In this document: piece by piece, positions 1-64,000 of the stretch | Layout: the number at the start of each line of letters is the position of its first letter | Position numbering within the stretch: position 1 is the first letter of the stretch | Assembly (NCBI GenBank): GCA_050948905.1 | Contig: JBMNES010000001.1 | Span: 821,448 to 885,447 of the forward strand | Length of the DNA stretch: 64,000 nt | Source: Armatimonadota bacterium | GTDB taxonomy: Bacteria > Armatimonadota > UBA5829 | Direction of reading: 5' to 3' | Notes under the pieces: generated by a model | What the model saw: only the letters and a program-made list of their open reading frames with translations | Database searches by the model: none | What the model was told of the DNA's origin: nothing | Program-made: the position numbers and the translations under genes

Positions 1-564
1 CCGATACTCAAAAACTTTATGGAAGCCACCGGGGATTTTACCGTCACCGTATCCAGAGACCTCGACCAGTTCAAAGCTGAGAATATCAAAAACTACGACC
101 TGGTCATTATGTACACCACCCGTCTCAACCCCACCAAAGAACAGGAACAGGGACTTTTAGACTTTGTTTCAAACGGCAAGGGCTTCGTGGGAATACACTG
201 TGCGACGGATACCTTTTTGGAATCTGATGCCTACTGGAAAATGGTGGGAGGCAGGTTTACGACGCACGGTAATGAACTCTTTAAGGTCAATATAACCGGC
301 AAAAGTCACCCTGTCGTAAAGGGGATGGCCGGCTTTGAGGTCAAAGACGAGACCTATTGCGACAAATTTCACCCTGAATCTAAACTGATCGTGCTGGCCA
401 GGCGGGATAAGGACAGCGAACCAGTGGCGTGGGTTCAGTACTACGGCAAGGGCAGGGTATTTGTAAACACCCTCGGCCACACCAAGGAAGCTTTCGACAA
501 CCCTGGATTTCAGCAGCTTGTAATTAACGGGTCGAAATGGGCGACTTTCAAGCTCAATCCGTGA
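1..564 (+). CDS. ThuA-like (trehalose utilisation) domain protein, class I glutamine amidotransferase-like fold; 5' end probably lies upstream of the window (frame is open back to nt 1)
   Basis: GKGFVGIHCATDTF and NELFKV...HPV motifs typical of the ThuA family; no in-frame stop between nt 1 and the ATG at 19. Confidence 0.7.
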   Translation, partial: PILKNFMEATGDFTVTVSRDLDQFKAENIKNYDLVIMYTTRLNPTKEQEQGLLDFVSNGKGFVGIHCATDTFLESDAYWKMVGGRFTTHGNELFKVNITGKSHPVVKGMAGFEVKDETYCDKFHPESKLIVLARRDKDSEPVAWVQYYGKGRVFVNTLGHTKEAFDNPGFQQLVINGSKWATFKLNP

Positions 565-576
565 TGCGGGGCAGAT

Positions 577-1470
577 ATGTTTAGGCTCGCGCGACCGGCG
601 ATGGCTTGCGAGTTTGAGATTATTTTTGAGGACGATACGCAGGGTCTGGTCGATATAGCCAACCTTGCGTTTGAGGATATCGCCAGACTCGACAGGGAAC
701 TGAACTGTTTTAATCCGTATTCTGAGGTCGCTCATTTAAACGAGGAGGCCGCGCACAGGGCGGTTATGGTTACGCCGGATCTATTCGAGATTCTGAGCGT
801 GGCCAGAGACATCTGGAGAAGCTCAGACGGGGCTTTCGATGTCACCGCTGGGGCTTTGATAGAGTTGTGGCGACAGGCCGAACTTAGCGGAATCGCACCA
901 GAAAAGCAGGCAATAGAGGACGCGCTGACGAATGTTGGTATGGGAAGCGTGGTCCTCGACGAACCCACCCACGAGGTAAGGTTCGAGAAGCCTGGGTTAA
1001 AGATCAATTTAGGGGCGATTGGCAAGGGTTACGCGGTGCGCCAGGCTGTGTCGATTTTGCGTGAATATGGCGTAACCTCGGCTTTGGTAAGCGCTGGAGG
1101 GAGCACGATTCAATCGATCGGCAGTTGGAATGTGGGGATTAGACACCCGTCCAAATTAGATGAACGTGTCGCCGAAATCGACTTAAAAGACCAGGCTATG
1201 TCGACTTCGGGAGGGCCGGCTCAACGCGACCCGAACGTAGAGGAACATTTCGAACATATAGTAGACCCGAAAACCGGGGAGGCTGCAAGAAGTGCAGCGG
1301 CATCGGTGAGCGTTATTACGAGTGACGCTATGGTGGCCGACGCGCTTTCTACGGTGTTTTATTTACGCGGCACCGGACTTGTCTCGACTTATCCCAGCAT
1401 GAGGGCGTTGTTCATAGATGCCGATGGCTGCATCGCAGACTTAATTAGTAATGGAGAGGAATATGACTGA
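577..1470 (+). CDS. apbE: FAD:protein FMN transferase (ApbE family)
   Basis: ApbE-like motifs (AFDVTAGALIELW, GKGYAV, DALSTVFY) and length of ~300 aa. Confidence 0.75.
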   Translation: MFRLARPAMACEFEIIFEDDTQGLVDIANLAFEDIARLDRELNCFNPYSEVAHLNEEAAHRAVMVTPDLFEILSVARDIWRSSDGAFDVTAGALIELWRQAELSGIAPEKQAIEDALTNVGMGSVVLDEPTHEVRFEKPGLKINLGAIGKGYAVRQAVSILREYGVTSALVSAGGSTIQSIGSWNVGIRHPSKLDERVAEIDLKDQAMSTSGGPAQRDPNVEEHFEHIVDPKTGEAARSAAASVSVITSDAMVADALSTVFYLRGTGLVSTYPSMRALFIDADGCIADLISNGEEYD

Positions 1471-2731
1471 TAAGGCGGATGGACTCAGCAGAAGAGATTT
1501 TTTGAAAGGGACAGTAGCGACGGCTGCGGCTATCGGGATAGGCAGCATAGGTGTCTTCACACACGCCCGCGCCGAGATGATCGGGCCGAACGATACCGTT
1601 AATGTTGCCTTTGTCGGCATTGGCAGCGAGGGCCAGATGCTGCTCTCAAAAGCTATCAAAATCCCTAACGTGAAGGTTATCGCCTGTTGCGATATTCAGC
1701 CCAAACACCTGCAGCACGGCCTCGATATTGCCAAGGGCGCGAAGGGCTACGCGGATTATAAGGAGATGCTGGACAACAAAGACATCCAGGCCGTGATAAT
1801 CGCGGTCCCCATCGGGCTTCACGAGTCGATAACTGTCGATTCGCTGCGCGCAGGCAAACACGTGCTTTGCGAGAAGATGATGGCATACACCACCGAGGGC
1901 GCGATTCATATGGCGAGAGTGGCGCGTCAGACCGGCAAAAAACTTCAGATCGGCCACCAGCGACGCTACAACCCGCGATATCGGCACGCCTATAAGATGA
2001 TTCAAGACGGCTTGCTCGGAGAGGTCACACACGTCCGGTCTCAGTGGAACCGCAACGCGAGTTGGCGTAGACCTGTGCCTGCGGACTCCACCGAGGAACT
2101 GACCAACTGGCGACTTTATAAGAAGTCCTCGCAGGGTCTGATGGCGGAACTCGGAAGCCACCAGATCGACGTGGTCAACTGGATGGTCGGCAGCGTACCG
2201 TCCGCGGTGGTCGGAATCGGCGGGCTGGATTACTGGAAGGACGGCCGGGATATCTTCGATAACGTGCAGGTTGTTTTTGAGTACCCGAACGGGGTTAAAT
2301 ACACGTTCCAATCCCTGACCACAAACCAGTTCGACGGCGCGACAGAGCAGGTCATGGGAACCAAGGGCACGATGATACTCTCCGAAGGGCCGTGCACATT
2401 CTATCGCGAGCCTAAAACTGATGAAGAGATATGGGAAAGCATGGCAACAAAGGACGCCGCGAAGGGCGGAATCGTTCTCGACGCCAGCAAATCACCGCGA
2501 TTGCAAAAGGAAGCTCAGGAAGGCAGCGCCATAGCGGAGGAGATAGCGAACCTGAAAAAGGATGCTTATACCCTCGAGATGGAGGACTTCTTCCAGACTC
2601 TGCGCGATGGCCACGAGCCGATGTGCTCTGCCAAAGTCGGGCTTGAGACCTGCCTGGCGGCTATTAAGGCTAACGAGGCGATGGAATCCAGGCAGTGGAC
2701 TGATATTCCAGCCTCGCTTTATAAGATATAG
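1451..2731 (+). CDS. Gfo/Idh/MocA family oxidoreductase with twin-arginine (Tat) signal
   Basis: N-terminal SRRDFLKG Tat motif; Rossmann VAFVGIGSEGQ; conserved EKMMA core of the family. Confidence 0.85.
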   Translation: MERNMTDKADGLSRRDFLKGTVATAAAIGIGSIGVFTHARAEMIGPNDTVNVAFVGIGSEGQMLLSKAIKIPNVKVIACCDIQPKHLQHGLDIAKGAKGYADYKEMLDNKDIQAVIIAVPIGLHESITVDSLRAGKHVLCEKMMAYTTEGAIHMARVARQTGKKLQIGHQRRYNPRYRHAYKMIQDGLLGEVTHVRSQWNRNASWRRPVPADSTEELTNWRLYKKSSQGLMAELGSHQIDVVNWMVGSVPSAVVGIGGLDYWKDGRDIFDNVQVVFEYPNGVKYTFQSLTTNQFDGATEQVMGTKGTMILSEGPCTFYREPKTDEEIWESMATKDAAKGGIVLDASKSPRLQKEAQEGSAIAEEIANLKKDAYTLEMEDFFQTLRDGHEPMCSAKVGLETCLAAIKANEAMESRQWTDIPASLYKI

Positions 2732-2743
2732 GACTGATCGACT

Positions 2744-3973
2744 ATGACCGAGAATGGAATCAGCAGAAGAGAGTTTCTAGTCGGTACGGCTGCAGGGATC
2801 ACGCTCGCGGGCTTGGGAATGGCGGGGTCTCGCGCCTACGCTGCCAACGACCGAATCTCGATCGGGATGATCGGAGTCGGAGTCCGCGGAAACCAGCTAT
2901 TTAACGACATTAAAGCGGTAGATAAGGCGTTAAACGCCGAAGTGACCGCGGTCTGCGACACCTGGAGCGTGAGGCGGGAGCAGATGGTCGCAAAGGTCAA
3001 AGAGCGCTACGGCACTGCGCCGAGAGCTTTCACCAACTACGAAGATCTGCTTGCCTTAAAAGATGTAGATGCGGTTGTCATCGCCACCCCGGACTTCTCG
3101 CACGCCAGGATTCTCACCGATGCGATAAAAGCGGGCAAGGATGTATTCATAGAAAAACCACTTGCAAAAGACCTGGACCAGGCCAATGCTGCTATGGATG
3201 CGTTTGAGGCGTCAAAGTGCGTTATTCAAGTGGGTACCCAGCGCAGAAGCGAGGGAAACTGGAAAGAAGCGGCTAAGCTGATTCAATCCGGCGTGCTGGG
3301 CACTATAAGCCGGGTGGAAATCGGATGGAACGACCATAACCCGCGATGGCGACAAAACGTGAGCGGGATTAAAGCCGAGGATGTCGACTGGAAGCGCTTT
3401 TTGATGCATTTGCCTAACCGGCCGTTCGATCCGCACCGCTACGGAGAATGGCAGCTTTATCGGGATTATACCAACGGGCCGATAGCGGTCCTCGGCGCGC
3501 ACTATTTCGACGTCGGACTTTGGCTTACCGGCGCAAAGTTCCCATCGAATGCGGTGGCAAGCGGCGGGCAATACGTCTGGAAAGACGGCCGGGAGCACGA
3601 AGACACCCTGTATGCGCTATACGATTTCCCGGAGGGGTTTATGATGCGATACCTGTCCGGGCTGGGCAACTCGGCCGACGCTGGTTTGAGCATATATGGA
3701 ACCAACGGGGTTTTCAGAGAATCGACCTGGAGCGCAACGGGTGACGGCGGCCGCAACACGGACAAGATTAAAGAGGAGATTAAAATCTCCGGCAACCCTA
3801 ATCAGAATCACATTGGCAACTGGTTGGAGTGTGTGAGAAGTCGCGAAAAGACGAATGCGCCGTTTGAGGTGGGGTATCAGCATTCTATTTGCACAATGCT
3901 GGGCTATCAGGCTATGGTGAAGGGCCGGAAAATGAAGTTTATGCCGACCCTGCGACGGATAGTGGAGGCGTAG
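2744..3973 (+). CDS. Gfo/Idh/MocA family oxidoreductase with Tat signal
   Basis: SRREFLVGTAAG Tat motif; IGMIGVGVRG Rossmann; EKPLA motif. Confidence 0.85.
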   Translation: MTENGISRREFLVGTAAGITLAGLGMAGSRAYAANDRISIGMIGVGVRGNQLFNDIKAVDKALNAEVTAVCDTWSVRREQMVAKVKERYGTAPRAFTNYEDLLALKDVDAVVIATPDFSHARILTDAIKAGKDVFIEKPLAKDLDQANAAMDAFEASKCVIQVGTQRRSEGNWKEAAKLIQSGVLGTISRVEIGWNDHNPRWRQNVSGIKAEDVDWKRFLMHLPNRPFDPHRYGEWQLYRDYTNGPIAVLGAHYFDVGLWLTGAKFPSNAVASGGQYVWKDGREHEDTLYALYDFPEGFMMRYLSGLGNSADAGLSIYGTNGVFRESTWSATGDGGRNTDKIKEEIKISGNPNQNHIGNWLECVRSREKTNAPFEVGYQHSICTMLGYQAMVKGRKMKFMPTLRRIVEA

Positions 3974-3993
3974 TTTATCGATTGGAGGGCCGT

Positions 3994-4875
3994 ATGAGAG
4001 AGTGCTTATGGCTTGGGATAATCGCGTTGATGGTGTTGCTTGCGACGACTAACGTCTCTGCCAAATCACAGCAGTGGGAAGTCGAGAAGCTGCCGGGGAC
4101 GTATAAGTTCACCGAAGGCCCGGTTTGGACGCCGTGGGGCAGTTTGCTGTTCAGCGACTGCAACGACAACAAAATATGGGAGATAACCACTCCGGGCACT
4201 GCTCCTGAATGCAAGGTTTTCCGCGACCCTGCAGGCCCTTCAAATGGTCTTACATTCGACAGACAGGGCAGATTAGTGGCGTGTGATTACGGCCATCATC
4301 GAGTCACCCGCACCGAAAAAGACGGCAAGATCACGGTGCTGGCAGAGTCTTATGAAAGTAAGCGACTGAACAGTCCGAACGATATTATCGTCAGATCAGA
4401 TGGGAGCATCTACTTTACTGATCCTTCTTATGGCGTAAAAGAGGAGGACCGGGAGCTTGATTTTAAAGGGGTCTTTCTTATTAAACCCGATGGCAAGCTG
4501 GTATTGCTGACCAAAGATTTCGACATGCCCAACGGTTTGTGTTTATCTTTGGATGAAAAAAAGCTCTATATTGCAGACTCGTCTAATCGGCGGCATATAA
4601 GAATATTCGACGTTGCCAAAGACGGGACGATTTCCGGCGGCGATGTGATATTTACATTCCCGAAAACCGGTGTGCCGGACGGGATGAAAATCGGCAGGGA
4701 CGGGAATCTATACTCATCTGGACCCGAAGGCATCTGGGTTTTCGACCCGACAGGTAAGCATTTATACACTTTTCCAGTCCCGGAAGTGCCAGCCAATCTG
4801 GCATTTGGGGATAAGGACGGCAAGACGCTGTATATAACTGCCAGGACCGGGGTGTATAGGGCGAGGCCGAAATAA
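3994..4875 (+). CDS. SMP-30/gluconolactonase/LRE family protein, secreted
   Basis: Signal peptide MRECLWLGIIALMVLLATTNVSA; NDIIVRSDGSIYFTDPSYG and PNGL motifs of the gluconolactonase beta-propeller; internal ATG at 3994 chosen over the ORF-track start. Confidence 0.75.
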   Translation: MRECLWLGIIALMVLLATTNVSAKSQQWEVEKLPGTYKFTEGPVWTPWGSLLFSDCNDNKIWEITTPGTAPECKVFRDPAGPSNGLTFDRQGRLVACDYGHHRVTRTEKDGKITVLAESYESKRLNSPNDIIVRSDGSIYFTDPSYGVKEEDRELDFKGVFLIKPDGKLVLLTKDFDMPNGLCLSLDEKKLYIADSSNRRHIRIFDVAKDGTISGGDVIFTFPKTGVPDGMKIGRDGNLYSSGPEGIWVFDPTGKHLYTFPVPEVPANLAFGDKDGKTLYITARTGVYRARPK

Positions 4876-4987
4876 CAGGCGATTCAAAGATCGCTGATAT
4901 TTTATGCTAATTGTTGCTTACAGGATATTCTGGCCGGTTTTTTATACTGGGCAAATATAACGCACTTGTTTTTTGAAGGGAGTAATT

Positions 4988-5857
4988 ATGAGAACTGCTA
5001 TCGTTATCGTTTTAGCGCTGAGCGTGCTATGCTCTGCCGCTTATGCTGGGGAGGCAAAGAAGTTGCCAATACTGTCTTGTGAGACCTACAGCCTGCGCGA
5101 TTTGTTTGGCTCGGGCAAAATCGATTATCTTACTGTGCCTAAGATGCTTAAAGATATGGGCATACCGGGCATCTGCTACAACTCTATATGGATGAAATCC
5201 TACGATAAGCCCTATTTGGACTCTATCAAAAAGGCTTGTAAAGACGCCGGAATGACCATCACCGGCTTCATTATCGAGGGCAATGTCGCCACACTCGACG
5301 ATGCTGCTCGTGACAGGCAGATTGCAGAAGATATCAAAGAGCTGAAAGCCGCCGCTTATCTCGGCGCGCCGGTCGTCAGAATCAACCTCGGCAGCACTGG
5401 GGATGATGCAAAAGACGATACCATCGGGGTGCAGCGCTGCATTGACGCTTACAAGCAGATTCTGCCGATTGCAAAAGAGCTGAATGTTAAGATCACGATC
5501 GAGAACCACGGCGGAGTCAGCCGCACTGCGGACCGGATTCTGAGGGTCATCAAGGGCACGGATCCTGAGTGGGTCGGGGCGTGTCTGGACTTTGGCAACT
5601 GGCCGTCTGAGACTCGCAACATCGAAAGCGCGAAACTGGCAGCATATACCTATCACGCACATGCCAAAGCCAGAGGATTTGAGGCGGACGGCGAAGCTAC
5701 CGATATGAACTACAAATATCTGCTTGGTCTTCTGAAGCGCGCCGGCTACACCGGAGCTGTCTCCATCGAGTTCGAGGGAGCAGGTGATCAGGTAGAGGGC
5801 GTAAAAAAGAGCGTCGATCTCATCCTGAAACACTGGCCGGAACTGAAGAGCAGCTAA
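4988..5857 (+). CDS. Sugar phosphate isomerase/epimerase (xylose isomerase-like TIM barrel), secreted
   Basis: GGGAG RBS 5 nt upstream of ATG 4988; signal peptide; ITIENHGG motif typical of the AP endonuclease 2/xylose isomerase-like TIM fold. Confidence 0.7.
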   Translation: MRTAIVIVLALSVLCSAAYAGEAKKLPILSCETYSLRDLFGSGKIDYLTVPKMLKDMGIPGICYNSIWMKSYDKPYLDSIKKACKDAGMTITGFIIEGNVATLDDAARDRQIAEDIKELKAAAYLGAPVVRINLGSTGDDAKDDTIGVQRCIDAYKQILPIAKELNVKITIENHGGVSRTADRILRVIKGTDPEWVGACLDFGNWPSETRNIESAKLAAYTYHAHAKARGFEADGEATDMNYKYLLGLLKRAGYTGAVSIEFEGAGDQVEGVKKSVDLILKHWPELKSS

Positions 5858-5888
5858 GCTCGTATCAAAACATAGAGGTATGCCTCGG

Positions 5889-5936
5889 CCCTGTGCTTAA
5901 TATAAGCACGGGGCCGAGTGCTCTTGAGAGCGTGGC
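5889..5936 (+). terminator. Strong 16-bp hairpin (CTCGGCCCTGTGCTTA / TAAGCACGGGGCCGAG, loop ATAT) downstream of the isomerase gene; no clear U-tract
   Basis: Inverted repeat read directly in the sequence. Confidence 0.4.
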
Positions 5937-6027
5937 CGGGACATTGGCACGGCCATACATTGCTTGAAAAATTGAAAAATCAGTTGGTCAATTTGACCCA
6001 GGATTTCTATTTCGCAGGAGAGTAGCC

Positions 6028-6918
6028 ATGAAGTGTGCCAGGTGCGGGTTGGAGTTGCCGCCGGGAACCAGGCAGTGCCCAAAGTGTGGATTAACCAACG
6101 AGTTCGTGCAATCCGCCGAACCCGCAAAAAAGAAAATGCACCCGCTATATTATGCTCTTATCGGCCTGGCGGTTGTGGGTTTGATCGCGCTGTTGGTAGT
6201 AGTGGCAGGGGGCAGAAACCCGACGGTTGCCCCGGCCGGAATTGAACGTGAGGATCGCAACATCACGGCCGCGCCGCCTCCTCAGCCTGCTGACAGCGGA
6301 ATCGTAACCGCGCCTCCAGGTGAGGCGCCTCCCGCCGAGAAGACTCCGGAAGCTGCGCCTAAGCCTAAGCCTACCAGGGAGATGGTCGAATATTTTGCTT
6401 ACGTCAAAAAGGTGGAGGAACACCGACAGATGCTGCTCAAGGACACCGGCGCAGCGCTAATGCTGGGCTCAGCGGCAGGTGGATTGATGAGTATGATAAA
6501 CCTGGCGATGGACCCCGAAGGCAAAGAGGCTCAGGACCCGTTGGCGGATTCTAAAAAGGAACTAAATCGGCAATATAAGAACTGGCTTGCCACTTTGAAG
6601 TTCTTTGACAACAAGCCCGCACCGCCAGAGTGTCGAGAGTTTGCAGGCGCATATAGAAACGTGCTCTATCTGGAGACAAAAGCTATCGGCCAAATAGCTG
6701 CTGGTTTCAACTCAGTCAATATAATGGATCCATCCGATATGTCCAAACTGTTGGCTGCGTTGCAAAAGATGAAAGGCGATCCATCGATTCAGGGCAATAT
6801 CGACAAAGCTGCCGACGCCGCCGATGGAAAACTGACGGATTTAGTCTCCAACTACGATATGGAGAAACCGTTTGATGTGCCGAGGGAGAAAAAAGAAGGC
6901 AATATCATGGGATTCTGA
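6028..6918 (+). CDS. Hypothetical membrane protein: N-terminal zinc ribbon (CxxC..CxxC), one TM helix, Pro-rich linker, C-terminal domain of unknown function
   Basis: MKCARCGLELPPGTRQCPKCGL; hydrophobic LYYALIGLAVVGLIALLVVVAGG; PPPQPADSG..PPGEAPPAEKTPEAAPKPKP linker. Confidence 0.6.
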   Translation: MKCARCGLELPPGTRQCPKCGLTNEFVQSAEPAKKKMHPLYYALIGLAVVGLIALLVVVAGGRNPTVAPAGIEREDRNITAAPPPQPADSGIVTAPPGEAPPAEKTPEAAPKPKPTREMVEYFAYVKKVEEHRQMLLKDTGAALMLGSAAGGLMSMINLAMDPEGKEAQDPLADSKKELNRQYKNWLATLKFFDNKPAPPECREFAGAYRNVLYLETKAIGQIAAGFNSVNIMDPSDMSKLLAALQKMKGDPSIQGNIDKAADAADGKLTDLVSNYDMEKPFDVPREKKEGNIMGF

Positions 6919-6972
6919 GGAGCTTCGATCTTAGATTCTATGGTTAATTTCAGGGCTGGGAAACCCCGGCCC

Positions 6973-7779
6973 TTATTTGTTTGAGCACACTGCCCTCCTC
7001 CTAAGCGCAACCCAAACACAACCGACAGCTACAATCGAGTATATCACGGGCAAGAGCCATTTTGGAGCGATGAAGTTTGGAAGCGGGTAGGTGAGTGGAC
7101 GGCTTATGAGCCTGAACATCGAGAAAAAGGCCATAAACCATAGAAACGCGGAGCCTTCAGCAAGCCCCTTGCGCAGTATCCATACAGCGAGAAAGAAGCC
7201 TGCCAGGGCTGCAATGGCTTCATAAAGCTGCACAGGGTGGATCGGCAAAGGCTGGCTGAAAAGCCCGATTGCTCCGGATAACAACTGTGAGCCGTGGGCA
7301 TTGCTACCGACAGCGACATGAATGCCCCATGGCATGGTGGTCGGTTTACCATAACAACATCCCGCACAAAAGCATCCGACTTTCCCAGACGCTGCGGCCA
7401 GGGCAAGCGCGGGTGTAACTGCATCTGCCAGTCGCCACACATTCACTTTCAAAATCCGCGCAACAACGATCGTGACCGGAACTCCTATAAACAACCCGGC
7501 GTATATCGATAAGTTTTCTACGGATAGAGTAAACAGGTTATGGTTATCGTAAAAAGACTTGGGGTTAGTAAGCCAGTGGATAACTCTGCCGCCGATTAAC
7601 GTAAAAACAGAGCCCGCGACCAGGCAAAGCGCCGGTTTTGCCGCGCCGAGGCCGCGACGGCGGGCGATTATTGTCCCAAGCACAATCACAAGCAGGGCCG
7701 CGATGCCGGTGAAAAACGTGTAGGACGCCACCTCTATATCGCGGCCCGCTATTATCGTCTTGAACAGCGTCGGATGCAT
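6973..7779 (-). CDS. lgt: Prolipoprotein diacylglyceryl transferase
   Basis: Lgt-like GGRVIHWLTNP and PVQLYEAI motifs and multi-TM layout; contains a Cys-rich insert GCFCAGCCYG. Confidence 0.8.
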   Translation of the reverse strand: MHPTLFKTIIAGRDIEVASYTFFTGIAALLVIVLGTIIARRRGLGAAKPALCLVAGSVFTLIGGRVIHWLTNPKSFYDNHNLFTLSVENLSIYAGLFIGVPVTIVVARILKVNVWRLADAVTPALALAAASGKVGCFCAGCCYGKPTTMPWGIHVAVGSNAHGSQLLSGAIGLFSQPLPIHPVQLYEAIAALAGFFLAVWILRKGLAEGSAFLWFMAFFSMFRLISRPLTYPLPNFIAPKWLLPVIYSIVAVGCVWVALRRRAVCSNK

Positions 7780-7787
7780 CTATGCCC

Positions 7788-10310
7788 TTAGTGCGATTTG
7801 GACAGCTTGATCGGCCCGGCCATCCTTATGCCAGGTGCGGTGAAAACCACCGTGCCCGACATCGAATAACCCTGAGTCCTCCGAACGACCCTGGTGTCGA
7901 CCGTCAGCGCGCCGAATTCCGACGATGTCGCCTTCAGCGTAAACTGACCATTATTGTAGGTATATCTCGCCGGCACCGACTCGGAATCCTTGCCCGCGCT
8001 TATTTTCAGCGATGCGTTGCCCACACCGGTAGAAGATTGTTGCACATTCAAAGTAGTGAGCAGGGTTTTGCCTTTCAGTTGTGCAAATATCTCGCCGAGA
8101 TCGCAGCCCTGGGCTTTCGGGTTCTTTATTTGAGATACGTCCACATCAGAAAACACGGTGGTCCCGGTCCATTTGCCGCCGATTTCTTCCGGCAGAGGAG
8201 CTTCCGCCATTACGTCGTCGACAACGCCCTTGATATAGTCCTCACCCCATTGCGCCATAATATTATTTACAAAATCCGAAGCGCTGGCACCTAACGCTTC
8301 GGCGAGGCCTCGCAAATTGTTGGTGAACTGTTTTTTTGCGAAGTCGTGCAGCGATTCGCGCAGTGTTCCCTTAAAATTGGCCCAACCCGCGGCTGCACCT
8401 GTCTTAATGAGGTCTACAAGCTCTGCTCTGATGGCTTTGTTGGATTGATTGAGTGCAGCCAGCATAGCCTCCACCGAAGCCAGATGGGCTTTCTTCATGG
8501 GCATTTGCAAGCCTTGCTTTAATCCGGATTTGATAATAGCTTTTGTCTCGGAGGCTTCGAGATTAGCAGCAAGACCTGATACAAAGTTCCATGCCCTGTT
8601 TGCCGATAGCCAGCCGCCTTTCGCGAGACCTTTTGTAAAGGCCGGGAGTTGGGTGCCCTTAATAATGAGCTTGCTGCCGCCGAGGGCAGAACTGCCTATT
8701 TCTATTGCACCAATGACATAATCCGACGCGCTGGCGTCTCTGTTTGAAACCAGAGCGATGCCCTTACCCAGGCCGGTGAACATACCAGAAGCTGCTTTTG
8801 CGACCTTGCCGACTCCCCAGCTTGTCCAACCCTCGCCGACTACGGCTTCCACGCCTTTGCTGGTCACATACTCAGCGCCTTCGTCCCAGTAGTCGAAATA
8901 GTCTTTGGCGTCGCGCAGAATTTTTGACCCAGACTTGTTGGCCTCCCAATTTTTGACGATCTGCATTGAGTTGGCCTTCATATCCTCCCAAATTTCAGAG
9001 CACGAGTTGCCATAGTATATGCCTGTGCCGACCCGACTGATATTTTTTACAGCCGCTCCGGCAACATCAAGCCCCGCTCCGAGAACGCTCTGCACGCCGT
9101 GTACAGAGCTTTTAACGCCGTTCCAGCCCTTAGACAGCCATCCTTCCTCTGATTTAGCAGAAGCGGGAGTCGATAACGGCGCCCTGGCAGCGAGATAGGC
9201 ATTGGTATAATTATTCGGGGGTTCTGCGGCGTAGGCGCAATTGCCAGGTCTGCCCAAGTCCGTCACCTCGATCAGCTTGTCTTTCGGCACAGAGCTTAGA
9301 TACGCCTCAAAATCTGCGCTAAACTTGTCGAATTTCTCCAGATACTCCTTTGTGAACTCCAGGCTCTTAGCGTCGAGATATTTGTTCGGTTTGATCTCCG
9401 CCAGCTTCTGCTTAAGATCAGGCATCGACTTTCGCATAAAATCGACTGCCGCATACGCGTAGTAATAATCCGCCGTGGCGAGTTGTTTGAAGCCGTAGTC
9501 GACCTTAGCCATACCGGCCTGCACATCTTTTATGCGGCCCTTCAGCGAGTCCAGTTTAGCCATATCGCTATCGAGCTTTTTGGTAGCATCGACGACCTTG
9601 GCGTTTTTAGAGCTGGACAACTGGTCGACAGCCATTCCCGCGCTCATCGCGATCGTATCGATATCCTGAAGATAAAGCGCAGCCAACTGCATCGCTTTGG
9701 CAGTTTTTGCATATTGCATGAAACTGCGTGTGAAGTCGTTTTCAGAGTCAGTTTTGATATTCTTATACTCGACTTCTGTAAGAGTCTCTAAAGTCCAGAT
9801 GCGCAGCAGTTCCCTGGTCACGTCCAATGCGAATGTTTTAGCTGACGGTTCGTTGTTATAACAAACCGTCATATAGCTCATAAGCTGATCTCGCAGCTTG
9901 CCGACATCATCCTTCAGAGTGAGTGCGTTTTTGGCGAGATCATCCGAAGCTGCAATGATCTGCTCGACTTTCTGTGCTTTGACTTCGTCGAATTCGTAAG
10001 TCTGCTGGCCTGCGGGCAGAGGCGCTCCGGCATAAAACGGGGAGCAGGAGAGCAGCATCCCCATATCGTCGCCTTTGACAAGAGCCGCCGCGGTCGCCTC
10101 ATCGGCCTTAAAGTCGAGTGTAAAAGGCTCTTTGACCTTCGGCCCTTTGTTTCCGAAGAGCAGAACCCCGCCCCAAATCACGGCGGTCACTAGTATTATT
10201 GCAACAAGAACAAGCAGCACCCTCTTCACAGTTACAATCTCCTTTTTCATGATGCGAACAAGCAAAGCAAGGTCGTTAATCAGATTATCGCCTGAAACTA
10301 TCAAGCGCAT
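7788..10310 (-). CDS. Large hypothetical membrane-anchored secreted protein (820-840 aa; alternative start at 10250 MKKEIV), coiled-coil and Ala/Gly/Lys-rich, immediately upstream of lgt in the same orientation
   Basis: N-terminal TM VLLVLVAIILVTAVIWGGVLLF; no recognisable catalytic motif; 8-nt gap to lgt. Confidence 0.55.
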   Translation of the reverse strand: MRLIVSGDNLINDLALLVRIMKKEIVTVKRVLLVLVAIILVTAVIWGGVLLFGNKGPKVKEPFTLDFKADEATAAALVKGDDMGMLLSCSPFYAGAPLPAGQQTYEFDEVKAQKVEQIIAASDDLAKNALTLKDDVGKLRDQLMSYMTVCYNNEPSAKTFALDVTRELLRIWTLETLTEVEYKNIKTDSENDFTRSFMQYAKTAKAMQLAALYLQDIDTIAMSAGMAVDQLSSSKNAKVVDATKKLDSDMAKLDSLKGRIKDVQAGMAKVDYGFKQLATADYYYAYAAVDFMRKSMPDLKQKLAEIKPNKYLDAKSLEFTKEYLEKFDKFSADFEAYLSSVPKDKLIEVTDLGRPGNCAYAAEPPNNYTNAYLAARAPLSTPASAKSEEGWLSKGWNGVKSSVHGVQSVLGAGLDVAGAAVKNISRVGTGIYYGNSCSEIWEDMKANSMQIVKNWEANKSGSKILRDAKDYFDYWDEGAEYVTSKGVEAVVGEGWTSWGVGKVAKAASGMFTGLGKGIALVSNRDASASDYVIGAIEIGSSALGGSKLIIKGTQLPAFTKGLAKGGWLSANRAWNFVSGLAANLEASETKAIIKSGLKQGLQMPMKKAHLASVEAMLAALNQSNKAIRAELVDLIKTGAAAGWANFKGTLRESLHDFAKKQFTNNLRGLAEALGASASDFVNNIMAQWGEDYIKGVVDDVMAEAPLPEEIGGKWTGTTVFSDVDVSQIKNPKAQGCDLGEIFAQLKGKTLLTTLNVQQSSTGVGNASLKISAGKDSESVPARYTYNNGQFTLKATSSEFGALTVDTRVVRRTQGYSMSGTVVFTAPGIRMAGPIKLSKSH

Positions 10311-10465
10311 TAGTCGATTAGTGTGAGATTATCGACACGCAGCACAATTTAGCGATGATGGCAGATTAAATAAATAACGGGAACACGGGTTTGGCATAAT
10401 GCGTAGTAATAGATGAAGATCGAACTGAAATCATCTTCTTCTCCTTTCACCTCCTTCCTCTGACC

Positions 10466-10497
10466 CTGGCTTTGAGACCGGCCGGGGTCTTTTTTTG
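10466..10497 (+). terminator. Hairpin AGACC-GGCCGG-GGTCT followed by T7, plus-strand oriented, with no annotated plus-strand gene upstream
   Basis: Stem-loop plus TTTTTTT tract read in the sequence. Confidence 0.4.
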
Positions 10498-10499
10498 TC

Positions 10500-11798
10500 T
10501 CACATACGCTCGACAATTAAGGGTGGCACGTGAGCCGAATCAGCGAGGAGATAGCAGCCCTTTATAATCTCTTCAGCCTGATGTATTTTGGATTCGTCGC
10601 TGCCGTGAATGGTCGCGATCGTGTCCCCAATCTCCACTTTATCGCCGATCTTCTTTTCTACGACCACACCTGCAACCGGATCTATTCGATCCTCTTTGCG
10701 CTGCCTGCCTGCGCCTAACGCGGAGGCCGCCTTACCGACACCCGCTGTGTCTATTTCGCTGACCACGCCTGCCGATTCTGCTGTCACATCTTTAATAATC
10801 CTGGCCTCTCCCATTAATGCGGGATTATACACAACGTCCGCATCTCCGCCCTGCGCACGGATGATTTGGCCGAATTTCCCTAAAGCCGCGCCACTGAATA
10901 GAGCATTTTTAGCCAAACTCCTGGCCGTTTCTATGCAACATTCAGGGTCCGACAGGTTGAGCACTGCTGCGCAAAGTTCTATGCAAAGCTGCGTCAAGTC
11001 CGCTGGGCCATGACCGGAGAGCGTATCAATCGCCTCCCGCACCTCCAGAGAATTGCCGACAGCACGACCGAGGGGCTGGTTCATATCCGTGATAATAGCC
11101 CCCACTTTTCGGTTTAAATTTCTGCCAATGGAGATCATCGTGCCAGCCAGTTCCCTCGCGTCGTCGAGGTCCTTCATAAAAGCGCCGTTTCCTACTTTAA
11201 CGTCCAGCAGTATCACATCCGCCCCACACGCGATTTTTTTGCTCATGATGCTGGCCGAGATAAGGGGGATGCTGTCGACTGTAGCGGTGACGTCTCGCAG
11301 GGCGTAGATCATCTTGTCTGCTGGGGCCATATCGGCAGTCTGGCCGGCTATAGCGGCTCCGATTTTGTTGATTTGCTTAATAAAACCGTTAAGCGAGAGT
11401 GAGGTATTAAACCCGGGGATGGATTCCAGCTTGTCGACAGTGCCGCCTGTAAAACCCAGCCCTCTGCCTGACATCTTCGGCACTTTCAGGCCACAGGCCG
11501 CCAGCATCGGCACTATCACCAGAGTGGTCTTATCCCCTACCCCGCCAGTGCTGTGCTTGTCGACCTTAATACCCTTTATCTTCGACAGATCTAGCGCATT
11601 GCCGCTGTCGACCATTGCAGAAGTAAGTTCGGCAGTCTCAGCAAAGTTCAAGCCGCGGATATAGGCGGCCATCAAAAACGCCGACATCTGATAATCAGCG
11701 ATCTCACCGGCAGTATATCCAAGCACCAATCGTCGAATATCCTCGCCGGAAAGCTCTAAACCGTCTCGTTTGGCGGCTATTATGTCCGGTATTGTCAT
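10500..11798 (-). CDS. deoA: Thymidine / pyrimidine-nucleoside phosphorylase
   Basis: HSTGGVGDKTTL motif; 432 aa; typical N-terminal dimerisation segment. Confidence 0.85.
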   Translation of the reverse strand: MTIPDIIAAKRDGLELSGEDIRRLVLGYTAGEIADYQMSAFLMAAYIRGLNFAETAELTSAMVDSGNALDLSKIKGIKVDKHSTGGVGDKTTLVIVPMLAACGLKVPKMSGRGLGFTGGTVDKLESIPGFNTSLSLNGFIKQINKIGAAIAGQTADMAPADKMIYALRDVTATVDSIPLISASIMSKKIACGADVILLDVKVGNGAFMKDLDDARELAGTMISIGRNLNRKVGAIITDMNQPLGRAVGNSLEVREAIDTLSGHGPADLTQLCIELCAAVLNLSDPECCIETARSLAKNALFSGAALGKFGQIIRAQGGDADVVYNPALMGEARIIKDVTAESAGVVSEIDTAGVGKAASALGAGRQRKEDRIDPVAGVVVEKKIGDKVEIGDTIATIHGSDESKIHQAEEIIKGCYLLADSAHVPPLIVERM

Positions 11799-11804
11799 AG
11801 TGGC

Positions 11805-12255
11805 TTAAGTATATCAGCTCGGTTGGCCGTTGTCATTCCGCAGGATGACGAAAAAATAACGCGAAAGCGCGAAAGAAGCGAAAGCCAGAAATAATGGATG
11901 TGCTATCGTAATTTGGGTGGCCAGAGAATGCTTGATCGGACTTCGAACATCAGACCTCGGATATCGAAGAGAAAATGCAGTGGCCGGGCCTCTGTCCCGG
12001 CCATCTTCTGGCTACGAGGCGGCGATTCGGAGATCACCACCTATCAATTTATGAGAACCGACAACCGTGAACCGTAAACCGAAAACCGAAAAAGCAGATT
12101 TCTCGCTGCGCTCGAAATGACATAGGGTTGCGACGTGATCCTGCGACTTCGCGCAGGATGACATAATTGGAGGATGGAAGTTAGAGGTTAGAGGTTAGAG
12201 GTTGGTGAGGCGGCGATTCGGAGATCGCCGCCTATCTACAGGCAAGATCGCCTAA
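11805..12255. repeat. Composite REP/MITE-like intergenic repeat cluster (site 1). Modules: GTCAT-hairpin units, a ~130-nt unit shared with site 3, a GGCCGG..CCGGCC hairpin, GGCGGCGATTCGGAGATCGCCGCC palindromes, an (AACCG)n tract and (GTTAGAG)3
   Basis: Direct sequence comparison with 18962-19175, 16330-16575, 21668-21808, 38975-39175, 43495-43745 and 49085-49170. Confidence 0.8.
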
Positions 12256-12259
12256 CTTA

Positions 12260-13147
12260 TTACAGCGCCTCGGGTTTGCCGCTTTGGGTCGAACGCTCTG
12301 CTGCGTCAAGCATCGCGGTGACCTCCAGCGCGTCTTCCAATGAAGCCGCGGGTTCGGCTCCGTTGAAGAACTCCACTACTTTAATGAGTTGATCCGGATA
12401 CAGCCTGCTGTTATCGCAGACATACGGCGCGGCCTTGCCTTTTTCTCGCAGGCAGCCGCCATAAGCCGACGAACCTTCGGTGAGCTCCACTATGCCCCTG
12501 CGATTGTTCGGGTATTCGATCGTACATACAACCCCGGCTTTATCTCTTCTGGCAAAGACTCCGATAGCCCCCTGGCCCATCGCCCTCTCCAGCATCTCGA
12601 ACGCGTGCACTCCATACCAGACTATCGAGCTACCCGCAGGCGCCTTCCCCAACGCGCCGTAAGTATAGGCATAATCCGCATTGGGGATAGCTTTGCACGA
12701 CTCAATCAGCCCCGGCACGAATCGTAGCGACGATGCTGAAAATACCCTAAGGTTGTTCTCTTTAGCCAGTTTATATATTGCGCGAGCGTTCGTTGTGTTA
12801 TCCGCCATCGGCTTGTCGAGGAAGATCGGCTTTCCCAAAGGCACGCACTTGCGGAAATATTCCAGATGATATGCGGGGTCATTGATTTCGAGCATAATAG
12901 CCTCGCATTCGGCCACTGCCTCGTCGAAATCTTCGGTCACCGTCACGCCCCATTCTTCCAACTGCTTTTGGCGCCCGTCCAGCCCGTTTTTATCCTGAAA
13001 CGGGGTCTCGAACCTCATACAACTGATAACGCGAGCGCCGTCCACCTTTTGATCAGCAGCGACATCCGGCGCCTGCAAGCACTTCGTAAACGCAACCGAA
13101 TGGCTGGTATCCAGCCCCACCATACCGATTCTGATTTCTCCAGACAT
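12260..13147 (-). CDS. Gfo/Idh/MocA family oxidoreductase (NAD-binding)
   Basis: IRIGMVGLDTSHS Rossmann N-terminus; family core motifs. Confidence 0.7.
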   Translation of the reverse strand: MSGEIRIGMVGLDTSHSVAFTKCLQAPDVAADQKVDGARVISCMRFETPFQDKNGLDGRQKQLEEWGVTVTEDFDEAVAECEAIMLEINDPAYHLEYFRKCVPLGKPIFLDKPMADNTTNARAIYKLAKENNLRVFSASSLRFVPGLIESCKAIPNADYAYTYGALGKAPAGSSIVWYGVHAFEMLERAMGQGAIGVFARRDKAGVVCTIEYPNNRRGIVELTEGSSAYGGCLREKGKAAPYVCDNSRLYPDQLIKVVEFFNGAEPAASLEDALEVTAMLDAAERSTQSGKPEAL

Positions 13148-13190
13148 TATCTATCCTCCAGGGCAATCTGCATCTGACGAAAGGTTAGGC

Positions 13191-14237
13191 TCAAGCGGCG
13201 CATTTGTCAAGCGCCTGCCTGATTCTATCGATAGCCTCTTTTACCTCGTCCTTGTCAGTGTGTCTGCAAGTGACCATTCTAACAGCCTTCGGAGCGCGTG
13301 GGCTTACTATCACGCCGGCATCGCCGAGCTTTGCTATGATTTCCTCAGTGGAAAGGCCAGTGCCGGTGTGGTCGACGTTGATGATATTGGTCTGCACTAT
13401 ATCCATATCGACTGATAAGCCAGGAATGGTGTTCAGACCTTCGGCCAGCAATCTGGCGTTGTCGTTATCCTCAGCCAGTCTGTCGATCATTTTTTCAAGC
13501 GCGATTATACCAGCAGCCGCGATAACCCCGGCCTGCCTCATTCCTCCGCCGATTCGTTTTCTGTGGAACCTGGCGCGCTCGATGAACTCGGTGCTGCCAG
13601 CCAAAATGGAGCCGACCGGGCAGCATAGGCCTTTTGATAGACAGAATTGAATGGAGTCGACCTCCGCCGCATATTCCGACGCCGGCACCCCGGCCGCTAT
13701 CGCTGCGTTGAATATCCGTGCGCCGTCGAGGTGAATCGCGAGACCGTGGTCTCGCGCTACTGAGCAAAGTTGTTTATGCAAATCCAGAGGAGTCACCCGG
13801 CCGCCGCTGCGATTGTGTGAGTTTTCCAAACACAGCAGGCGCGGGGTGGCGTAGTGGACATCAGGTTCACGTATGGTCTCCGATAGCACACGCGGGTCGA
13901 TAAGCCCGTTATTGCTTGGTACAGGCAAAGGGAAGAACCCAGCCACGCTGGCCAGCCCGCCGCCTTCGTTGCAGAAAATATGCGCCGTCGGATCGACCAG
14001 CAACGCCTCGCCAAGCCCGCTTGAGTGTGCCATAAGAGCGACCAGGTTTCCCATAGTGCCGCTTGCCACGAACAAGGCGGCCTGCTTGCCGATCTTTTGC
14101 GCGGCCAGTTTTTCGAGCTGGGCCACAGTTGGGTCCTCACCGTAAACGTCGTCGCCGAGCGGCGCATTTCGCATAGCATCAAGCATTTCTTCGGTGGGCA
14201 GGGTCTGTGTATCGCTGCGAAAGTTGAGTATCTCCAT
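13191..14237 (-). CDS. ltaE: Low-specificity L-threonine aldolase (PLP-dependent)
   Basis: FRSDTQTLPTEEMLDAM and DDVYGEDPTV N-terminus typical of the threonine aldolase family. Confidence 0.8.
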   Translation of the reverse strand: MEILNFRSDTQTLPTEEMLDAMRNAPLGDDVYGEDPTVAQLEKLAAQKIGKQAALFVASGTMGNLVALMAHSSGLGEALLVDPTAHIFCNEGGGLASVAGFFPLPVPSNNGLIDPRVLSETIREPDVHYATPRLLCLENSHNRSGGRVTPLDLHKQLCSVARDHGLAIHLDGARIFNAAIAAGVPASEYAAEVDSIQFCLSKGLCCPVGSILAGSTEFIERARFHRKRIGGGMRQAGVIAAAGIIALEKMIDRLAEDNDNARLLAEGLNTIPGLSVDMDIVQTNIINVDHTGTGLSTEEIIAKLGDAGVIVSPRAPKAVRMVTCRHTDKDEVKEAIDRIRQALDKCAA

Positions 14238-14408
14238 GATGGCCTCGGTTTGTTGGTCTAATTCAGATGAAAATTATATCACAGCACATAAAAAGCCACG
14301 TACGGCCGGAACAGTTTTGACCTCAATATGATTTTAGTTTTTTCGGGTGTCGCGTTTCCCTTTCCCTTCCCGGCAGGAATCATCGACACGTTCCGCGAAG
14401 GCATCGAT

Positions 14409-15137
14409 ATGAGAACCGTAATTTTATCCATTGTGGCAACGTTTTTATTGGGGTGTATGTGTATGAGCGATGCTGATCTCAGGCCGATTTACCGGTGCCC
14501 TAAAATAGACAAGGCTCCGGTGATAGACGGCAATCTCGATGACGAGGCTTGGAAAGTAGCTCCCCCTGTGCAGCTAGTCCTCTCCGAAACCGGAAAGCCC
14601 GCCACAAAGCGCACAATCGCGAGGATGTGTTGGGACGATCAGAACCTGTATATCTCATTTGACTGTGACGACGAAGACCTTTGGAACGATTATAAAGAGC
14701 GGGATGATCCTGTTTATAACGAAGAGGTCGTGGAGGCGTTTTTATCTCCGGATTGCAGCCTTAAGCACTATTATGAGATAAACGTAAGTCCTCGCAACGT
14801 GGTCTTTGATGCTTCCATATACGATCCTGTCAACGGCTCACCGCAACCCCCGACTTCCACGGCCTGGGATTGTGTTGGGTTACAGACGGCTGTGATAGTC
14901 GATGGCACGTTGGATTGTCGCACAGATAAAGACAAGGGCTTTAAGGCGGAATTAGCTATACCGTTCGCTGGATTGGGCAGAGATACGCCGAAGTCCGGGG
15001 AGCGATGGCGGGGCAATTTGTTCAGAATCGACCTCAGCCCGAAGCCCGCCGAGTTTCAGGCATGGTCGCCTACCCTCGTCAAGCCTGCGGCATTTCATAT
15101 CCCGGACAGATTCGGGACTATATTCTTTGTGAAGTAG
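14409..15137 (+). CDS. Lipoprotein with carbohydrate-binding family 9-like (CBM9/DOMON-like) domain
   Basis: Lipobox LLGC; DGNLDDEAWKVAPP and QNLYISFDCDDEDLW motifs resembling CBM9. Confidence 0.55.
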   Translation: MRTVILSIVATFLLGCMCMSDADLRPIYRCPKIDKAPVIDGNLDDEAWKVAPPVQLVLSETGKPATKRTIARMCWDDQNLYISFDCDDEDLWNDYKERDDPVYNEEVVEAFLSPDCSLKHYYEINVSPRNVVFDASIYDPVNGSPQPPTSTAWDCVGLQTAVIVDGTLDCRTDKDKGFKAELAIPFAGLGRDTPKSGERWRGNLFRIDLSPKPAEFQAWSPTLVKPAAFHIPDRFGTIFFVK

Positions 15138-15230
15138 CGGTCGAAATCTTGTCGTATTAGCGGAACTGCTCTACAATAAGGAACAATTGGTTGATAAGGC
15201 ACCTGATGGGTGCGCAATGAGGTAGATTAA

Positions 15231-16316
15231 ATGGGGAATTCGTCTGAACTGAGAGTCGGTATAATCGGCTGTGGCGGTATTGCCGGGGGCAAGCACCTGC
15301 CGAGTTTGACCAAAATCGACGCTGTGAATATGGTGGCGTTTTGCGACATCATCGAGAGTCGCGCTGCTGAGAAGGCGGCTGCATACGGCGTAGAAGGTGC
15401 ACGGATCTATACGGATTATCGCAAGATGCTGGAGGAGGAGAAACTCGACGTAGTTCATGTTTGTACGCCGAATAACAGCCACTCCGAGATAAGCGTAGCA
15501 GCTCTGGAAGCTGGGTGCCATGTGATGTGCGAGAAGCCGATGGCCAAAACAGCCGAGGGCGCGCGCAAAATGGTCGAAGCCGCGAAGCGAACCGGGAAGA
15601 AGCTGACTATCGGTTATCAGAACCGCTTCCGGGCGGACTCGAGATACCTGAAGGCGTTCTGCGATGAGGGCGGACTTGGAGAGATTTATTTCGCCAAGGC
15701 ACACGCGCTTCGAAGGCGCGCTGTGCCGACGTGGGGTGTATTCCTTGATGCTGATGCCCAGGGCGGAGGGCCGCTGATCGATATCGGGACCCACGCGCTT
15801 GACCTGACGCTGTGGATGATGAACAACTACGAGCCTGAGTTCGCGGTAGGCAACACATATCGCAAGCTCGGCGATCGAGAGAACTGCGCGAACCCGTGGG
15901 GGCCGTGGGACCCCAAAAAGTTCACGGTTGAGGACTCTGCTTTCGGATATGTCCATTTCAAGAATGGAGCCACCGTGTTTTTGGAGTCAAGCTGGGCTTT
16001 GAACGTGCGACAGAGCGGCGAGGCCATCTGCACCCTTTGCGGAACAGAGGCCGGCGCGGATATGTGGGACGGGCTGCAGATTAACGGGGAGAGATTCAGC
16101 AAGCTCTACGTGGAAAGAGCCCAGCTCGAACCGGGCAGTGTGCCGTTCTATTCCGGAGATGACGAAAGAGACGCCGATGTCGAGGCGAAAATGTGGATCG
16201 AAGCCATCCTGCAGGACAAAGCCCCGGTGGTATTGCCGGAGCAGGCCCTCGTGGTGACAGAGATTCTTGAGGCGATCTATAAATCCAGCGAGACCGGGAA
16301 ACCGGTTTACTTCTAA
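15231..16316 (+). CDS. Gfo/Idh/MocA family oxidoreductase
   Basis: LRVGIIGCGGIAGGKHLP Rossmann; EKPMA motif. Confidence 0.85.
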   Translation: MGNSSELRVGIIGCGGIAGGKHLPSLTKIDAVNMVAFCDIIESRAAEKAAAYGVEGARIYTDYRKMLEEEKLDVVHVCTPNNSHSEISVAALEAGCHVMCEKPMAKTAEGARKMVEAAKRTGKKLTIGYQNRFRADSRYLKAFCDEGGLGEIYFAKAHALRRRAVPTWGVFLDADAQGGGPLIDIGTHALDLTLWMMNNYEPEFAVGNTYRKLGDRENCANPWGPWDPKKFTVEDSAFGYVHFKNGATVFLESSWALNVRQSGEAICTLCGTEAGADMWDGLQINGERFSKLYVERAQLEPGSVPFYSGDDERDADVEAKMWIEAILQDKAPVVLPEQALVVTEILEAIYKSSETGKPVYF

Positions 16317-16329
16317 GGTTAATAAGCCT

Positions 16330-16575
16330 GCGGCCTGACTTCGCTTTGGCTGCAAATTATGTTAGTCCATAGGTGGCGATTTTCCTAATCGCCACCTATC
16401 TATATTTGCCTTTCCGCGCCGCCCTTTGTCATTCCGCGCGTAGTCGCGGAATCCACGGGGTTGCAAAAGCGAAACGAGATCCTGCGACTTCGCGCAGGAT
16501 GACTATAAATGGTGCGCAGGATGACAGTATTGGTTACGGCGAGTGTGTAGAGGCCGGTTTCTATCCCGGCCCGTT
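16330..16575. repeat. REP/MITE-like repeat cluster (site 2): perfect 13-bp hairpin ATAGGTGGCGATT/AATCGCCACCTAT, GTCATTCCGCGCGTAGTCGCGGAATCCAC, GATCCTGCGACTTCGCGCAGGATGAC, GGCCGG-TTTCTATC-CCGGCC
   Basis: Inverted repeats read directly; modules shared with the other sites. Confidence 0.8.
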
Positions 16576-16637
16576 TGTATATCAAGGAGAAAGTGGCCGA
16601 GACGGAGATCGGCCACTACATTTTCGACGTTCCTTGC

Positions 16638-17897
16638 CTACTTCGCCACTACGTTCAACCCCTCTTGCACATCCCCAGTCGATTCATTGGTGATCTGTTT
16701 TTCACCTTTGAACCTGTTGCCGGATATGACAGCAGTGGTGACGTCCTTGCCAAGGTGGATGTCCTTGCGCTCCATCCAGAACCGGCAGTTGGAGATGTTT
16801 ATGTCCCCCGAAAGTGCATCGATCGTGTAAAGGTCAGGGTGTCCGCCCTGGTTCAGGAATGTGCACTGGCTGAAGCTGACGGTGCCTTTGCCGTCGATTT
16901 TGGCTATCTGAGACGCAGGGCCCCAGAATGAGCAGTTGCCTAACTGCACGACACCGTTATGTGTGGCCGAGACCTCCATAAAGATATCGGTTTTGTTGTT
17001 ACCGACGAACTCGCCATTTGTGATAAGCAGTCCGGGTGGCTGGCAGTGGTCGACCAGTATCGCCCTGCCGCACCAGTCGGCTCCGATTCCGAGGAAGTTG
17101 CCATTGACCGAGCCGTCCGCATCTGCGGTAAAGTGATAACCCGTCTTCGCTCCGAATACGAACGTATTATGGACATACTCCCAGTCGGTGCGCTTGAACT
17201 GGAACGCGATTAAATTCTCTCCTATGTAGTTGATAAGATCGTCCCACTTCGGTATGCCTTCGGAACCTGCTCTGCCCCAGTAGTGCGGGTTGAAGTGGAC
17301 GTTTTCGATGCGGCCGATGTCGGTGCATTTGTCGATATGCACCCCGATTTTCAGCGGGCAGCCGAAGCAGTTGCGAATATAGTGTAATTCGTTTTTATAC
17401 TGACCGAAGTCGATGGCTTTGTAGGGGTTTACAAAGGTGCAGTCGATGACGCTGCCGTGCATTCCCTGGCCCTGGATAGTCCACGGATAGGCCAATGTAC
17501 CCGGAATGCGCTGTTCGGGATAGAAGAAAGTGATGCCCTTAACCGCGCTTGATGGGTTCAGCATAATGCACGGAGGGCCGTTTTCGTCTCCCTTGTCTGC
17601 GTAGACGAGAAATACCGTGCCATTGGATAGCTGTGCGTGATGCGGCGCCTCCCAGACTCCGGCGAGGGTGACGCCCTCCGGCACGTTGAGCGGCTTATCT
17701 ATCCGGTATTTGCCCGCTTCGAGTTGCACCACTCCACCGTGATTGGCCCCTGCGTAGTCGAGGGCTTTCTGGATAGCGACGGAATCGTCGGCGACTCCGT
17801 CAGCTTTGGCTCCGTAATCCTTCACGTTGACTGCAGCGCTGGCGCTAATCGCAAATAGCGCGCAGGCGGCTGCGGTTATAATTGTGGTAAAGTTCAT
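16638..17897 (-). CDS. Secreted right-handed beta-helix protein, pectate lyase superfamily (Pectate_lyase_3 / GH28-55-like)
   Basis: GGAGG RBS; signal peptide MNFTTIITAAACALFAISASA; N-terminal VKDYGAKADGVADDSVAIQKALDYA motif typical of this family. Confidence 0.7.
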   Translation of the reverse strand: MNFTTIITAAACALFAISASAAVNVKDYGAKADGVADDSVAIQKALDYAGANHGGVVQLEAGKYRIDKPLNVPEGVTLAGVWEAPHHAQLSNGTVFLVYADKGDENGPPCIMLNPSSAVKGITFFYPEQRIPGTLAYPWTIQGQGMHGSVIDCTFVNPYKAIDFGQYKNELHYIRNCFGCPLKIGVHIDKCTDIGRIENVHFNPHYWGRAGSEGIPKWDDLINYIGENLIAFQFKRTDWEYVHNTFVFGAKTGYHFTADADGSVNGNFLGIGADWCGRAILVDHCQPPGLLITNGEFVGNNKTDIFMEVSATHNGVVQLGNCSFWGPASQIAKIDGKGTVSFSQCTFLNQGGHPDLYTIDALSGDINISNCRFWMERKDIHLGKDVTTAVISGNRFKGEKQITNESTGDVQEGLNVVAK

Positions 17898-18020
17898 AGC
17901 CTGTCCTCCAAGTAAACTCAGCAACAGTATAAGTGAGATAGCACCGGCTGGCAATAGGCCGGGCAGGGAACTCGCGGGTGGGTAGAACGTAATTAATGCA
18001 AAGACCGAACAGGTGATTAA

Positions 18021-18959
18021 ATGGATAAGCCAAACGAGGTTCGCATTTACGATGCGCAGACTGGAGAAGTGAAGACCTTGCCGAAGGTTGTTAAGACTGA
18101 GACGGAGTGGAAAGAGATACTGACTCCTGAGCAGTTTAGAATCACCCGGCTAAGAGGCACTGAGCCGCCGGGCTCCGGCAAATGCGATGTTCCCTCTCGG
18201 CAGCAGCTCGGTATATATCAATGCGTCTGCTGCGGCACGGATTTGTTTAAACACGAGCACAAATACGAGTCCGGCAGCGGCTGGCCGAGCTTCTGGGAGC
18301 CGGTGTCTGATCTGAACCTGATTTTAGAGGTGGATGAATCTTTTGGGATGTATCGCACCGAGGTTATGTGCGCCCGCTGCGATGCTCACCTTGGTCACGT
18401 TTTCGACGACGGCCCTCCGCCCACGGGCAAGCGTTATTGCATAAACGCTGCCTCGTTGCGTCTATCGCAGGACGAGGCTGTTAATCGCGAAACAGCGATC
18501 TTTGCGGCGGGTTGTTTTTGGGGAGTAGAGTCGGCGTTCAGAGAGTTGATCGGCAAAGGGGTCATCTCAACCAGGGTCGGCTATACCGGCGGCCACACCG
18601 ATCATCCCACATATCAGTCCGTCTGCGCCGGTGGGACAGCTCACGCTGAGGCGGTTGAGGTGGTCTTTGATCCCAATAAGATAACCTACCAGCAGCTTTT
18701 GGATCTGTTCTGGAGCATTCACGACCCAACTACTCTCAACAGGCAGGGGTTGGATATAGGGGATCAGTACCGCTCAGCAATATTTTATACCTCGGCTGAG
18801 CAGAAAGAGGCAGCCGAAAAATCTAAGGAACAGCTTGCACAATCTGGAAAATTGCCCAGGCAGATTGTGACTGAGATAACCGAGGCGACGGAGTTCTGGG
18901 AGGCCGAGGAATATCATCAGCAATATAAAGATAAACGGGGCTATGGGGGCGCCAGATAA
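18021..18959 (+). CDS. msrAB: Bifunctional peptide-methionine sulfoxide reductase, MsrB-MsrA fusion
   Basis: MsrB CxxC..CxxC zinc motifs with GWPSF; MsrA GCFWG motif in the C-terminal half. Confidence 0.85.
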
Positions 18960-18961
18960 CG

Positions 18962-19175
18962 GGGAAGGGAAAACGCGAAAGAGCGAAAGGAGCGAAAGTT
19001 AGAAATTTAGATATGCTTTCGTATTTTGGGTGACCTAAGAAGGCTTGATCGGACTTCGAACATCAGACCTCGGACCTCGAAAAAAGCAGATTTCTCGCTT
19101 CGCTCGAAATGACAGGGGGTGGGCACTGGTTATGAGGCGGCGATTCGGAGATCGCCGCCTATCTTATTTAACATA
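18962..19175. repeat. REP/MITE-like repeat cluster (site 3): ~130-nt unit ~80% identical to 11850-11990, plus the GGCGGCGATTCGGAGATCGCCGCC palindrome
   Basis: Direct comparison with site 1. Confidence 0.8.
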
Positions 19176-19194
19176 ACCGACAACACAATACTGG

Positions 19195-20181
19195 TTATCC
19201 TCTTCGTCTCAAAACAGCCGAGCCTGCAAGCGCTATCAGCGAGCATAATCCGGCTATTGATGACGGCTCGGGTACCTGTTCCAGCTTAACAATGTAGTTG
19301 TAATTGTTCGCATAGCCATCGGTATAGTAATTGACTCCTGCGTAGATGCCACCTGTCTCGGCGTCTATGCGCAGGAAGGTGATCGCGGGGGATTCAACAT
19401 CCTCGCGGCTCAAAGTGGCCAGGGTCTCAATCGAAACTCCGTCCCAGCGCTGCAGCTTAGCCTGGCCGCCGGAGTTATCGCTGAACAGCAGCCTTCCCAG
19501 ACTATCAAATGCCAAACCTGCTGCTCCGTTGACCGCGATAGCTGCATCAGCGTCAGCGATTCCCAGCACATCGCCTTCAATCGCGCCCTGAACTTTGGCT
19601 GAACTCCACATATAAATATTCGTCGCAAATGGGTAGTTGCTCGGGCAATAATATAGATTTCCAGCAGCATCAAGCGCGACAGGACCAGAGTAACCCGCTG
19701 CGGTTGCCACCGGCGTTGTGTTATTGCTGGCATCCAGAGCATAGACCGTGTTGCCAGCGACTACAAATGCATTGTTGCCGTAGAAGTCGATGTCGTAGTT
19801 CCAGTCGAGTCGAGTTACGTCGTTGACGACGGCGGTAACAGGGTCGAATGTGCGGACCATACTGCTGGTATAATCGTTGTCTGCGAAATAGACCAGCCCA
19901 TTGTTATATTTCACAAACGATCCGAAGACCGAGGCCGAATAAGTGTAAAGAGTCTGCACATCGGCGCCGGATTGGGTGATCTCGCGCACGCTGTGGCCGT
20001 CATTTATCACGTAATTTCCATTGGGAAGCACATCAAAGCCACCCAAAAATGCCCCAGCAGGCAGAGAGAGAAACAGGTCGGTGCAGTTATAGGTGGCAGA
20101 GTCCAGCAACCCCGCTCCCCAACTCGCCGTCGCAGATAGAATAATTGCTGCGATGATAATCAGTTTCGTAGTTTTTTTCAT
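19195..20181 (-). CDS. PEP-CTERM sorting-domain protein with repeated beta-propeller-like blades (GNLYY / GRLLFSD / GLVYFAD)
   Basis: C-terminal VPEPSSIAGLCSLIALAGSAVLRRRG; N-terminal signal peptide. Confidence 0.8.
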   Translation of the reverse strand: MKKTTKLIIIAAIILSATASWGAGLLDSATYNCTDLFLSLPAGAFLGGFDVLPNGNYVINDGHSVREITQSGADVQTLYTYSASVFGSFVKYNNGLVYFADNDYTSSMVRTFDPVTAVVNDVTRLDWNYDIDFYGNNAFVVAGNTVYALDASNNTTPVATAAGYSGPVALDAAGNLYYCPSNYPFATNIYMWSSAKVQGAIEGDVLGIADADAAIAVNGAAGLAFDSLGRLLFSDNSGGQAKLQRWDGVSIETLATLSREDVESPAITFLRIDAETGGIYAGVNYYTDGYANNYNYIVKLEQVPEPSSIAGLCSLIALAGSAVLRRRG

Positions 20182-20203
20182 TTCTTGTCCTCCTTAATTG
20201 AAC

Positions 20204-21664
20204 TTAGTTTGTTTTGATGTCGTTTTGAGGGTCAATCACCCTGACGACAACTGAACCGTCGTCATCGCGGTCGCATATCACGGTAGCCGATAGATATGGC
20301 GCGCCGCTTACCGAATATGGGCCGCTCCAAACCAGTTTTGCGCTTGCAGAACCGTCGTTGATCTCGCAATAGCCGGGGCCTTTGGAGCATACCCTGCCCC
20401 AAACCCGCACCCTCATTCCGTAGGCGAGGTCGCTGGACAGGGTTTTGAGGTTCATTCCGACAGGCTCAATTTGCGCAGCGCCCGGTTCGGTGCAGGTCCA
20501 CATCGGGTCCGGAAATGTGAATCTGCCGGATGTTTTGGAGAGGTGACCAGTGATGGTCATTTTGTCGCCGACTGCCACTATTTTGCTGTCGACTGCGATG
20601 CTGGTGTCGTAGATGACTTTCATAGCGGCCGATCTGTTCGGGGCTTCGATGAAAAACGAATCCGGCAGGACAGCGGTTACGATAGCCTCTGTAATCAAAG
20701 CATATTCGCCATCTGGCAGTTTCTTTACTTCGCCGATGGAAAGCGCGGGACGACACGCCGCCACTGCGTCGATTTCGGCTGATATTTCGCCTAATCCGGG
20801 GAAATAGTCGCCGCTGACCGCATCCGTCAGCCGCACATATTTGAACCAGCTTATATTTGCCTTGATCTCGTTGCCATAGGAATCAATAGCCGGGACGCCG
20901 GGTGCACTTTGCAGCACTGCGTCGGCTATATCGAACGCGTCACCTCCTCCGGAAACATAGTCGAAACGTTCTGTATTGAACCCGCTGGGCACGCTCGGGC
21001 GATCAGGCACGGTATATAGCTCCTCCGCGCTGCGTGTCACCCAACTGAACGGGTTTTTGCTGCCGGCAGTCGGCAGTTCGATGGTGGGCGTGCAATCTGC
21101 ATAGCCGTAAAGTTTTGTTGACGAAAACCCGGTATCCGAGGACGGCACATAGGGGTTGGAGCCGGGCGCAGGGATTAGATCATTGGGCAGGATATTCGGC
21201 CGAATCAGATACCACTGCTCTCCGTCCTGGCTGATCTCGACAAAGGCCGGCTCCTGCCATCTGAAGTTCGGGTCAGCATATAGCGGCAGGTTTTCCGTCA
21301 TACTCAGCCGAAAATACGCATTACCGAATACTATGAAATCCAGACCGTATGGGTTTCGAGGGTCGTCTATAACAGGTGTCGAGAAACCGACCGCCACCGA
21401 AGCCGTCGTGCCTGCAGCGTTACGGTCGCCGAGTGAGACGCAGTAGCCATTATCATAGCTGTGCGCAGGCTCGTAAACCTGCCCGCCAGTCGGGGCGCCC
21501 AGGCATCTGAACGGGTCGTTATACAGAGGGTTGTTCACAAACTGCCCAGTGCCCGGAATATACCAGCTCTGCTGAGTTATATCCGCAAACCAGGCTTTGG
21601 CATTCACGGAAGCCGCAGTTGCAAAAGTCAAACATAAGATTATCGCAAGAGTAATTCGTTTCAT
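20204..21664 (-). CDS. Secreted hypothetical protein (~487 aa from MKRITL), no recognisable family
   Basis: Signal peptide MKRITLAIILCLTFATAASVNA; GAGG RBS; the ORF-track 5' extension runs into a repeat element and is probably not coding. Confidence 0.6.
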   Translation of the reverse strand: MKRITLAIILCLTFATAASVNAKAWFADITQQSWYIPGTGQFVNNPLYNDPFRCLGAPTGGQVYEPAHSYDNGYCVSLGDRNAAGTTASVAVGFSTPVIDDPRNPYGLDFIVFGNAYFRLSMTENLPLYADPNFRWQEPAFVEISQDGEQWYLIRPNILPNDLIPAPGSNPYVPSSDTGFSSTKLYGYADCTPTIELPTAGSKNPFSWVTRSAEELYTVPDRPSVPSGFNTERFDYVSGGGDAFDIADAVLQSAPGVPAIDSYGNEIKANISWFKYVRLTDAVSGDYFPGLGEISAEIDAVAACRPALSIGEVKKLPDGEYALITEAIVTAVLPDSFFIEAPNRSAAMKVIYDTSIAVDSKIVAVGDKMTITGHLSKTSGRFTFPDPMWTCTEPGAAQIEPVGMNLKTLSSDLAYGMRVRVWGRVCSKGPGYCEINDGSASAKLVWSGPYSVSGAPYLSATVICDRDDDGSVVVRVIDPQNDIKTN

Positions 21665-21667
21665 TTT

Positions 21668-21808
21668 CCAAACCTCAATATAGCTTCGCACCTCGAACTT
21701 CCGACCTCGAAAAAGCAGACTTCTCACTTCGTTCGAAGTGACATAGTTGTTGACTACGTTCACAATCGTAATTTCGAGATGGCGATCTCCGAATCGCCAC
21801 CCCAAAGC
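21668..21808. repeat. REP/MITE-like repeat (site 4) lying inside the riboswitch-controlled operon, between the DUF1559 gene and the secreted-protein gene
   Basis: TCACTTCG-TT-CGAAGTGA hairpin; GGTGGCGATTCGGAGATCGCCATC palindrome (minus-strand sense, includes G-U wobble). Confidence 0.75.
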
Positions 21809-21810
21809 CC

Positions 21811-22653
21811 CTATTTATTATCAAAAAGCGAGTTATCATCCCCGCCAAAATAGCCAATATTGTGCTTCTCATTGTTGCCGCCATAGAAGAAGTTCGGTGG
21901 CCTGGTGAAACTCATCTTTTCCGCGCTTACATGTCCATCACACCAGCCGACATTGGCCACCCCGTTGTGCCTGAAATGAATGCTCGGAGTGGTGGGGTAG
22001 GCTGTCCCATCCGGGGTTACGTGATACGGCGGTTCGGCGAATGAGTACTGCATCGGCCCGCCGTCGCTGGTAATCGCAGCGTCGGTGAACATTACCGTGC
22101 GGGCGGGATATGCGATGTCTCCCGTGCGAGAGGCTATTTTGTTAGATTCAGGCGGATAATTGCGATACGCCGTCCCGCCGACATAAGCCTGGTTATATCC
22201 AAACCCGCCGCAACCCGCCTCGAACGTGCCCTTTAATTGAACCGCGGTCGGGCAGATTTTCAAGCCACCGGATCTGCCGAAATACACCCACAGAGGGCCT
22301 TTATTCGCCTCGAATTCCGCGCCGACACGCGGCCTTACCCCGTGCCACCGATGCAGATTCGGCCCGGTGATATCTGATGCGGCTGGGACATAGGTTCCGG
22401 AGTAGTCGTCGGAATAGGCCAGGTTTGCGGCGAGAAGCTGTTTGAGCTGTGCGGCGCAACGGGTTTTTCTGGCGGATTCTTTAGCCACTCCGAACACAGG
22501 AAATAATATGGCGGCCAGAATCGCGATGATGGCGATGACCACCAGCAGTTCGATGAGTGTGAATCCGCTGTACAAACAGAAACGGGCCTCTCGCCCATTT
22601 CGGATATTTTTCAGGACGGAAGCCCGGTTTATTCGGGGTGTTGCGTCCGACAT
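21811..22653 (-). CDS. Prepilin-type N-terminal cleavage/methylation domain protein of the DUF1559 / H-X9-DG family (type II pseudopilin-like)
   Basis: G^[24 protein letters not shown] class III signal; C-terminal [13 protein letters not shown] (H-X9-DG); GGAGG RBS. Confidence 0.85.
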
Positions 22654-22659
22654 CTTTGC

Positions 22660-22844
22660 CTCCGAAGATGCTGCGCTAATGATGCGAAAGGGCAGGTCTT
22701 CTGGCTTCCGGATCGCTCTAGCCGGCTACCTTCCCAGTCCTTTTAGACCAGTGGATAACGCCGGTTCGTCCCCGGTTACAGCGGCGGGCCCGCGACGGTT
22801 TTTCACCGTCTTCCCTTAACCCAAATCGCCAAATATTCAGTTGC
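22660..22844 (-). ncRNA. Cobalamin (AdoCbl) riboswitch in the 5' leader of the DUF1559-secreted protein-PEP-CTERM operon
   Basis: Minus-strand RNA carries the cobalamin riboswitch core elements: GGGAAG; GGUGAAAAACCGUC hairpin; GCGGGCCCGCCGCUGUAA; CCACUG..GGGAAGG; B12 box AGCCAGAAGACCUGCC. A CAUCUU[CGGAGGC]AAGAUG hairpin sequesters the SD and AUG. Confidence 0.85.
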
Positions 22845-22850
22845 TACAGG

Positions 22851-22879
22851 AGTATAACAAGGAAGCGGAGTCAAGTCAA
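22851..22879 (-). promoter_or_regulatory. Sigma70-like promoter for the riboswitch transcript (minus strand): TTGACT-N17-TATACT
   Basis: -35 at 22874-22879 and -10 at 22851-22856 on the minus strand with 17-nt spacer; riboswitch begins ~7 nt downstream. Confidence 0.6.
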
Positions 22880-22934
22880 TGGCATTTTGTCGATTCAACC
22901 GAGTCTATTTTACTGCTCAATTCGATGAATCGCG
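22879..22934. repeat. ~55-nt conserved element, copy A (ATGGCATTTTGTCGATTCAAcCGAGTcTAtTTTACTGCTCAATTCGAtGAATCGCG). It has two dyad-symmetric boxes, abuts the -35 of the riboswitch promoter and overlaps the last codons of the DUF3343 gene
   Basis: 52/56 identical to 25745-25800; it is read in different frames in the two copies, so it is conserved at the nucleotide level and does not encode a conserved peptide. Confidence 0.75.
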
Positions 22935-23137
22935 GCAGTCTCTACGCCCACAGTCTGCAACAACTGTGCTACTTCAGGCTCCCGGTTCCAATCGAAGCGC
23001 AGCGAAATGCCGCAGTCGCTGGAAAACTGGCGCGGCACTGGAACCAATGCGCAGTCGATTTCAGCCTCGTTTAAGACCTTTTCAGCGGCGAATGCGGCCG
23101 ATGTGGTATGAAACAGCACTACCCCAAAATTATCCAT
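22910..23137 (-). CDS. DUF3343 (putative Se/S carrier protein-like) small protein
   Basis: 75 aa; VVLFHTTSAAFAAEKVL..ALVPVPRQFSSDCGISLRF matches the DUF3343 pattern. Confidence 0.7.
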   Translation of the reverse strand: MDNFGVVLFHTTSAAFAAEKVLNEAEIDCALVPVPRQFSSDCGISLRFDWNREPEVAQLLQTVGVETAAIHRIEQ

Positions 23138-24281
23138 CAGCAGCTATCTCACTTACTGCGTCTATGGCACGAGTTACATCTTCTTCGGATGTAAAAGGCC
23201 CGACTCCGAACCTAACCACGCCTTCCGGAAACGTGCCGATGATTTTATGTGCGGCAGGGGCGCAGTGCAGGCCAACCCGACAGAGTATGCCATAATCGTC
23301 GTCGAGTCGTTGCCCCACCTCAGAGACATATTTGCCCTTTATCCGAAACGATACAAGCGGGACTCGATCGGAGGCCTCTACCGGCCCGAACACCTCGACT
23401 CCCGGTATGCTTATTAAACCATCAATTAGGTATTTTATGAGCCGGGTTTGGTGTTGATGCAGCGAATCGCACTCCGGAGAACATATCCATCGAATCGCCG
23501 CTCCCAGCCCCGCTATTCCGACTCCATTTGGCGTCCCGGCCTCAAGCCTGTCAGGTAAAACCTCAGGGTGTGTTTCCGATTGGGACCTGCTGCCTGTCCC
23601 GCCCTGCATAAATGTGCTGATCTCACTTTCCGCCCGGTCGGTGCATATAACCAGCCCACCTGTGCCGGGTGGGCCTTGCAGTGATTTGTGGCCGGTGAAG
23701 GCTATGAAATCAGCGTATAAATCTGCCGCCCTGATCGGCACTACCCCGGCTGTCTGCGCCGCATCCAATAGGGTCATCGCTCCTGCGCAGTGCGCCATTT
23801 GAAATATATCTGATACCGGCATAATGCGTCCTATGACATTGCTGGCGTGGGTCATAACAACAAGGCGGACGTCATGTGACAGGAGTTGCCGAAATGCGTC
23901 AAGGTCGATTTGACCAGACGGATCGCACGGCGCAACCAGCACGCGCACTCCACGAGCTTCAGCGGTACGCAGGGGTCGCATCACGGAGTTGTGCTCAACA
24001 GAAGTCGTCAACACCGTATCCCCAGGCTTAAGGGTTGTATGAATCACCATATTCAGCGCCTGGGTCGCGTTATTGGTGAAGATTACCCTGTCTGTTTTGG
24101 TCGCTCCGAAGAAGTTCGCCAGCCCCTCCCTGGCTTCGTGAACAACCCGCCCTGCCGCTATCGAGAGTCTGTGCCCGGAGCGGCCGGGGTTTGCTCCGGT
24201 TGTCTCAAGAAAGTCCTTCATCGCCTCTACGACGACAGGCGGTTTGGGCCAGGATGTGGCGGGATGATCCAGATATATCAT
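23130..24281 (-). CDS. Class V aminotransferase-fold PLP enzyme, cysteine desulfurase / selenocysteine lyase-like
   Basis: N-terminal IYLDHPATSWPKPP..; FTNNATQALN; PLP-lysine region AFTGHKSLQGPPGTGGL; 4-bp overlaps with both flanking genes. Confidence 0.75.
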   Translation of the reverse strand: MIYLDHPATSWPKPPVVVEAMKDFLETTGANPGRSGHRLSIAAGRVVHEAREGLANFFGATKTDRVIFTNNATQALNMVIHTTLKPGDTVLTTSVEHNSVMRPLRTAEARGVRVLVAPCDPSGQIDLDAFRQLLSHDVRLVVMTHASNVIGRIMPVSDIFQMAHCAGAMTLLDAAQTAGVVPIRAADLYADFIAFTGHKSLQGPPGTGGLVICTDRAESEISTFMQGGTGSRSQSETHPEVLPDRLEAGTPNGVGIAGLGAAIRWICSPECDSLHQHQTRLIKYLIDGLISIPGVEVFGPVEASDRVPLVSFRIKGKYVSEVGQRLDDDYGILCRVGLHCAPAAHKIIGTFPEGVVRFGVGPFTSEEDVTRAIDAVSEIAADG

Positions 24282-24499
24282 TTAACAAGTTCCAACCGGA
24301 ACTCACCGTTGTCCAGTTGAGTTTGTCGAACGTTCCAATTCTCCATTTCGGCCGCCCTCTTGACGTTGTCTCGCGTTGTATTCGAGTCCACTAGAACATG
24401 AACAATCGTAGCGTCTTTTTGTTGCATAGCCTGCTTTGCGTGCAAAACCGGTTCGGGACAGGATAACCCTCTCACGTCGATTTCAATAGCTTCGTTCAT
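24278..24499 (-). CDS. TusA-like sulfurtransferase (YedF/SirA family)
   Basis: 73 aa; CPxP active-site motif GLSCPEPV. Confidence 0.8.
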   Translation of the reverse strand: MNEAIEIDVRGLSCPEPVLHAKQAMQQKDATIVHVLVDSNTTRDNVKRAAEMENWNVRQTQLDNGEFRLELVK

Positions 24500-24502
24500 A
24501 TA

Positions 24503-25642
24503 TCAGCCCCCCACGCTCCTCTTTTCTTTCATATAAATTCCGGTGACAATGCAAAAAACCAGTCCGATGACCACGGCGACCAATCCGTACGGACCGGGGC
24601 CTTTGGCGCTGCTGGCAAGGCTGAAATTGTGCGCGAACGCTGCACCTGTCAGCATCCCCAGCACAAATACTCCTGCGTCACCGTCGCCTTCGCCGCTCAA
24701 AAACACCTGCCGACCCGGACAGCCTCCGGCAAGGGTAAATGCAAGCCCCGCGAGCAACATACCGGCGAAGTTCATAAACCAATCCGTGTGCGCTATCGGC
24801 TGATTAACAAAACCAGCCTTGAACTGGCCTAATGCGATATTAGTGATGAACGCGGCGATAATCAGCGCGATCACCCCGGAAAGCAGGTGCCCATCTCGCA
24901 TCAGTGCGTAGTCGCGTATCGCCCCGACTGTGCAGAATCGAGACCGCTGCGCCATAAAGCCTATGATAAGACCGATGGCAAGAGTAATCAGAATAGGCGC
25001 GTGCATACTGCCAGGCCCTTCGGTCGAGAAAAATACCGGCCCTGTCGGCTGCCCGGCGGCATCACGACCTGCCAATGGAGCAAATATCAAAAGAACCAGC
25101 AGGCCGATTGCAAGCGCAGGCATTATATATCCCACAGGCCACGCAGCGCCTTTGTTTCTGCCAAGGCTGAAGCCGTTCTTCAGAAAGCTGATTCCGATCA
25201 AGACCCCAACCACCAGTCCGGCAATGCCCGGAATAGAGTTCAAATCGCCACCAGCCAGCCTCAGAAAAGCTCTCCACGGGCACCCCAGAAATACTAAAGC
25301 GCCGATCATCGCAAATGCCCCTAATAGGAAACGCATAATAGGAGAGGAACCGCTGCGCGACTTGAACTCGCGAAACATCAATGCCGCAACAAACGCGCCG
25401 AGCACAAAACCGATGATCTCCGGTCGAATATACTGCACGACACCCGCCCGATGCAGACCCAACGCCCCGGCTATGTCTCTGGTAAAGCAGGCAACGCAAA
25501 TGCCCATATTCCCCGGGTTTCCAAGACGTACTAGGATAGGCGCGAGTATTCCTACGCATATCCCTGTAACGGCCGGGCCATATTTAGAGGTGAGAAGATT
25601 CTTAACAGAAGATATGGCAACAGATCCTTTCTTGCCGGACAA
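24503..25642 (-). CDS. YeeE/YedE family inner-membrane transporter (thiosulfate/selenium uptake family). Start uncertain: the ORF-track ATG at 25864 runs through the conserved repeat and looks non-coding there, so a TTG near 25640 is proposed
   Basis: Multiple TM helices; paired Cys-containing motifs (GICVACFTRD, RSRFCTVGAIRD, LAGGCPGRQV) typical of YeeE/YedE. Confidence 0.7.
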   Translation of the reverse strand: MSGKKGSVAISSVKNLLTSKYGPAVTGICVGILAPILVRLGNPGNMGICVACFTRDIAGALGLHRAGVVQYIRPEIIGFVLGAFVAALMFREFKSRSGSSPIMRFLLGAFAMIGALVFLGCPWRAFLRLAGGDLNSIPGIAGLVVGVLIGISFLKNGFSLGRNKGAAWPVGYIMPALAIGLLVLLIFAPLAGRDAAGQPTGPVFFSTEGPGSMHAPILITLAIGLIIGFMAQRSRFCTVGAIRDYALMRDGHLLSGVIALIIAAFITNIALGQFKAGFVNQPIAHTDWFMNFAGMLLAGLAFTLAGGCPGRQVFLSGEGDGDAGVFVLGMLTGAAFAHNFSLASSAKGPGPYGLVAVVIGLVFCIVTGIYMKEKRSVGG

Positions 25643-25744
25643 GAGGTGGCATGTTCTTAACTGGTCATCAGGTGAAATTGTAACGATGCTGCACGCTTTG
25701 GTCAAGAAATCCTGCCGCTGTTGTATATATCCCTCTGCTATAAC

Positions 25745-25800
25745 ATGGCATTTTGTCGATTCAATCGAGTGTAATTTACTGCTCAATTCGACGAATCGCG
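25745..25800. repeat. ~55-nt conserved element, copy B, in the divergent region between yeeE and hrcA
   Basis: ATGGCATTTTGTCGATTCAATCGAGTGTAATTTACTGCTCAATTCGACGAATCGCG, with dyads TCGATTcAATCGA and ATTCGaCGAAT. Confidence 0.75.
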
Positions 25801-25917
25801 AGAGAAAGGCACTAAACAAGCCAAAATCGATGGATAATCCTGAAGCAGCGAGTCTCCTTGACATTGAAGCGGGTGGGTGTTAATATCCAAATGTGTCTTA
25901 TGATTCGGAGCATTGGG

Positions 25918-26961
25918 ATGAAAGACTCACACACTGCCTCCCTGGACCGCCGCAAACAGGTCATACTGAAAGCCGTCGTGACAGACTACGTTCGGACGGC
26001 TGAGCCGGTTGGGTCGCGTTCGTTGATGACTCACTACGGCCTGGGAGTAAAATCCGCCACAATTCGCAGCGAGATGGCCGAGCTTTCCGAGCTGGGTTAT
26101 CTGCATCAGCCGCACACTTCAGCAGGCAGAGTCCCATCGGACAGGGGCTACAGGTTCTATGTAGACTGGTTGATGGGCGCGGCGGGATTGGCGCGGGTAG
26201 AGGTGGAGCATATTCGCAGCAGGCTAACGCCAAGACGTGCGGAGATGGATATCATCCTGGAGCAGACCTGCAAAACCCTCTCGGACCTCGCTCACCAGGT
26301 ATCGGTGGCTACATATCCTTCATTCGAAGACGCGAAAATCAGCCATATAAGCGTGGCGAAGGTTGGCAGGGGACGACTGTTGGCGCTGCTTGTATTAGAC
26401 AGCGGCCGTGTGCTGCATGAGTTTCTGGATATTTCGGTTGACTCGATTGATACGGCTGCGACTACAGAATTTTTAATGGGCAAGTTCGAGGGAATGACCC
26501 TGGATGCCGCCAAGTCCATTACGGTGGACGCAGATCTCGTCCCTGTTTTGCAGGAGATCACTTCAAAACTGGTCAATTTGATCGACAGCGAGTCGTCAAT
26601 GGCGTCGGACGCCGACGTCACCACAGAGGGCACCTCATATATTATGCAGCAACCTGAGTTTCGTGACACGAGACGCCTGGAGGCGCTGCTTTCCGTGCTG
26701 GAACAGCGAAGCGCACTTTACAAGCTGGTGTCCTCCGCGTATCTTGGGCCGGGGGTTACGGTGATGATCGGCTCGGAGAACCCGGTGGAGCAGATGCAGG
26801 ATTGCAGCTTCGTTTGCGCGAGATACAAGATTATGGGACGGCCAGCCGGCACTATCGGCATCCTCGGCCCCACTCGTATGGACTACCGCCGAGCTGTAAG
26901 CGCGGTGGATTTTATGGCCGATAGCCTCGGAAATCTGCTTACTTCTCTCAGCGTGGCCTGA
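25918..26961 (+). CDS. hrcA: Heat-inducible transcription repressor HrcA
   Basis: GGAG RBS; N-terminal RRKQVILKAVVTDYVRTAEPVGSRSL winged-helix typical of HrcA; ~347 aa. Confidence 0.8.
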   Translation: MKDSHTASLDRRKQVILKAVVTDYVRTAEPVGSRSLMTHYGLGVKSATIRSEMAELSELGYLHQPHTSAGRVPSDRGYRFYVDWLMGAAGLARVEVEHIRSRLTPRRAEMDIILEQTCKTLSDLAHQVSVATYPSFEDAKISHISVAKVGRGRLLALLVLDSGRVLHEFLDISVDSIDTAATTEFLMGKFEGMTLDAAKSITVDADLVPVLQEITSKLVNLIDSESSMASDADVTTEGTSYIMQQPEFRDTRRLEALLSVLEQRSALYKLVSSAYLGPGVTVMIGSENPVEQMQDCSFVCARYKIMGRPAGTIGILGPTRMDYRRAVSAVDFMADSLGNLLTSLSVA

Positions 26962-27028
26962 ATTACCTGCCATTATCGCTCGGCAGTTTGCGGTTTGGAA
27001 ACAGGCGCTGCGCGGGAAGAAGTGGGCT

Positions 27029-28438
27029 ATGAAAACCCTTTTTCTCAATCCACCATCATTTGAAGGCTTTGACGGCGGCGCTGGGGCGCGGTATCAGGCG
27101 CGACGGGAGATCAAATCTTTCTGGTATCCGGATTGGCTGGCTCAAGCGGCGGCGCTGGTCGAAGGCAGCAGGCTGGTCGACGCGCCTCCGGATGATCTGA
27201 CCGTTCATGACGTGGTCGAGATCGCTGCGGACTACGATTTGGCTATTTTATATACCTCTACCCCATCTTTTGCAGGGGATGCGAAAATTGCTGAATCGAT
27301 AAAAGAGGCCAACGACTCAATTAAAATCGGCTTTGTTGGGCCGCATGTCACGGTGTTGCCGGAGGAATCTCTTCAAAACGCCCCGGCGGTGGATTTTGTT
27401 GTGCGAAGGGAGTTCGACTACGCCGTCCGGGACATCGCTGCGGGCAGGAAGCTCTCCGAAGTCGATGGGGTGAGCTACAGGGAGGGAGGCTCGGTACGGC
27501 ATAATCGACTTCCCGATCTGATAACCGATCTCGACGCACTGCCGAGTGTGCTGGATGTATACAAGCGAGATCTGACCATTGAGAATTATTATAACGGCTA
27601 TTTACTTCACCCATATCTCTCCCTTTACACCGGCCGCGGATGCACTCATTATTGCTCCTTTTGCCTTTGGCCGCAGACCGTATCAAGCCGGAAGTTCCGG
27701 ACACGCAGCCCCGAATCCGTGTATCGAGAGTTCGCACAGGCAAAGGAGTATTTTCCGCAGGTCAAGGAGTTTTTCGTGAACGACGATACATTCACCGCAA
27801 ACCGCCCCAGAGCCGAGGAGATCGCCCGTAAGTTCAAGCCGTTGTCAATAACCTGGGCCGCGAATGCCGCAGCCGACGTGCCTTATGAGACGCTTAAAGT
27901 GCTGAAGGATTGCGGGTTGCGGATTCTGGTGGTGGGCTATGAGTCCGGCTCAGATGTGATTTTGCGCAATATTCGCAAGGGCGTGACCACAGATATGGCC
28001 CGCAGGTTCACCGATGATTGCAAGAAGCTCGGCATAGATGTTCACGGCTGTTTTATATTGGGCCTGCCGGGGGAGACACAGGAAACTATCGAAGAGACGA
28101 TCCGCTACGCCTGCGAGATCGACCCTGACATGCTGCAAGTATCGGTGGCGGCGCCGTATCCCGGCACGGAGTTTTATAAACAGGCCGTAGACAACAATTG
28201 GCTTTCCCCGACGGACCTACTCAACTCTGAGGGGATTCAGGAGTGTGTGTTGAATTATCCGGGCCTGTCTCCCGCCGACATTACAACAAGTGTAGGCCGA
28301 TTCTACCGTCGCTTTTACACGCGTCCTCGGGTTTTGTATCGCATAGGGCGCAAGATGATGCGCGACCCGCACGAACGGCAGCGCCGTCTTCGCGAAGGCA
28401 AAGAATTTTGGCAGTATCTGCGGACGCGAGACGATTGA
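27029..28438 (+). CDS. hpnJ: B12-binding radical SAM protein, hopanoid biosynthesis-associated HpnJ-like
   Basis: N-terminal MKTLFLNPPSFEGFDGGAGARYQARREIKSFWYP resembles HpnJ; CxxxCxxC radical SAM motif (GCTHYCSFC); ~470 aa. Confidence 0.7.
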   Translation: MKTLFLNPPSFEGFDGGAGARYQARREIKSFWYPDWLAQAAALVEGSRLVDAPPDDLTVHDVVEIAADYDLAILYTSTPSFAGDAKIAESIKEANDSIKIGFVGPHVTVLPEESLQNAPAVDFVVRREFDYAVRDIAAGRKLSEVDGVSYREGGSVRHNRLPDLITDLDALPSVLDVYKRDLTIENYYNGYLLHPYLSLYTGRGCTHYCSFCLWPQTVSSRKFRTRSPESVYREFAQAKEYFPQVKEFFVNDDTFTANRPRAEEIARKFKPLSITWAANAAADVPYETLKVLKDCGLRILVVGYESGSDVILRNIRKGVTTDMARRFTDDCKKLGIDVHGCFILGLPGETQETIEETIRYACEIDPDMLQVSVAAPYPGTEFYKQAVDNNWLSPTDLLNSEGIQECVLNYPGLSPADITTSVGRFYRRFYTRPRVLYRIGRKMMRDPHERQRRLREGKEFWQYLRTRDD

Positions 28439-28447
28439 TTTGCACAA

Positions 28448-28801
28448 CTAGGGCGCAGATGGCGCGGCGTACTTCACCAGATCTCCCTCGACCGGCTTTT
28501 CAGCGCCCTCCGCAACATCGAACGTGATCTCGGCGGTCTTGTCCTCAATCTTGGTAATACTTCCAGTGGCGATCAACTCCGTGAGAACCTTCAGCACCTC
28601 CCCGGTGTCCGGGTCTTTCAGCACCCTGCCCTTTTTATGAAGCTCGACCTTATCGCCCGGTAAATACCCTTTTGATGTCCCGATATTCGCGATGATAACC
28701 GGGCCTTCTACATTAAGCACGACTCCGTCGGGGCGCGCCATCGGACGATTTTTGGGTGTGAGCACCAGTTTTTTCGCGTCAAGTGCAGCGCAGAAATTCA
28801 A
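28448..28801 (-). CDS. Hypothetical protein, translationally coupled (ATGA overlap) downstream of the CsgG-like gene
   Basis: ORF only; no family recognised. Confidence 0.4.
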   Translation of the reverse strand: MNFCAALDAKKLVLTPKNRPMARPDGVVLNVEGPVIIANIGTSKGYLPGDKVELHKKGRVLKDPDTGEVLKVLTELIATGSITKIEDKTAEITFDVAEGAEKPVEGDLVKYAAPSAP

Positions 28802-29475
28802 AGCCAGTCATCGATGGCTTTCTTTGTTGCGACGCCGAGGATGGTGTTCATAAAGTCTGTGCTGCCGAACTCGATGCCTCCCAGCCCACTGCGACCGAGT
28901 GCGGCTATCTGGAACTTGCCGCGTGAATCCTCTCCTCTGCCGTTATAGCTGCCCAAAATCTCCGCAGTCTCTGCGTCAACAACCCGGATATCCACCTCAA
29001 CATTCGCTTTGGTGTTTGAGGACCTGACGCCCGCAAGCCCGCCGATTACTCCGCCAATCCCGCCTGTATTGCGGGTTGTCCAGGCGAACTGCGTGACTTT
29101 GCCCATAAGAAGATAATCGACTCCGACCACCTTTCCGATTTTAACTGCTGTACGGGCGTCGACCCGCGAAGATGCGCCGAGGTCCTGCTCGGCTATGGCT
29201 TTATCCAGCAGGTTGCGCTCCATCAGCCTGAATCTGTTCTTTTCAAGCATCGTGGTGGTCAATATATCGGCCAGCCCGGTGCCGACGTCCCAGTTTGTGC
29301 CCCACCAGGCTTCTCTCTTTATAGCGCCGTCGTCCAAAGCCACGATCGCAATCGAGGGTCGCTCGGCCATAGGCACATATTGTTCCTGTGGTTGTGGTGT
29401 CGCCTCCGCAGAGTATAGCGGCACAGCCAGCACCACGAACAGGCCTATCATAATCGTCATACTTATTCGTCTCAT
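28798..29475 (-). CDS. CsgG-family (curli-type secretion channel-like) protein with a signal peptide and no lipobox
   Basis: ADILTTTMLEKNRFRLMERNLLDKAIAEQDL resembles the CsgG core; signal peptide MTIMIGLFVVLAVPLYSAEA. Confidence 0.55.
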   Translation of the reverse strand: MRRISMTIMIGLFVVLAVPLYSAEATPQPQEQYVPMAERPSIAIVALDDGAIKREAWWGTNWDVGTGLADILTTTMLEKNRFRLMERNLLDKAIAEQDLGASSRVDARTAVKIGKVVGVDYLLMGKVTQFAWTTRNTGGIGGVIGGLAGVRSSNTKANVEVDIRVVDAETAEILGSYNGRGEDSRGKFQIAALGRSGLGGIEFGSTDFMNTILGVATKKAIDDWL

Positions 29476-29538
29476 AAAAGCCCTCCTTAGTACGAAGATT
29501 CGCCTTAGTCACTCTATCGGAGGATAAATGCCTTCTCA

Positions 29539-30921
29539 TCAGGCATCGGCCAAAAGCTGTTTGGCCTGAGCGATCTGTTTTTTTACTTGATCCAGGGCCG
29601 TGCCGCCGTCTGCTATGCGCGCAGCGACGCTGGCCTCCACGGTAAGCATGCCCGCGATATCATCGGGCGCTGCGGGGGCGTACTTTTTTATCTCATCAAG
29701 GCTGAGATCGGCAAGCTCCTTGCCCGCCTCCACGCAATATCCGACCAGCGCACCCACCTGCTCATGAGCAGTTCTAAACGATATTCCCTGACGAACAAGG
29801 GCATCGGCAAGATCGGTGGCGGTGGAAAAAGCCTCGCCTGCGGCCTGGTGCATTCGGTCGGAGTTGAATACTGCGCTTGCCAGCATTAGTTTGAACACGA
29901 CAAGTGACGCCTGCGCGGTGTCGGTGGCGTCGAAGAGCCGCTCCTTGTCCTCCTGCAGGTCGCGATTATAAGCCATCGGCAGGCCCTTTTGCAGGGTGAG
30001 TATGGCCATAAGGTCCCCTATCACCCGGGCGCTTTTTCCGCGAACCAACTCCGCCACATCCGGGTTCTTCTTCTGGGGCATAATCGACGACCCCGTGGTC
30101 ACCGAATCGTCCAGCACAACAAATCCGAACTCGGAGGTGTTCCAAAGGATGAATTCCTCGCTAAAACGCGACAGATGGGTCATCAATATCGCGCAGGCAG
30201 AGATATACTCCGACGCCCAATCTCGGTCAGCAACGGTGTCGAGGCTGTTTTCTGATACGGAATCGAAGCCCAACTCATCGGCCACAAATTGCCGGTCTAT
30301 CGGGAACGTTGTGCCTGCAAGCGCACCCGCGCCCAGCGGCAGAACGTTGAGCCTCCTCCGACAATCTGCAAACCTCTGCCTGTCGCGCTCCAGCATCCAG
30401 AAATATGACATAAGATAGTGCCCCAGCAGCACCGGCTGGGCGTGCTGGAGGTGGGTATAGCCTGGCAGAATTACGTTCGCCTGCGCCTCAGCCTGATCGA
30501 CGACCACCCGCTGCAGATCAGCTATGCGCATATTGATGACGTCGATAGCCTCTCGCAGATATAGCTTGACATCCGTGGCCACCTGGTCATTTCGGCTTCT
30601 TGCGGTGTGCAGCTTCTTTGCAGGCTCGCCAATTCGATCAACCAGGAGTTTCTCGACGTTCATGTGAACATCTTCGGCGCTGGTGTCGAACTCGATTTTG
30701 CCTGCGTCAGAGTCATCAAGAATCGAGTTCAGACCCTGCACTATTTTTTGGGCCTCGTCCGGCTGGATTATCCCGCATTTGCCCAGCATTTGTGCGTGAG
30801 CGATGCTTGCTGTTATGTCGTGAGCGATCAGCCGGCAGTCGAACGAAATCGACTCGGTGAAATCCTCGACTGCCTTATCTGTCGCCTTTTGAAATCTTCC
30901 GCCCCAGAGTTTCTTTTTCAC
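29539..30921 (-). CDS. argH: Argininosuccinate lyase
   Basis: MKKKLWGGRF..; fumarate lyase signature region; 460 aa. Confidence 0.9.
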   Translation of the reverse strand: MKKKLWGGRFQKATDKAVEDFTESISFDCRLIAHDITASIAHAQMLGKCGIIQPDEAQKIVQGLNSILDDSDAGKIEFDTSAEDVHMNVEKLLVDRIGEPAKKLHTARSRNDQVATDVKLYLREAIDVINMRIADLQRVVVDQAEAQANVILPGYTHLQHAQPVLLGHYLMSYFWMLERDRQRFADCRRRLNVLPLGAGALAGTTFPIDRQFVADELGFDSVSENSLDTVADRDWASEYISACAILMTHLSRFSEEFILWNTSEFGFVVLDDSVTTGSSIMPQKKNPDVAELVRGKSARVIGDLMAILTLQKGLPMAYNRDLQEDKERLFDATDTAQASLVVFKLMLASAVFNSDRMHQAAGEAFSTATDLADALVRQGISFRTAHEQVGALVGYCVEAGKELADLSLDEIKKYAPAAPDDIAGMLTVEASVAARIADGGTALDQVKKQIAQAKQLLADA

Positions 30922-31087
30922 GGTATTCTTCCTATTTTATACTGTCGATATCACTACCCATTTATTCCTTGCCCGCCATCCATTTGCCTTCATGTCGACC
31001 TCAAGAATCATATATAAACCCGTAACCGCGACCAAAAGAGCGCGTCATAACTAACGTAGACATTCTTGCAAATGGGGTAGTTCCAAG

Positions 31088-31675
31088 ATGCGAAAATACA
31101 GACTGATAGTTCCACTAATTATCTCGTTCATCGTCCTGGTATTTTGCAGCCAGGGAGTGTTTGCTCAGCCGAAGTCAAAAACGAAATCAGCGAAGGCCGC
31201 ACGCGCGCTGAAGCTGACTGATGCTCAGAAAACAGCTATCAAAGGCATTCGGGCTGATGCTGCCGCTCAAATCAAGGCCGTTCGAGCCGACGCATCCCTC
31301 ACCAAGGATGCAAAAAAAGCGAAGATTTTGGCCATACGCCAGGCTGCGCGTAAGCAGATCCGATCGCAGCTGACTCCTGCACAGCAAAAATTGTTTTTGA
31401 AGCACCGCAAAAAGGCAAGAATAAATGCGGCTAGAAAGCTCGCGAGATTTCTCAAGCTTACCGCCGAGCAGCGTGCCTCGATCAAAGCTATTATGAAAGA
31501 TCGACACACGCAGATAGTGGCGGTACGAAAAAATGCGTCCCTTTCGGCAGAGGCCAAGAGAGATCAAATCAAGGCCATCCGAACAGCCACACGGGCGCAG
31601 TTTCGGGAGGTGTTGACACCTGAACAGCGGGAGAAACTCGATGCAGCGAAAGGCAAGCGGTTCAGAAAAAAGTGA
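31088..31675 (+). CDS. LTXXQ-motif periplasmic protein (Spy/CpxP-like), secreted
   Basis: Signal peptide; repeated LTDAQK / LTPAQQ / LTAEQR / LTPEQR motifs. Confidence 0.7.
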   Translation: MRKYRLIVPLIISFIVLVFCSQGVFAQPKSKTKSAKAARALKLTDAQKTAIKGIRADAAAQIKAVRADASLTKDAKKAKILAIRQAARKQIRSQLTPAQQKLFLKHRKKARINAARKLARFLKLTAEQRASIKAIMKDRHTQIVAVRKNASLSAEAKRDQIKAIRTATRAQFREVLTPEQREKLDAAKGKRFRKK

Positions 31676-31735
31676 ACCCGGTTCAGCCTAAAAGGTGGCG
31701 TGCTTGGGGCAGCTTGCCGCCACCTTTCCGCCTTT

Positions 31736-31770
31736 GCCTCCGGTGACCCTCCTCCGGAGGCTTTTTATTT
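31736..31770 (+). terminator. Rho-independent terminator after the first LTXXQ gene: GCCTCCGG..CCGGAGGC stem followed by TTTTTATTT. A second 10-bp hairpin AAAGGTGGCG..CGCCACCTTT lies just upstream at ~31691-31728
   Basis: Stem-loops and T-tract read in the sequence. Confidence 0.7.
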
Positions 31771-31893
31771 ACCTCGTGCGGTGTTAATTGCGCGTAATAT
31801 GCGGGAATTATGATCATGTAGCATCTGTGTAACGAATCTACGAAAGGGTGGTATCGGGGCGCGGCGATGTCGCGTGTTCGAGAGAGATTCACG

Positions 31894-32508
31894 ATGCATA
31901 GGATGAAATTAGTGCTCTTGGCGGCGCTTGTGTTAGGGGCATCGGTGCTGGTGCTGCAGGCCGCTTCTGCGGCGAAGGTGGTGCGAGCAGGTGCAGGACC
32001 GGAGATGTCCAGAGTCGAGCTGAACCTATCAGCCGATCAGATCGCCAAGATTGAAGCAATACGAAAGGAAGCCAGAGAACAGAGGCTGGCCATCGACAAG
32101 GAAGCGCTGACTAGGGAGGCCAGGCGCGATAAGATCGTCGAGCTTCAGAGGAGCACCCATGAGAAGGTGATGGGAGTGCTGACCCCTGAGCAGAGAGCGA
32201 AATGGGATGCGAAGATGGCCGAACGCCGCTCTCACCGATTTGACAAGCTGAGTGAATTCCTCGGTTTAAGCCCGGAACAGCAGGCGCAGGTGAAGGCTAT
32301 AACTGCAAACGAACGAGCCAGCCTGAATGCAGTCCGTAACGATAAGAGGCTGAGTAAAGCGGAGAAGCGTGCGCAGGTAAAAGCAATCCGCAGCGATGCA
32401 CGGGATAAGTTCCTGCAGGTGCTGACTCCTGAGCAGAAAGCGAAACTGCAGTCCGGCCAGCACCACGGGCGGCATATCGAAGGGCATCCGCGGGCTCGAG
32501 TAAGATAA
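31894..32508 (+). CDS. LTXXQ-motif periplasmic protein (Spy/CpxP-like), tandem paralog
   Basis: Signal peptide MHRMKLVLLAALVLGASVLVLQAASA; LTPEQRAKW, LSPEQQAQ and LTPEQKAK motifs. Confidence 0.7.
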   Translation: MHRMKLVLLAALVLGASVLVLQAASAAKVVRAGAGPEMSRVELNLSADQIAKIEAIRKEAREQRLAIDKEALTREARRDKIVELQRSTHEKVMGVLTPEQRAKWDAKMAERRSHRFDKLSEFLGLSPEQQAQVKAITANERASLNAVRNDKRLSKAEKRAQVKAIRSDARDKFLQVLTPEQKAKLQSGQHHGRHIEGHPRARVR

Positions 32509-32532
32509 CTTGCGCCCAGCCCTGACGGAGTG

Positions 32533-32561
32533 TTGACAAGGGCGCGGGGACGTGATAAGAT
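32533..32561 (+). promoter_or_regulatory. Sigma70-like promoter TTGACA-N17-TAAGAT upstream of rplU, followed by a 10-bp-stem leader hairpin (32580-32604, GGGGCGCUGA/UCAGUGCCCC)
   Basis: Consensus -35 and 17-nt spacer; structured leader before the ribosomal protein operon. Confidence 0.6.
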
Positions 32562-32634
32562 AACGGGTTAGTGTGTGTTGGGGCGCTGAGAATATCAGTG
32601 CCCCTTCGATAACTCGGTGCAGCGGGGGTTAGAA

Positions 32635-32946
32635 GTGTACGCCATTATAAAAGCCGGCGGCAAACAATACAAGGTCGTCGAAAATGACATAATTGAGGTC
32701 AATAAGCTCGACGCCGCAGAGGGCGAAGAGGTTGTCTTCGACAAGGTGCTGCTTTTCAGCGGCGATGACGGCGTCAAGATAGGATCGCCTTACGTGGAAG
32801 GCGCGTCTGTGACGACCAAAGTGACTCGGCAGTATAAAGGCCGCAAAGTCAGAGGCTTCACCTATAAGCCGAAGAAGAATATTCACAGACGGTATGGACA
32901 CAGGCAGTTGCTCACCTCCGTCTCAATACAGAAGATTTCAGCCTGA
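32635..32946 (+). CDS. rplU: 50S ribosomal protein L21 (GTG start)
   Basis: [15 protein letters not shown]-terminus typical of L21; GGGGG RBS. Confidence 0.9.
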
Positions 32947-32959
32947 GGGGTAGATAGAT

Positions 32960-33220
32960 ATGGCGCATAAAAAAGGACTTGGCAGTACTAGAAACGGTCG
33001 GGATAGTAACCCGAAAAGACTCGGCGTAAAAGAGTTCGCCGGTGAAGTCGTGACGGCAGGCAGCATCCTGGTTCGTCAGCGCGGCACGCCGCTCAACGCC
33101 GGTGTGAACGTGGGCAGAGGCAAAGATGACACTCTGTATGCCAAGATTGATGGCGAGGTCAAGTTTGAGACCCTCGGCGGCAAGAGAAGAGTCAGCGTCT
33201 ACCCGGCGACCGCGAGTTAG
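32960..33220 (+). CDS. rpmA: 50S ribosomal protein L27
   Basis: [24 protein letters not shown] hallmark of L27. Confidence 0.95.
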
Positions 33221-33254
33221 CTCGCGATCCCACCACTTCGTCTGTAAGGGGAGA

Positions 33255-33292
33255 TGAATCGCGAACCGATTCGTCTTCCCTTTTTATTTATA
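33255..33292 (+). terminator. Imperfect hairpin plus TTTTTATTT between rpmA and obg (attenuator/terminator)
   Basis: GGGGAGATGAATCG..CGATTCGTCTTCCC followed by a T-run. Confidence 0.5.
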
Positions 33293-33320
33293 GTCTCGCG
33301 TGTCTGGCAACTCCGTATAA

Positions 33321-35727
<2,407 letters not shown>

Positions 35728-35767
35728 CGGTGAATATACCGCGCAAGCTCCGTTTTGAGGAAGAGAT

Positions 35768-37015
35768 ATGAGCGAAGTTAGAGATAAATGCGCTGCGGCG
35801 AAGGCTGCGGCCGCAAAGCTGGCTACTGTGGGGTCTGCGGTGAAAGACGCGGCTCTTATGGCTATGGCGGACGCCTTTGAGGCCGAAAAAGAGGCGTTGA
35901 TAGAGGCCAATCGCATCGACACAGCGGCGGCTGAGAAAAACGGTATATCCGGGGCGATGCTCAAGCGACTTACGCTTGATGATAAGAAAATCAGGCAGAT
36001 GGCGGATGGGGTGAGGCAGATCGCCGCGCTGCGCGACCCTGTCGGGGAGACCATAGAGGCGTATCTTCGACCCAACGGAATGGAAGTGCGCAAGGTAAGG
36101 GTTCCGATCGGGGTTATCGGTATTATTTACGAATCGCGGCCGAATGTGACCGCTGACGCGGCGGCGTTGTGCATAAAATCCGGCAATGCAGTAGTGTTGA
36201 GGGGTGGTTCGGAGGCGATCAACACGAACCTTGCCATTGCCAGGATTATTCAGAGTTCTATCACGGCGGCCGGGTTGCCTGAAGGCGTCGTGCAGATTAT
36301 CGAGACCACGGACAGGCAGGCGGCCCGCGAATTGATGGGGATGCAGGATTATGTGGATTGTCTGATACCTCGGGGCGGCAAGAATTTGGTGCGCACAGTC
36401 GTGGAAACCTCCACCATTCCGGTTATCTGGCACCTCGACGGCAACTGCCATGTGTATGTCGACGAGGCTGCGGAGATGGCGATGGCGTGTGATATTACTT
36501 TTAACGCCAAGGTTCAGAACCCCAGCGTCTGCAATGCCGCAGAGACCCTGCTGGTGCACAAATCGGTGGCCAAAGACTTTTTGCCTGCGGTTTGTGAGAG
36601 GCTTACGCAGGCCGGAGTGGAGTTGCGCGGCTGCGAAGAAACAAGAAGGCTGGTAGACGGCATAAAAGAAGCGGCTGAGGAGGATTGGGGGGAGGAGTAT
36701 CTTGACCTGATCCTTGCTGTTAAAGTCGTGGAGGATATCGACGAAGCCATAGATCATATTAACAAATACGGCAGCAATCATACGGACGCCATAGTCACTG
36801 AGAGTTATTCGGCGGCCCGGCAGTTTGTGAACGAAGTCGATTCTGCGTGCGTATTCGTGAATGTGTCGACCAGATTCTCCGATGGATACGAGTTCGGCAA
36901 GGGCGCGGAGATGGGCATATCGACGCAGAAACTGCACGCAAGAGGGCCGATGGGTATCGAAGAGCTTACCACTTATAAATATGTGGTGACGGGCAACGGC
37001 CAACTGCGAGGATGA
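35768..37015 (+). CDS. proA: Gamma-glutamyl phosphate reductase (glutamate-5-semialdehyde dehydrogenase)
   Basis: ALDH-fold ProA motifs and length; adjacent to proB. Confidence 0.9.
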   Translation: MSEVRDKCAAAKAAAAKLATVGSAVKDAALMAMADAFEAEKEALIEANRIDTAAAEKNGISGAMLKRLTLDDKKIRQMADGVRQIAALRDPVGETIEAYLRPNGMEVRKVRVPIGVIGIIYESRPNVTADAAALCIKSGNAVVLRGGSEAINTNLAIARIIQSSITAAGLPEGVVQIIETTDRQAARELMGMQDYVDCLIPRGGKNLVRTVVETSTIPVIWHLDGNCHVYVDEAAEMAMACDITFNAKVQNPSVCNAAETLLVHKSVAKDFLPAVCERLTQAGVELRGCEETRRLVDGIKEAAEEDWGEEYLDLILAVKVVEDIDEAIDHINKYGSNHTDAIVTESYSAARQFVNEVDSACVFVNVSTRFSDGYEFGKGAEMGISTQKLHARGPMGIEELTTYKYVVTGNGQLRG

Positions 37016-37044
37016 TTGCTGGATAAGCGGCGGAGGTTGTAGGA

Positions 37045-37638
37045 TTGCGTTTGGGCTTGATGGGCGGGACATTCGATCCGATACACATTGGACATTTGAT
37101 ACTCGCCGACCAGGCAATGGAACGCCTTGCTTTAGAAAAGGTGCTGTTCGTGACGGCGGCCAACCCGCCTCATAAATGCTGTGAGCAGGTCAGTGATGCG
37201 GCGCACAGATTAGAGATGACGCGGTTGGCTATAGAAGGCAACGCGGCTTTTGAGTTGTCGACAGTGGAGATGGAACGCGACGGCCCGTCTTATACCATAG
37301 ATACCATCAAGCATTTGTTAGGGATATATGGCGCTGGGACTGAAATATTTCTGTTGCTCGGCGCCGATGAAGGCCGAGATTTGATGGGCTGGCACCAGCC
37401 CTTGCAGATAAGCGAACTGGCTAACATCGTGATTGCTAACAGACCCGGTATGGCAGTGTCGGAGGTCATTGAGACTCTGCCTGTTGAGCTTGGGCGGCGG
37501 GTTGTGCCGTTGGATATGCCGGGCGTGGATATATCGTCTACAGATTTGCGCGAGCGTGTTCGATCGGGCAGGTCGATACGTTATCTGGTCCCCGGGCCGG
37601 TGGAGGATTACATTTGGGCGAAAGGACTGTACAAGTAG
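37045..37638 (+). CDS. nadD: Nicotinate-nucleotide adenylyltransferase (TTG start)
   Basis: GLMGGTFDPIHIGH motif. Confidence 0.85.
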   Translation: MRLGLMGGTFDPIHIGHLILADQAMERLALEKVLFVTAANPPHKCCEQVSDAAHRLEMTRLAIEGNAAFELSTVEMERDGPSYTIDTIKHLLGIYGAGTEIFLLLGADEGRDLMGWHQPLQISELANIVIANRPGMAVSEVIETLPVELGRRVVPLDMPGVDISSTDLRERVRSGRSIRYLVPGPVEDYIWAKGLYK

Positions 37639-38936
37639 CTCGGAAGAGACGACGGCGGAAGGTGCCGCCGGTGATGATAATTGCCATTATCTTCGTAATC
37701 GCGCTGGGCACGATAGTAGGAGTGGCGGGCGGATTATACCTCAGCGGGCTGAATATCGCCGGCCTGCCCGGAGGCATAACCCTTACAGAAATGCTGCATC
37801 CAAGCGAGCTTGAAAGCAAGCCCGTGGTGCGGATATTGCTCATTGGTGAGGACGAGACCGGCAGCAAAAAAGCTAAAAGGCACGGTTTGTCTGATACGCT
37901 GGTGGTGCTTGCGATCAATAACCAGACAACGCCTAAGCAAGCACGGCTGATTTCTATCCCGCGAGATACGCGAGTACAGATTCCTGGACACGGATACCAG
38001 AAAATCAATGCGGCAAATGCGTTCGGCGGCCCCGAGTTGTCGCGCGAGGTAATTGAGCGGCTGCTGGGCGTTGATATAGATTATTATTTGTCCACAAGCA
38101 CTGCGGGGCTGCGCGGATTGGTGGATCTGGTTGGCGGGGTTTATATTGTCGTCGATCAGAACATGAAATACGACGATAGAAAACAAAAACTGCATATTCA
38201 CCTGAAGGCCAGCCCGGAAAAGCAGTTGCTGGACGGTGTGCAGGCGGAGGGATTTGTCCGGTTTCGACACGACAAATGGGGAGACAGCGGATATAAAATC
38301 GTAGACGGCAAGAAGGTGGCGGCAGGCCGGATCGCTCGCCAGCAGTATTTTATGAGGGCGCTGGCTAATCGTGTGCTGGCTTTGCCGACCAAGCGCGAGA
38401 GGGCTGCAGTCCTCAGCGAGGCCTATGAAAAGGGCTACGTTGAGAGCGACTTGAACGTGAAGGACTGGGGTGCTCTGGCGGAGTTTATGAAGGATATCGA
38501 CCCGGACAAGATAGGAATGGCGGTGCTGCCGGGTGCGCCGGGGATGAATGGCAACGGCAGTTATTGGATTGTGGACTACGACAAACTGCCGCTTGTCGTG
38601 GCTCAGCAGATGCGCTTTGAAGGTCCCATCGAAGAAGACGAGGACACGACGGTGGAGGTGCTGAACGGATGCGGCGTTGCGGGGGCCGCGGGTCGGGTGG
38701 CCAATAAGCTGCAGAAAGCTGGATTTCAGGTCACTAAACAGGGCAACGCCGACGACTTCGACCACGACCGCTGCCGTGTTATCACACGCAAAGGCAACAC
38801 CCCGGGCGTGCAGAGAATTGCGTCGCTGTTGAATTGTTCCGATATTCGGACTGAGAGTAAAAGCCCGAATGACGCGCATTTGGCGGATGTTACGGTGATT
38901 GTCGGCAGAGATTTCTCTGCTGCGGACAATATGTAG
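37614..38936 (+). CDS. LCP (LytR-CpsA-Psr) family protein with C-terminal LytR_C domain
   Basis: TM anchor; DTLVVLAINNQTTPKQARLISIPRDT LCP core. Confidence 0.8.
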   Translation: MGERTVQVARKRRRRKVPPVMIIAIIFVIALGTIVGVAGGLYLSGLNIAGLPGGITLTEMLHPSELESKPVVRILLIGEDETGSKKAKRHGLSDTLVVLAINNQTTPKQARLISIPRDTRVQIPGHGYQKINAANAFGGPELSREVIERLLGVDIDYYLSTSTAGLRGLVDLVGGVYIVVDQNMKYDDRKQKLHIHLKASPEKQLLDGVQAEGFVRFRHDKWGDSGYKIVDGKKVAAGRIARQQYFMRALANRVLALPTKRERAAVLSEAYEKGYVESDLNVKDWGALAEFMKDIDPDKIGMAVLPGAPGMNGNGSYWIVDYDKLPLVVAQQMRFEGPIEEDEDTTVEVLNGCGVAGAAGRVANKLQKAGFQVTKQGNADDFDHDRCRVITRKGNTPGVQRIASLLNCSDIRTESKSPNDAHLADVTVIVGRDFSAADNM

Positions 38937-38974
38937 GGGGCTGGAGGCCGCCGAAAATAATAACATGTTTTAGA

Positions 38975-39175
38975 ATATAAAAGACGCCAGGCGGCTGGTT
39001 CGAACTTCAGACGGCTGATTTCGGACATCGAAAAAGCAGATTTCTCGCTGTGCTCGAAATGACGGGGATGGGTCCTCGAAATGGCGGGAAATGTTGTGGG
39101 GTGGCGATTCGGAGATCGCCACCCATCATAAAACTGGACAGACAAGACGGTATCTCGCTGCGCTCGAAATGACGG
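38975..39175. repeat. REP/MITE-like repeat cluster (site 5): two ATTTCTCGCTGyGCTCGAAATGAC units and a GGTGGCGATTCGGAGATCGCCACC palindrome
   Basis: Direct comparison with the other sites. Confidence 0.8.
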
Positions 39176-39255
39176 AGTATGATTGATAGTGGCCGTGTCT
39201 CTATCCTGATCAGTGAGACTTGTGACGCCATATAACATAACTGAACGGAGTTGCG

Positions 39256-39633
39256 ATTATTAACACTGAATCCAAACTTGAACTGATCTTAAAACTGCTC
39301 GAAGCTAAGAAGGCTGATGATATCGAGGTGATCGACTTGCGGGAGCGCACGCCGATTGCTGACTATTTCGTCACCTGCACCGGAACCTCTAACATTCACA
39401 TCAAGGCGATTGCTGATGGCCTGCTTGTTGACGGCAAGGCCGAGGGGCTGCAAAAATCGCATGTTGAAGGCTATACCCAGGCGCGATGGGTGCTGGTGGA
39501 TTATGGCGACATAGTGGTTCATATATTCGCCCGCGAGGAGCGCGAATACTACGATATCGAGTCGCTGTGGCAGGCTACCGCAGCCAGGCTCGATCATTCT
39601 ACTGCCAAAACAGATTCAAATGACCAGCATTGA
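39256..39633 (+). CDS. rsfS: Ribosome silencing factor RsfS (Iojap); start uncertain, with no canonical in-frame start upstream of the GTG at 39328
   Basis: DYFVTCTGTSNIHIKAIAD and VVHIFAREEREYYDIESLW motifs; the N-terminal homology (KLELILKLLEAKKADDIEV) extends upstream of the ORF-track start. Confidence 0.7.
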   Translation: MINTESKLELILKLLEAKKADDIEVIDLRERTPIADYFVTCTGTSNIHIKAIADGLLVDGKAEGLQKSHVEGYTQARWVLVDYGDIVVHIFAREEREYYDIESLWQATAARLDHSTAKTDSNDQH

Positions 39634-40285
39634 TCCTCAGAATCCGGATGCCGTCGGCGACCGCTCGGAGTTTGATCGGTTGATGACTGCTGCCAGGGTC
39701 TACAGGCGGCGCGACGACTACGCAGCGGCTACCAAAGCCGTCCAACAGGCTCTACAGATAATGCCCAATGACCTTGACGCGCAGGAGTTCGCGGCCGATA
39801 TGATCTACGCTCACGGCGACCTGCAGAAGGCGATTGATTATTATAAACTAATTTTGCAAGCTGACCCAAAGCGCGCGTCGGCAGAGACGAAATACGCCAA
39901 GGCCGTATTGGAGTTGGCGGAGGGACATCGACAGCGGGAATTGGTGCAGCAGATGCTGGATAACCCAGTCAAACCGCATGTTTCGAGGAGAAACCCCGCT
40001 ATCGCCGCGATGCTGTCCATAGCGCCGGGGTTCGGACACATATATTGCGGGCTGTATACCGTCGGCATAGCGTTGTTTTGCGGATGGGTATTCGCGTGGA
40101 TGCTTTTTTTCTGGACGCTGGGAGAGTCTGTGGGAGTCCAGATAACCAGTCGTCTCACCGCGGCGTCAACCGCATTCGCCTGTATTGCAGCCGCGTTGCA
40201 TATTTATGCGCTGGTTAGCGCAGCTCAGCACGCAGAGCGAATCAACTCCGGCCTTAACTCCGACAAATCCGCTAATCCTGAGTAA
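39620..40285 (+). CDS. TPR-repeat protein with two C-terminal TM helices
   Basis: TPR-like helices (AATKAVQQALQIMPNDLDAQEF..); hydrophobic C-terminus. Confidence 0.55.
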   Translation: MTSIDPQNPDAVGDRSEFDRLMTAARVYRRRDDYAAATKAVQQALQIMPNDLDAQEFAADMIYAHGDLQKAIDYYKLILQADPKRASAETKYAKAVLELAEGHRQRELVQQMLDNPVKPHVSRRNPAIAAMLSIAPGFGHIYCGLYTVGIALFCGWVFAWMLFFWTLGESVGVQITSRLTAASTAFACIAAALHIYALVSAAQHAERINSGLNSDKSANPE

Positions 40286-43200
40286 CGTCAGCGCTCTGTT
40301 CCGTGTGATCGGGCGGATTGTCGTTATGATTTGACTTCTTGCGTCGGGTGTAGGTCCGGCGACGCCTCTTTGGTTTCGGTTCTGCAGGTGCAGACTCCGC
40401 TTCAGCCTCAATATCCGGAGTAGCTGCGACAGGCTCCGACGATTCGACGACCGGTGCAGAGCTTTCAGCGGCCTCTGGCTCGGCGCTTTTATCCGTTTCC
40501 TGCGACTCAGTGCGAGGTTTTCTGTGTCCACGACCCCCGCGAGGGCGTCTTCTGGGCTTCGGCGCTGGTGATTCGTCGGCGGGCTGCTCGGCTACTGGCT
40601 CTGCTGATGTGTCAATTTGCTCGGCAGTCGGATCAGGCTCTTCGGCTATTGGTGTTTCTGCCTCCAGGGGCGTCTGCGCCTCCGATGGCTCCTCGACCGT
40701 CGATTCTGCGTGGGATTTCTTATGACCCCGGCTGCGAGGTTTTCTCCGATGCTTTTTGGTGTGTTTTGGTTCTGCAACCTCCGGTGTCTCCGGCGAGGTC
40801 TCTTCCGACTCCGTTTTTGGCAACAGATCAATTGCCTGAGGCTCAATTATCTCGGCCGTATCGATTTTGACCTCTAAGGGTTCCTCAGGTTTGGTGGAGT
40901 GTTTCGATTTGCGCTTCGGCTCGGATTCAATTCTCCTTCTGCCGAATTTGAAATCGTTCTCCAACACTTGTACCTGCGGGATTAAAGGCGCAGGTGCGGC
41001 GTCGTAATCGACTGGTTTCGGCGGCTTCGGATAAGACAACCTAATTACGTGTGCTCCATGTGTCACGGAGGCGAACCTCGTCGGAGTAGGCTTGCCATTG
41101 ATGGTTACAGATGACCCCACCGGCCCTGGAGGATAGACGTCAACTCTAACTCCTTCCGGCACGTCGACAGTGACTTCCATCCCGTTGCGAACAATGCGCC
41201 ACTTCACGCTTAGCGGGCCATTTTGTGTGTTAAAGGTCCCGTGCGCCCATTTCAAATCTCCCGTGTGAGGAGTCACCACAAATCGATGCGCACCGGCAAC
41301 TGGTTTTATGCCGACATATTCCGCAATAAGATCACGTGTAGGCGCGACCGCAGAGCCGTGGCATAGACACCCTCGAGTGTCAAAATCCTCCCACAGCGTC
41401 GTTGCTCCAGCTTTGATCATCTGTCCCCACGTGCGACGCATATAGGCCAGCGCCTCGTCGTGGCGATCCAGCAAGTATAGCGCCTCAAGGTAGTATGAAG
41501 CAAAGTAGGGTGTGGTCAACTCCGGCAGGGTGTGTATTTGTCGCATTATGCCGGCTTTTTGATACTGGTCGGTAACATCGAACAACGCTGCAAGGATATT
41601 CGCCTGGGCACTGAATTTCTCCACCAACTGGCCATCGACTCTGCACTCAGCGAAAAGACCGTTTCTCGGCACATATAGATACTTGTTCAGGGCGACCTTA
41701 AGATTATGCGCCGCTGAGATATAACGCTCGGCATCCTCTTCCTTGCCGCATATAGACGCCAGCGCGGCTGCCACACGAAGGCCCTGATAATAGAAACAGT
41801 TCAGAGCCGTAACCTCACCTTCGCGCTCCAGATCGGCGTGATCCACCTGCAAATGCCCCGGAACGTCGGCCAGCAGCCCGCTATCGTTGATGTATCGCCC
41901 GAACCACGACAGCAGCTTCTCCACAGTCGGGTAGAGTTCTTCGACCAGTTCTGCGTCGTCAGAAAATGCATAGTAGTCCAGAATAGAGTAGATCCATAGC
42001 AAAGCGAGGTCCGGGGCGAGCATCTCCACCCCTGCCGGATATAACGCCAGCACGGTGCCGTCTTTGTCCTGCGAGGCGGCGAACTGCCTTAGCGCCTGGG
42101 CCAACAGCGCGGTATCTCCAAAAGCGTAATAAGCGGTTCGCGATAACAGCCTGGCTTCGCTCCACCATTGCGCTCTCTCGCGCAGTGGACAATCTATGAA
42201 AGTATCCTGCATGCAGAGTTCGGCGGTGTATGCGCCCGCCTCCCAAATCTCGGTGATAAGCCGGTCGTTGCACTTAAAGGAGGCCGCTGGCTGGATGGGA
42301 TAAGTAGTCTGGTTGACTCGAACATATTGCAACGCTACAGGCTTCGAACAGCGCCGGAACTCTATCTGTAGAAATCTGAACGCACGCGGCTGAAAGCTTT
42401 GCCACTCAAGCGCACCTCTTCGAAGCAGCAATCGATCTGTGCATAGAGTTTCCTGGGCGTCTGGCTTGATGCGCCCATCGACCAATTCCTCGCAATAGCC
42501 GAGATCGATACAGCCGGTTCCCGATCCTGCTATGCCAATTTCGACGTTACCGAACACCTCTCGGCCGAAATCCAGCAATATTGCGACACCTCTGCCACCG
42601 CGTGGGGTTTTGATGTGGGCAACACCATCGGCGGTCAGCAATGCGCTTTCGTCTTTTACCTGCCCGGCTCTGAGATTAGCCATCTCCGCCGCAGCCATAA
42701 TTGCGGGCATTTCTGTGATCGGGATATCTTTTTCGAGGTCCGGGGTGTTTCCAATAGCAACAATAGCAGCCGGAAGGATTGTGCGCTCGTTAAGCTGGGG
42801 AATCTGTCTGGCAAGCAATTTCCCGAACGGCAAGGCTGGAGGTGTGGCTACTACTGCAGCAGCTTCCCAGCCCTTTTCTCTAAACTTTATCTCTCGCCAG
42901 GCGTTATCGACCAGTGCAGCGTTATAGCTCTCCTGAAAGCCCAAACGATGGTTCATCCGTGCGCCATCAGCTACCCACTCTTCCGCCCGCTGCATTTTCC
43001 AAGTTTCGTCAGTTACGATAGACAAAGCCTCGTCCGCCAGTTCGACTTTTACCTTGCAGATCAAACCCGGCCGCCCCGCAGACGCAGCAAACGTGTCCTT
43101 GCCGATATGATGGGCCAAAACGGCTATTACATTGTCGCCTTTGTGCAGGAGTTCGCCTATCTGGAAAGTGTCGAAATAGCACTGACCTTCGCCGGATCGC

Positions 43201-43469
43201 ACCGGGCCTTTGCCGACGTATTGGCCGTTGATATATAGTTTATACAGTGAGTTCGCGCTTATTTTGAGTGAAGCGGACTTTGGTGCAGCGGGGAGCGAAA
43301 ACTTCCTGCGCGCGCGGATGTAAGAGTTGACAACAGGCTCCGCATCCGCAAGCCAGATCCAGTGGCACGGACTATTTTCAGCCGGCTTGTCATTATGCTT
43401 TTTTGCACCGCGTCTGAATCGCGATGCTCCGACAGCCGCCGGCAGGAGTGATATAAACGAATGAAGCAT
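40272..43469 (-). CDS. GH78 alpha-L-rhamnosidase-like six-hairpin glycosidase with a ~300-aa highly charged, low-complexity C-terminal tail
   Basis: N-terminal YKLYINGQYVGKGPVRS; (alpha/alpha)6 core DCPLRERAQWWSEARL; tail rich in E/P/A/T with KR clusters (KPRSRGHKK, KPRRRPRGGRGHRKPR, KPKRRRRTYTRRKK). Confidence 0.7.
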   Translation of the reverse strand: MLHSFISLLPAAVGASRFRRGAKKHNDKPAENSPCHWIWLADAEPVVNSYIRARRKFSLPAAPKSASLKISANSLYKLYINGQYVGKGPVRSGEGQCYFDTFQIGELLHKGDNVIAVLAHHIGKDTFAASAGRPGLICKVKVELADEALSIVTDETWKMQRAEEWVADGARMNHRLGFQESYNAALVDNAWREIKFREKGWEAAAVVATPPALPFGKLLARQIPQLNERTILPAAIVAIGNTPDLEKDIPITEMPAIMAAAEMANLRAGQVKDESALLTADGVAHIKTPRGGRGVAILLDFGREVFGNVEIGIAGSGTGCIDLGYCEELVDGRIKPDAQETLCTDRLLLRRGALEWQSFQPRAFRFLQIEFRRCSKPVALQYVRVNQTTYPIQPAASFKCNDRLITEIWEAGAYTAELCMQDTFIDCPLRERAQWWSEARLLSRTAYYAFGDTALLAQALRQFAASQDKDGTVLALYPAGVEMLAPDLALLWIYSILDYYAFSDDAELVEELYPTVEKLLSWFGRYINDSGLLADVPGHLQVDHADLEREGEVTALNCFYYQGLRVAAALASICGKEEDAERYISAAHNLKVALNKYLYVPRNGLFAECRVDGQLVEKFSAQANILAALFDVTDQYQKAGIMRQIHTLPELTTPYFASYYLEALYLLDRHDEALAYMRRTWGQMIKAGATTLWEDFDTRGCLCHGSAVAPTRDLIAEYVGIKPVAGAHRFVVTPHTGDLKWAHGTFNTQNGPLSVKWRIVRNGMEVTVDVPEGVRVDVYPPGPVGSSVTINGKPTPTRFASVTHGAHVIRLSYPKPPKPVDYDAAPAPLIPQVQVLENDFKFGRRRIESEPKRKSKHSTKPEEPLEVKIDTAEIIEPQAIDLLPKTESEETSPETPEVAEPKHTKKHRRKPRSRGHKKSHAESTVEEPSEAQTPLEAETPIAEEPDPTAEQIDTSAEPVAEQPADESPAPKPRRRPRGGRGHRKPRTESQETDKSAEPEAAESSAPVVESSEPVAATPDIEAEAESAPAEPKPKRRRRTYTRRKKSNHNDNPPDHTEQSADVTQD

Positions 43470-43494
43470 ACTGTATTATCTCAGAATTGGCTAT

Positions 43495-43745
43495 TTATTT
43501 CCACTGAGAAGCATGGGCCATTCCCCCTCAGTCATTTCGGCCCCTCTCCTCTGTCATTTCGGCCTTTCTCCTCTGTCATTTCGAGCGCAGCGAGAAATCT
43601 GCTTTTTTCGATGTCCGATATCCGAGCTTCGAAGCCCTCATAACTGTAGAATAGCCGGGACAGAGGCCGGCCACTACATTTTGCTATCGTTTCCCTTCCC
43701 CGTGGATTCCGCGGAATGACAGAGGGTGGCGAGAAATGACAAACC
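43495..43745. repeat. REP/MITE-like repeat cluster (site 6), including a tandem triplication of a ~20-nt CCTCTGTCATTTCGGCC unit
   Basis: Tandem repeats and the GTCATTTCGAGCGCAGCGAGAAAT and GGCCGG..CCGGC modules read directly. Confidence 0.75.
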
Positions 43746-43789
43746 AACCTGCTTGCAATTGTTCTTGCTGAAGGCTAACATTTAAGCTG

Positions 43790-44743
43790 ATGGCAAGTTC
43801 CACAGAGACCAAGCCCGCAAACGGGCACATATCCGACCAGACTCCGAACCTGGAGCTTCATCTTAGCAGGGATGTTTTCGTCACCGGGAAGCGTCTCAGC
43901 GGCGTGGTGGTGCTTCGGCTTGGTCAGAGCGTCAATATGCGGTCGCTGGTCGTCTCCTTTGACGGATCGGAGCGACCGAGGGGGGTCTCGTTGGCTCGTG
44001 CTTTCCGGAAGGCTCATTCTTTTTTTAACAGAGAGAAACTACTGACTGGAGCGTTGGAGCCTCGGCTGGCTTCTGAGCGACTATCTCTGTTATGGAATGC
44101 GCTGCTTGGAAGGTACACCGGGCGGACGTTGAGCGCCGGTGAGCATACATACCCATTTTCGATTCCCCTGCCCGCCTCGCTGCCACCGAGCTACGACGGT
44201 AAAGCGGGCAAAATTCGATATCGCGTGACGGCCAAATTCCAACCGGCAATCGGCAGAGCGATCAAGGTCTCGAAGGTCGTAGATGTACTCTTTGTGCCAC
44301 GACTGCACCGGGAGAGACCTATGGCGCTGGGGTATCCGGAGGCGGATGGGACTGTGCAGCCTACCGACATCAAGGCGAGTATCGAACTCGTCGAGCGGAT
44401 GGTCGGTATGGGAGAGGCTGTGCAGGGCAGTTTTTCGATATCTAACCCCAAAAGCGCGGATATTCCACGAGTGACGGTGTCTTTGGAGGTCTGCGAGTGG
44501 GTGAGGCTGGCTGTTGATAAGGAAATCCAGCGCGACAGGGTCGATATGGCGGTTATCGTGCCGGAAAACCCGTCTGCCACGTCCATCGAAGCCCCATTTA
44601 AGCTCCGATTGCCTAAAACCGCGCCGCCGACCATCGAAGGAAGCTCGATATCCGTCATCTGGTTGCTAAAACTGACCCTGGACACCGACCCAACCATCGA
44701 AGTTAAGACGCCGATCACGGTATACATCGGAAACAAGCAATGA
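43790..44743 (+). CDS. Arrestin-fold (alpha-arrestin-like N+C domain) protein
   Basis: LELHLSRDVFVTGKRLSGVVVL N-domain start; GEHTYPFSIPLPASLPPSYDGKAGKIRYRVTAKF matches the eukaryotic alpha-arrestin G.H.FPF.LP..LP.S..G..G.I.Y motif; C-domain beta-sandwich-like ending VIWLLKLTLDTDPTIEVKTPITVY. Confidence 0.6.
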   Translation: MASSTETKPANGHISDQTPNLELHLSRDVFVTGKRLSGVVVLRLGQSVNMRSLVVSFDGSERPRGVSLARAFRKAHSFFNREKLLTGALEPRLASERLSLLWNALLGRYTGRTLSAGEHTYPFSIPLPASLPPSYDGKAGKIRYRVTAKFQPAIGRAIKVSKVVDVLFVPRLHRERPMALGYPEADGTVQPTDIKASIELVERMVGMGEAVQGSFSISNPKSADIPRVTVSLEVCEWVRLAVDKEIQRDRVDMAVIVPENPSATSIEAPFKLRLPKTAPPTIEGSSISVIWLLKLTLDTDPTIEVKTPITVYIGNKQ

Positions 44744-45822
44744 ACGGAAGAGAGCGCGTCATTGCCGCTATGGAGCACAGACCGGTGGATCGTATCCCGG
44801 TCTTTCCCGTGGTCACAAACTACATCGGCGCGAGGGTTCTTGGTCGTAAAATGATCGATATGGACCTCGACCCGATGCTGAAATTTGAGTCCACAGCCGC
44901 TATTATCAAGCGCTTCGGCTTTGATGGGATCGAGGTTGGAATAGGCCCGGAGCGCGGATGGGAGACGCACCGGCAGGTGGTGGAGGTCGACGGGGAGAAG
45001 TGTCTTGCTTACTCCGACGGAACCCCTTACGCCAGACTTCAGGAAAACGATCAGGCGATACGAATTGCCTCCGATCCACCGCTGAAAAACAAGCGCGATC
45101 TGGATAATATCCCCGTCACGGCTGCCGAGTCTTACGAAGAACGCGGTTGTCTGGAGCCGTTGAGAGAACTGGTGAGGCGTATTGGCGATGATGTGTTTTT
45201 GGCGGGAGTGGCGGCTGGGCAGACGATGAATTCGCTGGTGGCGTGGCGAGGGTCGGACCAGGGGATGCTGGATTTAGTCGATGACCCCGGATTTGTGCTG
45301 GCTGTTATGGAAAAGGCGACCGATATTTCTATAGAGATCGGCAAAGCAGCTATCTCTGCAGGGGTCCACGGGATGTATATCGGGGACGCCTGGGCATCGG
45401 CGAGCATAATTTCCCCTCACCATTACGAAAAATTCTGCCAGCCGTTTCACGCAAAAGCCGCCGATGCGTTTCACCAGTTGGGAGCCAAAGTCTACCTGCA
45501 CATATGCGGTAATTCGTCGCCTATACTTGAGATGATGGCCGACACAGGGGTGGATGCGATTGAGCCGCTTGATCAGATGGATATCGACGGGCTTGCGGAT
45601 GCGAAAAGGCGCGTGGGGGACAGGGTCTGTCTGAAAGGCGGGATAAGCACGTCGTCTCTGCTGAATGGCTCAAGTGAAGAAGTCTACAGGTTATGTGCGG
45701 AGGCCATCGAACGCTGCGGCCCGACTGGGTATATACTCGGCAGCGGCGACGACATCCCGAGAGATGCTCCGTTTGAGAATATAGACGCTATGCGCAGGGC
45801 GAGTGAAGAGGCTGGGTATTAG
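44740..45822 (+). CDS. Uroporphyrinogen decarboxylase (URO-D) family protein, MtaA/CmuA-like methyltransferase-type, translationally coupled (ATGA) to the arrestin-like gene
   Basis: RERVIAAMEHRPVDRIPV N-terminus and overall URO-D TIM-barrel family pattern. Confidence 0.65.
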   Translation: MNGRERVIAAMEHRPVDRIPVFPVVTNYIGARVLGRKMIDMDLDPMLKFESTAAIIKRFGFDGIEVGIGPERGWETHRQVVEVDGEKCLAYSDGTPYARLQENDQAIRIASDPPLKNKRDLDNIPVTAAESYEERGCLEPLRELVRRIGDDVFLAGVAAGQTMNSLVAWRGSDQGMLDLVDDPGFVLAVMEKATDISIEIGKAAISAGVHGMYIGDAWASASIISPHHYEKFCQPFHAKAADAFHQLGAKVYLHICGNSSPILEMMADTGVDAIEPLDQMDIDGLADAKRRVGDRVCLKGGISTSSLLNGSSEEVYRLCAEAIERCGPTGYILGSGDDIPRDAPFENIDAMRRASEEAGY

Positions 45823-45942
45823 AACATCCGCTATTTCCAACATCCTACCTCGGACAGCGGGGCCTCGAATATAGTCATTGACATACGTCCCAGTTGAGGA
45901 TAAAGTATAATTGGCAGGTTTAGATCGGAGCATGATTGATCC

Positions 45943-46263
45943 GTGAGGCTTGAAGAGTTTAGAAACCTGGTTAAGCGTGAGTTTGGTGAGAACCTCCGGC
46001 ACGCCACGCCCGGCAACGTCCGGGATTTCCTCGATCGCATCGAAAACGAAGTCCTCTCGGAAAAGGTCAGCCACCGCATAGTGCTCAACGAGCCGTGTAC
46101 GTCTTATGAGGAGATAATTAAGGATTTCTTCTCACAGATGCTGGAATTGCCTCCTGAGGAGGCTGTGGTTGGTTTGTGGGCACTGGCGCTGGACCTGGCG
46201 TTTGCATCTATAGAATCGCAATATACAGATCGCTTCGCGTCGTTGTTCAAGGATATGGAATAA
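45943..46263 (+). CDS. Hypothetical protein (106 aa)
   Basis: ORF with coding-like composition; no family recognised. Confidence 0.4.
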   Translation: MRLEEFRNLVKREFGENLRHATPGNVRDFLDRIENEVLSEKVSHRIVLNEPCTSYEEIIKDFFSQMLELPPEEAVVGLWALALDLAFASIESQYTDRFASLFKDME

Positions 46264-46336
46264 TATCAGCGGCCTTGATTGCGGCTGTTGTATAATGGCG
46301 TATCAAGATTTATACTACCTGAGGTCGCCTTAGTTA

Positions 46337-47938
46337 ATGGATAGCACCGAGCAGCTTGAGGATAAAAGCACAGATTCCGGCAAAGAAAACGTCATTACAA
46401 CCACCGAAGGCAAGAAACACTTCGCCAGAAACACCGCCTCAAGCCTGATCTTCTTCGCGTTTAACGCCATCACCTCGCTCATGATGGTGCCGTATCTGAT
46501 CCACCGCATCGGGATCGAAAACTACGGCATGGTCACGCTCGCCAACTCGTTTATCTCCATGACGCAGGTGTTCACCATAGTCATCGTGGGCACAGTTACC
46601 CGCTTTGTGATGCTGTATGCTGCGAAGGGTGAAAACGAGACTGCAAGGAGATATTTCAGCACGCAATTTACCGCGATTGTGGTGATGTGCGCGATTATTT
46701 TGCCGGTGGCGGGTGTGCTTTCATATCTGACACCGAGGTTTGTCAAAATCCCGCCCGGGCAGACGATCAACACCCAGTGGCTGTTCTTCTTATGTTATCT
46801 GGCGTTTATCCCGAACCTGTTCGTCTCACCACTGCAGGTTGCGCAGTTCATTAAACAGCGATTCGATATTCGCAATATGCTGGAGATTGTTAACCAGGTC
46901 TTCAGATATGGCACCTGGATAGTGATGTTTGCCGTGATGACCCCGGCGCTGTGGCAGGTGGGGCTGGGGTATGTTATCGGGTCGACTGTAGTTATATTTT
47001 CTACCTGGCTCGTATTTATGAAGCTGACCCCTTATCTCAAACCGACTCTTGGCGTGTTTGATAAGGGCAAGTTCTTTGAGATGGTGCGGATGGGGGGTTG
47101 GGTGACGGTCAACCAGGTAGGCTCAATGCTTTATTTGAGCGTGGATGCCATTGTCATTAACAGATTAATGGGGCCAGCCAGTGTCGGTAAGTATGGCACG
47201 ATTTTGGGGCTTTTTTCGATGTTGAGGGGAATGAGCAGCCTGATGTCGGGGATGATGATGCCGCTGACGATTTCGTACTACGCTCGAAACGATATCCCCG
47301 GACTGATGCGCAACTCGGCCAAGGCTGTAAAGTTTATGTCTTTGGGGATGGCAGTGCCGCTGGGGTTGGCGTGCGGGTTTATTGTGCCATTTATAAGCTG
47401 GTGGTTGGGGCCAAAATACGCGTATTTGTGGATTGTGGCGTGGCTGCTCCTGGCTCCACAGGTATGGAACTCGTCGATGGAGCCGCTGTTTGCCATAAAT
47501 AACGCGGCAAATAAGGTCGCGTTACCCGGAGTGGTGGCAGTGGCAGGCGGTTTAGTAAAATTGGGGCTTGCGATTGTTTTAATAAAATATACATCGCTGG
47601 GGCTGGTCGGTGCTGCGTTGGCTAACCTGATAGCTTTCGGCCTCAAGAATGTGGTATTTACACCGATATATGCCGCACATATCCTCAAAAGTTCGAGCGC
47701 GTCTTTTTACAAAGCCACAATACCGTCGGTATTCGTATTCGCTGTGGTAGCGGCGATATCGTGGCAAGTGACGCAGATGATAAGCCTCAAGACATTACCG
47801 ACGATCGCAGGAGTGGGGCTGGCGCTATTGGCGGTGTTTGCCCTGCTCACATATAGATTCGCTATGAACGAGGATGACAGGCGGTTTTTCAGGCAGGTTG
47901 CGCCGTGGAGCAAAAAGAAAGGAACCTCGGCGATTTGA
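46337..47938 (+). CDS. Polysaccharide biosynthesis protein, Wzx-like MOP-superfamily flippase
   Basis: ~12-14 TM helices; N-terminal SSLIFFAFNAITSLMMVPYLIHRIGIENYG typical of Wzx/RfbX. Confidence 0.75.
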   Translation: MDSTEQLEDKSTDSGKENVITTTEGKKHFARNTASSLIFFAFNAITSLMMVPYLIHRIGIENYGMVTLANSFISMTQVFTIVIVGTVTRFVMLYAAKGENETARRYFSTQFTAIVVMCAIILPVAGVLSYLTPRFVKIPPGQTINTQWLFFLCYLAFIPNLFVSPLQVAQFIKQRFDIRNMLEIVNQVFRYGTWIVMFAVMTPALWQVGLGYVIGSTVVIFSTWLVFMKLTPYLKPTLGVFDKGKFFEMVRMGGWVTVNQVGSMLYLSVDAIVINRLMGPASVGKYGTILGLFSMLRGMSSLMSGMMMPLTISYYARNDIPGLMRNSAKAVKFMSLGMAVPLGLACGFIVPFISWWLGPKYAYLWIVAWLLLAPQVWNSSMEPLFAINNAANKVALPGVVAVAGGLVKLGLAIVLIKYTSLGLVGAALANLIAFGLKNVVFTPIYAAHILKSSSASFYKATIPSVFVFAVVAAISWQVTQMISLKTLPTIAGVGLALLAVFALLTYRFAMNEDDRRFFRQVAPWSKKKGTSAI

Positions 47939-47940
47939 CG

Positions 47941-49077
47941 ATGCGACTGAACAATGCACGAGCCGCATTTTTGGGATTTCACGGTTTTAGAAGCACCGGG
48001 GATGACGCGCTGGCCTCGGCTATCGGCTGGTGGTTGTATGACAATAGAGGAGTGCGACGTTTTATAATCCCCGCTGAGCGTAGGGATTTGCCGATCCTGC
48101 CGAAGCCTTTGGAGGTCTCGACTCCGCTACCGTGGCTTAACCGGAGCCGATTTAGAAGGGACTGGCGCTGGCATCTGGCTGTAAAACGCAGCAAAATTGT
48201 TCTGCTTGCAGGCGGCGCGAATCTGCACGAGAGAATAGACTATCAGCATTTTTTGAAACTCGTCAGGCTGGCGAAAAAGTCTGGTTCATTGGTATTCGGA
48301 GCGCTTGGGGTCTCGATGGGGCCTTTTGAGACTCAGAAGAAGATTGATGAGTGTGGGGAGTTTCTTGCAGCGATTGATTTTCTTACAGTGCGGGATCACG
48401 CTTCTTACGAGATGGCTTGCCAGTATTCTCTGCCGTATAAACCCGTCGACGCTATGGATGCGGTGTTGACGCTGCCGGGAGTGTATGGCGTTTCGACTGA
48501 ACCTAAAACCGCACTTAAATCGGATGTTTTGGATATCGGAATCTCCGTCAGCCCGTATAAACCGATAGCCGGCAAAGGAACCGCTGGGGACCGGATTTCC
48601 GCGATTGCCGATGCTATGATCGGATTTTCGAAGCAGCATAACATCAGAGTGAATCTGTTTGAGTTTTCCGGATATGCGACTGGTGGGGATCGGCAGTTAA
48701 TCGATGAATTGAGCTCCGCATTGGAGGGCAAGTGCGAGGTGGCGATTCAATCGTATAACCTCGACCCATCGGTGATATGGAAAAAAGTTGCGGATATGGA
48801 CATTATGATCTGTACGAGGTTCCATGCGTCGGTGTTCTCTTATGCGGCGGGGGTGCCGTTTGTGATGCTGGATTATCACCCGAAGTGCGCCGCATTCGCC
48901 GAGGATATCGGTCTGCCGGAGGAGCTGAGGCTGGATGTATACAGCCTGCAGCCACAGGATTTGATCGATAGCCTCGAGCTGTTGATTGACCCCAATCGCC
49001 CGCGGCCTACCCTACCTTACGCCGAAGCCCTTGAGCGAGCTAACCTGAACTTTGAGCCGCTGCAGGAACTGCTGTAG
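47941..49077 (+). CDS. Polysaccharide pyruvyl transferase family protein (CsaB/WcaK-like)
   Basis: FLGFHGFRSTGDDALASAIGWWL N-terminus typical of the PS_pyruv_trans family. Confidence 0.65.
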   Translation: MRLNNARAAFLGFHGFRSTGDDALASAIGWWLYDNRGVRRFIIPAERRDLPILPKPLEVSTPLPWLNRSRFRRDWRWHLAVKRSKIVLLAGGANLHERIDYQHFLKLVRLAKKSGSLVFGALGVSMGPFETQKKIDECGEFLAAIDFLTVRDHASYEMACQYSLPYKPVDAMDAVLTLPGVYGVSTEPKTALKSDVLDIGISVSPYKPIAGKGTAGDRISAIADAMIGFSKQHNIRVNLFEFSGYATGGDRQLIDELSSALEGKCEVAIQSYNLDPSVIWKKVADMDIMICTRFHASVFSYAAGVPFVMLDYHPKCAAFAEDIGLPEELRLDVYSLQPQDLIDSLELLIDPNRPRPTLPYAEALERANLNFEPLQELL

Positions 49078-49084
49078 ATGCCTG

Positions 49085-49170
49085 TGTGGTCATCCTGCGC
49101 GAAGTCGCAGGATCACGTCCCGCCTGTGTTTTCTGTGGATTCCGCGACTGCGTGCGCAATGACAGAGCTT
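49085..49170. repeat. REP-like repeat (site 7): GTCATCCTGCGCGAAGTCGCAGGATCAC and GTGGATTCCGCGACTGCGTGCGCAATGAC
   Basis: Modules shared with sites 1 and 2. Confidence 0.75.
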
Positions 49171-49180
49171 CTCATCATTA

Positions 49181-49189
49181 TGGTATAAT
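49181..49189 (+). promoter_or_regulatory. Extended -10 promoter element TGgTATAAT upstream of the GT2 gene (RBS GGAGG at ~49205)
   Basis: Consensus extended -10 located 27 nt upstream of the ATG at 49216. Confidence 0.5.
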
Positions 49190-49215
49190 CACATAACCAG
49201 CACCGGAGGTTGTGA

Positions 49216-50184
49216 ATGGCCAATCCACGCGTATCTGTCTGTATCCCCGTATATAATTTAGAGCTTTATATCGCCGAGGCTCTGAATTCTTTAAAGGCTC
49301 AAACCTTTCAGGACTACGAGGCTATTATCGTCAACGACGGTTCTACTGACCGCAGCGAGGAGATCATAGCGCCGTATCTCGAGGATCCACGGTTTAGGTA
49401 CATTAGCCAGGAGAACGGAGGGGTTGCACGGGCGCGGGAGACTGCGACATTGGCCGCCAAAGGAGAGTGGTTCGCCCATCTGGACGGGGATGATATCTGG
49501 ATGCCGAATAAGCTGGAAAGACAGTTAGCTCTGGCCGATGAAGACAAAAGGACCAACTTCCTCTACAGCAATCTGATTCAGTTTACCGAGACCGGGCAGG
49601 AGAGTGTGCCATATACCAAACCGATGCCGGAAGGGGATATTACGGCGGACCTCTACAGGGATAACTTCGTTGGGACATCCACGGTTATGATCAAAACGGC
49701 AGATATCGCAGCCGTTGGGGGATATCCAATTCGGCCGTATGGTGAAGACTATCTGATGTGGCTGCGAATCGCGCGAAACGGGATATGGGCCAGGATGTGT
49801 ATGGAGCCGCTGGTGCGTTACAGGTTGCGGGGGCAGAGCCAGGTAAGCGATAGGCTGCTCAATCTCAATAAACAGATTGGTATTATGAGCGACGCGCTGG
49901 AAAGAGAGGACAGGCCGCAGTATGTCCGAATTCTTAATGCGGGTCTGGCTAACGTCAAACGCAATATCGCCTATGAAATGGCGCGGAAAGCGTCAAGGGG
50001 TGAAGAAGGGAACATCGAACAGCTTCTGTGGCAATCCTGGAATTGCAGCAAACAGGGCCTTAAGCGTTTGGCGATGGCGACGATGTTCTCGCTTTCACGA
50101 ATTACTCATATCAAAGCCGGGCGCAATATCGTTATGCGTATGCTGCAGAGACTCACAGACCGGGAGGCTCTAGCCGACCAGTGA
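49216..50184 (+). CDS. Glycosyltransferase family 2
   Basis: VSVCIPVYN..; DGSTD; GDDIW (DxD) motifs. Confidence 0.85.
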   Translation: MANPRVSVCIPVYNLELYIAEALNSLKAQTFQDYEAIIVNDGSTDRSEEIIAPYLEDPRFRYISQENGGVARARETATLAAKGEWFAHLDGDDIWMPNKLERQLALADEDKRTNFLYSNLIQFTETGQESVPYTKPMPEGDITADLYRDNFVGTSTVMIKTADIAAVGGYPIRPYGEDYLMWLRIARNGIWARMCMEPLVRYRLRGQSQVSDRLLNLNKQIGIMSDALEREDRPQYVRILNAGLANVKRNIAYEMARKASRGEEGNIEQLLWQSWNCSKQGLKRLAMATMFSLSRITHIKAGRNIVMRMLQRLTDREALADQ

Positions 50185-50210
50185 GCAATGACTAGCTAAT
50201 GGCAGGCTTA

Positions 50211-52682
50211 TTACTCCATGGATTCCCCGGTGTCGAGCATTTCGGGGCTCTCAGAGTCGCCATTATTTCTACGCCCAAACAGCTTCCTGCGCAACGCCGC
50301 CCAGAGATAATCCATCTCGTCGACTTTGAAGAGGCGAAGCAGGGCGAAGTATACGACCCCGCCGACCACCATGGCGACCAGAACAGTCAACACCGACCCC
50401 ATCCTGCCCTCGACGCGAGCAATAGGCCGTGCGACGATCTCGGCCGGATAGGCCTCTTCCAAAAGTCTGCGATTCAGCTCCGTTAACTGCTTGCCATCCG
50501 GGTTGGAGGCTACGAGCGCGACGGTCTTTTTAGAGAGGGAGACCCCTTTGAATCGCTCGGCAGAATATAGCGTGTTGGAGTTTATTAGCTCGTTGAGATC
50601 ATGGGCCAATGATTCTGGCATCTTCGAGGCCGATTTGCTGATCCGCGCGAACTGGGTCAGCCGCTGCTTTTCACTTTGCGACATCTGAGACATAATATAC
50701 TGGCTGATGGGCTTGTATACGGCGCGTTTTTCGATGCTGTCGGGATCGACTATTTGAATACTCAGCCTCGCAAGGTCTGCGATATCGGGACCTCGTAACT
50801 CAGGGTTGGATTTGCCGAGCTTATCGTTGCTTCCCTTTGGCTCATCAAGCATTCTGCGCAGCCAACCCTGGAACCGATCCGCCATTTTGGTGCCGATATG
50901 CGGCGTAATCGAATCAAGATATGCCGACTCCATCAGCCGCCGGTTCATATCTGCCAGTTCGCTGCCAGTGGGGTGCGATTCGATCTGCTTTTTTATATCA
51001 GATGAGAGCAGCACCCTTGCGAACCTGTCTTTACTGTAGAAAGAATCGCTGGTAAATATTCGGTTAAGTTCATCGACCAGCATCTCCCTGATCTCCGGCG
51101 TTTGTTTGGCTGCCAATCGATCGTCCACTATCTGTTGACGTGTGGTGGGTTGCACTCCTGCAAGCAGGTCCTTTGAAAGCGGGGTCTGGTCTCGTTTGAG
51201 TTTGGCTGCGAGCGCGGATGGTTTGGGCAAATCTCCATCCTGAATCTGCCATGATCCCAAAGCACCAGCCATCCCGACCCGCACACCGTAACAGACCACA
51301 CCCATCACAACCGAGGCGATAAAGGCCAGGCTGACTGTGCGGATAATTTTAAGAGATTCCAGCCCGTGCAATCTCCTGCGCAGCACCCAACTCATACCAA
51401 CGAAGTGCAGGGTTATGCCGATTGTGGTCGCCAATGCGATCCCCGGCGCGCCCATAGCCTTCATCAGGATCATATTCAGCGGTATAAAGATCACCGTGGA
51501 CAGCGTGCCGATGGCGACCGGGGTAATGGTGTCCTGCATAGCGAAGAAGCCAGGCGCAACTATCCTTTGCCCAGCCCAGGCGAAAATGCCCACCGAATAC
51601 CATATCAACAGCAGTGCGACAGGAGCGACGCTGGATGGCCTGAACTCACCGCCCATATAGATGGCTCGAACAAGCGGGTCCGCCATAACCACCATAAACG
51701 CCGTCGCTGGCAGGCTTTCGACCATTATCCCGCGCAAACCGTAACTTACCCCGCTGCGCATATCGCTGAGCGCGTTTTTTGCCGCGTAAGCTGAGAGCAT
51801 AGGCAAAATCGCTGTGCCCGCGGCCTGTGCGAATATGCCTAGTGGGACCTGCATCAGCCTGTTCGCAAAGTTGAGGTCGGCGGGCGCACTGGCGGAGACG
51901 AAACTGGCGAACCACCTGTTGACTATCACGTCGATTTGCGGCAACCCCAGGCCAAATATGACCGGCACAGCAAGTTTTGCAACCCGGACGACGCCGGGGT
52001 GTCGCAGGTTCAGGCTGGGATAGAACGAGTAGCCTTCCTTGCGCATGCAATAGAAAGCGTACGCCACGTTGCCTACAAACGCGCCTATGAGCGTGCCGAG
52101 AGCCAGGCCTGCAACGTGAAACCACTTTGCAAGCACCACAGCACCGAAAATTATGCCGATGTTATAAATCACCGGCCCGGCAGCGCGCGCGGCAAACTTC
52201 TGGCGGGACTCCAGGGTCGCGCTCATCAGCCCACCCATGAAAAAGAACAACTGGCAGGGCAAGATTATGCGCGTGAGCATCACGGTGAGGGGAACAAGTT
52301 CGGGGTATCGGGTGACAAAACCCGGCACCGCGAGAATGCTGACCAGCGGTTTTGCGTATATCCAGAACACCACGACAGCGGTCAGCAGCACCAGGCCCAT
52401 AAAGCAGGCTATGATGCTGAAAACCTCCCAAGCCTCGCGCTTTTTGCCGGTCTCGAAACGCTTTGTAAACTCCGGTATGAAAGCGCTGGACAAGGCCCCG
52501 CTGGACAGGAAGAAATATAGCAGATCCGGCAGGTTGAACGCCGCGTAGTAGGCGCTGACGACCCCAGTAGAACCAAATTGCCGGGCTATCAGCATCTCTC
52601 TGACTAATCCCAGCAATCGGCTGGCCAGCACCGCGACCAGCATCAATCCCGCGGCTCGTTTGAAACTCTTGTGTGATGTCAT
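50211..52682 (-). CDS. murJ: Lipid II flippase MurJ (MviN) with a ~300-aa C-terminal extension carrying an internal repeat and a terminal TM helix
   Basis: N-terminal 520 aa match MurJ (LVREMLIARQFG, 14-TM layout); the extension holds repeated ..L(A/T)(D/E)(M/L)NRRL(M/L)E(S/E)AY.. segments and a final hydrophobic helix VLTVLVAMVVGGVVYFALL. Confidence 0.75.
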   Translation of the reverse strand: MTSHKSFKRAAGLMLVAVLASRLLGLVREMLIARQFGSTGVVSAYYAAFNLPDLLYFFLSSGALSSAFIPEFTKRFETGKKREAWEVFSIIACFMGLVLLTAVVVFWIYAKPLVSILAVPGFVTRYPELVPLTVMLTRIILPCQLFFFMGGLMSATLESRQKFAARAAGPVIYNIGIIFGAVVLAKWFHVAGLALGTLIGAFVGNVAYAFYCMRKEGYSFYPSLNLRHPGVVRVAKLAVPVIFGLGLPQIDVIVNRWFASFVSASAPADLNFANRLMQVPLGIFAQAAGTAILPMLSAYAAKNALSDMRSGVSYGLRGIMVESLPATAFMVVMADPLVRAIYMGGEFRPSSVAPVALLLIWYSVGIFAWAGQRIVAPGFFAMQDTITPVAIGTLSTVIFIPLNMILMKAMGAPGIALATTIGITLHFVGMSWVLRRRLHGLESLKIIRTVSLAFIASVVMGVVCYGVRVGMAGALGSWQIQDGDLPKPSALAAKLKRDQTPLSKDLLAGVQPTTRQQIVDDRLAAKQTPEIREMLVDELNRIFTSDSFYSKDRFARVLLSSDIKKQIESHPTGSELADMNRRLMESAYLDSITPHIGTKMADRFQGWLRRMLDEPKGSNDKLGKSNPELRGPDIADLARLSIQIVDPDSIEKRAVYKPISQYIMSQMSQSEKQRLTQFARISKSASKMPESLAHDLNELINSNTLYSAERFKGVSLSKKTVALVASNPDGKQLTELNRRLLEEAYPAEIVARPIARVEGRMGSVLTVLVAMVVGGVVYFALLRLFKVDEMDYLWAALRRKLFGRRNNGDSESPEMLDTGESME

Positions 52683-52760
52683 CCTTAGCCTAGTATAAGA
52701 ACCAGATTACCTCGGCGTCAACTGAGTTGGCACATAACGTGCAACAGTATTATACAGAAG

Positions 52761-52834
52761 CGTGTTCTCCTCTATATGTCACAACTACGGAATGTTGTGT
52801 GCAGCCCGCGATAATTGTCGCGGGCTATTTTTTT
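52761..52834 (+). ncRNA. Candidate small RNA or leader attenuator: TTGGCA-N17-TTATAC promoter (52726-52754), ~75-nt transcript ending in the GCCCGCGA-TAATTG-TCGCGGGC hairpin plus T9
   Basis: Promoter-like hexamers and a strong intrinsic terminator in the 250-nt divergent region between murJ and the GT2 gene. Confidence 0.4.
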
Positions 52835-52933
52835 GGACCGAGCCATAATAGTATTGTTTCAGGAAGGATATTTTACCCGTAGTTTATAAACACTTTCTTA
52901 AGAGTCGCCTGCCTGCCTTATTGGAGGCCCCTT

Positions 52934-53860
52934 TTGTCGCGAAGGCCAACTGTCTCAGTTATTATAGCAGCTTATAAAGCGCCGGAATATTTGAATCAGG
53001 CGATAGAAAGCGTCGCCGCGCAGACTTTTAATGATTACGAGATTATAGTTGTCGACGACGGCTCCGGTGAAGAATACACCAGCCAGTATCGTCTTCCCGA
53101 GAACGCCACTCTTATTTGCCATCCACACAATGTCGGCGCTGTAGCAGCGACGCGCAACACCGGTATTCGCGTGTCGCGTGGCAAATACCTGGCGTTTCTG
53201 GATCAGGACGACATCTGGGTGCCGGAGAAGTTGGCGGTTCAGGTTAAGGCGTTTGAAGATAACCCGGGGGCGGGGCTTGTATATTCTCACTACAAAGCGG
53301 TGGATGAGCGGCTAAATCCGGTCGGAGGAGAGACAAAACGCCGGTCGTCTTTGCGTGATCCTCTAAAAAAACTCAGCAGAGGATGTATTATCCGCTCCCC
53401 ATCGTGCGTTATGATCCCTCGGCGAGTGATCGACGAATGCGGGATGTTCGATGAGTCAATACCGGGCGCGTCGGATTGGGAATTGTACTGGCGCATTGCC
53501 AGTCGATACAGCTTTGTCGTGTCGCCAGACCAGTTGACGCTATACAGGATGCATTCCGACCAACTGCATAAGAGAAAACCCTATATGCACGCGGCAAAGT
53601 TACTGATGATGGATAAAGCTCTCAAGTGGTCACAAAGCGAGCGGCCGGATATGCTAAAATGCGTAAGGCATAATTATGGCAGGGTGCTGCGACAATTGGC
53701 AATCGCCAAACTGGAGGATGACCCAGCAGGCGCCGTCGAAATAATGAGACACTCGATAGCCATGTGGCCTTATAATATTCGACATTATTTATATCTGGCT
53801 CGGATTATACACGTTTATCGCAAAAAGAATCGTACACCATCAAACCAAACGGCTGGATGA
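52934..53860 (+). CDS. Glycosyltransferase family 2 (TTG start, GGAGG RBS)
   Basis: VSVIIAAYKAPEYL; DDGS; DQDDIW. Confidence 0.85.
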   Translation: MSRRPTVSVIIAAYKAPEYLNQAIESVAAQTFNDYEIIVVDDGSGEEYTSQYRLPENATLICHPHNVGAVAATRNTGIRVSRGKYLAFLDQDDIWVPEKLAVQVKAFEDNPGAGLVYSHYKAVDERLNPVGGETKRRSSLRDPLKKLSRGCIIRSPSCVMIPRRVIDECGMFDESIPGASDWELYWRIASRYSFVVSPDQLTLYRMHSDQLHKRKPYMHAAKLLMMDKALKWSQSERPDMLKCVRHNYGRVLRQLAIAKLEDDPAGAVEIMRHSIAMWPYNIRHYLYLARIIHVYRKKNRTPSNQTAG

Positions 53861-53872
53861 TCGGAGATAGTA

Positions 53873-54769
53873 TTGACGCAAGACCCTCTCGTTTCAGTAG
53901 TTGTAACGATCTACAAGGAGCCGGAATATTTGAACCAAGCGCTGGAAAGCGTGACCCAGCAGACTTTTGATGACTACGAAATAATAGTTGTCGATGACTG
54001 TTCTGGCGAAGAATACACCGCGCAGTATCGGCTGCCGGAAAAAGCAAAACTTATTTGCCACTCGCAAAATACCGGCCCTGCCGGAGCACGGAATACTGGG
54101 ATTGGGGCAGCACGTGGAAAATTTATCGCTTTTATGGATGGGGATGATGTATGGCTTGAGGATAAGCTATCCATCCAAGTAAAGGCTTTGGAAGATAACC
54201 CGGACGCGGGGTTGGTGTTTTGTCACTACAAAGCGGTGGACGTATTGTTGAACCCAACCGGCAACGAGACAAAACCAAGGGCATCGTTACAGAACCCTCT
54301 AAAAAAACTCTGCAGAGGATGTATCATCCGAACGCCGTCGTGTGTTTTAATGCGCCGAGACGTGGTACTGGAATGTGGCCTATTCGACGAATCTCTGTGG
54401 GGAACTGAAGATTGGGACTATTGGCTGCGCATCGCTCGGAAACACAGAATCCTTGCTCTGCCGGATCAGTTAACGCTCTACAGGATGCACTCAGCTCAGT
54501 TGCATAAGAAAAAAACTAAGATGCATGCGGCTAAATTATCGCTAATGAATAAGTCGCTTTGCTGGGCAAAAAAAGAGCGACCGGATATGCTGAATTGTGT
54601 GAGACGAAATTATGGCAGGATGCTGAGACAATTAGCGGCAGCTAAGGCTTACGAGGAGAAAAACCTTGCGGAGGCGTGGACTTTTTTGAAGCGCGCCATA
54701 TCTATCTGGCCATATAGTATTCAGACCTATTCGCTTGCAGGCAAACTGCTTTTGGCATCTTATCGTTAG
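53873..54769 (+). CDS. Glycosyltransferase family 2, tandem paralog of 52934-53860 (~60% aa identity)
   Basis: VSVVVTIYKEPEYL; DDCS; DGDDVW; co-linear similarity to the upstream gene. Confidence 0.85.
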   Translation: MTQDPLVSVVVTIYKEPEYLNQALESVTQQTFDDYEIIVVDDCSGEEYTAQYRLPEKAKLICHSQNTGPAGARNTGIGAARGKFIAFMDGDDVWLEDKLSIQVKALEDNPDAGLVFCHYKAVDVLLNPTGNETKPRASLQNPLKKLCRGCIIRTPSCVLMRRDVVLECGLFDESLWGTEDWDYWLRIARKHRILALPDQLTLYRMHSAQLHKKKTKMHAAKLSLMNKSLCWAKKERPDMLNCVRRNYGRMLRQLAAAKAYEEKNLAEAWTFLKRAISIWPYSIQTYSLAGKLLLASYR

Positions 54770-54778
54770 GGGACACGT

Positions 54779-55420
54779 TTGAACCAAAAGATTCTGATTC
54801 TTGGAAACAGCATTCTCGCAGAAGAGCTGACCGATGTGATCTCTGAGATTCCGGGATATGAGGTTGCGGGTTACGTAGAGAACCTCGACCCGGAGCGCTG
54901 CGAGAATAGGCTATTCGGCCTGCCAATTTATTGGGTAGATGATATAGAACCGATGAAAGAGACTCACCTTTGTGTGTGCGGTATCTCGACAACCCATAGG
55001 CGGAAGTATATCGAGCAAGTTCAAAAGATAGGAATGCGCTTCGCCACAATAATACATCCGACGGCGCGGGTGTCTGCAGGGGCGGAGATTGGAAATGGGT
55101 GCATTATTGGCCCGCTGTCGAATGTATCTTATGCCACAGTTCTCGGCGAACACGTTTTTGTAAACAGGGGAGCGCTGATTGGCCACCATAGCAGCATCGG
55201 CAGTTTCACCACAATCCAACCCGGCGCTACCGTTGCAGGGAAGGTGACTATCGGAAGCGGAACCTATGTGGCTATTGGATCGACCATAATAGATCGAATT
55301 ACTGTCGGCCAAAATTGCGTGATAGGAGCCGGGTCGGTGGTGGTAAAGGATGTTCCAGATTCTGTTCAGGTTGTGGGCGTGCCTGCCAAAATCGTGAAGA
55401 CGGGCACAGAGGGAAAATAG
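54779..55420 (+). CDS. Sugar O-acyltransferase, NeuD/PglD family (hexapeptide left-handed beta-helix)
   Basis: N-terminal Rossmann-like LILGNSILAEEL; hexapeptide repeats in the C-terminal half. Confidence 0.75.
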   Translation: MNQKILILGNSILAEELTDVISEIPGYEVAGYVENLDPERCENRLFGLPIYWVDDIEPMKETHLCVCGISTTHRRKYIEQVQKIGMRFATIIHPTARVSAGAEIGNGCIIGPLSNVSYATVLGEHVFVNRGALIGHHSSIGSFTTIQPGATVAGKVTIGSGTYVAIGSTIIDRITVGQNCVIGAGSVVVKDVPDSVQVVGVPAKIVKTGTEGK

Positions 55421-55421
55421 T

Positions 55422-56303
55422 ATGGACAAGCTGATTATCAATGCAGCTATAACCGGAATGGTGCCGACCAAAAAAGATAACCCGTTTGTTCCGATATCGC
55501 CGGAGGAGATTATCGCCGATGTGCGCAGGTGCAGAGACGCTGGTGCATCGATAGTGCACATGCACGCGAGAGACACCGACGGGCAGCCAACGTATCGCAG
55601 GGACATTTACGCGAAGATATTAAAAGGCGTCAGAGAAGCCTGCCCGGATGTAATTTTGTGCGTGTCGACCAGCGGCAGGGTGTTCAAAACCTTCGGGCAG
55701 CGCTCGGAGGTGCTGGAACTGACTGATCCAGCTCCTGAGATGGCATCGCTTACGCTGGGTTCGATGAACTTCCCCAAAGTTGAATCGGTCAACAGCCCGG
55801 ATATGATCAGGTCGCTGGCGTTGAAGATGGTCGAATATGACATCGTGCCTGAGTGGGAATGCTTCGATTTGGGGATGGTGGAGTATTCGCATTATCTGAT
55901 CAGCCATTGCGTTCTCAGGCCGCCGTTTTACTGCAATTTGCTGCTGGGTTCTCTGGGAACGCTGAGTGCGACTGCTATGAATCTGGCGCTTATGGTGCGC
56001 GCGCTGCCAGAAGGGACGACCTGGGCGGCTGCGGGAATTGGCAGATTTCAGTTTAACGTGAACTCGCTTGCCATCACGATGGGCGGCCACGTTCGGGTGG
56101 GATTAGAAGATAACCTGTGGTATGACGATGAGCGAACCCGGTTGGCCACAAACCCCGACCTTATCGAACGACTGGTGAAATTGGCCGAAGCGTGCGGAAG
56201 ATCGGTGGCATCGCCGGACGAAGCAAGGCAGATCATCGGGCTGCCTGCCAGAGCTAGCAAACCTCGAAACGCATTTGCGCAGACGCGAAGCACGGCTGGC
56301 TGA
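55422..56303 (+). CDS. BKACE family enzyme (3-keto-5-aminohexanoate cleavage enzyme-like, DUF849)
   Basis: INAAITGMVPTKKDNPFVPISPEEIIADVRRCRDAGASIVHMHAR matches the BKACE/Kce N-terminus. Confidence 0.7.
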   Translation: MDKLIINAAITGMVPTKKDNPFVPISPEEIIADVRRCRDAGASIVHMHARDTDGQPTYRRDIYAKILKGVREACPDVILCVSTSGRVFKTFGQRSEVLELTDPAPEMASLTLGSMNFPKVESVNSPDMIRSLALKMVEYDIVPEWECFDLGMVEYSHYLISHCVLRPPFYCNLLLGSLGTLSATAMNLALMVRALPEGTTWAAAGIGRFQFNVNSLAITMGGHVRVGLEDNLWYDDERTRLATNPDLIERLVKLAEACGRSVASPDEARQIIGLPARASKPRNAFAQTRSTAG

Positions 56304-56306
56304 TAT

Positions 56307-56693
56307 TCATATATATTTGAAAATACACGCCACTACAAACGCCAACACGACGCCAATCGCCACACTGCCGCCTTTGCCGGAGCGTCGGAACATAAACCAA
56401 TAGGGGAAATTATGCGACAACACCGCTATTGCGCCTGCAAGCAACCCCATAGAAATTGACATCTGCCTGGTATGTACAAAAGCCGCCATGGTGAGATAAA
56501 CGGGAACGAAGCCTTTTGCCACGTTGAGTATCGCAACCACTACCAGCCCTGTTCGATCTGCAGGGCTAGTGCCGGCGGATGATTCCCCATCGGATGTCTT
56601 TGAACTGCCCCTCGAGCGAATGTATACCGCGATATGGCCGAACGGAATCGACCCCAGCAGCATCGCTAAAGCCAGCATCTGAGCGATTTTCAT
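56307..56693 (-). CDS. PlsY-like (glycerol-3-phosphate acyltransferase family) protein, short and with degenerate GSGNxGATN motif; possible pseudogene or divergent paralog
   Basis: LLGSIPFGHIAVYI and ..KGFVPVYL..GLLAGAIAVLSHNFPYWFMF..GGS align to PlsY; 128 aa versus ~200; a KDIR tetrapeptide appears only in a shifted frame. Confidence 0.45.
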   Translation of the reverse strand: MKIAQMLALAMLLGSIPFGHIAVYIRSRGSSKTSDGESSAGTSPADRTGLVVVAILNVAKGFVPVYLTMAAFVHTRQMSISMGLLAGAIAVLSHNFPYWFMFRRSGKGGSVAIGVVLAFVVACIFKYI

Positions 56694-56721
56694 AGCGTTT
56701 TGTTCCAGTCAACTGTCGGCA

Positions 56722-57684
56722 TTACGCTTTTGTCCTGGATTCGGCGCGCAATTTATAAGAGGCGTCAGCTATTACGCCGCCGAGCACAATTACGCCGATT
56801 ACGGCCCATTGCCATTCTGATCCGACCCCAACCAGGTTCATCCCGTTGTCCATCACGCGAATCAGAATAGCGCCGACGATAACGCCCAGTACGCTGCCTT
56901 CCCCACCACGCAGGCTGCATCCGCCCAATACAGCGGCCGCTATCGCCCACATTTCATACATCAACGCAGATTGTGCGGGCTGGATTTCACGATTTAGTGA
57001 CAGCTCCAACACGCCCGCTATCCCCGCCAATACAGCACATATCACAAACGCCAGAGTGCGTATACGATTTACTTTTATTCCGGAATAGCGCACAGCCTCG
57101 GCGTTGCGGCCGATGGCGTACAAATATCTGCCATAGACCGTGAAGTTCATCAGAAATCCTAACATAAGGGCGATTACGATGAGTATCCAGAACGTGACAG
57201 GTATTCCCAAATAAGAGCCGTTGCCCAAAAACGCGAACTTCTCGTCGGTAAGGCCCTGCGCCATACCGTTTGGAATGCCGCGCGCAAGACCCCTGAGCAG
57301 CAGTAGAGAGGCCAGAGTGGCGATGAAGGGCTGCAGCTTGATTTTTCCTACCAAAAACCCGTGCCAGAACCCCAGCAGCGCACAACACGGCACAATTAAC
57401 AAACTCGCAACAAATGGGTTCCAGCCCGCTGCCGCCAGCATAGCCACCGACATGCCAACAAACGCCATCACCGATCCTATGGACAAGTCGATGCCGCCGG
57501 ACAGAATAACAATGCCGGCTCCGAGAGCGTAAATACCCAGCAGCCCTATTCTCTGCGCCAAATTGGATAGATTCACCCCGGAAAGAAACGTTATGGTGTG
57601 ATCCGGTTGCGTTAACCATTGAAAGGCGCATATCGCTACTACCAACACTATCAGCAGCAGTGTCATTCCCAGCAGCTTCTTCAA
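56722..57684 (-). CDS. Sugar ABC transporter permease (RbsC/monosaccharide family)
   Basis: ~10 TM helices; family-typical core. Confidence 0.8.
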   Translation of the reverse strand: MKKLLGMTLLLIVLVVAICAFQWLTQPDHTITFLSGVNLSNLAQRIGLLGIYALGAGIVILSGGIDLSIGSVMAFVGMSVAMLAAAGWNPFVASLLIVPCCALLGFWHGFLVGKIKLQPFIATLASLLLLRGLARGIPNGMAQGLTDEKFAFLGNGSYLGIPVTFWILIVIALMLGFLMNFTVYGRYLYAIGRNAEAVRYSGIKVNRIRTLAFVICAVLAGIAGVLELSLNREIQPAQSALMYEMWAIAAAVLGGCSLRGGEGSVLGVIVGAILIRVMDNGMNLVGVGSEWQWAVIGVIVLGGVIADASYKLRAESRTKA

Positions 57685-59186
57685 ACTTGACTCCCTCCGG
57701 TCGCCAACTGCATTATATTTTGCTCGTTAATTTGAGCTCTGTCGAGAACGCCGGTCTGTATGCCCTCGTGCATTACAAGAACCCGGTCAGACAGCCCGAT
57801 GATCTCCTCCATCTCCGAGGAAACCATTATCACCCCCATACCATCGTCGGCGAGCTTGCGAATTAGCTTGTATATCTCACTTTTAGAGCCGACATCGATG
57901 CCGCGCGTAGGCTCGTCGAGTATAAGAATTTTGGGCGATATCCCCAGCCATTTCGCCAGAGCAACTTTTTGCTGGTTGCCGCCTGACAAAAATTGCACGA
58001 GTTGATTTAGACTGGGGGTCTTTATATCAAGCCGCTCGGCAAGGGCTGTAGCAACTTCAGATTCGCGCTTTCTATCTAAAAACGGCGGATTGTAGCCCCC
58101 TATTCCGGGTAACGAGATGTTCTCGGTTATGGGCATTTCGAGGATGACCCCAAGCGCCTTTCGATCCTCCGGCACAAGGCCAAACCCAGCGGCAATAGCA
58201 TCGGTTGTGGTGCGAATGTCGACAGAGTTGCCGAGTACTCGCACCTCTCCTGACCACTTAGGCTCAACCCCAAACAGCGCTTGAACCAGTTCGGTGCGTC
58301 CGGATCCGACAAGCCCGGCGATCCCTAGAATCTCCCCGGCCCTGAGATCAAAGCTGACAGTCCCTTTGCCGCCTCGATATGCCAAATCTCTTACCGACAG
58401 CACAACTTCGCCTTGTTTATGGCTGCTGTGTTCTGGAAAGAAGCGAGATATGTCGCGGCCGACCATTAACCTCACCATTTCCTCCCCGCACAACTGCTCT
58501 CCACCAAGTTCGCCGACATATTCGCCGTCTCGCAGCACAACCGCCCGATCGCATAGTTCCTGAACTTCGGCTAGGCGATGAGAAATATATATCATCGAAA
58601 CCCCAGCCTGCTTCAAGTTTCGCATTACATCAAACAGCTTGCCGGCTTCTGCAGGGGAAAGGGAGCTGGTGGGTTCGTCGAGCACCAGGATTCTGGAGTC
58701 CATCGACAGTGCCTTTGCGATCTCGACAAGCTGCTGTTCTCCCGGAGACAGGCTCTCGACAAGGCTGGTCAGACGGGCGGAGATTCCCACGCGATGGGCA
58801 ATCTCTCTGGCTCGCTCATACAACTTCCCGGTGTCGACCACAGCCCCGAAGCTCTTGCGAGGCTCACGACCCAGGAAAATATTGGAGGCAATATCGAGAT
58901 TAGGGGCAAGGTTAAGCTCCTGGTGGATTATCGATACCCCCAGCGCTATCGAATGCTGGACATCGACGATCTCAGTTTTAACGCCATCAAAAAAAATGTC
59001 TCCACAGTCCGCCTGATAATCGCCGCCAAGAATCCGCATAAGTGTGGACTTCCCCGCGCCGTTTTCCCCAATCAGGCCCAGAATCTCACCGGCGCCGAGG
59101 CTTAAAGTGACACCATTGAGAGCCACTACACCAGGGAAACGTTTGGTTATGTTTTGCATCAACAGCAGCGGAGCGCAGTCGTTCAT
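57681..59186 (-). CDS. Sugar ABC transporter ATP-binding protein with two ABC domains (RbsA/MglA-like)
   Basis: Two Walker A (GENGAGKST, GLVGSGRTEL) and two signature motifs; 501 aa. Confidence 0.85.
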   Translation of the reverse strand: MNDCAPLLLMQNITKRFPGVVALNGVTLSLGAGEILGLIGENGAGKSTLMRILGGDYQADCGDIFFDGVKTEIVDVQHSIALGVSIIHQELNLAPNLDIASNIFLGREPRKSFGAVVDTGKLYERAREIAHRVGISARLTSLVESLSPGEQQLVEIAKALSMDSRILVLDEPTSSLSPAEAGKLFDVMRNLKQAGVSMIYISHRLAEVQELCDRAVVLRDGEYVGELGGEQLCGEEMVRLMVGRDISRFFPEHSSHKQGEVVLSVRDLAYRGGKGTVSFDLRAGEILGIAGLVGSGRTELVQALFGVEPKWSGEVRVLGNSVDIRTTTDAIAAGFGLVPEDRKALGVILEMPITENISLPGIGGYNPPFLDRKRESEVATALAERLDIKTPSLNQLVQFLSGGNQQKVALAKWLGISPKILILDEPTRGIDVGSKSEIYKLIRKLADDGMGVIMVSSEMEEIIGLSDRVLVMHEGIQTGVLDRAQINEQNIMQLATGGSQV

Positions 59187-59235
59187 GGGCTTATTTTATC
59201 ACGCATTGCAGTAAATCTGAAGGAGGATCAGATAG

Positions 59236-59262
59236 CTGTGAGGTGGTGATCGCACGATCACC
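59236..59262. repeat. REP-like perfect palindrome GGTGGTGATCG-CA-CGATCACCACC between the SBP and ATPase genes of the ABC operon (site 8)
   Basis: Read directly; a variant of the GGYGGYGAT...ATCRCCRCC family that carries compensatory changes. Confidence 0.7.
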
Positions 59263-59279
59263 ACCCAGACTCATTTTCG

Positions 59280-60254
59280 CTATTTCCCGGTCAGCTCTTT
59301 AAGCTCTGCCCAAAACTCATCGATGTTAGATTTGTCGACAACTCTGACCCCTGTGTCGATCATTTTGGAGTCGGGGATAACGCCCTCTTCGCCTCTGGCC
59401 AATGCGCTGAGAACCTTAACCGATTGATAGCCGAACTCAAACGGTTTCTGCACTACTGTCGCGAAAATCGCACCATCCTTGACGCCCGTCAGGGTATCGT
59501 CCTGCTCATCGAAGCATACAATCTTAACCTTGCCGACCTTGTTAGCCGATTTCACCGCGTTAACAATCGCCGGGCCGTTGTAGCTCCATAACCCGACCAG
59601 ACACGCGACATCCGGGTGTTTTACCAGCGTATCCTCCACATTTGCCCGCGCCTTGGTATGATTGGTGTCGTCGGTCATCAGGCCGAGGATTTTATACTTC
59701 GGATCCTTGTCGAGAACCGCGCGGATACCTTTATAGCGATCGTTCGCGTTTTGGGCGTCGCGCATGCCGACATAAAGCATAATCTTGCCACCATCGGGGA
59801 TTGCCTTTATGATCTGCTCACCCGCAGTCTTGCCGGCGTCGAAGTTGCTTGTGCCGACATAGCACAGCCGGTTGCTCTTCGGAGCATCGGAGTCCATGCA
59901 AATAAGGTCGATGCTGGCGGCGGTTTTATTGAGAACCTCGGTCTGGCTGTCCGGGCTGACCGGGCTTATCGCAACACCCTTTACGCCGCGGGTTACCAGG
60001 TCTTCCAAAATCACCTTCTGCTCAGCCGCTGTACCAGTGGTCGGCATTTTGAAATCGCACTTTACGCCGAAATCTTTTTCACCCTTTTTGACCCCAGCCT
60101 GCGCTATCTTCCAAAAATCCGAGACGTTGTTCGTCACAAAGGCGATATGAACCGATTTCACCCCTTCGGACTTATCAGCGGCCTGTTTATTGCCACACGA
60201 ACACAACCCAAGGACTAATCCGGCCAAAACGAAAAAAACGAAAAGTCTTTTCAT
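59280..60254 (-). CDS. Sugar ABC transporter substrate-binding lipoprotein. Start set at MKRLF (~60254); the ORF-track 5' extension to 60608 is unlikely
   Basis: Lipobox LGLCSCG; periplasmic binding protein type I fold pattern. Confidence 0.75.
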   Translation of the reverse strand: MKRLFVFFVLAGLVLGLCSCGNKQAADKSEGVKSVHIAFVTNNVSDFWKIAQAGVKKGEKDFGVKCDFKMPTTGTAAEQKVILEDLVTRGVKGVAISPVSPDSQTEVLNKTAASIDLICMDSDAPKSNRLCYVGTSNFDAGKTAGEQIIKAIPDGGKIMLYVGMRDAQNANDRYKGIRAVLDKDPKYKILGLMTDDTNHTKARANVEDTLVKHPDVACLVGLWSYNGPAIVNAVKSANKVGKVKIVCFDEQDDTLTGVKDGAIFATVVQKPFEFGYQSVKVLSALARGEEGVIPDSKMIDTGVRVVDKSNIDEFWAELKELTGK

Positions 60255-60384
60255 CCTCGCATCTCCTATCAAAAAGCCTACATTCACTGCTTCTACATTC
60301 GCGCCTACTATCCTGCGTTCTACGCATCTGCTTTTGGCAATACCGTGAATCAGCCTGTTGTGGTTTTGGGTAAGACGAAACGAT

Positions 60385-61251
60385 ATGGCTGTGCAACTGA
60401 TAATCAGCGCCGACGATTTCGGGGCCACTGACCAGATAAACTCAGCGATAATCAGGGCACATCGCGAGGGAGTCTTGACCAGCGCCGGGTTAATGGTGAC
60501 CGGAGAGGCCGCCGGTGATGCCGTGCGTCTCGCAAAAGAGCAGCCGGGGCTGGCGGTTGGATTGCACCTCGCCCTTAGCGACGCTCGGAGCGCGCTGCCA
60601 AAAAGCAAAATTCCTCGTCTTGTGGATAATCACCAACGATTTGCCAATAACCCCGTGAAAGCGGCCCTGCAATATTTTTTCGACAAAGAAGCTCGCTCGC
60701 AGTTGCGCCTGGAGATCGCTGCACAGTTCGAGATGTTTGCTGCCACTGGACTTGAGCTGAGCCACGTCGACGGTCACCAGCACATGCACGCACATCCCGC
60801 CGTCTTGCCGGTCGTTATTGAATTGGCGAAAGAATATGGGGCCAAAGGGATAAGGGTGCCGCGCGACCCGCTGTGGGCCAATTTCGCGGCGGATAGGACA
60901 CATATCGTGTCAAAATTAGCCGTTGCCGCCGGGCACGGTTATCTCGCAGCAGTGTGTCGAAAAAAGCTGCGGGGATGTGACCTTGCCGTGTGCGATATGG
61001 CTATCGGCAGCCTGATGAGCGGGTCGATGAACCCGGACTATGTGATAAATATTCTCGGCAGGCTGAAAGCGCGTAAGCTCGAGATGTTTTTTCATCCCTC
61101 TGAATCTGCCCAACCCGTGCCGTTTGGGCCGAACAGAGGGGATTTGGAAACGCTGCTGGAGCCTGCGTTGAAGGCATTCATCTCACAGGGATATCAGCTC
61201 ACTACTTATGAAAATCTGGCAAAATCGGAGGAGCGAGTTGGTTTGGTTTAG
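60385..61251 (+). CDS. hpnK: ChbG/HpnK-family (YdjC-like) carbohydrate deacetylase, hopanoid-associated HpnK-like
   Basis: LIISADDFGATDQINSAIIRAHREGVLTSAGLMV; YdjC motif; adjacent to the hpnI-like GT. Confidence 0.7.
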   Translation: MAVQLIISADDFGATDQINSAIIRAHREGVLTSAGLMVTGEAAGDAVRLAKEQPGLAVGLHLALSDARSALPKSKIPRLVDNHQRFANNPVKAALQYFFDKEARSQLRLEIAAQFEMFAATGLELSHVDGHQHMHAHPAVLPVVIELAKEYGAKGIRVPRDPLWANFAADRTHIVSKLAVAAGHGYLAAVCRKKLRGCDLAVCDMAIGSLMSGSMNPDYVINILGRLKARKLEMFFHPSESAQPVPFGPNRGDLETLLEPALKAFISQGYQLTTYENLAKSEERVGLV

Positions 61252-62389
61252 CGGAGTTCTTCTGGTCTTGACTATTCTTGGCGCGGGCTATTATATAGCC
61301 TCCACTGCCTGTCTTTTCGCTTCTTTCAGAGGCAAATCACAGGCCGAATCCCCGGATTTTCAACCCGTTGTAAGCATCCTGAAGCCCGCATGCGGGGTGG
61401 ATCGGCAGGCCGAGGCCAACTTCGCCTCTTATCTGAAACAGGATTATCCGGACTACGAGGTAATTTTCGGGACGCTGGAGGCGACTGATCCCGCGATAGA
61501 TGTCATACTCGACACTATGAAAGGACACAAACACGCATCACTGCGAATAGGCTCCACCATCAGCGGCGCAAACAACAAAGTGAGAATCCTGCATCAGCTA
61601 GCCAAGCACGCCCGTGGGGAGATAATCGTGATTACAGATGCCGACACGCGAGTGGAGCCGAATTTTCTGCGGGCGATGGTGGCGCCTTTCCAGGACAGCC
61701 GTGTAGGAATGGTGACCTGCCTTTATAAAGGGGTTGAAGCGACGGGCCTTGCGGATTCTCTGGAAGCGCTGTATATGAGCAGCATCTTCGCTTGCGGCGT
61801 GGCCTGTGCGCAACAGATAGGGGGATTGCGCTTCGGCCTCGGCGCCGCCATAGCCCTGCGTGCCGAGGTTCTGAATGCCATCGGCGGATTCAAACCGTTG
61901 GCGGATTATTTGGCGGATGATTATCAGATAGGCCATCGCACCGCACTGCTCGGTTGGAAAATTGAGCTTTCGAGATATGTCATCGACGAGGTTATGTCCG
62001 GTGAGTCGCTGCGCTCTGTGTTATCGAGGGAGCTGCGCTGGTCCCGCACCACAAGGGTCTGCCGGCCGCTTGGTCATTTTGGGTTGATATTCACGTTCGG
62101 CTCGGTATATGCATTGCTGCTGGCAGCGATCTGGCGGTCTTTCTCTGCGCTGTCAATTCTCATAATTGTGCTGGTTCTGCGTACGGTGTGCGCCTGGCTT
62201 TGTGCGCGGAAATTGGGTGACGAGGAATTCCCCCGTCGTATGCACCTGCTGGCTCTGCGGGACGTGGTCTCTTTTTTTGTATGGGCAGCGGGTTATCTCG
62301 GTAGCACGGTTAAGTGGCGCGGGCGCAAATTGAGGCTGAGGAAAGATGGCCGAATGGTAAGGGTTAGTCAGTACCAAAAAAGGGGCTGA
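61238..62389 (+). CDS. hpnI: Hopanoid biosynthesis-associated glycosyltransferase HpnI-like (GT2, ceramide glucosyltransferase-like). TTG start at 61238 with GGAGG RBS preferred over the ATG at 61208
   Basis: PVVSILKPACGVD..; VITDADTRV; N- and C-terminal TM helices; ~385 aa. Confidence 0.7.
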   Translation: MVWFSGVLLVLTILGAGYYIASTACLFASFRGKSQAESPDFQPVVSILKPACGVDRQAEANFASYLKQDYPDYEVIFGTLEATDPAIDVILDTMKGHKHASLRIGSTISGANNKVRILHQLAKHARGEIIVITDADTRVEPNFLRAMVAPFQDSRVGMVTCLYKGVEATGLADSLEALYMSSIFACGVACAQQIGGLRFGLGAAIALRAEVLNAIGGFKPLADYLADDYQIGHRTALLGWKIELSRYVIDEVMSGESLRSVLSRELRWSRTTRVCRPLGHFGLIFTFGSVYALLLAAIWRSFSALSILIIVLVLRTVCAWLCARKLGDEEFPRRMHLLALRDVVSFFVWAAGYLGSTVKWRGRKLRLRKDGRMVRVSQYQKRG

Positions 62390-62415
62390 TCCTAAGACCA
62401 GCCCCTTGATTTTCG
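62375..62415. terminator. Bidirectional terminator-like hairpin GGGGCTG..CAGCCCC flanked by an A-run and a T-run, between hpnI (+) and the convergent Fn3 protein gene (-)
   Basis: Stem-loop overlapping the hpnI stop codon. Confidence 0.5.
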
Positions 62416-62429
62416 CCTCGAAACAGAGT

Positions 62430-63950
62430 TTAGTTCTGTTTCTTGGCGGAGATTGCGGTGAGAACCGGCTCAGCGCCGCTCACGTCAAGAGTACCCGTTG
62501 CGGATACATAGTCGGCCGCGGTGAATCCGTGAGCAGTCTTAAGGACCTTCACAGGAACACCAGATCCGTCGTCAACGGTGAAGCTGTTGGCGTCGATTAC
62601 GGTGACCTTACCCCAAACGGTGAACTTGGCCGTGGCAGCCGCCGCTGCGGTGGCAGCGTCCAGAGTCGCCTTATTGGAAATACCATAAGACTCGACCGGC
62701 TCCGGCTCGGATTCCTCGACAATGAACGTGAAGGCAGTTGTAGCTGCCGCCTCGTTCAGAGCGTAGTCAACTGTGGCTACGCGCAGGTAGTAGGTGCCAG
62801 GATTCTGCTCGCCAGGCTCGAACGTGGTGCCGGCTTCCTTCCAGGTGGTAGGAACGCCATTGGCATCGGTTCCGAAGTAGATCTTGTAGCCACGAACACC
62901 AGACTTGTCGTCAGTGGCGCCGAGGAACGCGAACTTCGGAGCAGTGACCTCAGACTGAGAAACGCCGTTCTGTGCGCCGCCCGCTTCGGTTACACTGGTC
63001 GGGTTGGACGGGGCAACGTCGTCTGTTGTCGAGTAGGTCAGGCCAGTGATGGCAGTTCGATCTGCGTTTGCAAGTCGAGCATACAGACCGTGACCGCCAG
63101 CGCCGTTCTCAACCTTGATCAGAATCTTGTTCCAACCGGCGAGAAGAGTGAACGGCCCTATGAAGTTCTGGTCAGGGGCAGGGCTGGCAGCCGTTTGCCT
63201 CTGGCCTCGATATACACCGTTCGTCCAGACCTTAGAGTAGTCATCGGAACCAAGTCCGACGTACGCCGGCCAGACGGAGGCACCCGGGTTGTTCACGTAT
63301 ACCGCGAAGTAGGTCGAAGAGTTAGTTTTGATACTGCCGTAGAGGGCATTGACATCCAGGATGTCGTCTGCAGCGGTCGTCACTGCCCACGACTTGCCTG
63401 CATAGGTCTTGCCTGTCTTGGCAGCCAACTGAGTCTCATTGACTGGGACGCCGTTGTAGGTGTTGTTAACCTGATCGGTGTCAATTCGCAGTTGGTGATC
63501 GTCATTGCCACCCTGAGCGAACTCGCCAAGGTATGCCCAATCTCTAATTACATTGCCTACGCCAGTCGGCGGGTTGTAATAAAGATTTACGCTGGTAGTC
63601 TTGGTCATACCCTTGCGATCCTGGATCGCGCCTTCCTCATCGCTCTTAGCCTGGATGCCGTTGCGAAGCAGGTAGCGATAGTCTTTGCCACTCGGCAAGG
63701 TGTAGACCTTAGCAACATCAGCGGCAGGAACGCCGACCCACTCAAGCACCGGACCAAGCTGCTCGCCGCGGTCGCCACCAGGAGTGTCCCAGGGAGTCGT
63801 TCCGTCGGTGGTCAGCCACCAGCAACCATTATTGTCAGTGGTGTAAACCCACGGCTTCATAACCTCGAAGAGTCGGACGTGGATAGTCACCATTGAGGAG
63901 TAACTGGAAGCTGGTGTGTGGGTAAGAGTGATCTTGCCCAGACCGTGCAA
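62430..63950 (-). CDS. Secreted hypothetical protein with fibronectin type III-like and beta-sandwich domains
   Basis: GYKIYFGTDANGVPTTWKEAGTTF..GTYYLRVATVDYALNE is Fn3-like; Thr/Ala/Gly-rich beta-strand composition. Confidence 0.5.
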   Translation of the reverse strand: MHGLGKITLTHTPASSYSSMVTIHVRLFEVMKPWVYTTDNNGCWWLTTDGTTPWDTPGGDRGEQLGPVLEWVGVPAADVAKVYTLPSGKDYRYLLRNGIQAKSDEEGAIQDRKGMTKTTSVNLYYNPPTGVGNVIRDWAYLGEFAQGGNDDHQLRIDTDQVNNTYNGVPVNETQLAAKTGKTYAGKSWAVTTAADDILDVNALYGSIKTNSSTYFAVYVNNPGASVWPAYVGLGSDDYSKVWTNGVYRGQRQTAASPAPDQNFIGPFTLLAGWNKILIKVENGAGGHGLYARLANADRTAITGLTYSTTDDVAPSNPTSVTEAGGAQNGVSQSEVTAPKFAFLGATDDKSGVRGYKIYFGTDANGVPTTWKEAGTTFEPGEQNPGTYYLRVATVDYALNEAAATTAFTFIVEESEPEPVESYGISNKATLDAATAAAAATAKFTVWGKVTVIDANSFTVDDGSGVPVKVLKTAHGFTAADYVSATGTLDVSGAEPVLTAISAKKQN

Positions 63951-64000
63951 CAGGCTCTGCGCAGGGAATGAGTTGAACCCAGCCCAGTCCTCCCACTTGA

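Follow-up and report, generated by a model that had tools for sequence, protein, structure and literature searches.

The eight intergenic repeat sites in this stretch of the genome of an uncultured Armatimonadota bacterium (the window, 64 kb) are probably mosaics of two unrelated hairpin-repeat classes and of filler, the latter consisting of a unit designated E and of short tandem repeats. Obg homologues place the organism in Armatimonadota. Judged by their sequence, the repeats appear to be additional members of two already described classes, Ssn motifs and classical REPs. The first class (modules A, C and C', occurring as two inverted doublets, solo copies and a half-site array) would represent Ssn-related motifs (SRMs). 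The second (modules D and B) would consist of GTAG/ATAG-tagged REPs of the RAYT/TnpA_REP HUH nuclease kind. A preliminary description had read the sites as REP-like palindromic repeats, a view that the analysis supports, finding them in NIME- or BIME-like intergenic mosaics, and the GTCAT-hairpin-ATGAC family that it named is present as modules A, C and C'.

The occurrence of the repeats at these sites, numbered 1 to 8 along the window, is confirmed, and the sites are built from shared modules as had been proposed. Module matches lie far above the expectation from dinucleotide shuffles (0-0.04): module A (TTTCTCGCTGCGCTCGAAATGAC, up to 3 mismatches) has 5 matches in the window against 0 expected, module C/C' 5 against 0, and module B (GGYGGYGAT-N6-ATCRCCRCC) 6 against 0.04. 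The window also holds 14 perfect hairpins with a stem of at least 8 bp (5.5 in mononucleotide shuffles), 11 of them in repeat modules. With the flanking genes annotated by Pfam, every one of the eight sites falls outside genes; site 4 is only seemingly covered by an open reading frame, the true start being the ATG at 21664 (MKRITLAIIL..., a signal peptide). Together the repeats amount to about 1.6 kb (2.5% of the window), less than the roughly 2 kb (3%) first estimated. The individual units, with their strand and the evidence for each, are as follows.

11832..11849, plus: remnant of a collapsed C'/C doublet, GTCATTCCGC+GCAGGATGAC, with the interior gone but both outer tags retained; read directly
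11858..11968, plus: first copy of filler unit E, roughly 110 nt; 85.6% identical to 18972-19081
11972..12003, plus: module D, AAAATGCAG tag and hairpin TGGCCGGG-CCTCTGT-CCCGGCCA, a putative GT[AG]G-type REP; terminator-like on the minus strand
12018..12045, minus: module B copy, GGCGGCGAT-TCGGAG-ATCACCACC-TATC; match search
12089..12121, minus: module A, SRM-type, tag strand GTCATTTCGAGCGCAGCGAGAAATCTGCTTTTT; match search and covariation
12135..12162, minus: module C, SRM-type, GTCATCCTGCGCGAAGTCGCAGGATCAC, head-to-tail with A; match search
12209..12236, minus: module B copy, after three GTTAGAG repeats (12180-12200); match search
16369..16399, unstranded: B-like longer perfect palindrome, ATAGGTGGCGATT-TTCCT-AATCGCCACCTAT; terminator-like after the gene ending at 16316
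16428..16503, unstranded: inverted SRM doublet C'(+)-19 nt-C(-), GTCAT tags outermost, REPIN-like or head-to-head dimer; match search
16513..16525, minus: extra tag-side half unit of C (TGCGCAGGATGAC); read directly
16552..16571, unstranded: D-like hairpin GGCCGG-TTTCTATC-CCGGCC; match search and terminator scan
16593..16624, minus: module D, tag strand AAAATGTAGTGGCCGATCTCCGTCTCGGCCAC; folds as DNA at -9.1 kcal/mol (z -5.7)
18972..19081, plus: filler unit E, copy 2; sequence comparison with copy 1
19081..19113, minus: module A copy, loop GAA; match search
19136..19163, minus: module B copy; read on the plus strand, it ranks first among terminator-like sites after msrAB
21684..21742, minus: leader and diverged sixth A copy GTCACTTCGAACGAAGTGAGAAGTCT (A at 21710-21742); 2 stem changes, both compensated, set it apart from the remaining A copies
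21778..21801, plus: module B copy in opposite orientation, GATGGCGAT-CTCCGA-ATCGCCACC; match search
39005..39063, minus: leader and module A copy; orthologous copy in the sister genome
39074..39085, minus: single tag-side half unit (CCTCGAAATGGC); five such units here in the sister genome
39100..39127, minus: module B copy; missing at the orthologous site in the sister genome (L207)
39141..39173, minus: decayed module A copy, inner stem arm unpaired; match search
39186..39212, plus: D-like unit in degenerate form, ATAGTGGCCGTGTCTCTATCCTGATCA; conserved in the sister genome
43531..43574, plus: two tag-side half units (GTCATTTCGGCC and pyrimidine-rich filler), period 22 nt; sequence
43575..43607, plus: the sole module A copy whose tag strand is the plus strand
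43651..43682, minus: module D, tag strand AAAATGTAGTGGCCGGCCTCTGTCCCGGCTAT; same repeat family as 16593..16624
43702..43740, minus: collapsed C' (GTGGATTCCGCGGAATGAC) and a further half unit (GCGAGAAATGAC); read directly
49089..49163, unstranded: inverted SRM doublet C(+)-18 nt-C'(-), tags outermost, between pyruvyl-transferase and GT2 genes; match search and fold
59242..59265, unstranded: B-like hairpin GGTGGTGATCG-CA-CGATCACCACC, between the ABC transporter SBP and ATPase genes; match search

In module A a stem of 5 bp is followed by tandem G.A mismatches and an inner helix of 2 bp, with a GNA triloop at the tip, and this tandem-G.A subtype can be written as GTCAT-NNN-GA-NN-GNA-NN-GA-NNN-ATCT. 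Covariation is decisive for the A-type hairpins: across 66 distinct examples 96.3% of cells are paired, 6 of the 7 pairs show changes on both sides, and none of 500 shuffles equals this. Within the window, the copy at 21717-21742 has GTCAC rather than GTCAT, and a G on the opposite arm compensates. G.U pairs are nearly missing among the 462 A-type cells, which suits a constraint acting at the DNA level. Nearest-neighbour DNA energies do not predict that module A folds (-2 kcal/mol, z +0.8). Tandem sheared G.A pairs and GNA triloops are stable, and it is this stability, together with covariation, that makes the case for the module A hairpin. For C and C', nearest-neighbour DNA folding is strong (-7.9 kcal/mol, z -3.8 for the C copy at 12135..12162), and the doublet at 16428..16503 folds into one long hairpin (-21.8 kcal/mol, z -4.5).

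At least 120 genome stretches from many phyla contain the module A 23-mer, the hosts among the listed matches being Omnitrophica, Bacteroidota, Chloroflexota, Acidobacteriota, Nitrospirota, Thermodesulfobacteriota, Armatimonadota and Pseudomonadota. An inverted doublet arm is present at 57 of the 132 matches listed. Closer to the window, the 75-nt A+C unit of site 1 is 97% identical to a non-syntenic sister MAG locus (L007).

As established for its family, Ssn (cd10448) is a single-domain GIY-YIG nuclease of about 95 aa that binds a tagged hairpin, which forms once the tag strand is single-stranded, and nicks a few nt 5' of the tag (PMC11893778). It leaves double-stranded DNA, RNA and the opposite strand untouched, SsnA shows no RNA binding, and in Neisseria Ssn restricts recombination of incoming transforming DNA (PMC11893778). 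Mutagenesis of Ssn identified the cytosine right after the palindrome as critical for SsnA binding. Read directly, the A, C and C' copies carry a GTC tag that stays unpaired, a stem whose first pairs are A-T and then T-A, and a C after the stem (A ..GAAAT-C-T, C ..GGAT-C-A, C' ..GGAAT-C-CAC); their non-palindromic flanks give the orientation. Because these features match the Ssn-critical positions and the description of the CGTC family, they are counted in favor of the Ssn/SRM class.

Genomic context provides further evidence. The GIY-YIG nuclease is the only small-protein family adjoining the hairpins in the listed module A loci; it shares 42% identity with a 94-aa N. gonorrhoeae SsnA homologue (E 2e-26) and has no sequence-level match in the PDB. 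In 76 distinct ssn-like loci picked by protein alone, flanks were scored in 73: a sense hairpin lies within 120 nt upstream of the gene in 52 (71%), and an antisense, inverted hairpin just downstream in 39 (53%). The gap between hairpin and start or stop codon has its mode at 1-7 nt, against a background of 0.6 hairpins per kb. The hairpins thus stand as inverted repeats on either side of ssn genes, the resulting cassettes measuring 0.35-0.5 kb; at locus L127 an exact module A 26-mer lies upstream of ssn. The gene is also found within dRS3/CGTC repeats of N. gonorrhoeae, A. lipoferum, N. aromaticivorans and S. meliloti. This link was derived from sequence data blind to Chenal et al. 2025 (PMC11893778); that the association is new was considered and rejected, as they had already established it.

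Class 1 would equal the (C/T)GTC-tagged REP superfamily and be homologous to Neisseria NTS/dRS3. Searches of the window by tblastn and by profile at maximum sensitivity found no ssn gene or remnant, and we infer that its class 1 copies are derivatives without the gene, in the form of doublets and solo ends, which an ssn system has spread. The published SRM pattern, HGTCWYN(0-2)YYVSBRHN(0-5)WNVSBRGN(0-2)RNCYNB, does not match A, C or C' but does match an NTS control; its single match in the window (32742-32770) is inside a gene, with 0.42 expected by chance. That pattern is an operational search tool derived from 29 genomes, not a definition (PMC11893778).

The tandem-G.A SRM subtype and the half-site arrays are minor points that are possibly new. 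The arrays are regular, with a period of 18-27 nt, and always lie outside a full hairpin. It is conceivable, if doubtful, that the subtype marks a still-active, horizontally moving ssn cassette (a GIY-YIG ssDNA mobile element), that the arrays either record repeated rounds of Ssn cleavage and repair or supply alternative 5' arms for one 3' arm, and that the mosaics record an interplay of Ssn and RAYT. The active-cassette reading is suggested by the near-identical sequence across many phyla, by the failure of the published pattern to detect it and by the half-site arrays; the alternative-arm idea fits because Ssn cleaves split hairpins in vitro.

Only modules B and D appear to have an architecture of the GT[AG]G type, as substrates of a RAYT should. 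The window contains 7 copies of B and 4-5 of D. The D tags are GTAG at 16593-16624 and 43651-43682 and GCAG at 11972-12003, while B is tagged ATAG or ATGG. Both are stable G+C-rich hairpins as DNA (B -12.7 kcal/mol, z -5.2; D -9.1 kcal/mol, z -5.7). Since they end in a T-rich tail and lie at gene 3' ends, a secondary role as terminator or mRNA 3' stabiliser is plausible for them. The proposed GGCCGG-N8-CCGGCC pair holds in its strict form (GGCCGR-N8-YCGGCC, 2 matches against 0.03 expected) but not as a fixed spacing, since the units at 11981-12003 and 43651-43682 are N7/N9 variants of AAAATGYAGTGGCCGG..CCGGCY. The compensatory stem changes first described are real, but the in-window signal for the GGYGGYGAT family is thin (2 pairs, 4 cells, reached by 15 of 500 shuffles). 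At the B copy 12018..12045, the two arm differences are G.T wobbles on the ATAG-tag (minus) strand only. A loop-anchored search found B copies, among the loci compared, only in the window and in sister MAG loci L021 and L083. No HUH...Y motif of a RAYT was detected in 4,979 ORFs from the window and the 120 listed module A loci.

Both classes may build up in the same permissive spacers, with units inserting beside or within one another in the manner of Neisseria NIMEs. Filler unit E is common to sites 1 and 3, as had been noted, although it measures about 110 nt (85.6% identity over 111 nt) and not the 130 nt first given. Its 3' part also sits ahead of module A in sister MAG locus L007. A six-frame profile search at maximum sensitivity for a decayed ssn gene in unit E, or at any site, found nothing.

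An alternative is that the hairpins are primarily RNA-level elements, namely terminators, stabilisers of operon mRNA 3' ends or small RNAs. Their placement lends this some weight: convergent genes flank sites 2 and 3 and co-directional genes flank sites 4, 7 and 8, and the two sites that the preliminary description placed inside operons do lie between co-directional genes, one 146 nt after the DUF1559 gene and one in the 93 nt between the SBP and ATPase genes. Site 8 resembles the E. coli REP between malE and malF. Furthermore, among the terminator-like matches that 11-23 kb of sequence holds at gene 3' ends, those formed by B and D with their T-rich tails score best. A primary function at the RNA level is nevertheless unlikely. 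Copies lie in either orientation relative to the flanking genes, site 6 is between divergent gene starts, and sites 5-7 have no terminator-like tails. The near-absence of G.U pairs in A-type hairpins and the binding of SsnA to single-stranded DNA only also argue against it. No site matches Rfam, even at E up to 1; the searches at the gathering threshold and at E up to 1 gave only a cobalamin riboswitch and two chance-level matches elsewhere.

Very unlikely is a single REP/BIME family mobilised by one RAYT (an IS200-like Y1 transposase), the single modular family originally suggested. The modules do co-occur within the same spacers, D has the canonical GTAG tag, and class 3 TnpA_Y1 REPs share with module A the design of stem, tandem GA, 2-bp helix and loop. 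The two tags differ (GTC-AT versus GT[AG]G), however, and A and C, which are pan-bacterial, adjoin ssn genes of the GIY-YIG type. Among the loci compared, B was found only in this lineage. No Y1 motif is present near the 120 listed module A loci, and no tyrosine transposase flanked by CGTC repeats was found by Di Nocera et al. (PMC3733652). The GTCAT hairpins (A, C and C') thus fit the Ssn/SRM system with its GIY-YIG partner better than a RAYT family.

Even less probable is that the repeats are MITEs, that is, internally deleted copies of a DDE-type insertion sequence. The doublets 16428-16503 and 49089-49163 do resemble terminal inverted repeats with a short spacer. The term MITE, used in the preliminary description, is unfit in this DDE sense because the bases flanking either doublet show no target-site duplication. 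In addition, the doublet arms are themselves hairpins with covarying stems, and the enzyme encoded by full-length relatives is a nuclease of the GIY-YIG type instead of a DDE transposase.

That the pattern arose in assembly, through repeats that were collapsed or joined into chimeras, can be practically dismissed: short-read contigs L001 and L208 do terminate within module A and Logan contig L003 crosses from site 3 into site 1 within filler unit E, but the ENA contig of another assembly is 100% identical over 8021-19095, sites 1 and 2 included, module A of site 5 lies at the orthologous place in the lytR-rsfS spacer of a sister genome from a different sample, and the window's modules are also present at further loci of that genome. 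Contig L003 had suggested strain polymorphism at site 3, which was rejected, as it is a chimera with a copy switch inside unit E. At site 6, homology with the sister genome stops some 55 nt beyond the start of the rhamnosidase gene, and a different gene lies downstream; insertion and rearrangement both fit.

The analysis documents SRM/CGTC repeats in Armatimonadota and indicates that the published SRM pattern under-detects the very widespread tandem-G.A subtype. The pile-up of Ssn-type and RAYT-type hairpins in shared mosaics offers a system for asking, outside Neisseria, whether Ssn promotes the spread of repeats or acts only to restrict incoming DNA. In practical terms, the repeats break and chimerise short-read assemblies in this Armatimonadota lineage. 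They also attract spurious ORF calls (38726-39238; the TTG-extended start of the gene at 20204-21664), and such spacers are best labelled as carrying SRM-type and REP-type repeats.

Among known systems, the NTS/SRM elements (PMC11893778) are like the A, C and C' modules in their (C/T)GTC tag, A-T/T-A stem start, C after the stem and directionality. Likewise, the window sequences flank cd10448-type genes elsewhere as inverted repeats and form intergenic clusters. The published stem is a perfect 8 bp, whereas that of module A has 5 bp with tandem G.A, and the window lacks ssn; Chenal et al. 2025 (PMC11893778) make no mention of Armatimonadota. The CGTC-tagged REPs, including Neisseria dRS3 (PMC3733652), share with the window the TGTC variant of the tag, a stem that begins with A-T, a tail resembling CCA (C' ATCCAC), a predominance of head-to-head dimers and the coexistence of GTAG repeats in the same genome. 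Di Nocera et al. 2013 (PMC3733652) tied no enzyme to them and listed five phyla; here the class is found in Armatimonadota, and the module A 23-mer in many more phyla.

For class 2, the closest relatives are the RAYT/TnpA_REP REPs (PMC6006769), where module D resembles subclass 2.7 (Table S1), for instance GTAGTGGCCGGCCTCCGTGCCGGC, in its GTAG/GCAG tag, G+C-rich hairpin and CTCYGT loop. Like RAYT-type REPs and REPINs (Nunvar 2010; Bertels and Rainey 2011; Quentin 2018, PMC6006769), module B was lineage-limited in the search and shows presence/absence between sister genomes. It differs in its ATAG/ATGG tag, in window copies that are mostly single rather than doublets and in having no RAYT gene in the window. 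The sites as a whole resemble NIMEs and E. coli BIMEs, in which several interleaved repeat families likewise share a spacer with tagged hairpins as recurring units. Here, the organism and the filler are different, and two nuclease-linked hairpin classes occupy the same mosaics.

Direct reading of all eight intergenic sites (site 1, 11805-12255; site 2, 16330-16575; site 3, 18962-19175; site 4, 21668-21808; site 5, 38975-39175; site 6, 43495-43745; site 7, 49085-49170; site 8, 59236-59262) confirmed that they are built from shared modules, as the preliminary description had claimed. The modules were designated as follows:

Module A: AAAAAGCAGATTTCTCGCTGCGCTCGAAATGAC
Module B: GGYGGYGAT-N6-ATCRCCRCC-TATC
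Module C: GTCATCCTGCGCGAAGTCGCAGGATCAC
Module C': GTCATTCCGCGCGTAGTCGCGGAATCCAC
Module D: AAAATGYAG-TGGCCGG..CCGGCCA
Module E: filler unit, ~110 nt

Relative to dinucleotide-shuffle controls, the window holds five matches to the module A pattern (0 expected), six to module B (0.04 expected) and five to module C/C' (0 expected), and a diverged sixth copy of module A lies at 21710-21742. Repeat modules account for 11 of the 14 perfect hairpins in the window with a stem of at least 8 bp. The proposed GGCCGG-N8-CCGGCC pair holds in its strict form (GGCCGR-N8-YCGGCC, 2 matches, 0.03 expected), but the remaining D copies are N7/N9 variants. The unit common to sites 1 and 3 (unit E, ~110 nt) is present at 85.6% identity. 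A 56-nt direct repeat (family D6; 22879-22934 and 25745-25800, 93% identity) is unrelated to the hairpin modules, and its first copy starts at the ATG of ORF 22879-23295. A 197-nt direct repeat (family D1; 75% identity) occupies 52952-53148 and 53891-54087, inside two neighbouring ORFs on the same strand (52934-53860 and 53873-54769) that are possibly tandem paralogues.

Assembly artefact was checked against independent data: an ENA sewage-metagenome contig is 100% identical over 8021-19095, sites 1 and 2 included. Some short-read contigs terminate within module A, and one Logan contig (L003, 2071-2350) is a chimera that starts in the site 3 copy and continues in the site 1 copy, the switch lying inside unit E, an example of a repeat-induced chimeric contig among public short-read assemblies. 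The independent match indicates that the repeats are real, and the broken or chimeric contigs show that they damage assemblies. Obg homologues place the organism in the Armatimonadota, and the sister MAG GCA_964494345.1 (96% Obg identity) is syntenic.

The earlier interpretation is right in kind, as the elements are REP-like and structure-constrained, but the proposal of a single modular family with a RAYT (REP-associated HUH/Y1 transposase) conflated two systems and named the wrong enzyme for one. On its tag strand, module D reads GTAG-TGGCCG..CGGCCA and module B reads (G)ATAG-GCGGCGAT-CTCCGA-ATCGCCGC. Both carry a tag at the base of a G+C-rich hairpin with the loop CTCCGN, the design of RAYT-associated REPs; the subclass 2.7 REPs in Table S1 of Quentin et al. 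2018 include GTAGTGGCCGGCCTCCGTGCCGGC (PMC6006769). A HUH/Y1 motif scan of the window found no RAYT-like gene. Modules A, C and C' read (T/G)GTC-AT-stem-loop-stem-AT-C and match the CGTC-tagged REP superfamily of Di Nocera et al. 2013, which has TGTC variants, A-T as the first two stem positions, a CCA tail and head-to-head dimers, includes Neisseria dRS3, and was reported to have no associated transposase (PMC3733652). Two head-to-head doublets of this GTCAT class occur in the window, at 16428-16503 and 49089-49163.

The claimed covariation of the GGYGGYGAT (module B) hairpin is real but thin. Alignment of 10 copies, drawn from both the window and the sister MAG, showed changes on both sides (C-G to T-A) in two pairs and 92% of cells paired, a score matched by 15/500 shuffles; in the copy at 12018-12045, compensation is limited to G.T on the tag strand. 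When A-type copies were collected without demanding complementarity at variable positions, all five outer pairs were formed in 175 of 191 distinct copies, representing at least 11 stem types. In the 26-nt subset used for covariation (66 distinct rows), 96.3% of cells are paired, 6/7 pairs show changes on both sides, and 90 cells are compensated, a score reached in 0/500 shuffles; slid-register controls collapse. In the conserved A-type design, a 5-bp stem is followed by tandem G.A/A.G and then by 2 covarying base pairs, and a GNA triloop closes the hairpin. The near absence of G.U pairs from these hairpins is consistent with a constraint acting on DNA. By nearest-neighbour energies, DNA folding is predicted for the hairpins of C, C', B and D (z -3.8 to -5.7) and for the doublet at site 2 (z -4.5), and is not predicted for the module A hairpin (z +0.8).

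Pfam annotation of the flanking genes bears out the intergenic placement of all eight sites. Convergent genes border sites 2 and 3, co-directional genes border sites 1, 4, 7 and 8, divergent gene starts border site 6, and site 5 is located after the lytR 3' end. The true start of an ORF apparently spanning site 4 is at 21664, with a signal peptide, and the upstream "codons" are translated repeats. Site 4 lies between an N_methyl/DUF1559 gene (21811-22653) and two genes for secreted proteins without Pfam match (20204-21664 and 19195-20181). A cobalamin riboswitch (22674-22839, minus strand, 97.5 bits) is directly upstream of the DUF1559 gene, and together these may form an operon for uptake or binding under B12 control, one of no known type. 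The B and D hairpins are the top terminator-like sites at 3' ends across 11-23 kb; this character was not found at sites 5-7, and no Rfam family matches the repeat sites. In the spacer that precedes the MurJ gene, the perfect hairpin AGCCCGCGATAATTGTCGCGGGCT (52803-52826), followed by TATTTTTTT, is unrelated to the modules and resembles a standard intrinsic terminator.

When one genome per species was scanned, the module A 23-mer was found in at least 120 genome stretches. Hosts among the matches listed include Omnitrophica, Bacteroidota, Chloroflexota, Acidobacteriota, Nitrospirota, Thermodesulfobacteriota, Hydrogenedentota, Armatimonadota, Bacillota and Pseudomonadota. In 57/132 cases the flank holds an inverted partner hairpin no more than 110 nt away; tandem reiteration of the tag-side half and clade-specific tails also recur. 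Among the matches listed, module A loci contain no HUH/Y1 motif; clustering of all their ORFs revealed one small protein family abutting the hairpins, a ~95-aa GIY-YIG nuclease. Sampling 80 metagenome loci by this protein alone gave 76 distinct genes, with a sense-oriented tagged hairpin at most 120 nt upstream in 52/73 and an antisense one downstream in 39/73, against a local background of 0.6 hairpins per kb. The gap between hairpin and start or stop codon has a mode of 1-7 nt, and cassettes measure 348-519 nt from tag to tag. At one locus (L127) the gene is preceded by the exact module A 26-mer, and the sole change between the hairpins of L184/L193 and module C is from two G.A mismatches to G-C pairs.

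A tblastn search of plasmids and chromids found the gene in species where CGTC repeats were described, and such repeats flank it in all four (N. gonorrhoeae, within a dRS3 array; A. lipoferum; N. aromaticivorans; S. meliloti). A metagenomic member shares 42% identity (E 2e-26) with the 94-aa N. gonorrhoeae SsnA homologue, and at E up to 1e-10 the family accounts for 3,504 clusters (50% identity) in a set of 1.84 billion representatives. The association is not new, having been published by Chenal et al. 2025 (PMC11893778). On Azospirillum lipoferum 4B plasmid AZO_p3 (L211, 255109-256178), ssn, flanked on either side by CGTC doublets, occupies the sufB-sufC gap of a housekeeping operon. Gene callers often stretch ssn ORFs upstream across the 5' hairpin (P0121-P0240; L084, L126), and many entries in databases run to 110-160 aa rather than ~95 aa, with an N-terminus of translated repeat (e.g. 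..VISSEARNL...).

The orthologous lytR-rsfS spacer keeps module A in place in both the window and the sister genome; there the window carries a single half unit (the tag-side half of a GTCAT hairpin) and a copy of B, versus five tandem half units and an additional 49 nt upstream in the sister genome. Two loci that are not syntenic, one in each genome, share a 75-nt A+C unit at 97% identity. Site 1 resembles a version of site 3 into which D, B and an AACCG-repeat leader were inserted where E meets A. Site 6 marks the point at which homology to the sister genome stops; adjoining this break, 43790-44743 (plus strand) encodes a bacterial protein matching Arrestin_N, Arrestin_C and Rgp1 (E 1e-20 to 1e-9). 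Half-unit arrays consist of 2-5 units of GTCAT-NNN-GA plus pyrimidine-rich filler (window 43531-43574; sister locus L207, 15640-15760; L019, L136, L139, L192 and others). The collected loci include 24 arrays of at least 3 half units, each with a constant period (18-27 nt), and every array flanks a full hairpin on its tag side.

In the published system, the protein family is called Ssn (cd10448) and its motifs are termed NTS/SRM; binding by SsnA requires the motif to be single-stranded DNA, and cleavage falls a few nucleotides upstream of it. SsnA is inactive toward double-stranded DNA, RNA and the reverse strand, and reduces transformation by NTS-bearing DNA (PMC11893778). SRMs lie near 71% of ssn homologues, and the NTS-ssnA-NTS layout was called IS-like (PMC11893778). 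In architecture, the window modules match SRM/CGTC repeats. The window yielded neither an ssn gene nor a remnant of one, and the published degenerate SRM pattern misses its modules (1 unrelated match, 0.42 expected; the NTS control matches). The tandem-G.A SRM subtype missed by that pattern may go beyond the accessible literature, as may the regular arrays of tag-side half sites; Chenal et al. 2025 do not mention tandem repeats or arrays (PMC11893778). REPs flanking class 3 TnpA_Y1 genes in Legionella, Planctopirus and Solibacter (CCGAGCCGC-GA-CC-GTAA-GG-GA-GCGG; Table S1, PMC6006769) have in common with A-type SRMs (e.g. TTTC-GA-CC-GTA-GG-GA-GAAA) the stem, tandem-GA, 2-bp and loop design. 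Their core is nearly the same, through convergence or shared ancestry. Both systems are already known, and the window repeats are new members of them, in Armatimonadota.

Follow-up and report, generated by a model that had tools for sequence, protein, structure and literature searches.

Vitamin B12 is a keystone shared micronutrient, and its acquisition outside Proteobacteria and Bacteroidota is poorly known. Cobalamin riboswitches control genes for B12 synthesis, for B12 uptake or for B12-independent isozymes. DUF1559-type pilins are among the largest uncharacterised protein families of the PVC superphylum, and to our knowledge no function is known for the wider DUF1559 / H-X9-DG family.

The closest described proteins are the BtuH and BtuG1 H-domain lipoproteins of B. 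thetaiotaomicron (PDB 7BIZ, 8BLW) and BtuG, a seven-bladed propeller that captures B12 as the lid of BtuB. In BtuH2, Gln333 and Asn399 touch the ribose and phosphate of B12 (PMC8941943), and the surface that contacts the corrin amides is poorly conserved even inside the BtuH family (Putnam et al., PMC8941943). BtuG1 is a fusion of a G and an H domain (PMC10404256). Here we describe an operon in a 64,000-nucleotide stretch of an Armatimonadota genome (the window) that probably encodes a B12-repressed envelope system for corrinoid capture, combining a BtuH-type binder with a dedicated pseudopilin.

A Cobalamin Riboswitch Precedes the Operon

The leader of the operon contains four elements:

22851–22879, minus strand: sigma-70-like promoter TTGACT-17-TATACT with an extended -10 TG; 10/12 consensus positions, called from the consensus match alone
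22674–22839, minus strand: cobalamin riboswitch aptamer (RF00174); full-model Rfam match and same-position aptamers in related loci
22651–22670, minus strand: expression-platform hairpin CAUCUU/AAGAUG with loop CGGAGGCA, P13/L13-like; kept in related Armatimonadota loci
22574–22626, minus strand: terminator-like hairpin (stem ~13 bp) and U-run within the prepilin-leader codons of gene A; pairing and covariation in 8 loci

In a cmscan search, RF00174 was the sole Rfam match in the whole window (22839–22674 on the minus strand, 97.5 bits against a gathering score of 31.5, E 4.4e-23), and the alignment spanned model positions 1–189 of 189. A sequence-only reading of the same DNA had placed a riboswitch at 22660–22844, behind a near-consensus promoter and with a hairpin sequestering the Shine-Dalgarno (SD) sequence and start codon, and had predicted a high-scoring covariance-model hit. 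Its riboswitch call was essentially right, the promoter is present as a consensus match (in a region with 6 promoter-type sites observed versus 3.2 expected), and the hairpin was found at ~22670–22651.

The loop of the platform hairpin contains the SD GGAGG, and the 3' arm includes the AUG of gene A. In 11 Armatimonadota relatives with diverged flanks the hairpin is either unchanged or differs by a single A-to-G substitution compatible with wobble pairing, and the L5 region CGGGCCCGCC is likewise invariant among orthologs. Aptamer and platform hairpin may be joined by an L5-L13 kissing loop, and the conserved SD/AUG hairpin suggests control in the OFF direction. Inside the reading frame, 100% of cells of the 8-bp lower stem of the terminator-like hairpin are paired over 8 loci, versus 34–56% in slid controls, and compensatory changes are seen at two pairs among the 8 related sequences; loci with a short leader peptide (L005, Planctomycetota) lack the hairpin. 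Such an in-frame hairpin suggests translation-coupled attenuation and would then act as an internal terminator.

How general is this linkage? We scored 80 related species-level genome loci of Armatimonadota, Abditibacteriota and Planctomycetota with nhmmer and Rfam, and found RF00174 upstream of the gene B homolog and on the same strand in 72 of them. In the Rfam-scanned subsets, 11/13, 14/14 and 1/4 loci were riboswitch-positive; five of the eight negative loci are contigs that end too soon, and the riboswitch was not detected at L015, L021 and L026, three loci with fused C'-B' genes. When loci were selected purely by gene A homology (42–47% identity), RF00174 lay upstream of the gene A homolog in all four, which include Verrucomicrobiota and Hydrogenedentes; at one of these, L081, the riboswitch is followed by the pilin gene only, with neither B nor C adjoining. 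This recurrence across genomes, for which the earlier reading had proposed to look, supports its suggestion that an exported-protein operon under a cobalamin riboswitch is a non-canonical candidate corrinoid-capture system.

Three Exported Proteins Form a Conserved Cassette

The coding part of the operon and its end comprise:

21811–22653, minus strand: gene A, prepilin-type pseudopilin, 280 aa; N_methyl motif, borderline DUF1559, H-X9-DG domain TIGR04294
20204–21664, minus strand: gene B, 486 aa, signal peptide; no Pfam match
20750–21664, minus strand: N-terminal part of gene B (aa 1–305), Sec signal peptide and BtuH-like (H-domain) putative corrinoid-binding domain
20204–20749, minus strand: C-terminal part of gene B, two OB-fold-like domains (aa ~310–486) and stop codon
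19195–20181, minus strand: gene C, 328 aa; signal peptide, six-bladed beta-propeller, PEP-CTERM anchor
19135–19160, unstranded: GC-rich palindromic hairpin of 11 bp where genes C and msrAB converge; likely operon end

Because neighbouring genes are unrelated or run on the other strand, the riboswitch and genes A, B and C form a self-contained unit. The minus-strand operon may terminate at the 19135–19160 hairpin, which has a T-run on the plus strand only. Armatimonadota loci are arranged riboswitch-A-B-C and Planctomycetota loci riboswitch-C'-B'-A', fused genes (B-C or C'-B') are seen at L007, L015, L021, L026, L029, L031 and L050, and the three-gene cassette is conserved in at least five phyla. 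Its most constant element is the pilin, found in every cassette; the B and C proteins bear Sec signal peptides and surface-anchoring modules (PEP-CTERM, dockerin). Genes btuB, btuF and btuCD were absent from the cassette and its flanks, in line with the earlier remark that the riboswitch does not control btuB or btuF. The B12-related genes noted elsewhere in the window, encoding a B12-binding radical SAM protein (27029–28438) and a URO-D-family protein (44740–45822), are both there.

Gene B, previously taken for a 487-aa secreted protein of no known family, does have relatives. Its family profiles match the BtuH2 and BtuG1 H-domain chains (E 2.1e-14 and 7.3e-8), a two-phylum B profile raises these matches to E 6.1e-35 and 6e-27 and covers both N- and C-terminal domain segments, and the N-domain has the same three-dimensional fold as the BtuH domain, a type for which no Pfam model exists. 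The N-terminal domain is thus homologous to the B12-binding domain of BtuH2 and to the BtuG1 H-domain. No Pfam/InterPro match to DUF4465 (BtuJ) was found among the cassette proteins, and the gene B signal peptide has no lipobox Cys. The equivalents of Gln333 and Asn399 sit in PGQF and GNAF motifs that are (near-)invariant in the B family (Q41 of PGQF nearly invariant; N115 of GNAF invariant in A1 and at least 90% conserved in A4), and the phosphate-side pocket kept within the BtuH family is also kept here. Trp577, a corrin-amide contact of BtuH2, aligns with Gly in gene B, the His476/Tyr510/Trp511 region gives no confident alignment, and a DxNxNGxxDDxWY loop common to BtuH2 and the Planctomycetota homologs is missing in the Armatimonadota proteins. 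Judged from its sequence, gene B is a putative corrinoid binder.

Gene C ends in a PEP-CTERM anchor (TIGR02595, 22.1 bits against a cut-off of 16, residues 303–327), and its propeller resembles lactonase and NHL propellers in a generic way, with no specific link to BtuG. We rejected gene C as a BtuG homolog: it has six blades versus seven in BtuG2, and no homology. The sequence-only reading had found the propeller reminiscent of BtuG without homology to it; the lack of homology stands, but it is gene B, not the propeller, that ties the operon to the Bacteroides B12 lipoproteins.

Gene A has a 30-aa leader, with cleavage between G and F of GFTLIELL. Both its prepilin motif (PF07963, 30.1 bits, cut-off 21.2; TIGR02532, 29.9 bits, cut-off 16.3) and its C-terminal H-X9-DG domain (TIGR04294, 24.2 bits, cut-off 19, with HFRH...DGH kept in the alignment) score above the cut-offs, confirming the H-X9-DG pseudopilin-like identity first proposed for it. 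The match to PF07596 (DUF1559) is 23.4 bits at a cut-off of 23.3 and covers only profile positions 3–32 of 268; 23 of 39 gene A orthologs match PF07596 at E <= 0.01. The N-terminus is weakly similar to GspG, GspH and other pseudopilins. An assignment as GspG, the type II major pseudopilin, was rejected (32.8 bits versus a cut-off of 88.85, N-terminal helix only), and PDB matches were confined to the pilin N-terminal helix; no likeness to a known B12 binder turned up, in sequence or in structure. Gene A contains the motifs RWHG, GGFGYN and QYSF; in the forms RW[HFY]G, GGYGYN and EYSF, these are present in 54–56 of the 56 pilins from cassettes, as against 0 of 11 further prepilin ORFs at the same loci. 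Cassette pilins of different phyla are 36–45% identical and have many aromatics and histidines that are invariant. Gene A represents a distinct orthologous DUF1559 / H-X9-DG subfamily with invariant motifs of its own, tied specifically to cobalamin riboswitches.

Discussion

What does the operon do? When corrinoid is plentiful, the RF00174 aptamer would fold and lock the SD/AUG hairpin, probably through the kissing loop, blocking translation of gene A; in Armatimonadota, the terminator-like hairpin ~30–80 nt into the reading frame would then probably halt transcription, because no ribosome melts it. When corrinoid is scarce, the three exported proteins would be produced. Secreted gene B would hold corrinoid through its BtuH-type domain, and gene C would be its PEP-CTERM-anchored partner at the surface. 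Through gene A, the system may be coupled to a type IV filament or to a machine like that of type II secretion. The pseudopilin might take the vitamin, or its binder, across the envelope; it might help to display B and C or to export them; or it might be a periplasmic receptor anchored in the membrane.

In favour of corrinoid capture we count the riboswitch itself, its linkage to the gene B homolog in 72/80 loci, the self-contained gene order, the BtuH homology of the B family, its PGQF and GNAF residues, the gene fusions, the 4/4 loci found through the pilin, the pilin-specific motifs and the B12-binding radical SAM enzyme of the organism. Against it we count the replacement of Trp577 by Gly, the missing DxNxNGxxDDxWY loop, the lack of a lipobox and of btuB, btuF and btuCD, the generic propeller of gene C, the riboswitch-less loci L015, L021 and L026, and the fact that support for the terminator comes from 8 sequences.

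Alternatively, gene A could be a cargo-specific minor pseudopilin that exports B and C via a type II secretion-like machine, with other parts of the genome encoding a conventional BtuB or ABC route for B12 entry. This has a fairly low probability: the prepilin leader and the weak N-terminal similarity to pseudopilins fit, as do the Sec signal peptides and anchoring modules (PEP-CTERM, dockerin) of B and C and the missing transporter gene. However, at L081 the riboswitch drives the pilin gene with neither B nor C beside it, and we found no precedent in the literature for a vitamin-regulated secretion adaptor.

The solitary pilin of L081, together with its presence in every cassette, its cross-phylum identity, its invariant aromatics and histidines and its subfamily-specific motifs, would also suit a gene A that binds corrinoid itself, BtuF-like, either anchored in the inner membrane or within a pseudopilus, with B and C as accessory scavengers gained and lost. 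We find this doubtful, as no likeness of gene A to known B12 binders was found and its PDB matches are to the N-terminal helix only.

An equally tentative proposal is TonB/BtuB-independent B12 uptake, in which a pseudopilin in a retractile type IV filament or pseudopilus pulls corrinoid through the outer envelope, having taken it from the surface BtuH-propeller complex or bound it directly. If true, this would be the first vitamin-uptake pilus and the first time that a function could be assigned to DUF1559 / H-X9-DG, a very large family of Planctomycetota, Verrucomicrobiota and relatives, and would suggest other DUF1559 paralogs as substrate-specific uptake pilins.

That the operon is B12-regulated for reasons other than acquisition (for example, to adhere to partners that make B12, to remodel the surface when B12 is limiting, or for some task outside corrinoid handling), with its BtuH-like domain repurposed, is improbable: the BtuH2 corrin contacts, whose conservation is not evident here, the lactonase/NHL-like gene C and the transporter-less cassette would agree with it, but the conserved phosphate-side pocket, the established targets of cobalamin riboswitches and the G/H-type fusions that parallel Bacteroides capture proteins all argue against it.

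The BtuH domain, so far known from gut Bacteroidota and three Firmicutes, is now found in environmental Armatimonadota, Planctomycetota, Verrucomicrobiota and Hydrogenedentes, and in a different machine, with a six-bladed propeller and a dedicated pseudopilin and no BtuB gene in the cassette. The operon also provides the first regulatory and genomic handle, and the first functional lead, on a DUF1559-type pilin.

Comparison with Known Systems

Gene B and the BtuH/BtuG1 lipoproteins have in common their fold and profile-level homology, the nucleotide-loop contacts Gln (PGQF) and Asn (GNAF), cobalamin-riboswitch control, a propeller partner that is sometimes fused (B-C and C'-B' fusions mirroring the G-H fusion of BtuG1) and a constant binding domain joined to variable stalk or anchor modules. 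The systems differ in several respects: (i) the phyla here are Armatimonadota, Planctomycetota, Verrucomicrobiota and Hydrogenedentes; (ii) there is no lipobox, and anchoring apparently occurs via OB-like, dockerin or EF-hand modules or the PEP-CTERM partner; (iii) the operon is without btuB or btuFCD; (iv) another residue stands in place of Trp577 and the remaining corrin contacts are unalignable; and (v) the propeller partner has six blades and no relation to BtuG, and a dedicated pseudopilin gene is always there. Like BtuG, gene C is a surface-anchored propeller whose gene, controlled by a B12 riboswitch, adjoins or is fused to that of an H-domain protein.

The leader resembles the classical L5-L13 translational cobalamin riboswitches (env8, E. 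coli btuB) in having a full RF00174 aptamer with the ribosome-binding site in a hairpin downstream. In contrast to these, the Armatimonadota leaders have a second, covarying terminator-like hairpin inside the reading frame, in leader-peptide codons, for which pyrBI-type control is a closer likeness than a standard riboswitch terminator.

Pseudopili of DNA uptake (competence) and type II secretion offer an analogy and no more, a pilin-like subunit that would move a ligand or cargo across the envelope; in contrast to them, the cassette is missing genes for an assembly ATPase, platform and secretin, with a vitamin, or the protein that binds it, as the would-be cargo. With the DUF1559 / H-X9-DG proteins (PF07596, TIGR04294) of Planctomycetota and Verrucomicrobiota, gene A has in common a prepilin leader with its methylation motif, a hydrophobic helix at the N-terminus and the H-X9-DG motif at the C-terminus, and their phylogenetic range matches its own.

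A cobalamin riboswitch precedes a three-gene operon

An Rfam scan of the 64-kb window placed a cobalamin riboswitch (RF00174) on the minus strand with a score of 97.5 bits (E 4.4e-23; gathering score, 31.5 bits) and a match to 189 of 189 model positions. It was the sole Rfam family above gathering score anywhere in the window. The leader and the genes behind it, hereafter A, B, and C, are arranged as follows:

22879-22851, minus strand: sigma-70-like promoter TTGACT-17-TATACT with an extended -10 TG (consensus match only)
22839-22674, minus strand: RF00174 cobalamin riboswitch
22653-21811, minus strand: gene A, a 280-aa pseudopilin with a prepilin cleavage/methylation motif, a borderline DUF1559 match, and an H-X9-DG C-terminal domain
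22574-22626, minus strand: terminator-like hairpin inside the gene A reading frame, with a stem of ~13 bp (~22626-22583) followed by a U-run
21664-20204, minus strand: gene B, a 486-aa BtuH-like protein with a Sec signal peptide and no Pfam match
20181-19195, minus strand: gene C, a 328-aa propeller protein with a signal peptide and a PEP-CTERM tail

Downstream of the aptamer, a hairpin, CAUCUU / CGGAGGCA / AAGAUG, carries the Shine-Dalgarno GGAGG in its loop and the gene A AUG in its 3' arm. Thus, the sequence-only reading, which had proposed a cobalamin riboswitch behind a near-consensus TTGACT-N17-TATACT promoter, a CAUCUU...AAGAUG hairpin over the Shine-Dalgarno and start codon, and three genes on the same strand, was borne out in all particulars. 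Across the window and 11 Armatimonadota loci, the 20-nt hairpin varies by a single A-to-G change, which preserves a wobble pair, and the sequence beside it has diverged among these same loci. When related loci were aligned, the L5 region of the aptamer, CGGGCCCGCC, was likewise invariant. A kissing loop between L5 and L13 is an established design of translational cobalamin riboswitches. The joint conservation of L5 and of the Shine-Dalgarno hairpin, a loop of the L13 type, fits this design, and we infer that the window's leader is probably under L5-L13 kissing-loop control. Minimum-free-energy folding of the whole leader was uninformative on the riboswitch (z = -0.41 versus shuffles).

Several neighboring genes may be recorded here. 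Directly upstream of the riboswitch promoter is a selenium-handling pair (23130-25864, minus strand), composed of a putative selenium transporter of the YedE family (TIGR04112, 484 bits) and an SclA-like cysteine desulfurase/selenocysteine lyase protein. A fused MsrB-MsrA methionine sulfoxide reductase (18021-18959) lies downstream of the operon and convergent to it. Also nearby are genes for a CsgG-like curli-secretion lipoprotein homolog (28798-29475, minus strand) and a secreted pectate-lyase-like beta-helix protein (16638-17954, minus strand), and envelope/polysaccharide genes are abundant in the window (MurJ, glycosyltransferases, LytR-CpsA-Psr, and a rhamnosidase).

The riboswitch and the three genes form a conserved cassette

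One genome per GTDB species was scanned with the gene B family alignment, which yielded 80 loci. Thirteen belong to Armatimonadota or Abditibacteriota and contain full-length gene B relatives; the others, mostly from Phycisphaerae and other Planctomycetota, have only the N-terminal 300 residues of gene B in common. This cross-genome comparison, suggested by the sequence-only reading, showed that a riboswitch is linked to the cassette in 72 of the 80 loci, as detected with an nhmmer aptamer profile and Rfam checks (positive in 14/14 and 1/4 loci). In the Armatimonadota and Abditibacteriota, RF00174 was found by Rfam upstream and on the same strand in 11/13 loci, and the contigs of the two exceptions end ~1 kb upstream. 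Five of the eight riboswitch-negative loci are truncated contigs, which leaves L015, L021, and L026 as the sole untruncated loci among the 80 with no detectable riboswitch. Because genomes typically hold only a handful of cobalamin riboswitches, this linkage is not due to chance.

The gene order is riboswitch-A-B-C in Armatimonadota, with protein identities down to 44% (A), 31% (B), and 24% (C), and riboswitch-C'-B'-A' in Planctomycetota, where primes denote the counterparts. A' is 35–44% identical to A, and C' gives a distant yet significant HMM match to C. Since the flanking genes are unrelated or on the opposite strand, the three genes constitute a self-contained cassette. Over the 64-kb window and the 5-kb flanks of related loci, no btuB, btuF, btuCD, or other transporter gene was found within it. 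B and C share one reading frame in L007 (4935-7187), and C'-B' fusions occur in L015, L021, L026, L029, L031, and L050. The A-B gap measures 146 nt in the window (21665-21810) and 176 nt in a close relative (L001), and A and B abut or overlap in most other loci. Planctomycetota-type cassettes were also present in MAGs labelled Vicinamibacteraceae (Acidobacteriota) or Bacteriovoracaceae (L028, L033, L047, L058); these could reflect misbinning or horizontal transfer, and the taxon labels may be wrong.

Gene B is a BtuH-domain protein

The sequence-only reading had described the second protein as 487 aa long and of no known family, a description that must be revised: profile matches and fold identify a BtuH domain, which had gone unseen because the gene B-type H-domain has no Pfam model. 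Searched as a single sequence against the PDB, gene B matched nothing at E <= 1, and the relationship came out only by profiles and fold search. Gene B is identical to a protein from an Armatimonadota MAG. The family (~300 detectable relatives) gave a profile that matched the H-domain of BtuG1 (8blw_B, E 2e-14) and BtuH2 (7biz, E 7e-8), both B12-binding surface proteins of Bacteroides, and a domain profile built from the two phyla reached E 6e-35 and 6e-27 and covered both ends of the H-domain. The AlphaFold2 model, computed from a 67-sequence alignment, is of high confidence (pLDDT 92.3, pTM 0.89). Judged by predicted fold and sequence profiles, gene B is a BtuH-domain protein.

Is the binding pocket retained? 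In the crystal structure of BtuH2 with B12, Gln333 and Asn399 touch the ribose and phosphate, while His476, Tyr510, Trp511, and Trp577 hydrogen-bond the corrin amides (PMC8941943). Good pocket conservation across the BtuH family is confined to the region near the phosphate (PMC8941943). Gln333 corresponds to a PGQF motif and Asn399 to a GNAF motif, both invariant or nearly so in the gene B family; Trp577 is aligned to a glycine in gene B, and the His476/Tyr510/Trp511 segment has no confident alignment with the family. By fold and sequence together, gene B probably binds corrinoids. A DxNxNGxxDDxWY loop, which from its motif would bind calcium, is present in BtuH2, in the H-domain of BtuG1, and in the homologs from Planctomycetota and is absent from the Armatimonadota BtuH-like domains (gene B reads ISQDGEQWY at this position, aa ~143-152). 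The metal dependence of the pocket may therefore differ in Armatimonadota. Beyond the H-domain, the C-terminal region varies, with two OB-like domains in Armatimonadota and dockerin/EF-hand modules in Planctomycetota.

Two other assignments were discarded. A match of gene B to the LIC_13355 lipoprotein (NCBIfam) scored 30.6 bits, below the cut-off of 120, and covered only residues 229-284. As for kinship with DUF4465/BtuJ, none of the cassette proteins gave a Pfam match.

Gene C is modelled as a six-bladed propeller

The model of gene C (pLDDT 86.7) contains 24 strands that form six four-stranded blades. With six blades predicted, membership in the BtuG family is not supported, in keeping with the earlier impression of a BtuG-like architecture lacking homology.

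Gene A belongs to a distinct pseudopilin subfamily

Against the PDB, gene A matched only generic pilin N-terminal helices, and the DUF1559 membership of its orthologs is borderline by Pfam. Alignment of orthologs from both phyla (36–76% identity) revealed many invariant positions and the conserved motifs RWHG.R, a Cys pair, FE.G.GGYGYN, EYSF.EP, PS.HFRH...DGH, and GWFG..DN. The RW[HFY]G, GGYGYN, and EYSF motifs were present in 54–56 of 56 cassette pilins versus 0/11 other prepilin-type ORFs in the same loci. Thus, gene A represents a distinct orthologous subfamily. It is the only prepilin gene in the 64-kb window.

We also examined four gene A relatives (42–47% identity) on long contigs, picked without regard to their neighbors: a Hydrogenedentes MAG (L081), Chthoniobacter, Verrucomicrobiota (L082), and two further contigs (L083, L084). 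RF00174 was upstream and on the same strand in 4/4. Both a propeller/PEP-CTERM gene and an H-domain gene were present in L082, L083, and L084, the H-domains of the latter two being very divergent and recognised solely by profile-profile comparison (probability ~96%). In L081 (4649-5885; GCA_050950105.1), a lone cassette-type pilin gene stands behind the riboswitch, with an opposite-strand gene next and neither a BtuH-like nor a propeller gene beside it. The pilin is therefore the most constant member of the B12 regulon, and the L081 arrangement argues for a B12-related role of gene A itself. Three such roles are conceivable: a subunit of an uptake pseudopilus, an adaptor for exporting B and C, or a corrinoid receptor anchored in the membrane. 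That the cassette is a new pilus-based vitamin uptake route seems to us possible but doubtful.

A terminator-like hairpin lies within the gene A reading frame

The in-frame hairpin falls within the coding sequence for the prepilin leader peptide, which is unusually long (27–31 aa), and has equivalents in L003, L004, L006, L007, L009, L012, and L013. The stretch at 22601-22579, which by itself resembles a chance terminator match in a coding region, belongs to a longer stem that is conserved and covaries. In the 8-bp lower stem, 100% of cells are paired across eight loci versus 34–56% when the partner is slid, and compensatory changes occur at two pairs. The hairpin is restricted to loci in which gene A comes directly after the riboswitch, and genes with a short leader peptide lack it, namely those of the Abditibacteriota locus L005 and of Planctomycetota, whose A' is not the first gene. 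From a small sample of eight related sequences, we hypothesize that the hairpin could act as a translation-coupled attenuator superimposed on the riboswitch. In the simplest reading, a riboswitch that blocks initiation would leave no ribosome to melt the hairpin, and transcription would terminate.

Probable mode of action

We consider the following mode of action the most likely. Corrinoid scarcity would allow expression of the operon. B would then be secreted and capture corrinoids via its BtuH-type pocket, and C, anchored by PEP-CTERM/exosortase sorting, would be its partner at the surface. A would be processed by prepilin peptidase and would connect the cassette to a separately encoded apparatus, either a type IV filament or one of the type II secretion-like kind. 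The organism has use for corrinoids, since the window encodes, as noticed from the sequence alone, at least one B12-binding radical SAM enzyme (27029-28438) and a URO-D-family protein (44740-45822, plus strand). The start of the URO-D-family gene is overlapped by 4 nt by a gene (43790-44743, plus strand) whose product has Arrestin_N, Arrestin_C, and Rgp1 Pfam matches; bacterial proteins with an arrestin-like fold are unusual.

Comparison with known B12-binding systems

BtuH homologs have been reported from gut Bacteroidota and three Firmicutes, with >80% in operons with btuB (PMC8941943; PMC13616437). A search of full-text literature found no paper tying a cobalamin riboswitch to DUF1559, H-X9-DG, or PEP-CTERM proteins, pilins, or pseudopilins. 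Thus, the BtuH-type binder domain and the cobalamin riboswitch are of known kinds; new are the cassette as a whole, without a TonB-dependent transporter gene, its phylogenetic range, the six-bladed partner, the dedicated pseudopilin, and the candidate in-frame attenuator. In Bacteroides, the H-domain at the C-terminus of BtuG1 is homologous to BtuH2, which gives BtuG1 two B12 sites (PMC10404256). The H-domain/propeller fusions of the cassette, found in both orders, mirror this G-H fusion, and the variable C-terminal modules of the gene B family parallel the variable PKD stalks of Bacteroides BtuH. Gene C parallels the BtuG family in function and architecture alone, as a propeller that is anchored at the surface and encoded beside, and sometimes fused to, an H-domain, as in BtuG1.

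Follow-up and report, generated by a model that had tools for sequence, protein, structure and literature searches.

The second copy of a direct repeat bracketing a selenium/sulfur gene cassette in an Armatimonadota genome as a probable by-product of a lineage-specific rearrangement

Background

Genes for YedE, SirA(TusA)-like, Sec-lyase-family and DUF3343 proteins have been described as a selenium-associated gene cluster (Lin et al. 2015, PMC5322559). These four families also occur together in the DNA analysed here, a 64-kb stretch of an Armatimonadota genome that we refer to as the window; the cluster itself is already known, although the sulfurtransferase of the window is TusA-only and not a full-length YedF, and its PLP enzyme falls under the SclA cut-off. 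The original prediction drew attention to a direct repeat around these genes and offered two readings of it, either an operator or activator site shared with the adjacent B12-responsive operon or the footprint of a mobile or recombined cassette.

Several described systems can be set beside this arrangement. Short direct repeats commonly arise by tandem duplication followed by deletion. The attachment sites attL/attR, or attC, are likewise direct repeats flanking a set of genes, and the operators of co-regulated promoters are likewise boxes of dyad symmetry lying upstream of two promoters. Quasipalindrome correction and template switches occur readily in repair synthesis (bioRxiv 10.1101/2023.08.09.552703; PMC12891019), and quasipalindrome-associated template-switch mutations have been described in E. 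coli (PMC7202029) and in yeast break repair (bioRxiv 10.1101/2023.08.09.552703), as has the homogenisation of inverted-repeat arms (PMC8604942). Finally, DNA fragments can be captured by bacterial end joining that involves Ku/LigD (PMC6379672).

Results

The repeat exists as predicted, in two copies of 56 nt, A and B, that lie in the same orientation at a spacing of 2866 nt (Table 1) and match each other with E = 1.8e-16 in a self-blast. The two copies are the sole matches within the window at up to three mismatches, and 100 shuffles yielded none. They bracket four minus-strand genes, for which the DUF3343, class V aminotransferase, TusA and Sulf_transp calls all hold; the transporter, previously labelled YeeE, is of the YedE type according to its TIGR04112 score and not YeeE/TsuA. 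Against the YedF model TIGR03527 the TusA-like protein reaches 50.9 bits, under the cut-off of 110, and the class V aminotransferase reaches 379 bits against SclA, under the cut-off of 525; tusA is deleted in one sister lineage. On alignment to the orthologous loci L020 and L026, yedE probably starts either at the ATA at 25615–25613, which aligns with the ortholog ATG, or at the TTG at 25642, the sole other in-frame start. The 453-aa reading frame that the ORF track extends through copy B is spurious.

Table 1. Features of the repeat, the cassette and the rearrangement, in coordinates of the 64-kb window
Feature	Position	Strand	Remarks
Left rearrangement junction	14284..14339	.	~55 nt orphan DNA between ltaE upstream region and 5'-truncated CBM9 gene
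Block inverted relative to related lineages	~14286..25729	.	11.4 kb; blastn of L020 and L026 against the window
DUF1559/prepilin-like gene, after riboswitch	21811–22653
Cobalamin riboswitch aptamer	22674..22839	-	97.5 bits
Riboswitch-operon promoter-like site, TTGACT-17-TATACT	22851..22879	-	hexamers conserved in L020
Copy A, putative source copy	22879..22934	-	last 7 codons and stop of DUF3343 (22910–22934), then 31-nt spacer
DUF3343 / Se_S_carrier small protein	22910..23137	-	PF11823, 75.9 bits (cut-off 25), residues 6–72 of 75
Class V aminotransferase, cysteine-desulfurase/selenocysteine-lyase family	23130..24281	-	TIGR01977, 416.5 bits (cut-off 377)
TusA/SirA-like sulfurtransferase	24278..24499	-	PF01206, 54.9 bits (cut-off 28.6)
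yedE, YedE-family putative selenium transporter	24503..25615	-	TIGR04112, 485 bits (cut-off 200)
Cassette promoter-like site, TTGACC-17-TACAAT	25677..25705	-	hexamers conserved, spacer variable in L020 and L026
Right rearrangement junction	25730..25844	.	115 nt without counterpart in relatives
Copy B, putative derived copy	25745..25800	-	52/56 identical to copy A
hrcA promoter-like site	25858–25886	+
hrcA gene	25918–26961	+

Several simple accounts of the repeat were examined and set aside. Folding of A or B, on either strand and as RNA or DNA, did not rise above that of shuffled sequences (z from -1.65 to +0.29), and the only Rfam match was the cobalamin riboswitch; the reading as an RNA element was therefore rejected. 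No promoter or terminator was found within the repeat by consensus scan, and the window contains no CIRCE, the HrcA operator, even with three mismatches allowed. As for coding capacity, the plus strand of B encodes only MAFCRFNRV*, and a 138-aa ORF that begins in A is antisense to real genes.

The position of the repeat was compared with that in related Armatimonadota, namely L020 (~80% nucleotide identity), GCA_964494345.1 (L025/L026, ~93%) and L032 (~93%). By this comparison, copy A occupies its original place. The DUF3343 tail within it reads AIHRIEQ*, with a His codon that is ancestral by outgroups, and the copy overlaps both the end of this gene and the edge of the riboswitch promoter, as had been noted, its last base being the first T of the -35 hexamer TTGACT. 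This junction between DUF3343 and the riboswitch promoter is common to three related lineages: copy A is 100% identical in L025–L028 and L032–L035, and its protein tail and position are homologous in L020 and L021. Between L020 and the window, the copy A region is ~30% diverged and the adjoining riboswitch 3%, with the promoter hexamers conserved.

In L020, L026 and L032, the threonine-aldolase-like gene ltaE, on the minus strand, is followed by yedE(+)-tusA-csd-DUF3343, the riboswitch and DUF1559, with a single copy of the repeat. In L011, L017 and L029 the gene order is aroA-aroC-RRM_1(-)-hrcA, and the upstream neighbour of hrcA in these relatives is the RRM_1 gene and not yedE. Judged by the gene order of these loci, the ancestral arrangement had ltaE divergent from yedE-tusA-csd-DUF3343, with the riboswitch promoter and the B12-regulated DUF1559 operon downstream of the latter, and the ancestral hrcA lay next to the RRM gene, elsewhere in the genome. 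On the same comparative grounds, the rearrangement is specific to the lineage of the window, in which an 11.4-kb block is inverted and now lies against hrcA. This block contains CBM9, GFO/IDH, a pectate-lyase-like gene, MsrBA, two unknown genes, DUF1559, the riboswitch and the selenium/sulfur cassette. In the blastn alignments, positions 1–133 of L020 correspond to 14153–14285 of the window and 296–3380 to 25658–22570 in reverse; likewise, L026 6484–8570 corresponds to 12206–14283 and L026 8562–15172 to 25729–19135 in reverse.

At least three breakpoints are needed, and the alignments place the breaks in the ltaE–yedE spacer, at the 5' end of CBM9 and upstream of hrcA, with filler DNA in both of the new joints. 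The right-hand joint is delimited by the homology to L026, which stops at 25729, and that to L029, which begins at 25845 (homology to L011, L014 and L017 on the hrcA side begins at 25855–25857). It holds copy B together with orphan DNA on both sides, about 15 nt towards yedE and 44 nt towards hrcA. When the orphan filler of the two joints (25730–25744, 25801–25844 and 14284–14339) was searched by blastn-short against the window and seven loci, only chance matches were returned.

Some lesser observations concern the rearrangement itself. The segment that it displaced is NYN ... aroA-aroC-RRM, and the yedE promoter has been put back to back with that of hrcA. A possible 10–12-nt inverted duplication at the ltaE|yedE breakpoint, ATATCACAGC at 14276–14285 and ATATACAACAGC on the minus strand at ~25735–25724, would fit an inversion by staggered breaks; it was discarded as too short and imperfect. 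An IS110 transposase is present in strain L001 only, several kb off.

Copy B sits at the synteny breakpoint, and loci that keep the ancestral order lack it: it is missing from L020, L026, L029, L032 and the rest of GCA_964494345.1, and each relative has one copy of the repeat. A scan of a species-representative genome collection recovered only copy A of GCA_964494345.1, and two scans of JGI metagenomes with A/B-degenerate patterns gave no matches, a result that carries no information on intermediates. The 56-mer thus had no further copies in the window, in GCA_964494345.1 or in the JGI metagenomes. Among members of the same species, all 20 loci are identical at the copy B junction, within a population that is at least 99.98% identical overall. 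Copy B does lie between yedE and hrcA, as originally described, but outside the yedE leader, upstream of the promoter TTGACC-17-TACAAT; it occupies the interval 40–95 nt upstream of the -35 hexamer TTGACC, which corresponds to roughly -75 to -130 relative to the start site of yedE and roughly -93 to -148 relative to that of hrcA. The frame AIRRIEQ* is retained in it and is preceded by an in-frame TAG, and copy B is therefore non-coding.

The dyad symmetry of the repeat proved to be uneven. Two dyad boxes had been assigned to each copy; these are perfect in B, but both are imperfect in A, and B has a third, so that its perfect palindromes are TCGATTcAATCGA, GTAAtTTAC and ATTCGaCGAAT, as against none with arms of at least 4 nt in A. 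All four differences between the copies (4/4) create Watson-Crick pairs in local palindromes of B, and those at positions 27 and 30 jointly turn CTAT into GTAA, the complement of TTAC. The precursor of GTAAtTTAC in A is a very weak quasipalindrome, with 2/4 pairs, and a poor substrate for template switching. In a simulation, random variants of A with four substitutions matched the palindrome gain of B at a frequency of ~1e-4, by a statistic chosen post hoc. As measured by perfect short palindromes, the dyad content of B falls in the top 0.04% of all 56-nt segments of the window and that of A is ordinary. Since their centres are 1 nt long and single-strand folding is no better in B, the palindromes of this copy resemble duplex dyads rather than hairpins.

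Discussion

Taken together, the comparisons suggest that copy B is probably a by-product of the lineage-specific rearrangement and neither a conserved regulatory site nor an attachment site. During joining, the end of DUF3343 and the following spacer, 56 nt in all that lie 2.8 kb inside the block, would have been copied or captured and put into the right-hand joint in the same orientation, a course of events that fits either a template switch in repair synthesis or end joining that took up a fragment. That exactly four genes are bracketed would follow from the piece having come from the 3' end of the last gene and gone to the edge of the block, upstream of the promoter of the first. The source of copy B is identifiable nearby, in a context that is syntenic in L020, L026 and L032, and since the 93% identity extends over all 56 nt, spacers and coding tail included, recent copying is indicated and not selection on contact bases. 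Copy B thereby resembles templated insertions and captured fragments (PMC6379672; PMC12891019), which are likewise short copies of nearby DNA within non-homologous filler at a breakpoint. The documented cases, however, are mostly eukaryotic or experimental, whereas the mechanism proposed for copy B is drawn from comparative genomics alone and involves no visible microhomology (0–1 nt at its ends, by inspection).

The palindrome-perfecting changes in B would be best explained by template-switch errors during the repair synthesis, errors of a kind whose frequency rises strongly when breaks are repaired by synthesis. As in quasipalindrome mutations, every difference between A and B turns a mismatch into a pair, with the opposite arm as the apparent template; in one case two bases have changed in the same arm. 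What sets B apart from the typical events of that kind is that its 56 nt hold three separate palindromes, one of them from a very weak quasipalindrome, and that hairpin-templated correction of the centre-adjacent pairs would be sterically awkward, given the 1-nt centres.

The proposal that the repeat is an operator or activator site linking the cassette with the B12 operon finds no support in the comparison, B being missing in three lineages that have the same cassette and promoters. Also against it, copy A has diverged by ~30% against 3% for the riboswitch, the window and the collections scanned yielded no further copies, and the distances to the promoters are unequal, A abutting the -35 hexamer of the riboswitch promoter and B ending 40 nt upstream of that of yedE. 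The boxes here differ from shared operators in that they are not conserved at the orthologous promoters and in that the two copies do not take the same position with respect to their promoters. Elsewhere in the window, box 1 has one match besides A and B, inside a coding region, and box 3 is not enriched, with 6 matches against 3.3 expected.

B may nevertheless be, or have become, a working site, with selection having perfected the three palindromes for one or more dimeric binding proteins upstream of yedE/hrcA, and these genes might be coupled to whatever acts at A before the riboswitch promoter. We regard this as unlikely. The increase in dyad symmetry through all four B-specific substitutions, the rank of B among the most palindromic segments of the window, the duplex-like character of dyads with 1-nt centres and unimproved single-strand folding, and a spacing from yedE and hrcA that upstream activators could use all speak in favour of such a site. 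The three related lineages with the same promoters do without B, however; the boxes of A are imperfect and A is not conserved in L020; the promoter distances of the two copies differ by 40 nt, and the rest of the window shows no enrichment of the boxes; the population, with at least 99.98% identity, is clonal and offers no polymorphism by which constraint could be gauged; and no regulator gene was identified.

A duplication of the ordinary kind is also improbable. Here B would be the remnant of a second cassette, left after tandem duplication of the segment from the yedE promoter to the DUF3343 spacer and subsequent deletion of the upstream copy except for its last 56 nt. Short direct repeats often arise in this way, and B does keep the 3'-end frame of DUF3343, its stop codon and the orientation of A; yet two extra events would be needed, with end points that coincide with the synteny breakpoint, and B is flanked by orphan DNA of about 8–15 nt on the yedE side and 44 nt on the hrcA side. 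No lineage with two cassettes or an intermediate arrangement was found, and the palindrome-perfecting pattern would be left unexplained.

A still more specific proposal, and one that we consider decidedly unlikely, combines repair with selection: B would be a newborn cis-regulatory element, 56 nt dropped by the rearrangement and then selected into three dyads that recruit a dimeric regulator. If this were true, the locus would provide a dated example of a binding site arising from a repair insertion.

It is extremely improbable that the repeats are attL/attR or integron attC-like attachment sites of a mobile four-gene cassette: 56-nt direct repeats with internal dyads do literally bracket the four genes, but the same cassette occurs with a single copy in three lineages, the unit that moved is 11.4 kb long, Pfam scans of the neighbouring genes in 14286–25800 found no integrase, recombinase or transposase, the same-species contigs examined (~20, from 22 read) all carry the cassette, the core sites RYYYAAC / GTTRRRY are absent at the repeat ends by reading of the sequence, and, unlike integron cassettes, the cassette is preceded by a conserved promoter of its own. 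The attC version in particular was rejected on sequence and synteny; unlike at attL/attR or attC sites, there is here no recombinase, no core site and no presence/absence polymorphism, and the relatives carry the cassette without the second repeat. The junction of cassette and riboswitch is syntenic in all of them, with one repeat copy. What stands of the mobile or recombined cassette originally predicted is that the repeat appears to be a recombination footprint; the moved unit is the 11.4-kb block and not the cassette.

For annotation, nothing supports either a shared operator linking the selenium/sulfur cassette to the B12-responsive operon or mobility of the cassette. For genome evolution, if copy B is a by-product of the rearrangement, the locus would offer a clean, datable natural case of a multi-breakpoint rearrangement with filler junctions in an uncultured Armatimonadota lineage, in which a 56-nt copy differs from its source only by palindrome-perfecting changes, the type of signature studied in E. 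coli and yeast. In practical terms the significance is modest; the direct repeats, being 93% identical, could in principle delete the cassette by recombination.

The repeat and the cassette that it flanks

The direct repeat proved real, its two 56-nt copies (A and B; see the table) being in the same orientation and identical at 52 of 56 positions, as originally noted. Allowing up to three mismatches, no third match to the 56-mer exists in the 64-kb window (0 in 100 shuffles), and a self-comparison by BLAST separates the pair from a family of dispersed intergenic repeats to which it is unrelated. The noted overlap of copy A with the last codons of DUF3343 and the -35 of the riboswitch promoter was confirmed from the sequence, in which GCG ATT CAT CGA ATT GAG CAG TAA on the gene strand represents the final seven codons and stop, the remainder being a 31-nt spacer that ends on the first T of the hexamer. 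Copy B keeps this frame (AIRRIEQ*) and is non-coding because an in-frame TAG stands 12 nt (four codons) upstream. It lies 40–95 nt upstream of the -35 of TTGACC-17-TACAAT, and therefore upstream of the promoter and outside the yeeE leader in which it had been placed. Neither copy folds better, as RNA or DNA, than shuffled sequence.

Features of the window
Feature	Coordinates	Strand	Remarks
ltaE	13191-14237		followed by CBM9
First new joint	14284-14339		
Rearranged block	about 14286-25729		11.4 kb, inverted as a whole
CBM9 gene	14328-15137		269 aa
Riboswitch operon	20204-22839		prepilin-like DUF1559 protein and two proteins without Pfam match (about 486-533 aa; 328 aa)
Near-invariant segment	22505-22945		about 440 nt; DUF3343 3' end, promoter, riboswitch, DUF1559 gene 5' end
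Promoter-like site TTGACT-17-TATACT	downstream of cassette		
Cobalamin riboswitch	downstream of cassette		97.5 bits
Prepilin-like DUF1559 gene	downstream of cassette		
Copy A	22879-22934		
DUF3343/Se_S_carrier protein	between copies	minus	
Class V PLP enzyme	between copies	minus	TIGR01977, 416.5 bits vs 377; under SclA cut-off
TusA-like protein	between copies	minus	
YedE-family transporter	between copies	minus	TIGR04112, 485 bits vs cut-off 200
Promoter-like site TTGACC-17-TACAAT	25705-25677		hexamers kept in L020 and L026, spacer variable
Second new joint	25730-25844		copy B mid-way
Copy B	25745-25800		
Start of hrcA-side homology	25845-25857		
CsgG-like gene	about 28450-29480		after B12-binding radical SAM gene
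Dispersed REP/MITE-like intergenic repeats	11858-12237, 16424-16512, 18972-19184, 21684-21743, 38993-39130, 43570-43637, 49089-49167		core about AAAGCAGATTTCTCGCTTCGCTCGAAATGACAGGGGGTG

The four genes are the already-described cluster in which YedE, SirA-like, Sec-lyase-family and DUF3343 genes are associated (Lin et al. 2015, PMC5322559); the operon with a class V aminotransferase, originally remarked on as a tidy arrangement, is thus already known. An open reading frame of 453 aa does cross copy B, as had been noted for yeeE, but alignment to the related loci L020 and L026 indicates that it is a spurious extension of yedE: the L020 ortholog has its ATG opposite ATA at 25615-25613, also ATA in L026, and the sole other in-frame start, TTG at 25642, is TTA in L026. 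Over 25613-25642 yedE seems to offer no canonical start codon where its ortholog has one; the ATA lies 9 nt after a Shine-Dalgarno-like AAAGGA. In the relative L032 (8765-10001) the cassette has no TusA gene, with yedE ending at 9967 and the PLP enzyme starting at 10001, so this lineage can do without TusA. The riboswitch operon is kept in all three relatives and may be a putative uncharacterised B12-related surface or uptake system.

Relatives and rearrangement

HrcA homologs place the window's lineage among uncultured Armatimonadota. About 20 same-species contigs, drawn from many assemblies of sewage and wastewater, match the window at 99.98% identity or more; in all of them both copies are present, the four differences recur and the junction is the same. 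The analysis also recovered three lineages that are more distant: L020 (about 80% nucleotide identity over the cassette), GCA_964494345.1 (L025, L026 and L029; about 93%) and L032-L035 (about 93%). Copy A is native: its protein tail, AAIHRIEQ, has homologs in L020 (AATHQIDQ) and in the further locus L021 (AAIHPIDS), the DUF3343-spacer-(-35)-riboswitch junction is syntenic in L020, and the copy is 100% identical in both 93% lineages. Each relative has one repeat copy and no more, and a GTDB scan (one genome per species) with the 22-mer common to both copies matched only copy A of GCA_964494345.1; copy B is therefore a derived duplicate of A, specific to the window's lineage.

In all three relatives ltaE(-) is divergent from yedE(+), which is followed by the cassette, the riboswitch and the DUF1559 operon. 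Positions 1-133 and 296-3380 of L020 align to 14153-14285 and 25658-22570 of the window, and 6484-8570 and 8562-15172 of L026 to 12206-14283 and 25729-19135; aroA-aroC-RRM_1(-) precedes hrcA in L011, L017 and L029. From this gene order and these alignments it follows that the window's lineage was rearranged, with three breakpoints or more: one in the ltaE|yedE spacer, one in the CBM9 5' end (beside a dispersed repeat) and one in the RRM_1-hrcA interval. Both new joints contain DNA that has no counterpart in the relatives and for which no source was detected.

The rearrangement truncated the CBM9 gene at its 5' end (290-313 aa in relatives); its start now follows about 55 nt of orphan DNA, and it has probably received a new signal peptide and promoter. 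In L026 and L032 the NYN-CBM9 spacer holds a dispersed repeat exactly at the window's left breakpoint. Such repeats also sit at PYNP|GFO and MsrBA|328-aa gene, the two sites that bound a second inversion, by which L032 differs from L026.

Origin of copy B

All four differences between the copies are changes in B that complete a local palindrome: C>T at position 21 yields TCGATTcAATCGA, C>G at 27 with T>A at 30 yields GTAAtTTAC, and T>C at 48, where outgroups identify the His codon of A as ancestral, yields ATTCGaCGAAT. In a post hoc test, the fraction of random 4-substitution variants of A that reached the dyad score of B was only about 1e-4. Ranked by dyad content against all 56-nt windows, B falls in the top 0.04%, whereas A is ordinary. 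Selection could have shaped copy B into a putative binding site, which we consider improbable. [quoted passage not shown] In bacteria, end joining is likewise able to trap fragments of DNA in a break (PMC6379672). We infer that one episode of repair synthesis, with low fidelity and a tendency to switch templates, would explain the 56-nt copy together with the orphan filler and the corrected palindromes. No microhomology is visible, and one of the palindromes of B had only a weak quasipalindrome as its starting point. Events of a known kind, insertions that are templated or captured at the junction of a structural variant, offer the best class for the repeat. It is placed neither with operators nor with att sites, since features that define these classes were sought and not found. 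The finding holds and has an explanation, leaving one minor oddity of mechanism.

The original proposal of a mobile or recombined cassette holds as regards a recombination scar but not mobility of the cassette: the moved unit is the whole 11.4-kb block, in which no recombinase genes are found, and the three lineages have the cassette with a single repeat copy. Nor does the four-gene block come and go between the repeats, being present throughout, with no cassette-less variant among the about 20 same-species contigs.

Several results count against the other proposal, a shared operator or activator site. Copy A lies within a 258-nt stretch invariant across the three close lineages, but in L020 divergence is 30% in the 100-nt bin holding copy A vs 3% in the riboswitch bin, so the copy A sequence is unconstrained at depth. 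Copy B is missing in relatives that retain both promoters, the distance to the promoters differs by 40 nt between A and B, and no enrichment of the boxes was found elsewhere in the window. Identity between the copies extends over the spacers and coding tail, a mark of recent copying.

The near-invariant segment stands out among three lineages otherwise about 7% diverged, pointing to gene flow or a sweep across it in the recent past. Many Logan contigs end about 400 nt beyond DUF3343, within the 5' part of the DUF1559 gene; the repetition of that part in paralogs is the probable cause. In strain L001 (14067-15026) an IS110-family transposase adjoins the 328-aa gene, an insertion at the place of the dispersed-repeat spacer of the window; at the corresponding inversion breakpoint, L032 (16405-17625) carries a reverse transcriptase of a group II intron. 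The CsgG-like gene is called intact (342 aa) in some strains and split at varying points (31+309, 56+267, 97+225, 97+255, 128+169) in others, although these strains share 99.98% identity or more elsewhere; this tract could be variable or error-prone.

Follow-up and report, generated by a model that had tools for sequence, protein, structure and literature searches.

In eukaryotes, arrestins serve as key adaptors in the signalling and trafficking of membrane proteins; they are most familiar from signalling in animal cells, and reach ubiquitin ligases or clathrin through their C-terminal tails. For prokaryotes, the main evolutionary survey of arrestins gave only a distant branch, that of the Bacillus subtilis sporulation-control protein Spo0M, described in 2008 as an arrestin-clan family of archaea and bacteria (PMC2515105). 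According to our literature search, arrestin domains also count as “eukaryotic signature proteins” in Asgard archaea. Some of the Asgard arrestins reported have their N- and C-domains in separate genes (10.1101/2021.04.02.438162), and a 2026 study reported that it had found no prokaryotic protein resembling VPS26C in structure (PMC13392464). The same search found no paper using the terms “bacterial arrestin”, “prokaryotic arrestin” or “archaeal arrestin”, and no published study of the family described here, some members of which are labelled “arrestin family protein” in databases.

We analysed a window of 64,000 nucleotides from an uncultured Armatimonadota bacterium, in which the gene of an arrestin-fold protein (ORF1) is followed by that of a URO-D-superfamily enzyme (ORF2). 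The features of the locus are the following.

40272 to 43469, minus strand: GH78 alpha-L-rhamnosidase-like gene, 1065 aa, divergent from ORF1 (Pfam Bac_rhamnosid6H, _N and _C)
43470 to 43789, no strand assigned: divergent intergenic region with dispersed short repeats (repeat search)
43790 to 44743, plus strand: ORF1, arrestin-fold protein gene, 317 aa, pI 9.7, cytoplasmic
44740 to 44743, plus strand: ATGA stop/start overlap of ORF1 and ORF2, read from the sequence and typical of translational coupling
44740 to 45822, plus strand: ORF2, URO-D-superfamily gene, MtaA-like TIM barrel, 360 aa, pI 4.9
45943 to 46263, plus strand: small conserved ORF downstream of the pair, 106 aa, no Pfam match

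ORF1 genuinely belongs to the arrestin superfamily: it is a bacterial, “core-only”, cytoplasmic and basic protein made of two beta-sandwich lobes. Both Pfam arrestin models score above their gathering cutoffs, Arrestin_N (PF00339) with 74.6 bits against 24.9 over residues 25-164 and Arrestin_C (PF02752) with 38.9 bits against 27.7 over residues 194-313. The predicted structure has an N-lobe at about residues 20-167, a C-lobe at 195-312 and a conserved helix at 94-105, which may resemble helix I of beta-arrestin; its two-lobed, curved fold is not a generic beta-sandwich but specifically resembles solved structures of the arrestin clan, with VPS26 as the top match. The motif GEHTYPFSIPLPASLPPSYDGKAGKIRYRVTAKF, quoted in the first-pass annotation as that of an alpha-arrestin N-domain, is present and aligns with the equivalent stretch of human ARRDC3 in a search of PDB sequences. 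The same annotation described a two-lobed arrestin, as found here, and one without signal peptide or transmembrane helix; on this second point too we agree, since the highest Kyte-Doolittle mean over 19 residues is 1.18, which leaves no hydrophobic segment, and the N-terminus is disordered. The chain ends five residues past the last modelled strand (303-312 of 317), leaving no C-terminal tail, and the sole PPxY, PPSY at 132-135, lies within the conserved N-lobe motif.

Homologues are numerous for both proteins (105 clusters with E-values from 1e-56 to 1e-191 for ORF1, and 260 with E <= 1e-40 for ORF2), so both are real genes and not chance ORFs. The first-pass annotation had pointed to PVC genomes for a profile of the gene pair; every named relative belongs instead to the Armatimonadota, and the family is strongly conserved in that phylum. 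At E <= 0.01, PADLOC matched none of ORF1, ORF2 and the 106-aa ORF to a defence-system protein, and an anti-phage defence reading of the locus was set aside for want of support from it.

The overlap at 44740-44743, from which co-expression of the two genes had been proposed, is kept as ATGA or GTGA in four other loci (L001, L002, L015 and L038), and the arrestin-URO-D gap is 7-8 nt in L022 and L023. Such a layout suits the proposal, and ORF1 and ORF2 are probably co-transcribed and translationally coupled. The 106-aa ORF, 87% identical copies of which lie after the URO-D gene in loci L002 and L015, is preceded by a promoter-like site of its own (TTGACA-17-TAAAGT, 45878-45906) and is therefore likely to be transcribed separately. 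Downstream of ORF2, a search for an intrinsic terminator found none, the 3’ intergenic region is no more stably folded than its shuffled versions (z = +1.16), and Rfam returned nothing credible in 43300-46400.

The repeat-rich stretch reported upstream of ORF1 is real. Three tandem 22-nt units occupy 43526-43591, the last running into an element of about 40 nt, TGTCATTTCGAGCGCAGCGAGAAATCTGCTTTTTTCG, and a copy of a second repeat subfamily lies inverted at 43712-43725. The 14-mer core of the repeats has nine matches in the window against 0.55 expected (12113, 16423, 19105, 39165, 43526, 43548, 43570, 43712 and 49155), and all nine are intergenic; this scatter indicates a genome-wide dispersed element rather than a locus-specific feature, and the “insulated module” deduced from the repeats has to be abandoned. 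A strict “GTCAT plus hairpin” search gave five matches, compared with one to five in shuffled sequences; because this leaves the enrichment unclear, we describe the elements only as dispersed sequence repeats and not as proven hairpins. Beyond them, the GH78-like gene, whose product carries a long C-terminal tail of charged, low-complexity sequence, keeps its synteny with the arrestin only in the clade of at least 65% arrestin identity (L002, L003, L008, L015, L017, L018 and L020; tblastn).

For the comparison of loci, genomes were scanned with a family profile built from 11 sequences, the final neighbourhood tallies were taken from tblastn, and the family tree is a rough NJ tree. Two arrestin neighbours recur: the URO-D orthologue follows immediately, and a gene for a serine kinase/anti-sigma protein of the RsbW/SpoIIAB type comes immediately before. 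The arrestin-URO-D pairing occurs in seven of 31 loci, in one of them decayed to a pseudogene, and kinase genes adjoin the arrestin in seven loci, counts that leave out six further candidate URO-D and two candidate kinase co-locations. Co-location with an arrestin was confirmed on an 8489-bp contig (P0069/P0261); a supposed pair on 5899 bp (P0287/P0252) was rejected, the adjoining gene being a GH38 mannosidase. The pairing is thus present in relatives, whose lack of it the first-pass annotation would have counted against its proposal, but it is not a fixed two-gene module.

With moderate confidence, we propose that the arrestin is a protein-protein adaptor in a partner-switching-type signalling circuit. 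In lineages such as this one it would bind the co-operonic URO-D-like enzyme, which is acidic, at a ratio of about 1:1, and regulate or scaffold it; that the two bind, that phosphorylation is involved and which way the regulation runs are all inferred.

A serious alternative, to which we give a distinctly lower probability, is that the adjacency is inherited synteny without functional interaction. The arrestin would then have its own phylum-wide role through another conserved partner, for instance an anionic membrane surface or a phosphoprotein, and the URO-D-like enzyme would be an unrelated metabolic gene, perhaps glycan-related, that shares the operon in some lineages. Such a history would fit the majority of arrestin loci, which have no URO-D gene (a different gene follows the arrestin in 19 of the 27 loci with readable downstream sequence), as well as locus L025, where an intact arrestin stands beside a URO-D pseudogene and therefore does not need the enzyme in cis. 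Seen from the other side, none of the four URO-D orthologues examined (53-65% identity) has an arrestin within 4 kb, and the genes around the arrestin are otherwise highly variable across loci. The basic pI is common to paired and unpaired members of the arrestin family and is therefore no mark of a URO-D partner; the genomes concerned commonly carry glycoside hydrolases, and URO-D paralogues are abundant enough to raise the background rate of co-occurrence. Against mere synteny, however, the same URO-D orthologue keeps its place, immediately downstream and on the strand of the arrestin, in three lineages with arrestins as divergent as 49-58% identity, and the 4-nt overlap is maintained in five loci, this one included. 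All verified paired URO-D genes are also the closest relatives of ORF2 (65-93% identity), compared with 58-65% for the three unpaired Armatimonadota-type orthologues examined, and the arrestin, URO-D and kinase neighbourhoods interlock (L038, L034).

The recurrent RsbW-type kinase, which is absent from the first-pass annotation, is the stronger clue to function. The upstream gene encodes a HATPase_c_2 domain, sometimes with STAS, which in the seven loci counted above lies in the same ORF or nearby. HATPase_c_2 genes also adjoin the URO-D orthologue in L034/L035, and one locus has the arrestin, the URO-D orthologue and the kinase together. No HATPase_c_2 or STAS gene was detectable by tblastn in the window, and the evidence for the kinase link therefore comes from other lineages. 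A more specific form of our proposal would make the Armatimonadota arrestins components of RsbW/STAS partner switching, either standing in for a sigma factor as the protein that the kinase sequesters, or reading the phosphorylated STAS protein, with a relay to the URO-D-like enzyme; we consider it rather unlikely in this exact form, and our literature search found no description of an arrestin-fold protein as a partner-switching component.

The enzyme itself had been assigned to the MtaA/CmuA methyltransferase type, which is correct as to the superfamily and the nearest relative but too specific as to the type. ORF2 scores 158.8 bits with Pfam URO-D, MtaA is its best sequence match (E 4.6e-15), and its model (pLDDT 93.1) has MtaA 4ay8 as the top Foldseek match (2e-18). 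Its scores with the NCBIfam subfamily models, however, are 120.5 bits against a cutoff of 235.4 for mtaA_cmuA (TIGR01463), about half, and 39.4 bits against an equivalog cutoff of 302.95 for hemE (TIGR01464). His254 and Cys256 (LHICGN, H-x-C) are invariant among 21 orthologues. The zinc ligands of MtaA, His-Cys-Cys, were located from the 4ay7 alignment, in which “APGCGI” of MtaA stands opposite “GSGDDI” of ORF2, so that the third ligand cysteine is replaced by Asp337/Asp338, both at least 90% conserved in the same 21 orthologues. An aspartate at this position could still bind metal, and from its sequence we regard ORF2 as an MtaA-like URO-D-superfamily enzyme with a putative His-Cys-Asp metal site. 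That ORF2 is nevertheless a canonical corrinoid-dependent MtaA/CmuA methyltransferase, with the arrestin as an accessory of a methyl-transfer pathway, would agree with its best matches and with the invariant H-x-C of the zinc motif, but is very unlikely given the subfamily score, the nearly invariant Asp-Asp and the gene context: no cobalamin-binding, MtaB, MtaC-like or other corrinoid-protein domain was found among annotated neighbours at 37.6-52.7 kb of the window or in the paired locus L038.

A eukaryotic source of ORF1, through assembly contamination or recent horizontal transfer of an alpha-arrestin, which would make it uninformative about bacterial arrestins, is hardly credible: the family profile does retrieve ARRDC-type proteins of animals, with E-values near 1e-27 to 1e-30, roughly as strongly as other prokaryotic arrestins, and the Pfam models that ORF1 matches are dominated by eukaryotic sequences, but the family is found in dozens of independent Armatimonadota MAGs, on contigs of up to 1.67 Mb with bacterial neighbours, ORF1 sits in a bacterial overlapping-gene operon with a local GC content (0.53-0.58) that matches that of the flanking DNA, it lacks eukaryotic tails and PY motifs, and similar Arrestin_N+C proteins of about 300 aa occur in an Asgard archaeon, in unclassified bacteria and in Verrucomicrobiae. 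A transfer in the distant past, whichever way it went, could have taken place.

The recurrence of an MtaA-like enzyme and an RsbW-type kinase as neighbours gives concrete candidates for binding experiments, so that recombinant proteins can be used to test which task an arrestin performs where a cell has no GPCRs, ubiquitin ligases or endocytosis. Should the partner-switching reading be true, the family would show an arrestin and a protein kinase coupled in a prokaryote and would serve as a model, in bacteria, of the way in which phosphorylation-dependent arrestin signalling might have arisen, and the arrestin would become a weaker marker of Asgard archaea and eukaryotes.

Compared with known systems, the enzyme shares the URO-D TIM-barrel fold and the H-x-C motif with the MtaA/CmuA methyltransferases and HemE, from which it differs in a gene context that is glycan- or envelope-related. 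The arrestin loci share HATPase_c_2 and STAS genes with the RsbW-RsbV and SpoIIAB-SpoIIAA partner-switching modules but, in the loci with Pfam labels, have no sigma-factor domain beside the kinase. Unlike the eukaryotic alpha-arrestins (ARRDC1-5, TXNIP, the yeast ARTs and the C. elegans ARRD proteins), ORF1 is strongly basic, belongs to a bacterium without endocytic or ubiquitin machinery and has no C-terminal tail, and thus no tail PPxY for NEDD4/Rsp5-type ligases; it therefore lacks the tail PPxY/LPxY by which alpha-arrestins serve as E3 adaptors for WW-domain HECT ligases. It likewise lacks the regulatory C-tail, three-element interaction and clathrin- and AP2-binding motifs of the visual/beta-arrestins, a group marked also by a phosphate-sensing polar core and by recognition of phosphorylated receptors. 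VPS26 leads the structural matches, yet Vps26 (PF03643) gave no Pfam match to ORF1 at E <= 1 and, in contrast to VPS26/VPS26C of retromer and retriever and to RGP1, no VPS35, VPS29 or Ric1 counterpart is encoded near ORF1. Spo0M (PF07070) also gave no Pfam match at E <= 1, and its structure aligns with ORF1 along no more than 153 residues, roughly a single lobe; the profile matches of ORF1 are instead to the arrestin-proper models Arrestin_N and Arrestin_C. Going by these profile matches, the ORF1 family is one of well-conserved bacterial full-length Arrestin_N+C proteins, closer to the arrestin-proper models than Spo0M. The arrestin-domain proteins of Asgard archaea are prokaryotic and match both models as ORF1 does, and an arrestin-like protein of Promethearchaeati (labelled “zinc-ribbon domain-containing protein”) is among the second-tier matches of the family profile. 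Unlike the split Asgard cases, however, ORF1 is a single full-length bacterial gene of a phylum-wide family, and arrestin N+C proteins are therefore not confined to Asgard archaea and eukaryotes.

The two genes lie where the first-pass annotation had placed them, and the overlap behind the translational coupling that it proposed can be read directly in the sequence, where the ATG of the downstream gene (ORF2) and the TGA of the upstream one (ORF1) share an ATGA. Positions below refer to the window, except in the last line.

40272-43469, - strand: divergent GH78 rhamnosidase-like gene
43526-43591: three tandem 22-nt repeat units, upstream of ORF1
43712-43725: inverted repeat copy, upstream of ORF1
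43790-44743, + strand: ORF1, arrestin-fold gene (317 aa)
44740-45822, + strand: ORF2, URO-D-superfamily gene (360 aa)
45878-45906: promoter-like site of the next ORF's own
45943-46263, + strand: small acidic ORF (106 aa, GTG start)
L027 (an arrestin locus elsewhere) 3930-4763: STAS and HATPase_c_2 in a single ORF (RsbV-like plus RsbW-like), directly upstream of the arrestin gene

ORF1 and ORF2 are both real genes, with numerous homologues: 105 clusters for ORF1 (37-93% identity, almost all of 300-335 aa) and 260 homologues at E <= 1e-40 for ORF2. ORF1 has, as had been reported, neither a signal peptide nor a TM segment; it lacks any hydrophobic segment and begins with a disordered N-terminus of about 14 residues, and is therefore cytoplasmic. 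The local GC content around the pair (0.53-0.58) is the same as on either side, which gives no sign of an island. ORF1 is basic (pI 9.7), whereas ORF2 is acidic (pI 4.9).

The repeat-rich stretch upstream of ORF1 had been taken as the sign of an insulated module. The tandem units and the inverted copy do exist; they are, however, dispersed intergenic elements of the genome and not a locus insulator. The 14-mer core, CCTCTGTCATTTCG, has 9 copies in the window, where 0.55 would be expected, and all of them are intergenic (12113, 16423, 19105, 39165, 43526-43591, 43712 and 49155). There are at least two longer subfamilies, '...TGTCATTTCGAGCGCAGCGAGAAATCTGCTTTTT...' (12113, 19105 and 43570; degenerate at 39165) and '...TGTCATTCCGCGCGTAGTCGCGGAATCCAC...' (16423, 43712 and 49155). 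Some copies hold short inverted repeats, such as ATTCCGCG...CGCGGAAT. The elements resemble REPs or MITEs; a strict search for hairpins gave no clear enrichment, and Rfam returned nothing credible in 43300-46400.

The arrestin identity of ORF1 is solid. Its family is tightly conserved, with 23 invariant positions that include the N-lobe motif, W102/N103/L106/R108 in a helix and a C-E-W motif in the C-lobe, and it is basic (median pI 9.63; above 8 in 94% of members). Some relatives are labelled 'arrestin family protein' or 'VPS26 family protein' by NCBI, and every one with an organism name belongs to Armatimonadota, not to the PVC bacteria across which the first-pass annotation proposed to profile the gene pair. 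An exhaustive profile search with the family across 1.84 billion representative proteins gave 13 representatives above 220 bits, then a sharp fall to 145 bits or less and a long tail (3898 matches at E <= 1e-3). This tail holds other prokaryotic Arrestin_N+C proteins of about 300 aa, from Armatimonadota, Verrucomicrobiae, unclassified bacteria and a Promethearchaeati (Asgard) archaeon, as well as animal ARRDC-type proteins (about 1e-27 to 1e-30); a small number of its prokaryotic forms bear extra Prok-RING/zinc-ribbon, PP2C or HEAT domains. By sequence, the family lies about as near to animal alpha-arrestins as to other prokaryotic arrestins. In the MAG locus L007, the arrestin gene (3801-4765) is split over two frames, with residues 20-71 and 87-312 matching different ORFs; the split marks a frameshifted pseudogene or else an assembly error.

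The assignment of ORF2 to the MtaA/CmuA type holds only in part. The protein has the TIM-barrel fold of the URO-D superfamily (Pfam, 158.8 bits), and its nearest match is MtaA, in sequence (4ay7, E 4.6e-15) as well as in structure (4ay8, E 2e-18; predicted model, pLDDT 93.1), with true uroporphyrinogen decarboxylases ranking after it, and the MtaA-type H-x-C (H254, C256) is invariant in its orthologues. On the other side, ORF2 falls under the NCBIfam MtaA/CmuA cutoff (120.5 versus 235.4), the third zinc-ligand Cys of MtaA aligns with a nearly invariant Asp-Asp (337/338), and no corrinoid-protein domain was found among the scanned neighbouring genes. The HemE cutoff is likewise not reached (39.4 versus 303). 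ORF2 should be named 'URO-D family protein, MtaA-like', and not MtaA.

The survey covered 31 distinct arrestin loci, drawn from genomes (one per species), from metagenomes and from contigs looked up by exact protein. In seven of them, namely the window, L001, L002, L015, L022, L023 and L038, the next gene downstream, on the same strand, is the URO-D orthologue (65-93% identity to ORF2), with a 4-nt ATGA or GTGA overlap at five junctions and a gap of 7-8 nt at two. In an NJ tree of the arrestins, these seven loci represent three separate arrestin lineages, whose arrestins are 72-100%, 57-58% and 49% identical to that of the window. A different gene follows the arrestin at 19 loci, and four contigs end too early to tell. 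L025, sister to L023, catches the pairing in the course of its loss: its intact arrestin gene is directly followed by a URO-D pseudogene (5889-6320) in which the first ~38 codons remain and an internal deletion and a number of stop codons come after them. None of four further URO-D orthologues (53-65% identity; one from Bacillota) has an arrestin gene within 4 kb, and the genomes of these loci are rich in URO-D paralogues. The arrestin persists without the enzyme, and the enzyme occurs without the arrestin, as would be seen under the main rival explanation, in which the two genes are neighbours by inherited synteny and the arrestin works across the phylum with a separate partner of its own; recurrence in three lineages with closely spaced junctions speaks against it. 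The pairing is thus old and recurrent, its genes are placed for coupled expression, and it can nevertheless be lost. The URO-D coupling is real but facultative. Relatives do carry the pairing, whose absence from all of them the first-pass annotation had named as grounds for rejection; a fixed two-gene module is likewise unsupported.

The second recurrent neighbour is an orthologous HATPase_c_2 gene, of the RsbW/SpoIIAB-type serine kinase/anti-sigma factor kind, found no more than 1.5 kb from the arrestin gene in seven loci (48-63% identity to the L030 copy). Four loci (L007, L024, L027 and L030) have it directly upstream of the arrestin and on the same strand, with a 4-nt overlap of the arrestin start in L030; in L006 it is downstream and convergent, and in L026 and L038 one gene separates the two. 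The L027 ORF has similar STAS-kinase proteins of 260 aa among its homologues; in L027 and in P0387, P0388 and P0390 the two domains share one polypeptide of ~260-277 aa. In L038 the order is kinase, serine acetyltransferase, arrestin and URO-D (ATGA overlap), with a 3-keto-disaccharide-hydrolase-domain gene farther on. The URO-D orthologue of L034/L035 stands without an arrestin and has a STAS and a HATPase_c_2 gene at its flanks. Kinase-linked loci occur in the deeper branches of the arrestin tree; neither a HATPase_c_2 nor a STAS gene was detectable within the 64-kb window. These interlocking neighbourhoods give the best clue to function that is available, and among the leads the link to the kinase most deserves testing.

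The genes around ORF2 comprise the GH78 gene, a polysaccharide flippase, a pyruvyl transferase, a GT2 glycosyltransferase and MurJ. The divergent GH78 gene is upstream in most members of the window's arrestin clade with a readable flank, and is syntenic with the arrestin in the clade of at least 65% arrestin identity. Its product carries a low-complexity, highly charged C-terminal extension of ~230 residues, in which K/R/P runs alternate with E/A/P/S; such an extension is unusual for a glycoside hydrolase. The 106-aa ORF, without Pfam or PADLOC matches, also follows the URO-D gene at the same place in L002 and L015 (87% conserved). In several lineages a 3-keto-disaccharide hydrolase (DUF1080-type) domain gene recurs within a few kb of the arrestin (L022, L023, L025, L027, L030, L038); taken with the GH78, GH39, GH38 and sugar-ABC-transporter genes near arrestin or URO-D genes, it suggests a glycan-metabolism setting for the URO-D-like enzymes. 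URO-D-family paralogues, abundant in Armatimonadota and some Bacillota genomes, also stand in tandem pairs (L029 535-2776; L034/L035 1-1136; L037 4001-6350, adjoining sugar-type ABC transporter genes); this expansion appears uncharacterised.

Arrestin-fold proteins of known function are protein-protein adaptors. ORF1 is a basic core without a tail, probably co-translated with the acidic ORF2 enzyme and, at the family level, linked to a partner-switching kinase. In the reading that we favour, it would be an adaptor that binds the URO-D-like enzyme and is itself connected to a phospho-signalling circuit. We hold a complex of ORF1 and ORF2 to be somewhat less likely than not, and a direct relationship between kinase and arrestin to be rather unlikely.

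A 2008 survey of arrestin origins gave Spo0M as the sole prokaryotic assignment (PMC2515105), Asgard studies counted arrestin domains as eukaryotic signature proteins (10.1101/2021.04.02.438162), and a 2026 study described VPS26C as having no prokaryotic structural homologues (PMC13392464). The terms 'bacterial arrestin', 'prokaryotic arrestin' and 'archaeal arrestin' are in no paper of the literature searched. That bacteria encode Arrestin_N+C proteins is in itself no novelty, because databases already name them; the present work adds an account of an arrestin family that spans the phylum, is basic and lacks a tail, and of its two recurrent genomic partners. Among the second-tier representatives of the profile search, P0124 (399 aa, JGI metagenome) and 2-4 others fuse Arrestin_N+C to Prok-RING_1/zf-RING_2 and zinc-ribbon domains, one carries PP2C and another HEAT repeats; P0376, a 373-aa protein from a Promethearchaeati archaeon that goes by the name 'zinc-ribbon domain-containing protein', belongs to a second-tier arrestin cluster. 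The arrestin-RING fusions may deserve separate study, and they recall the eukaryotic pairing of alpha-arrestins with E3 ligases.
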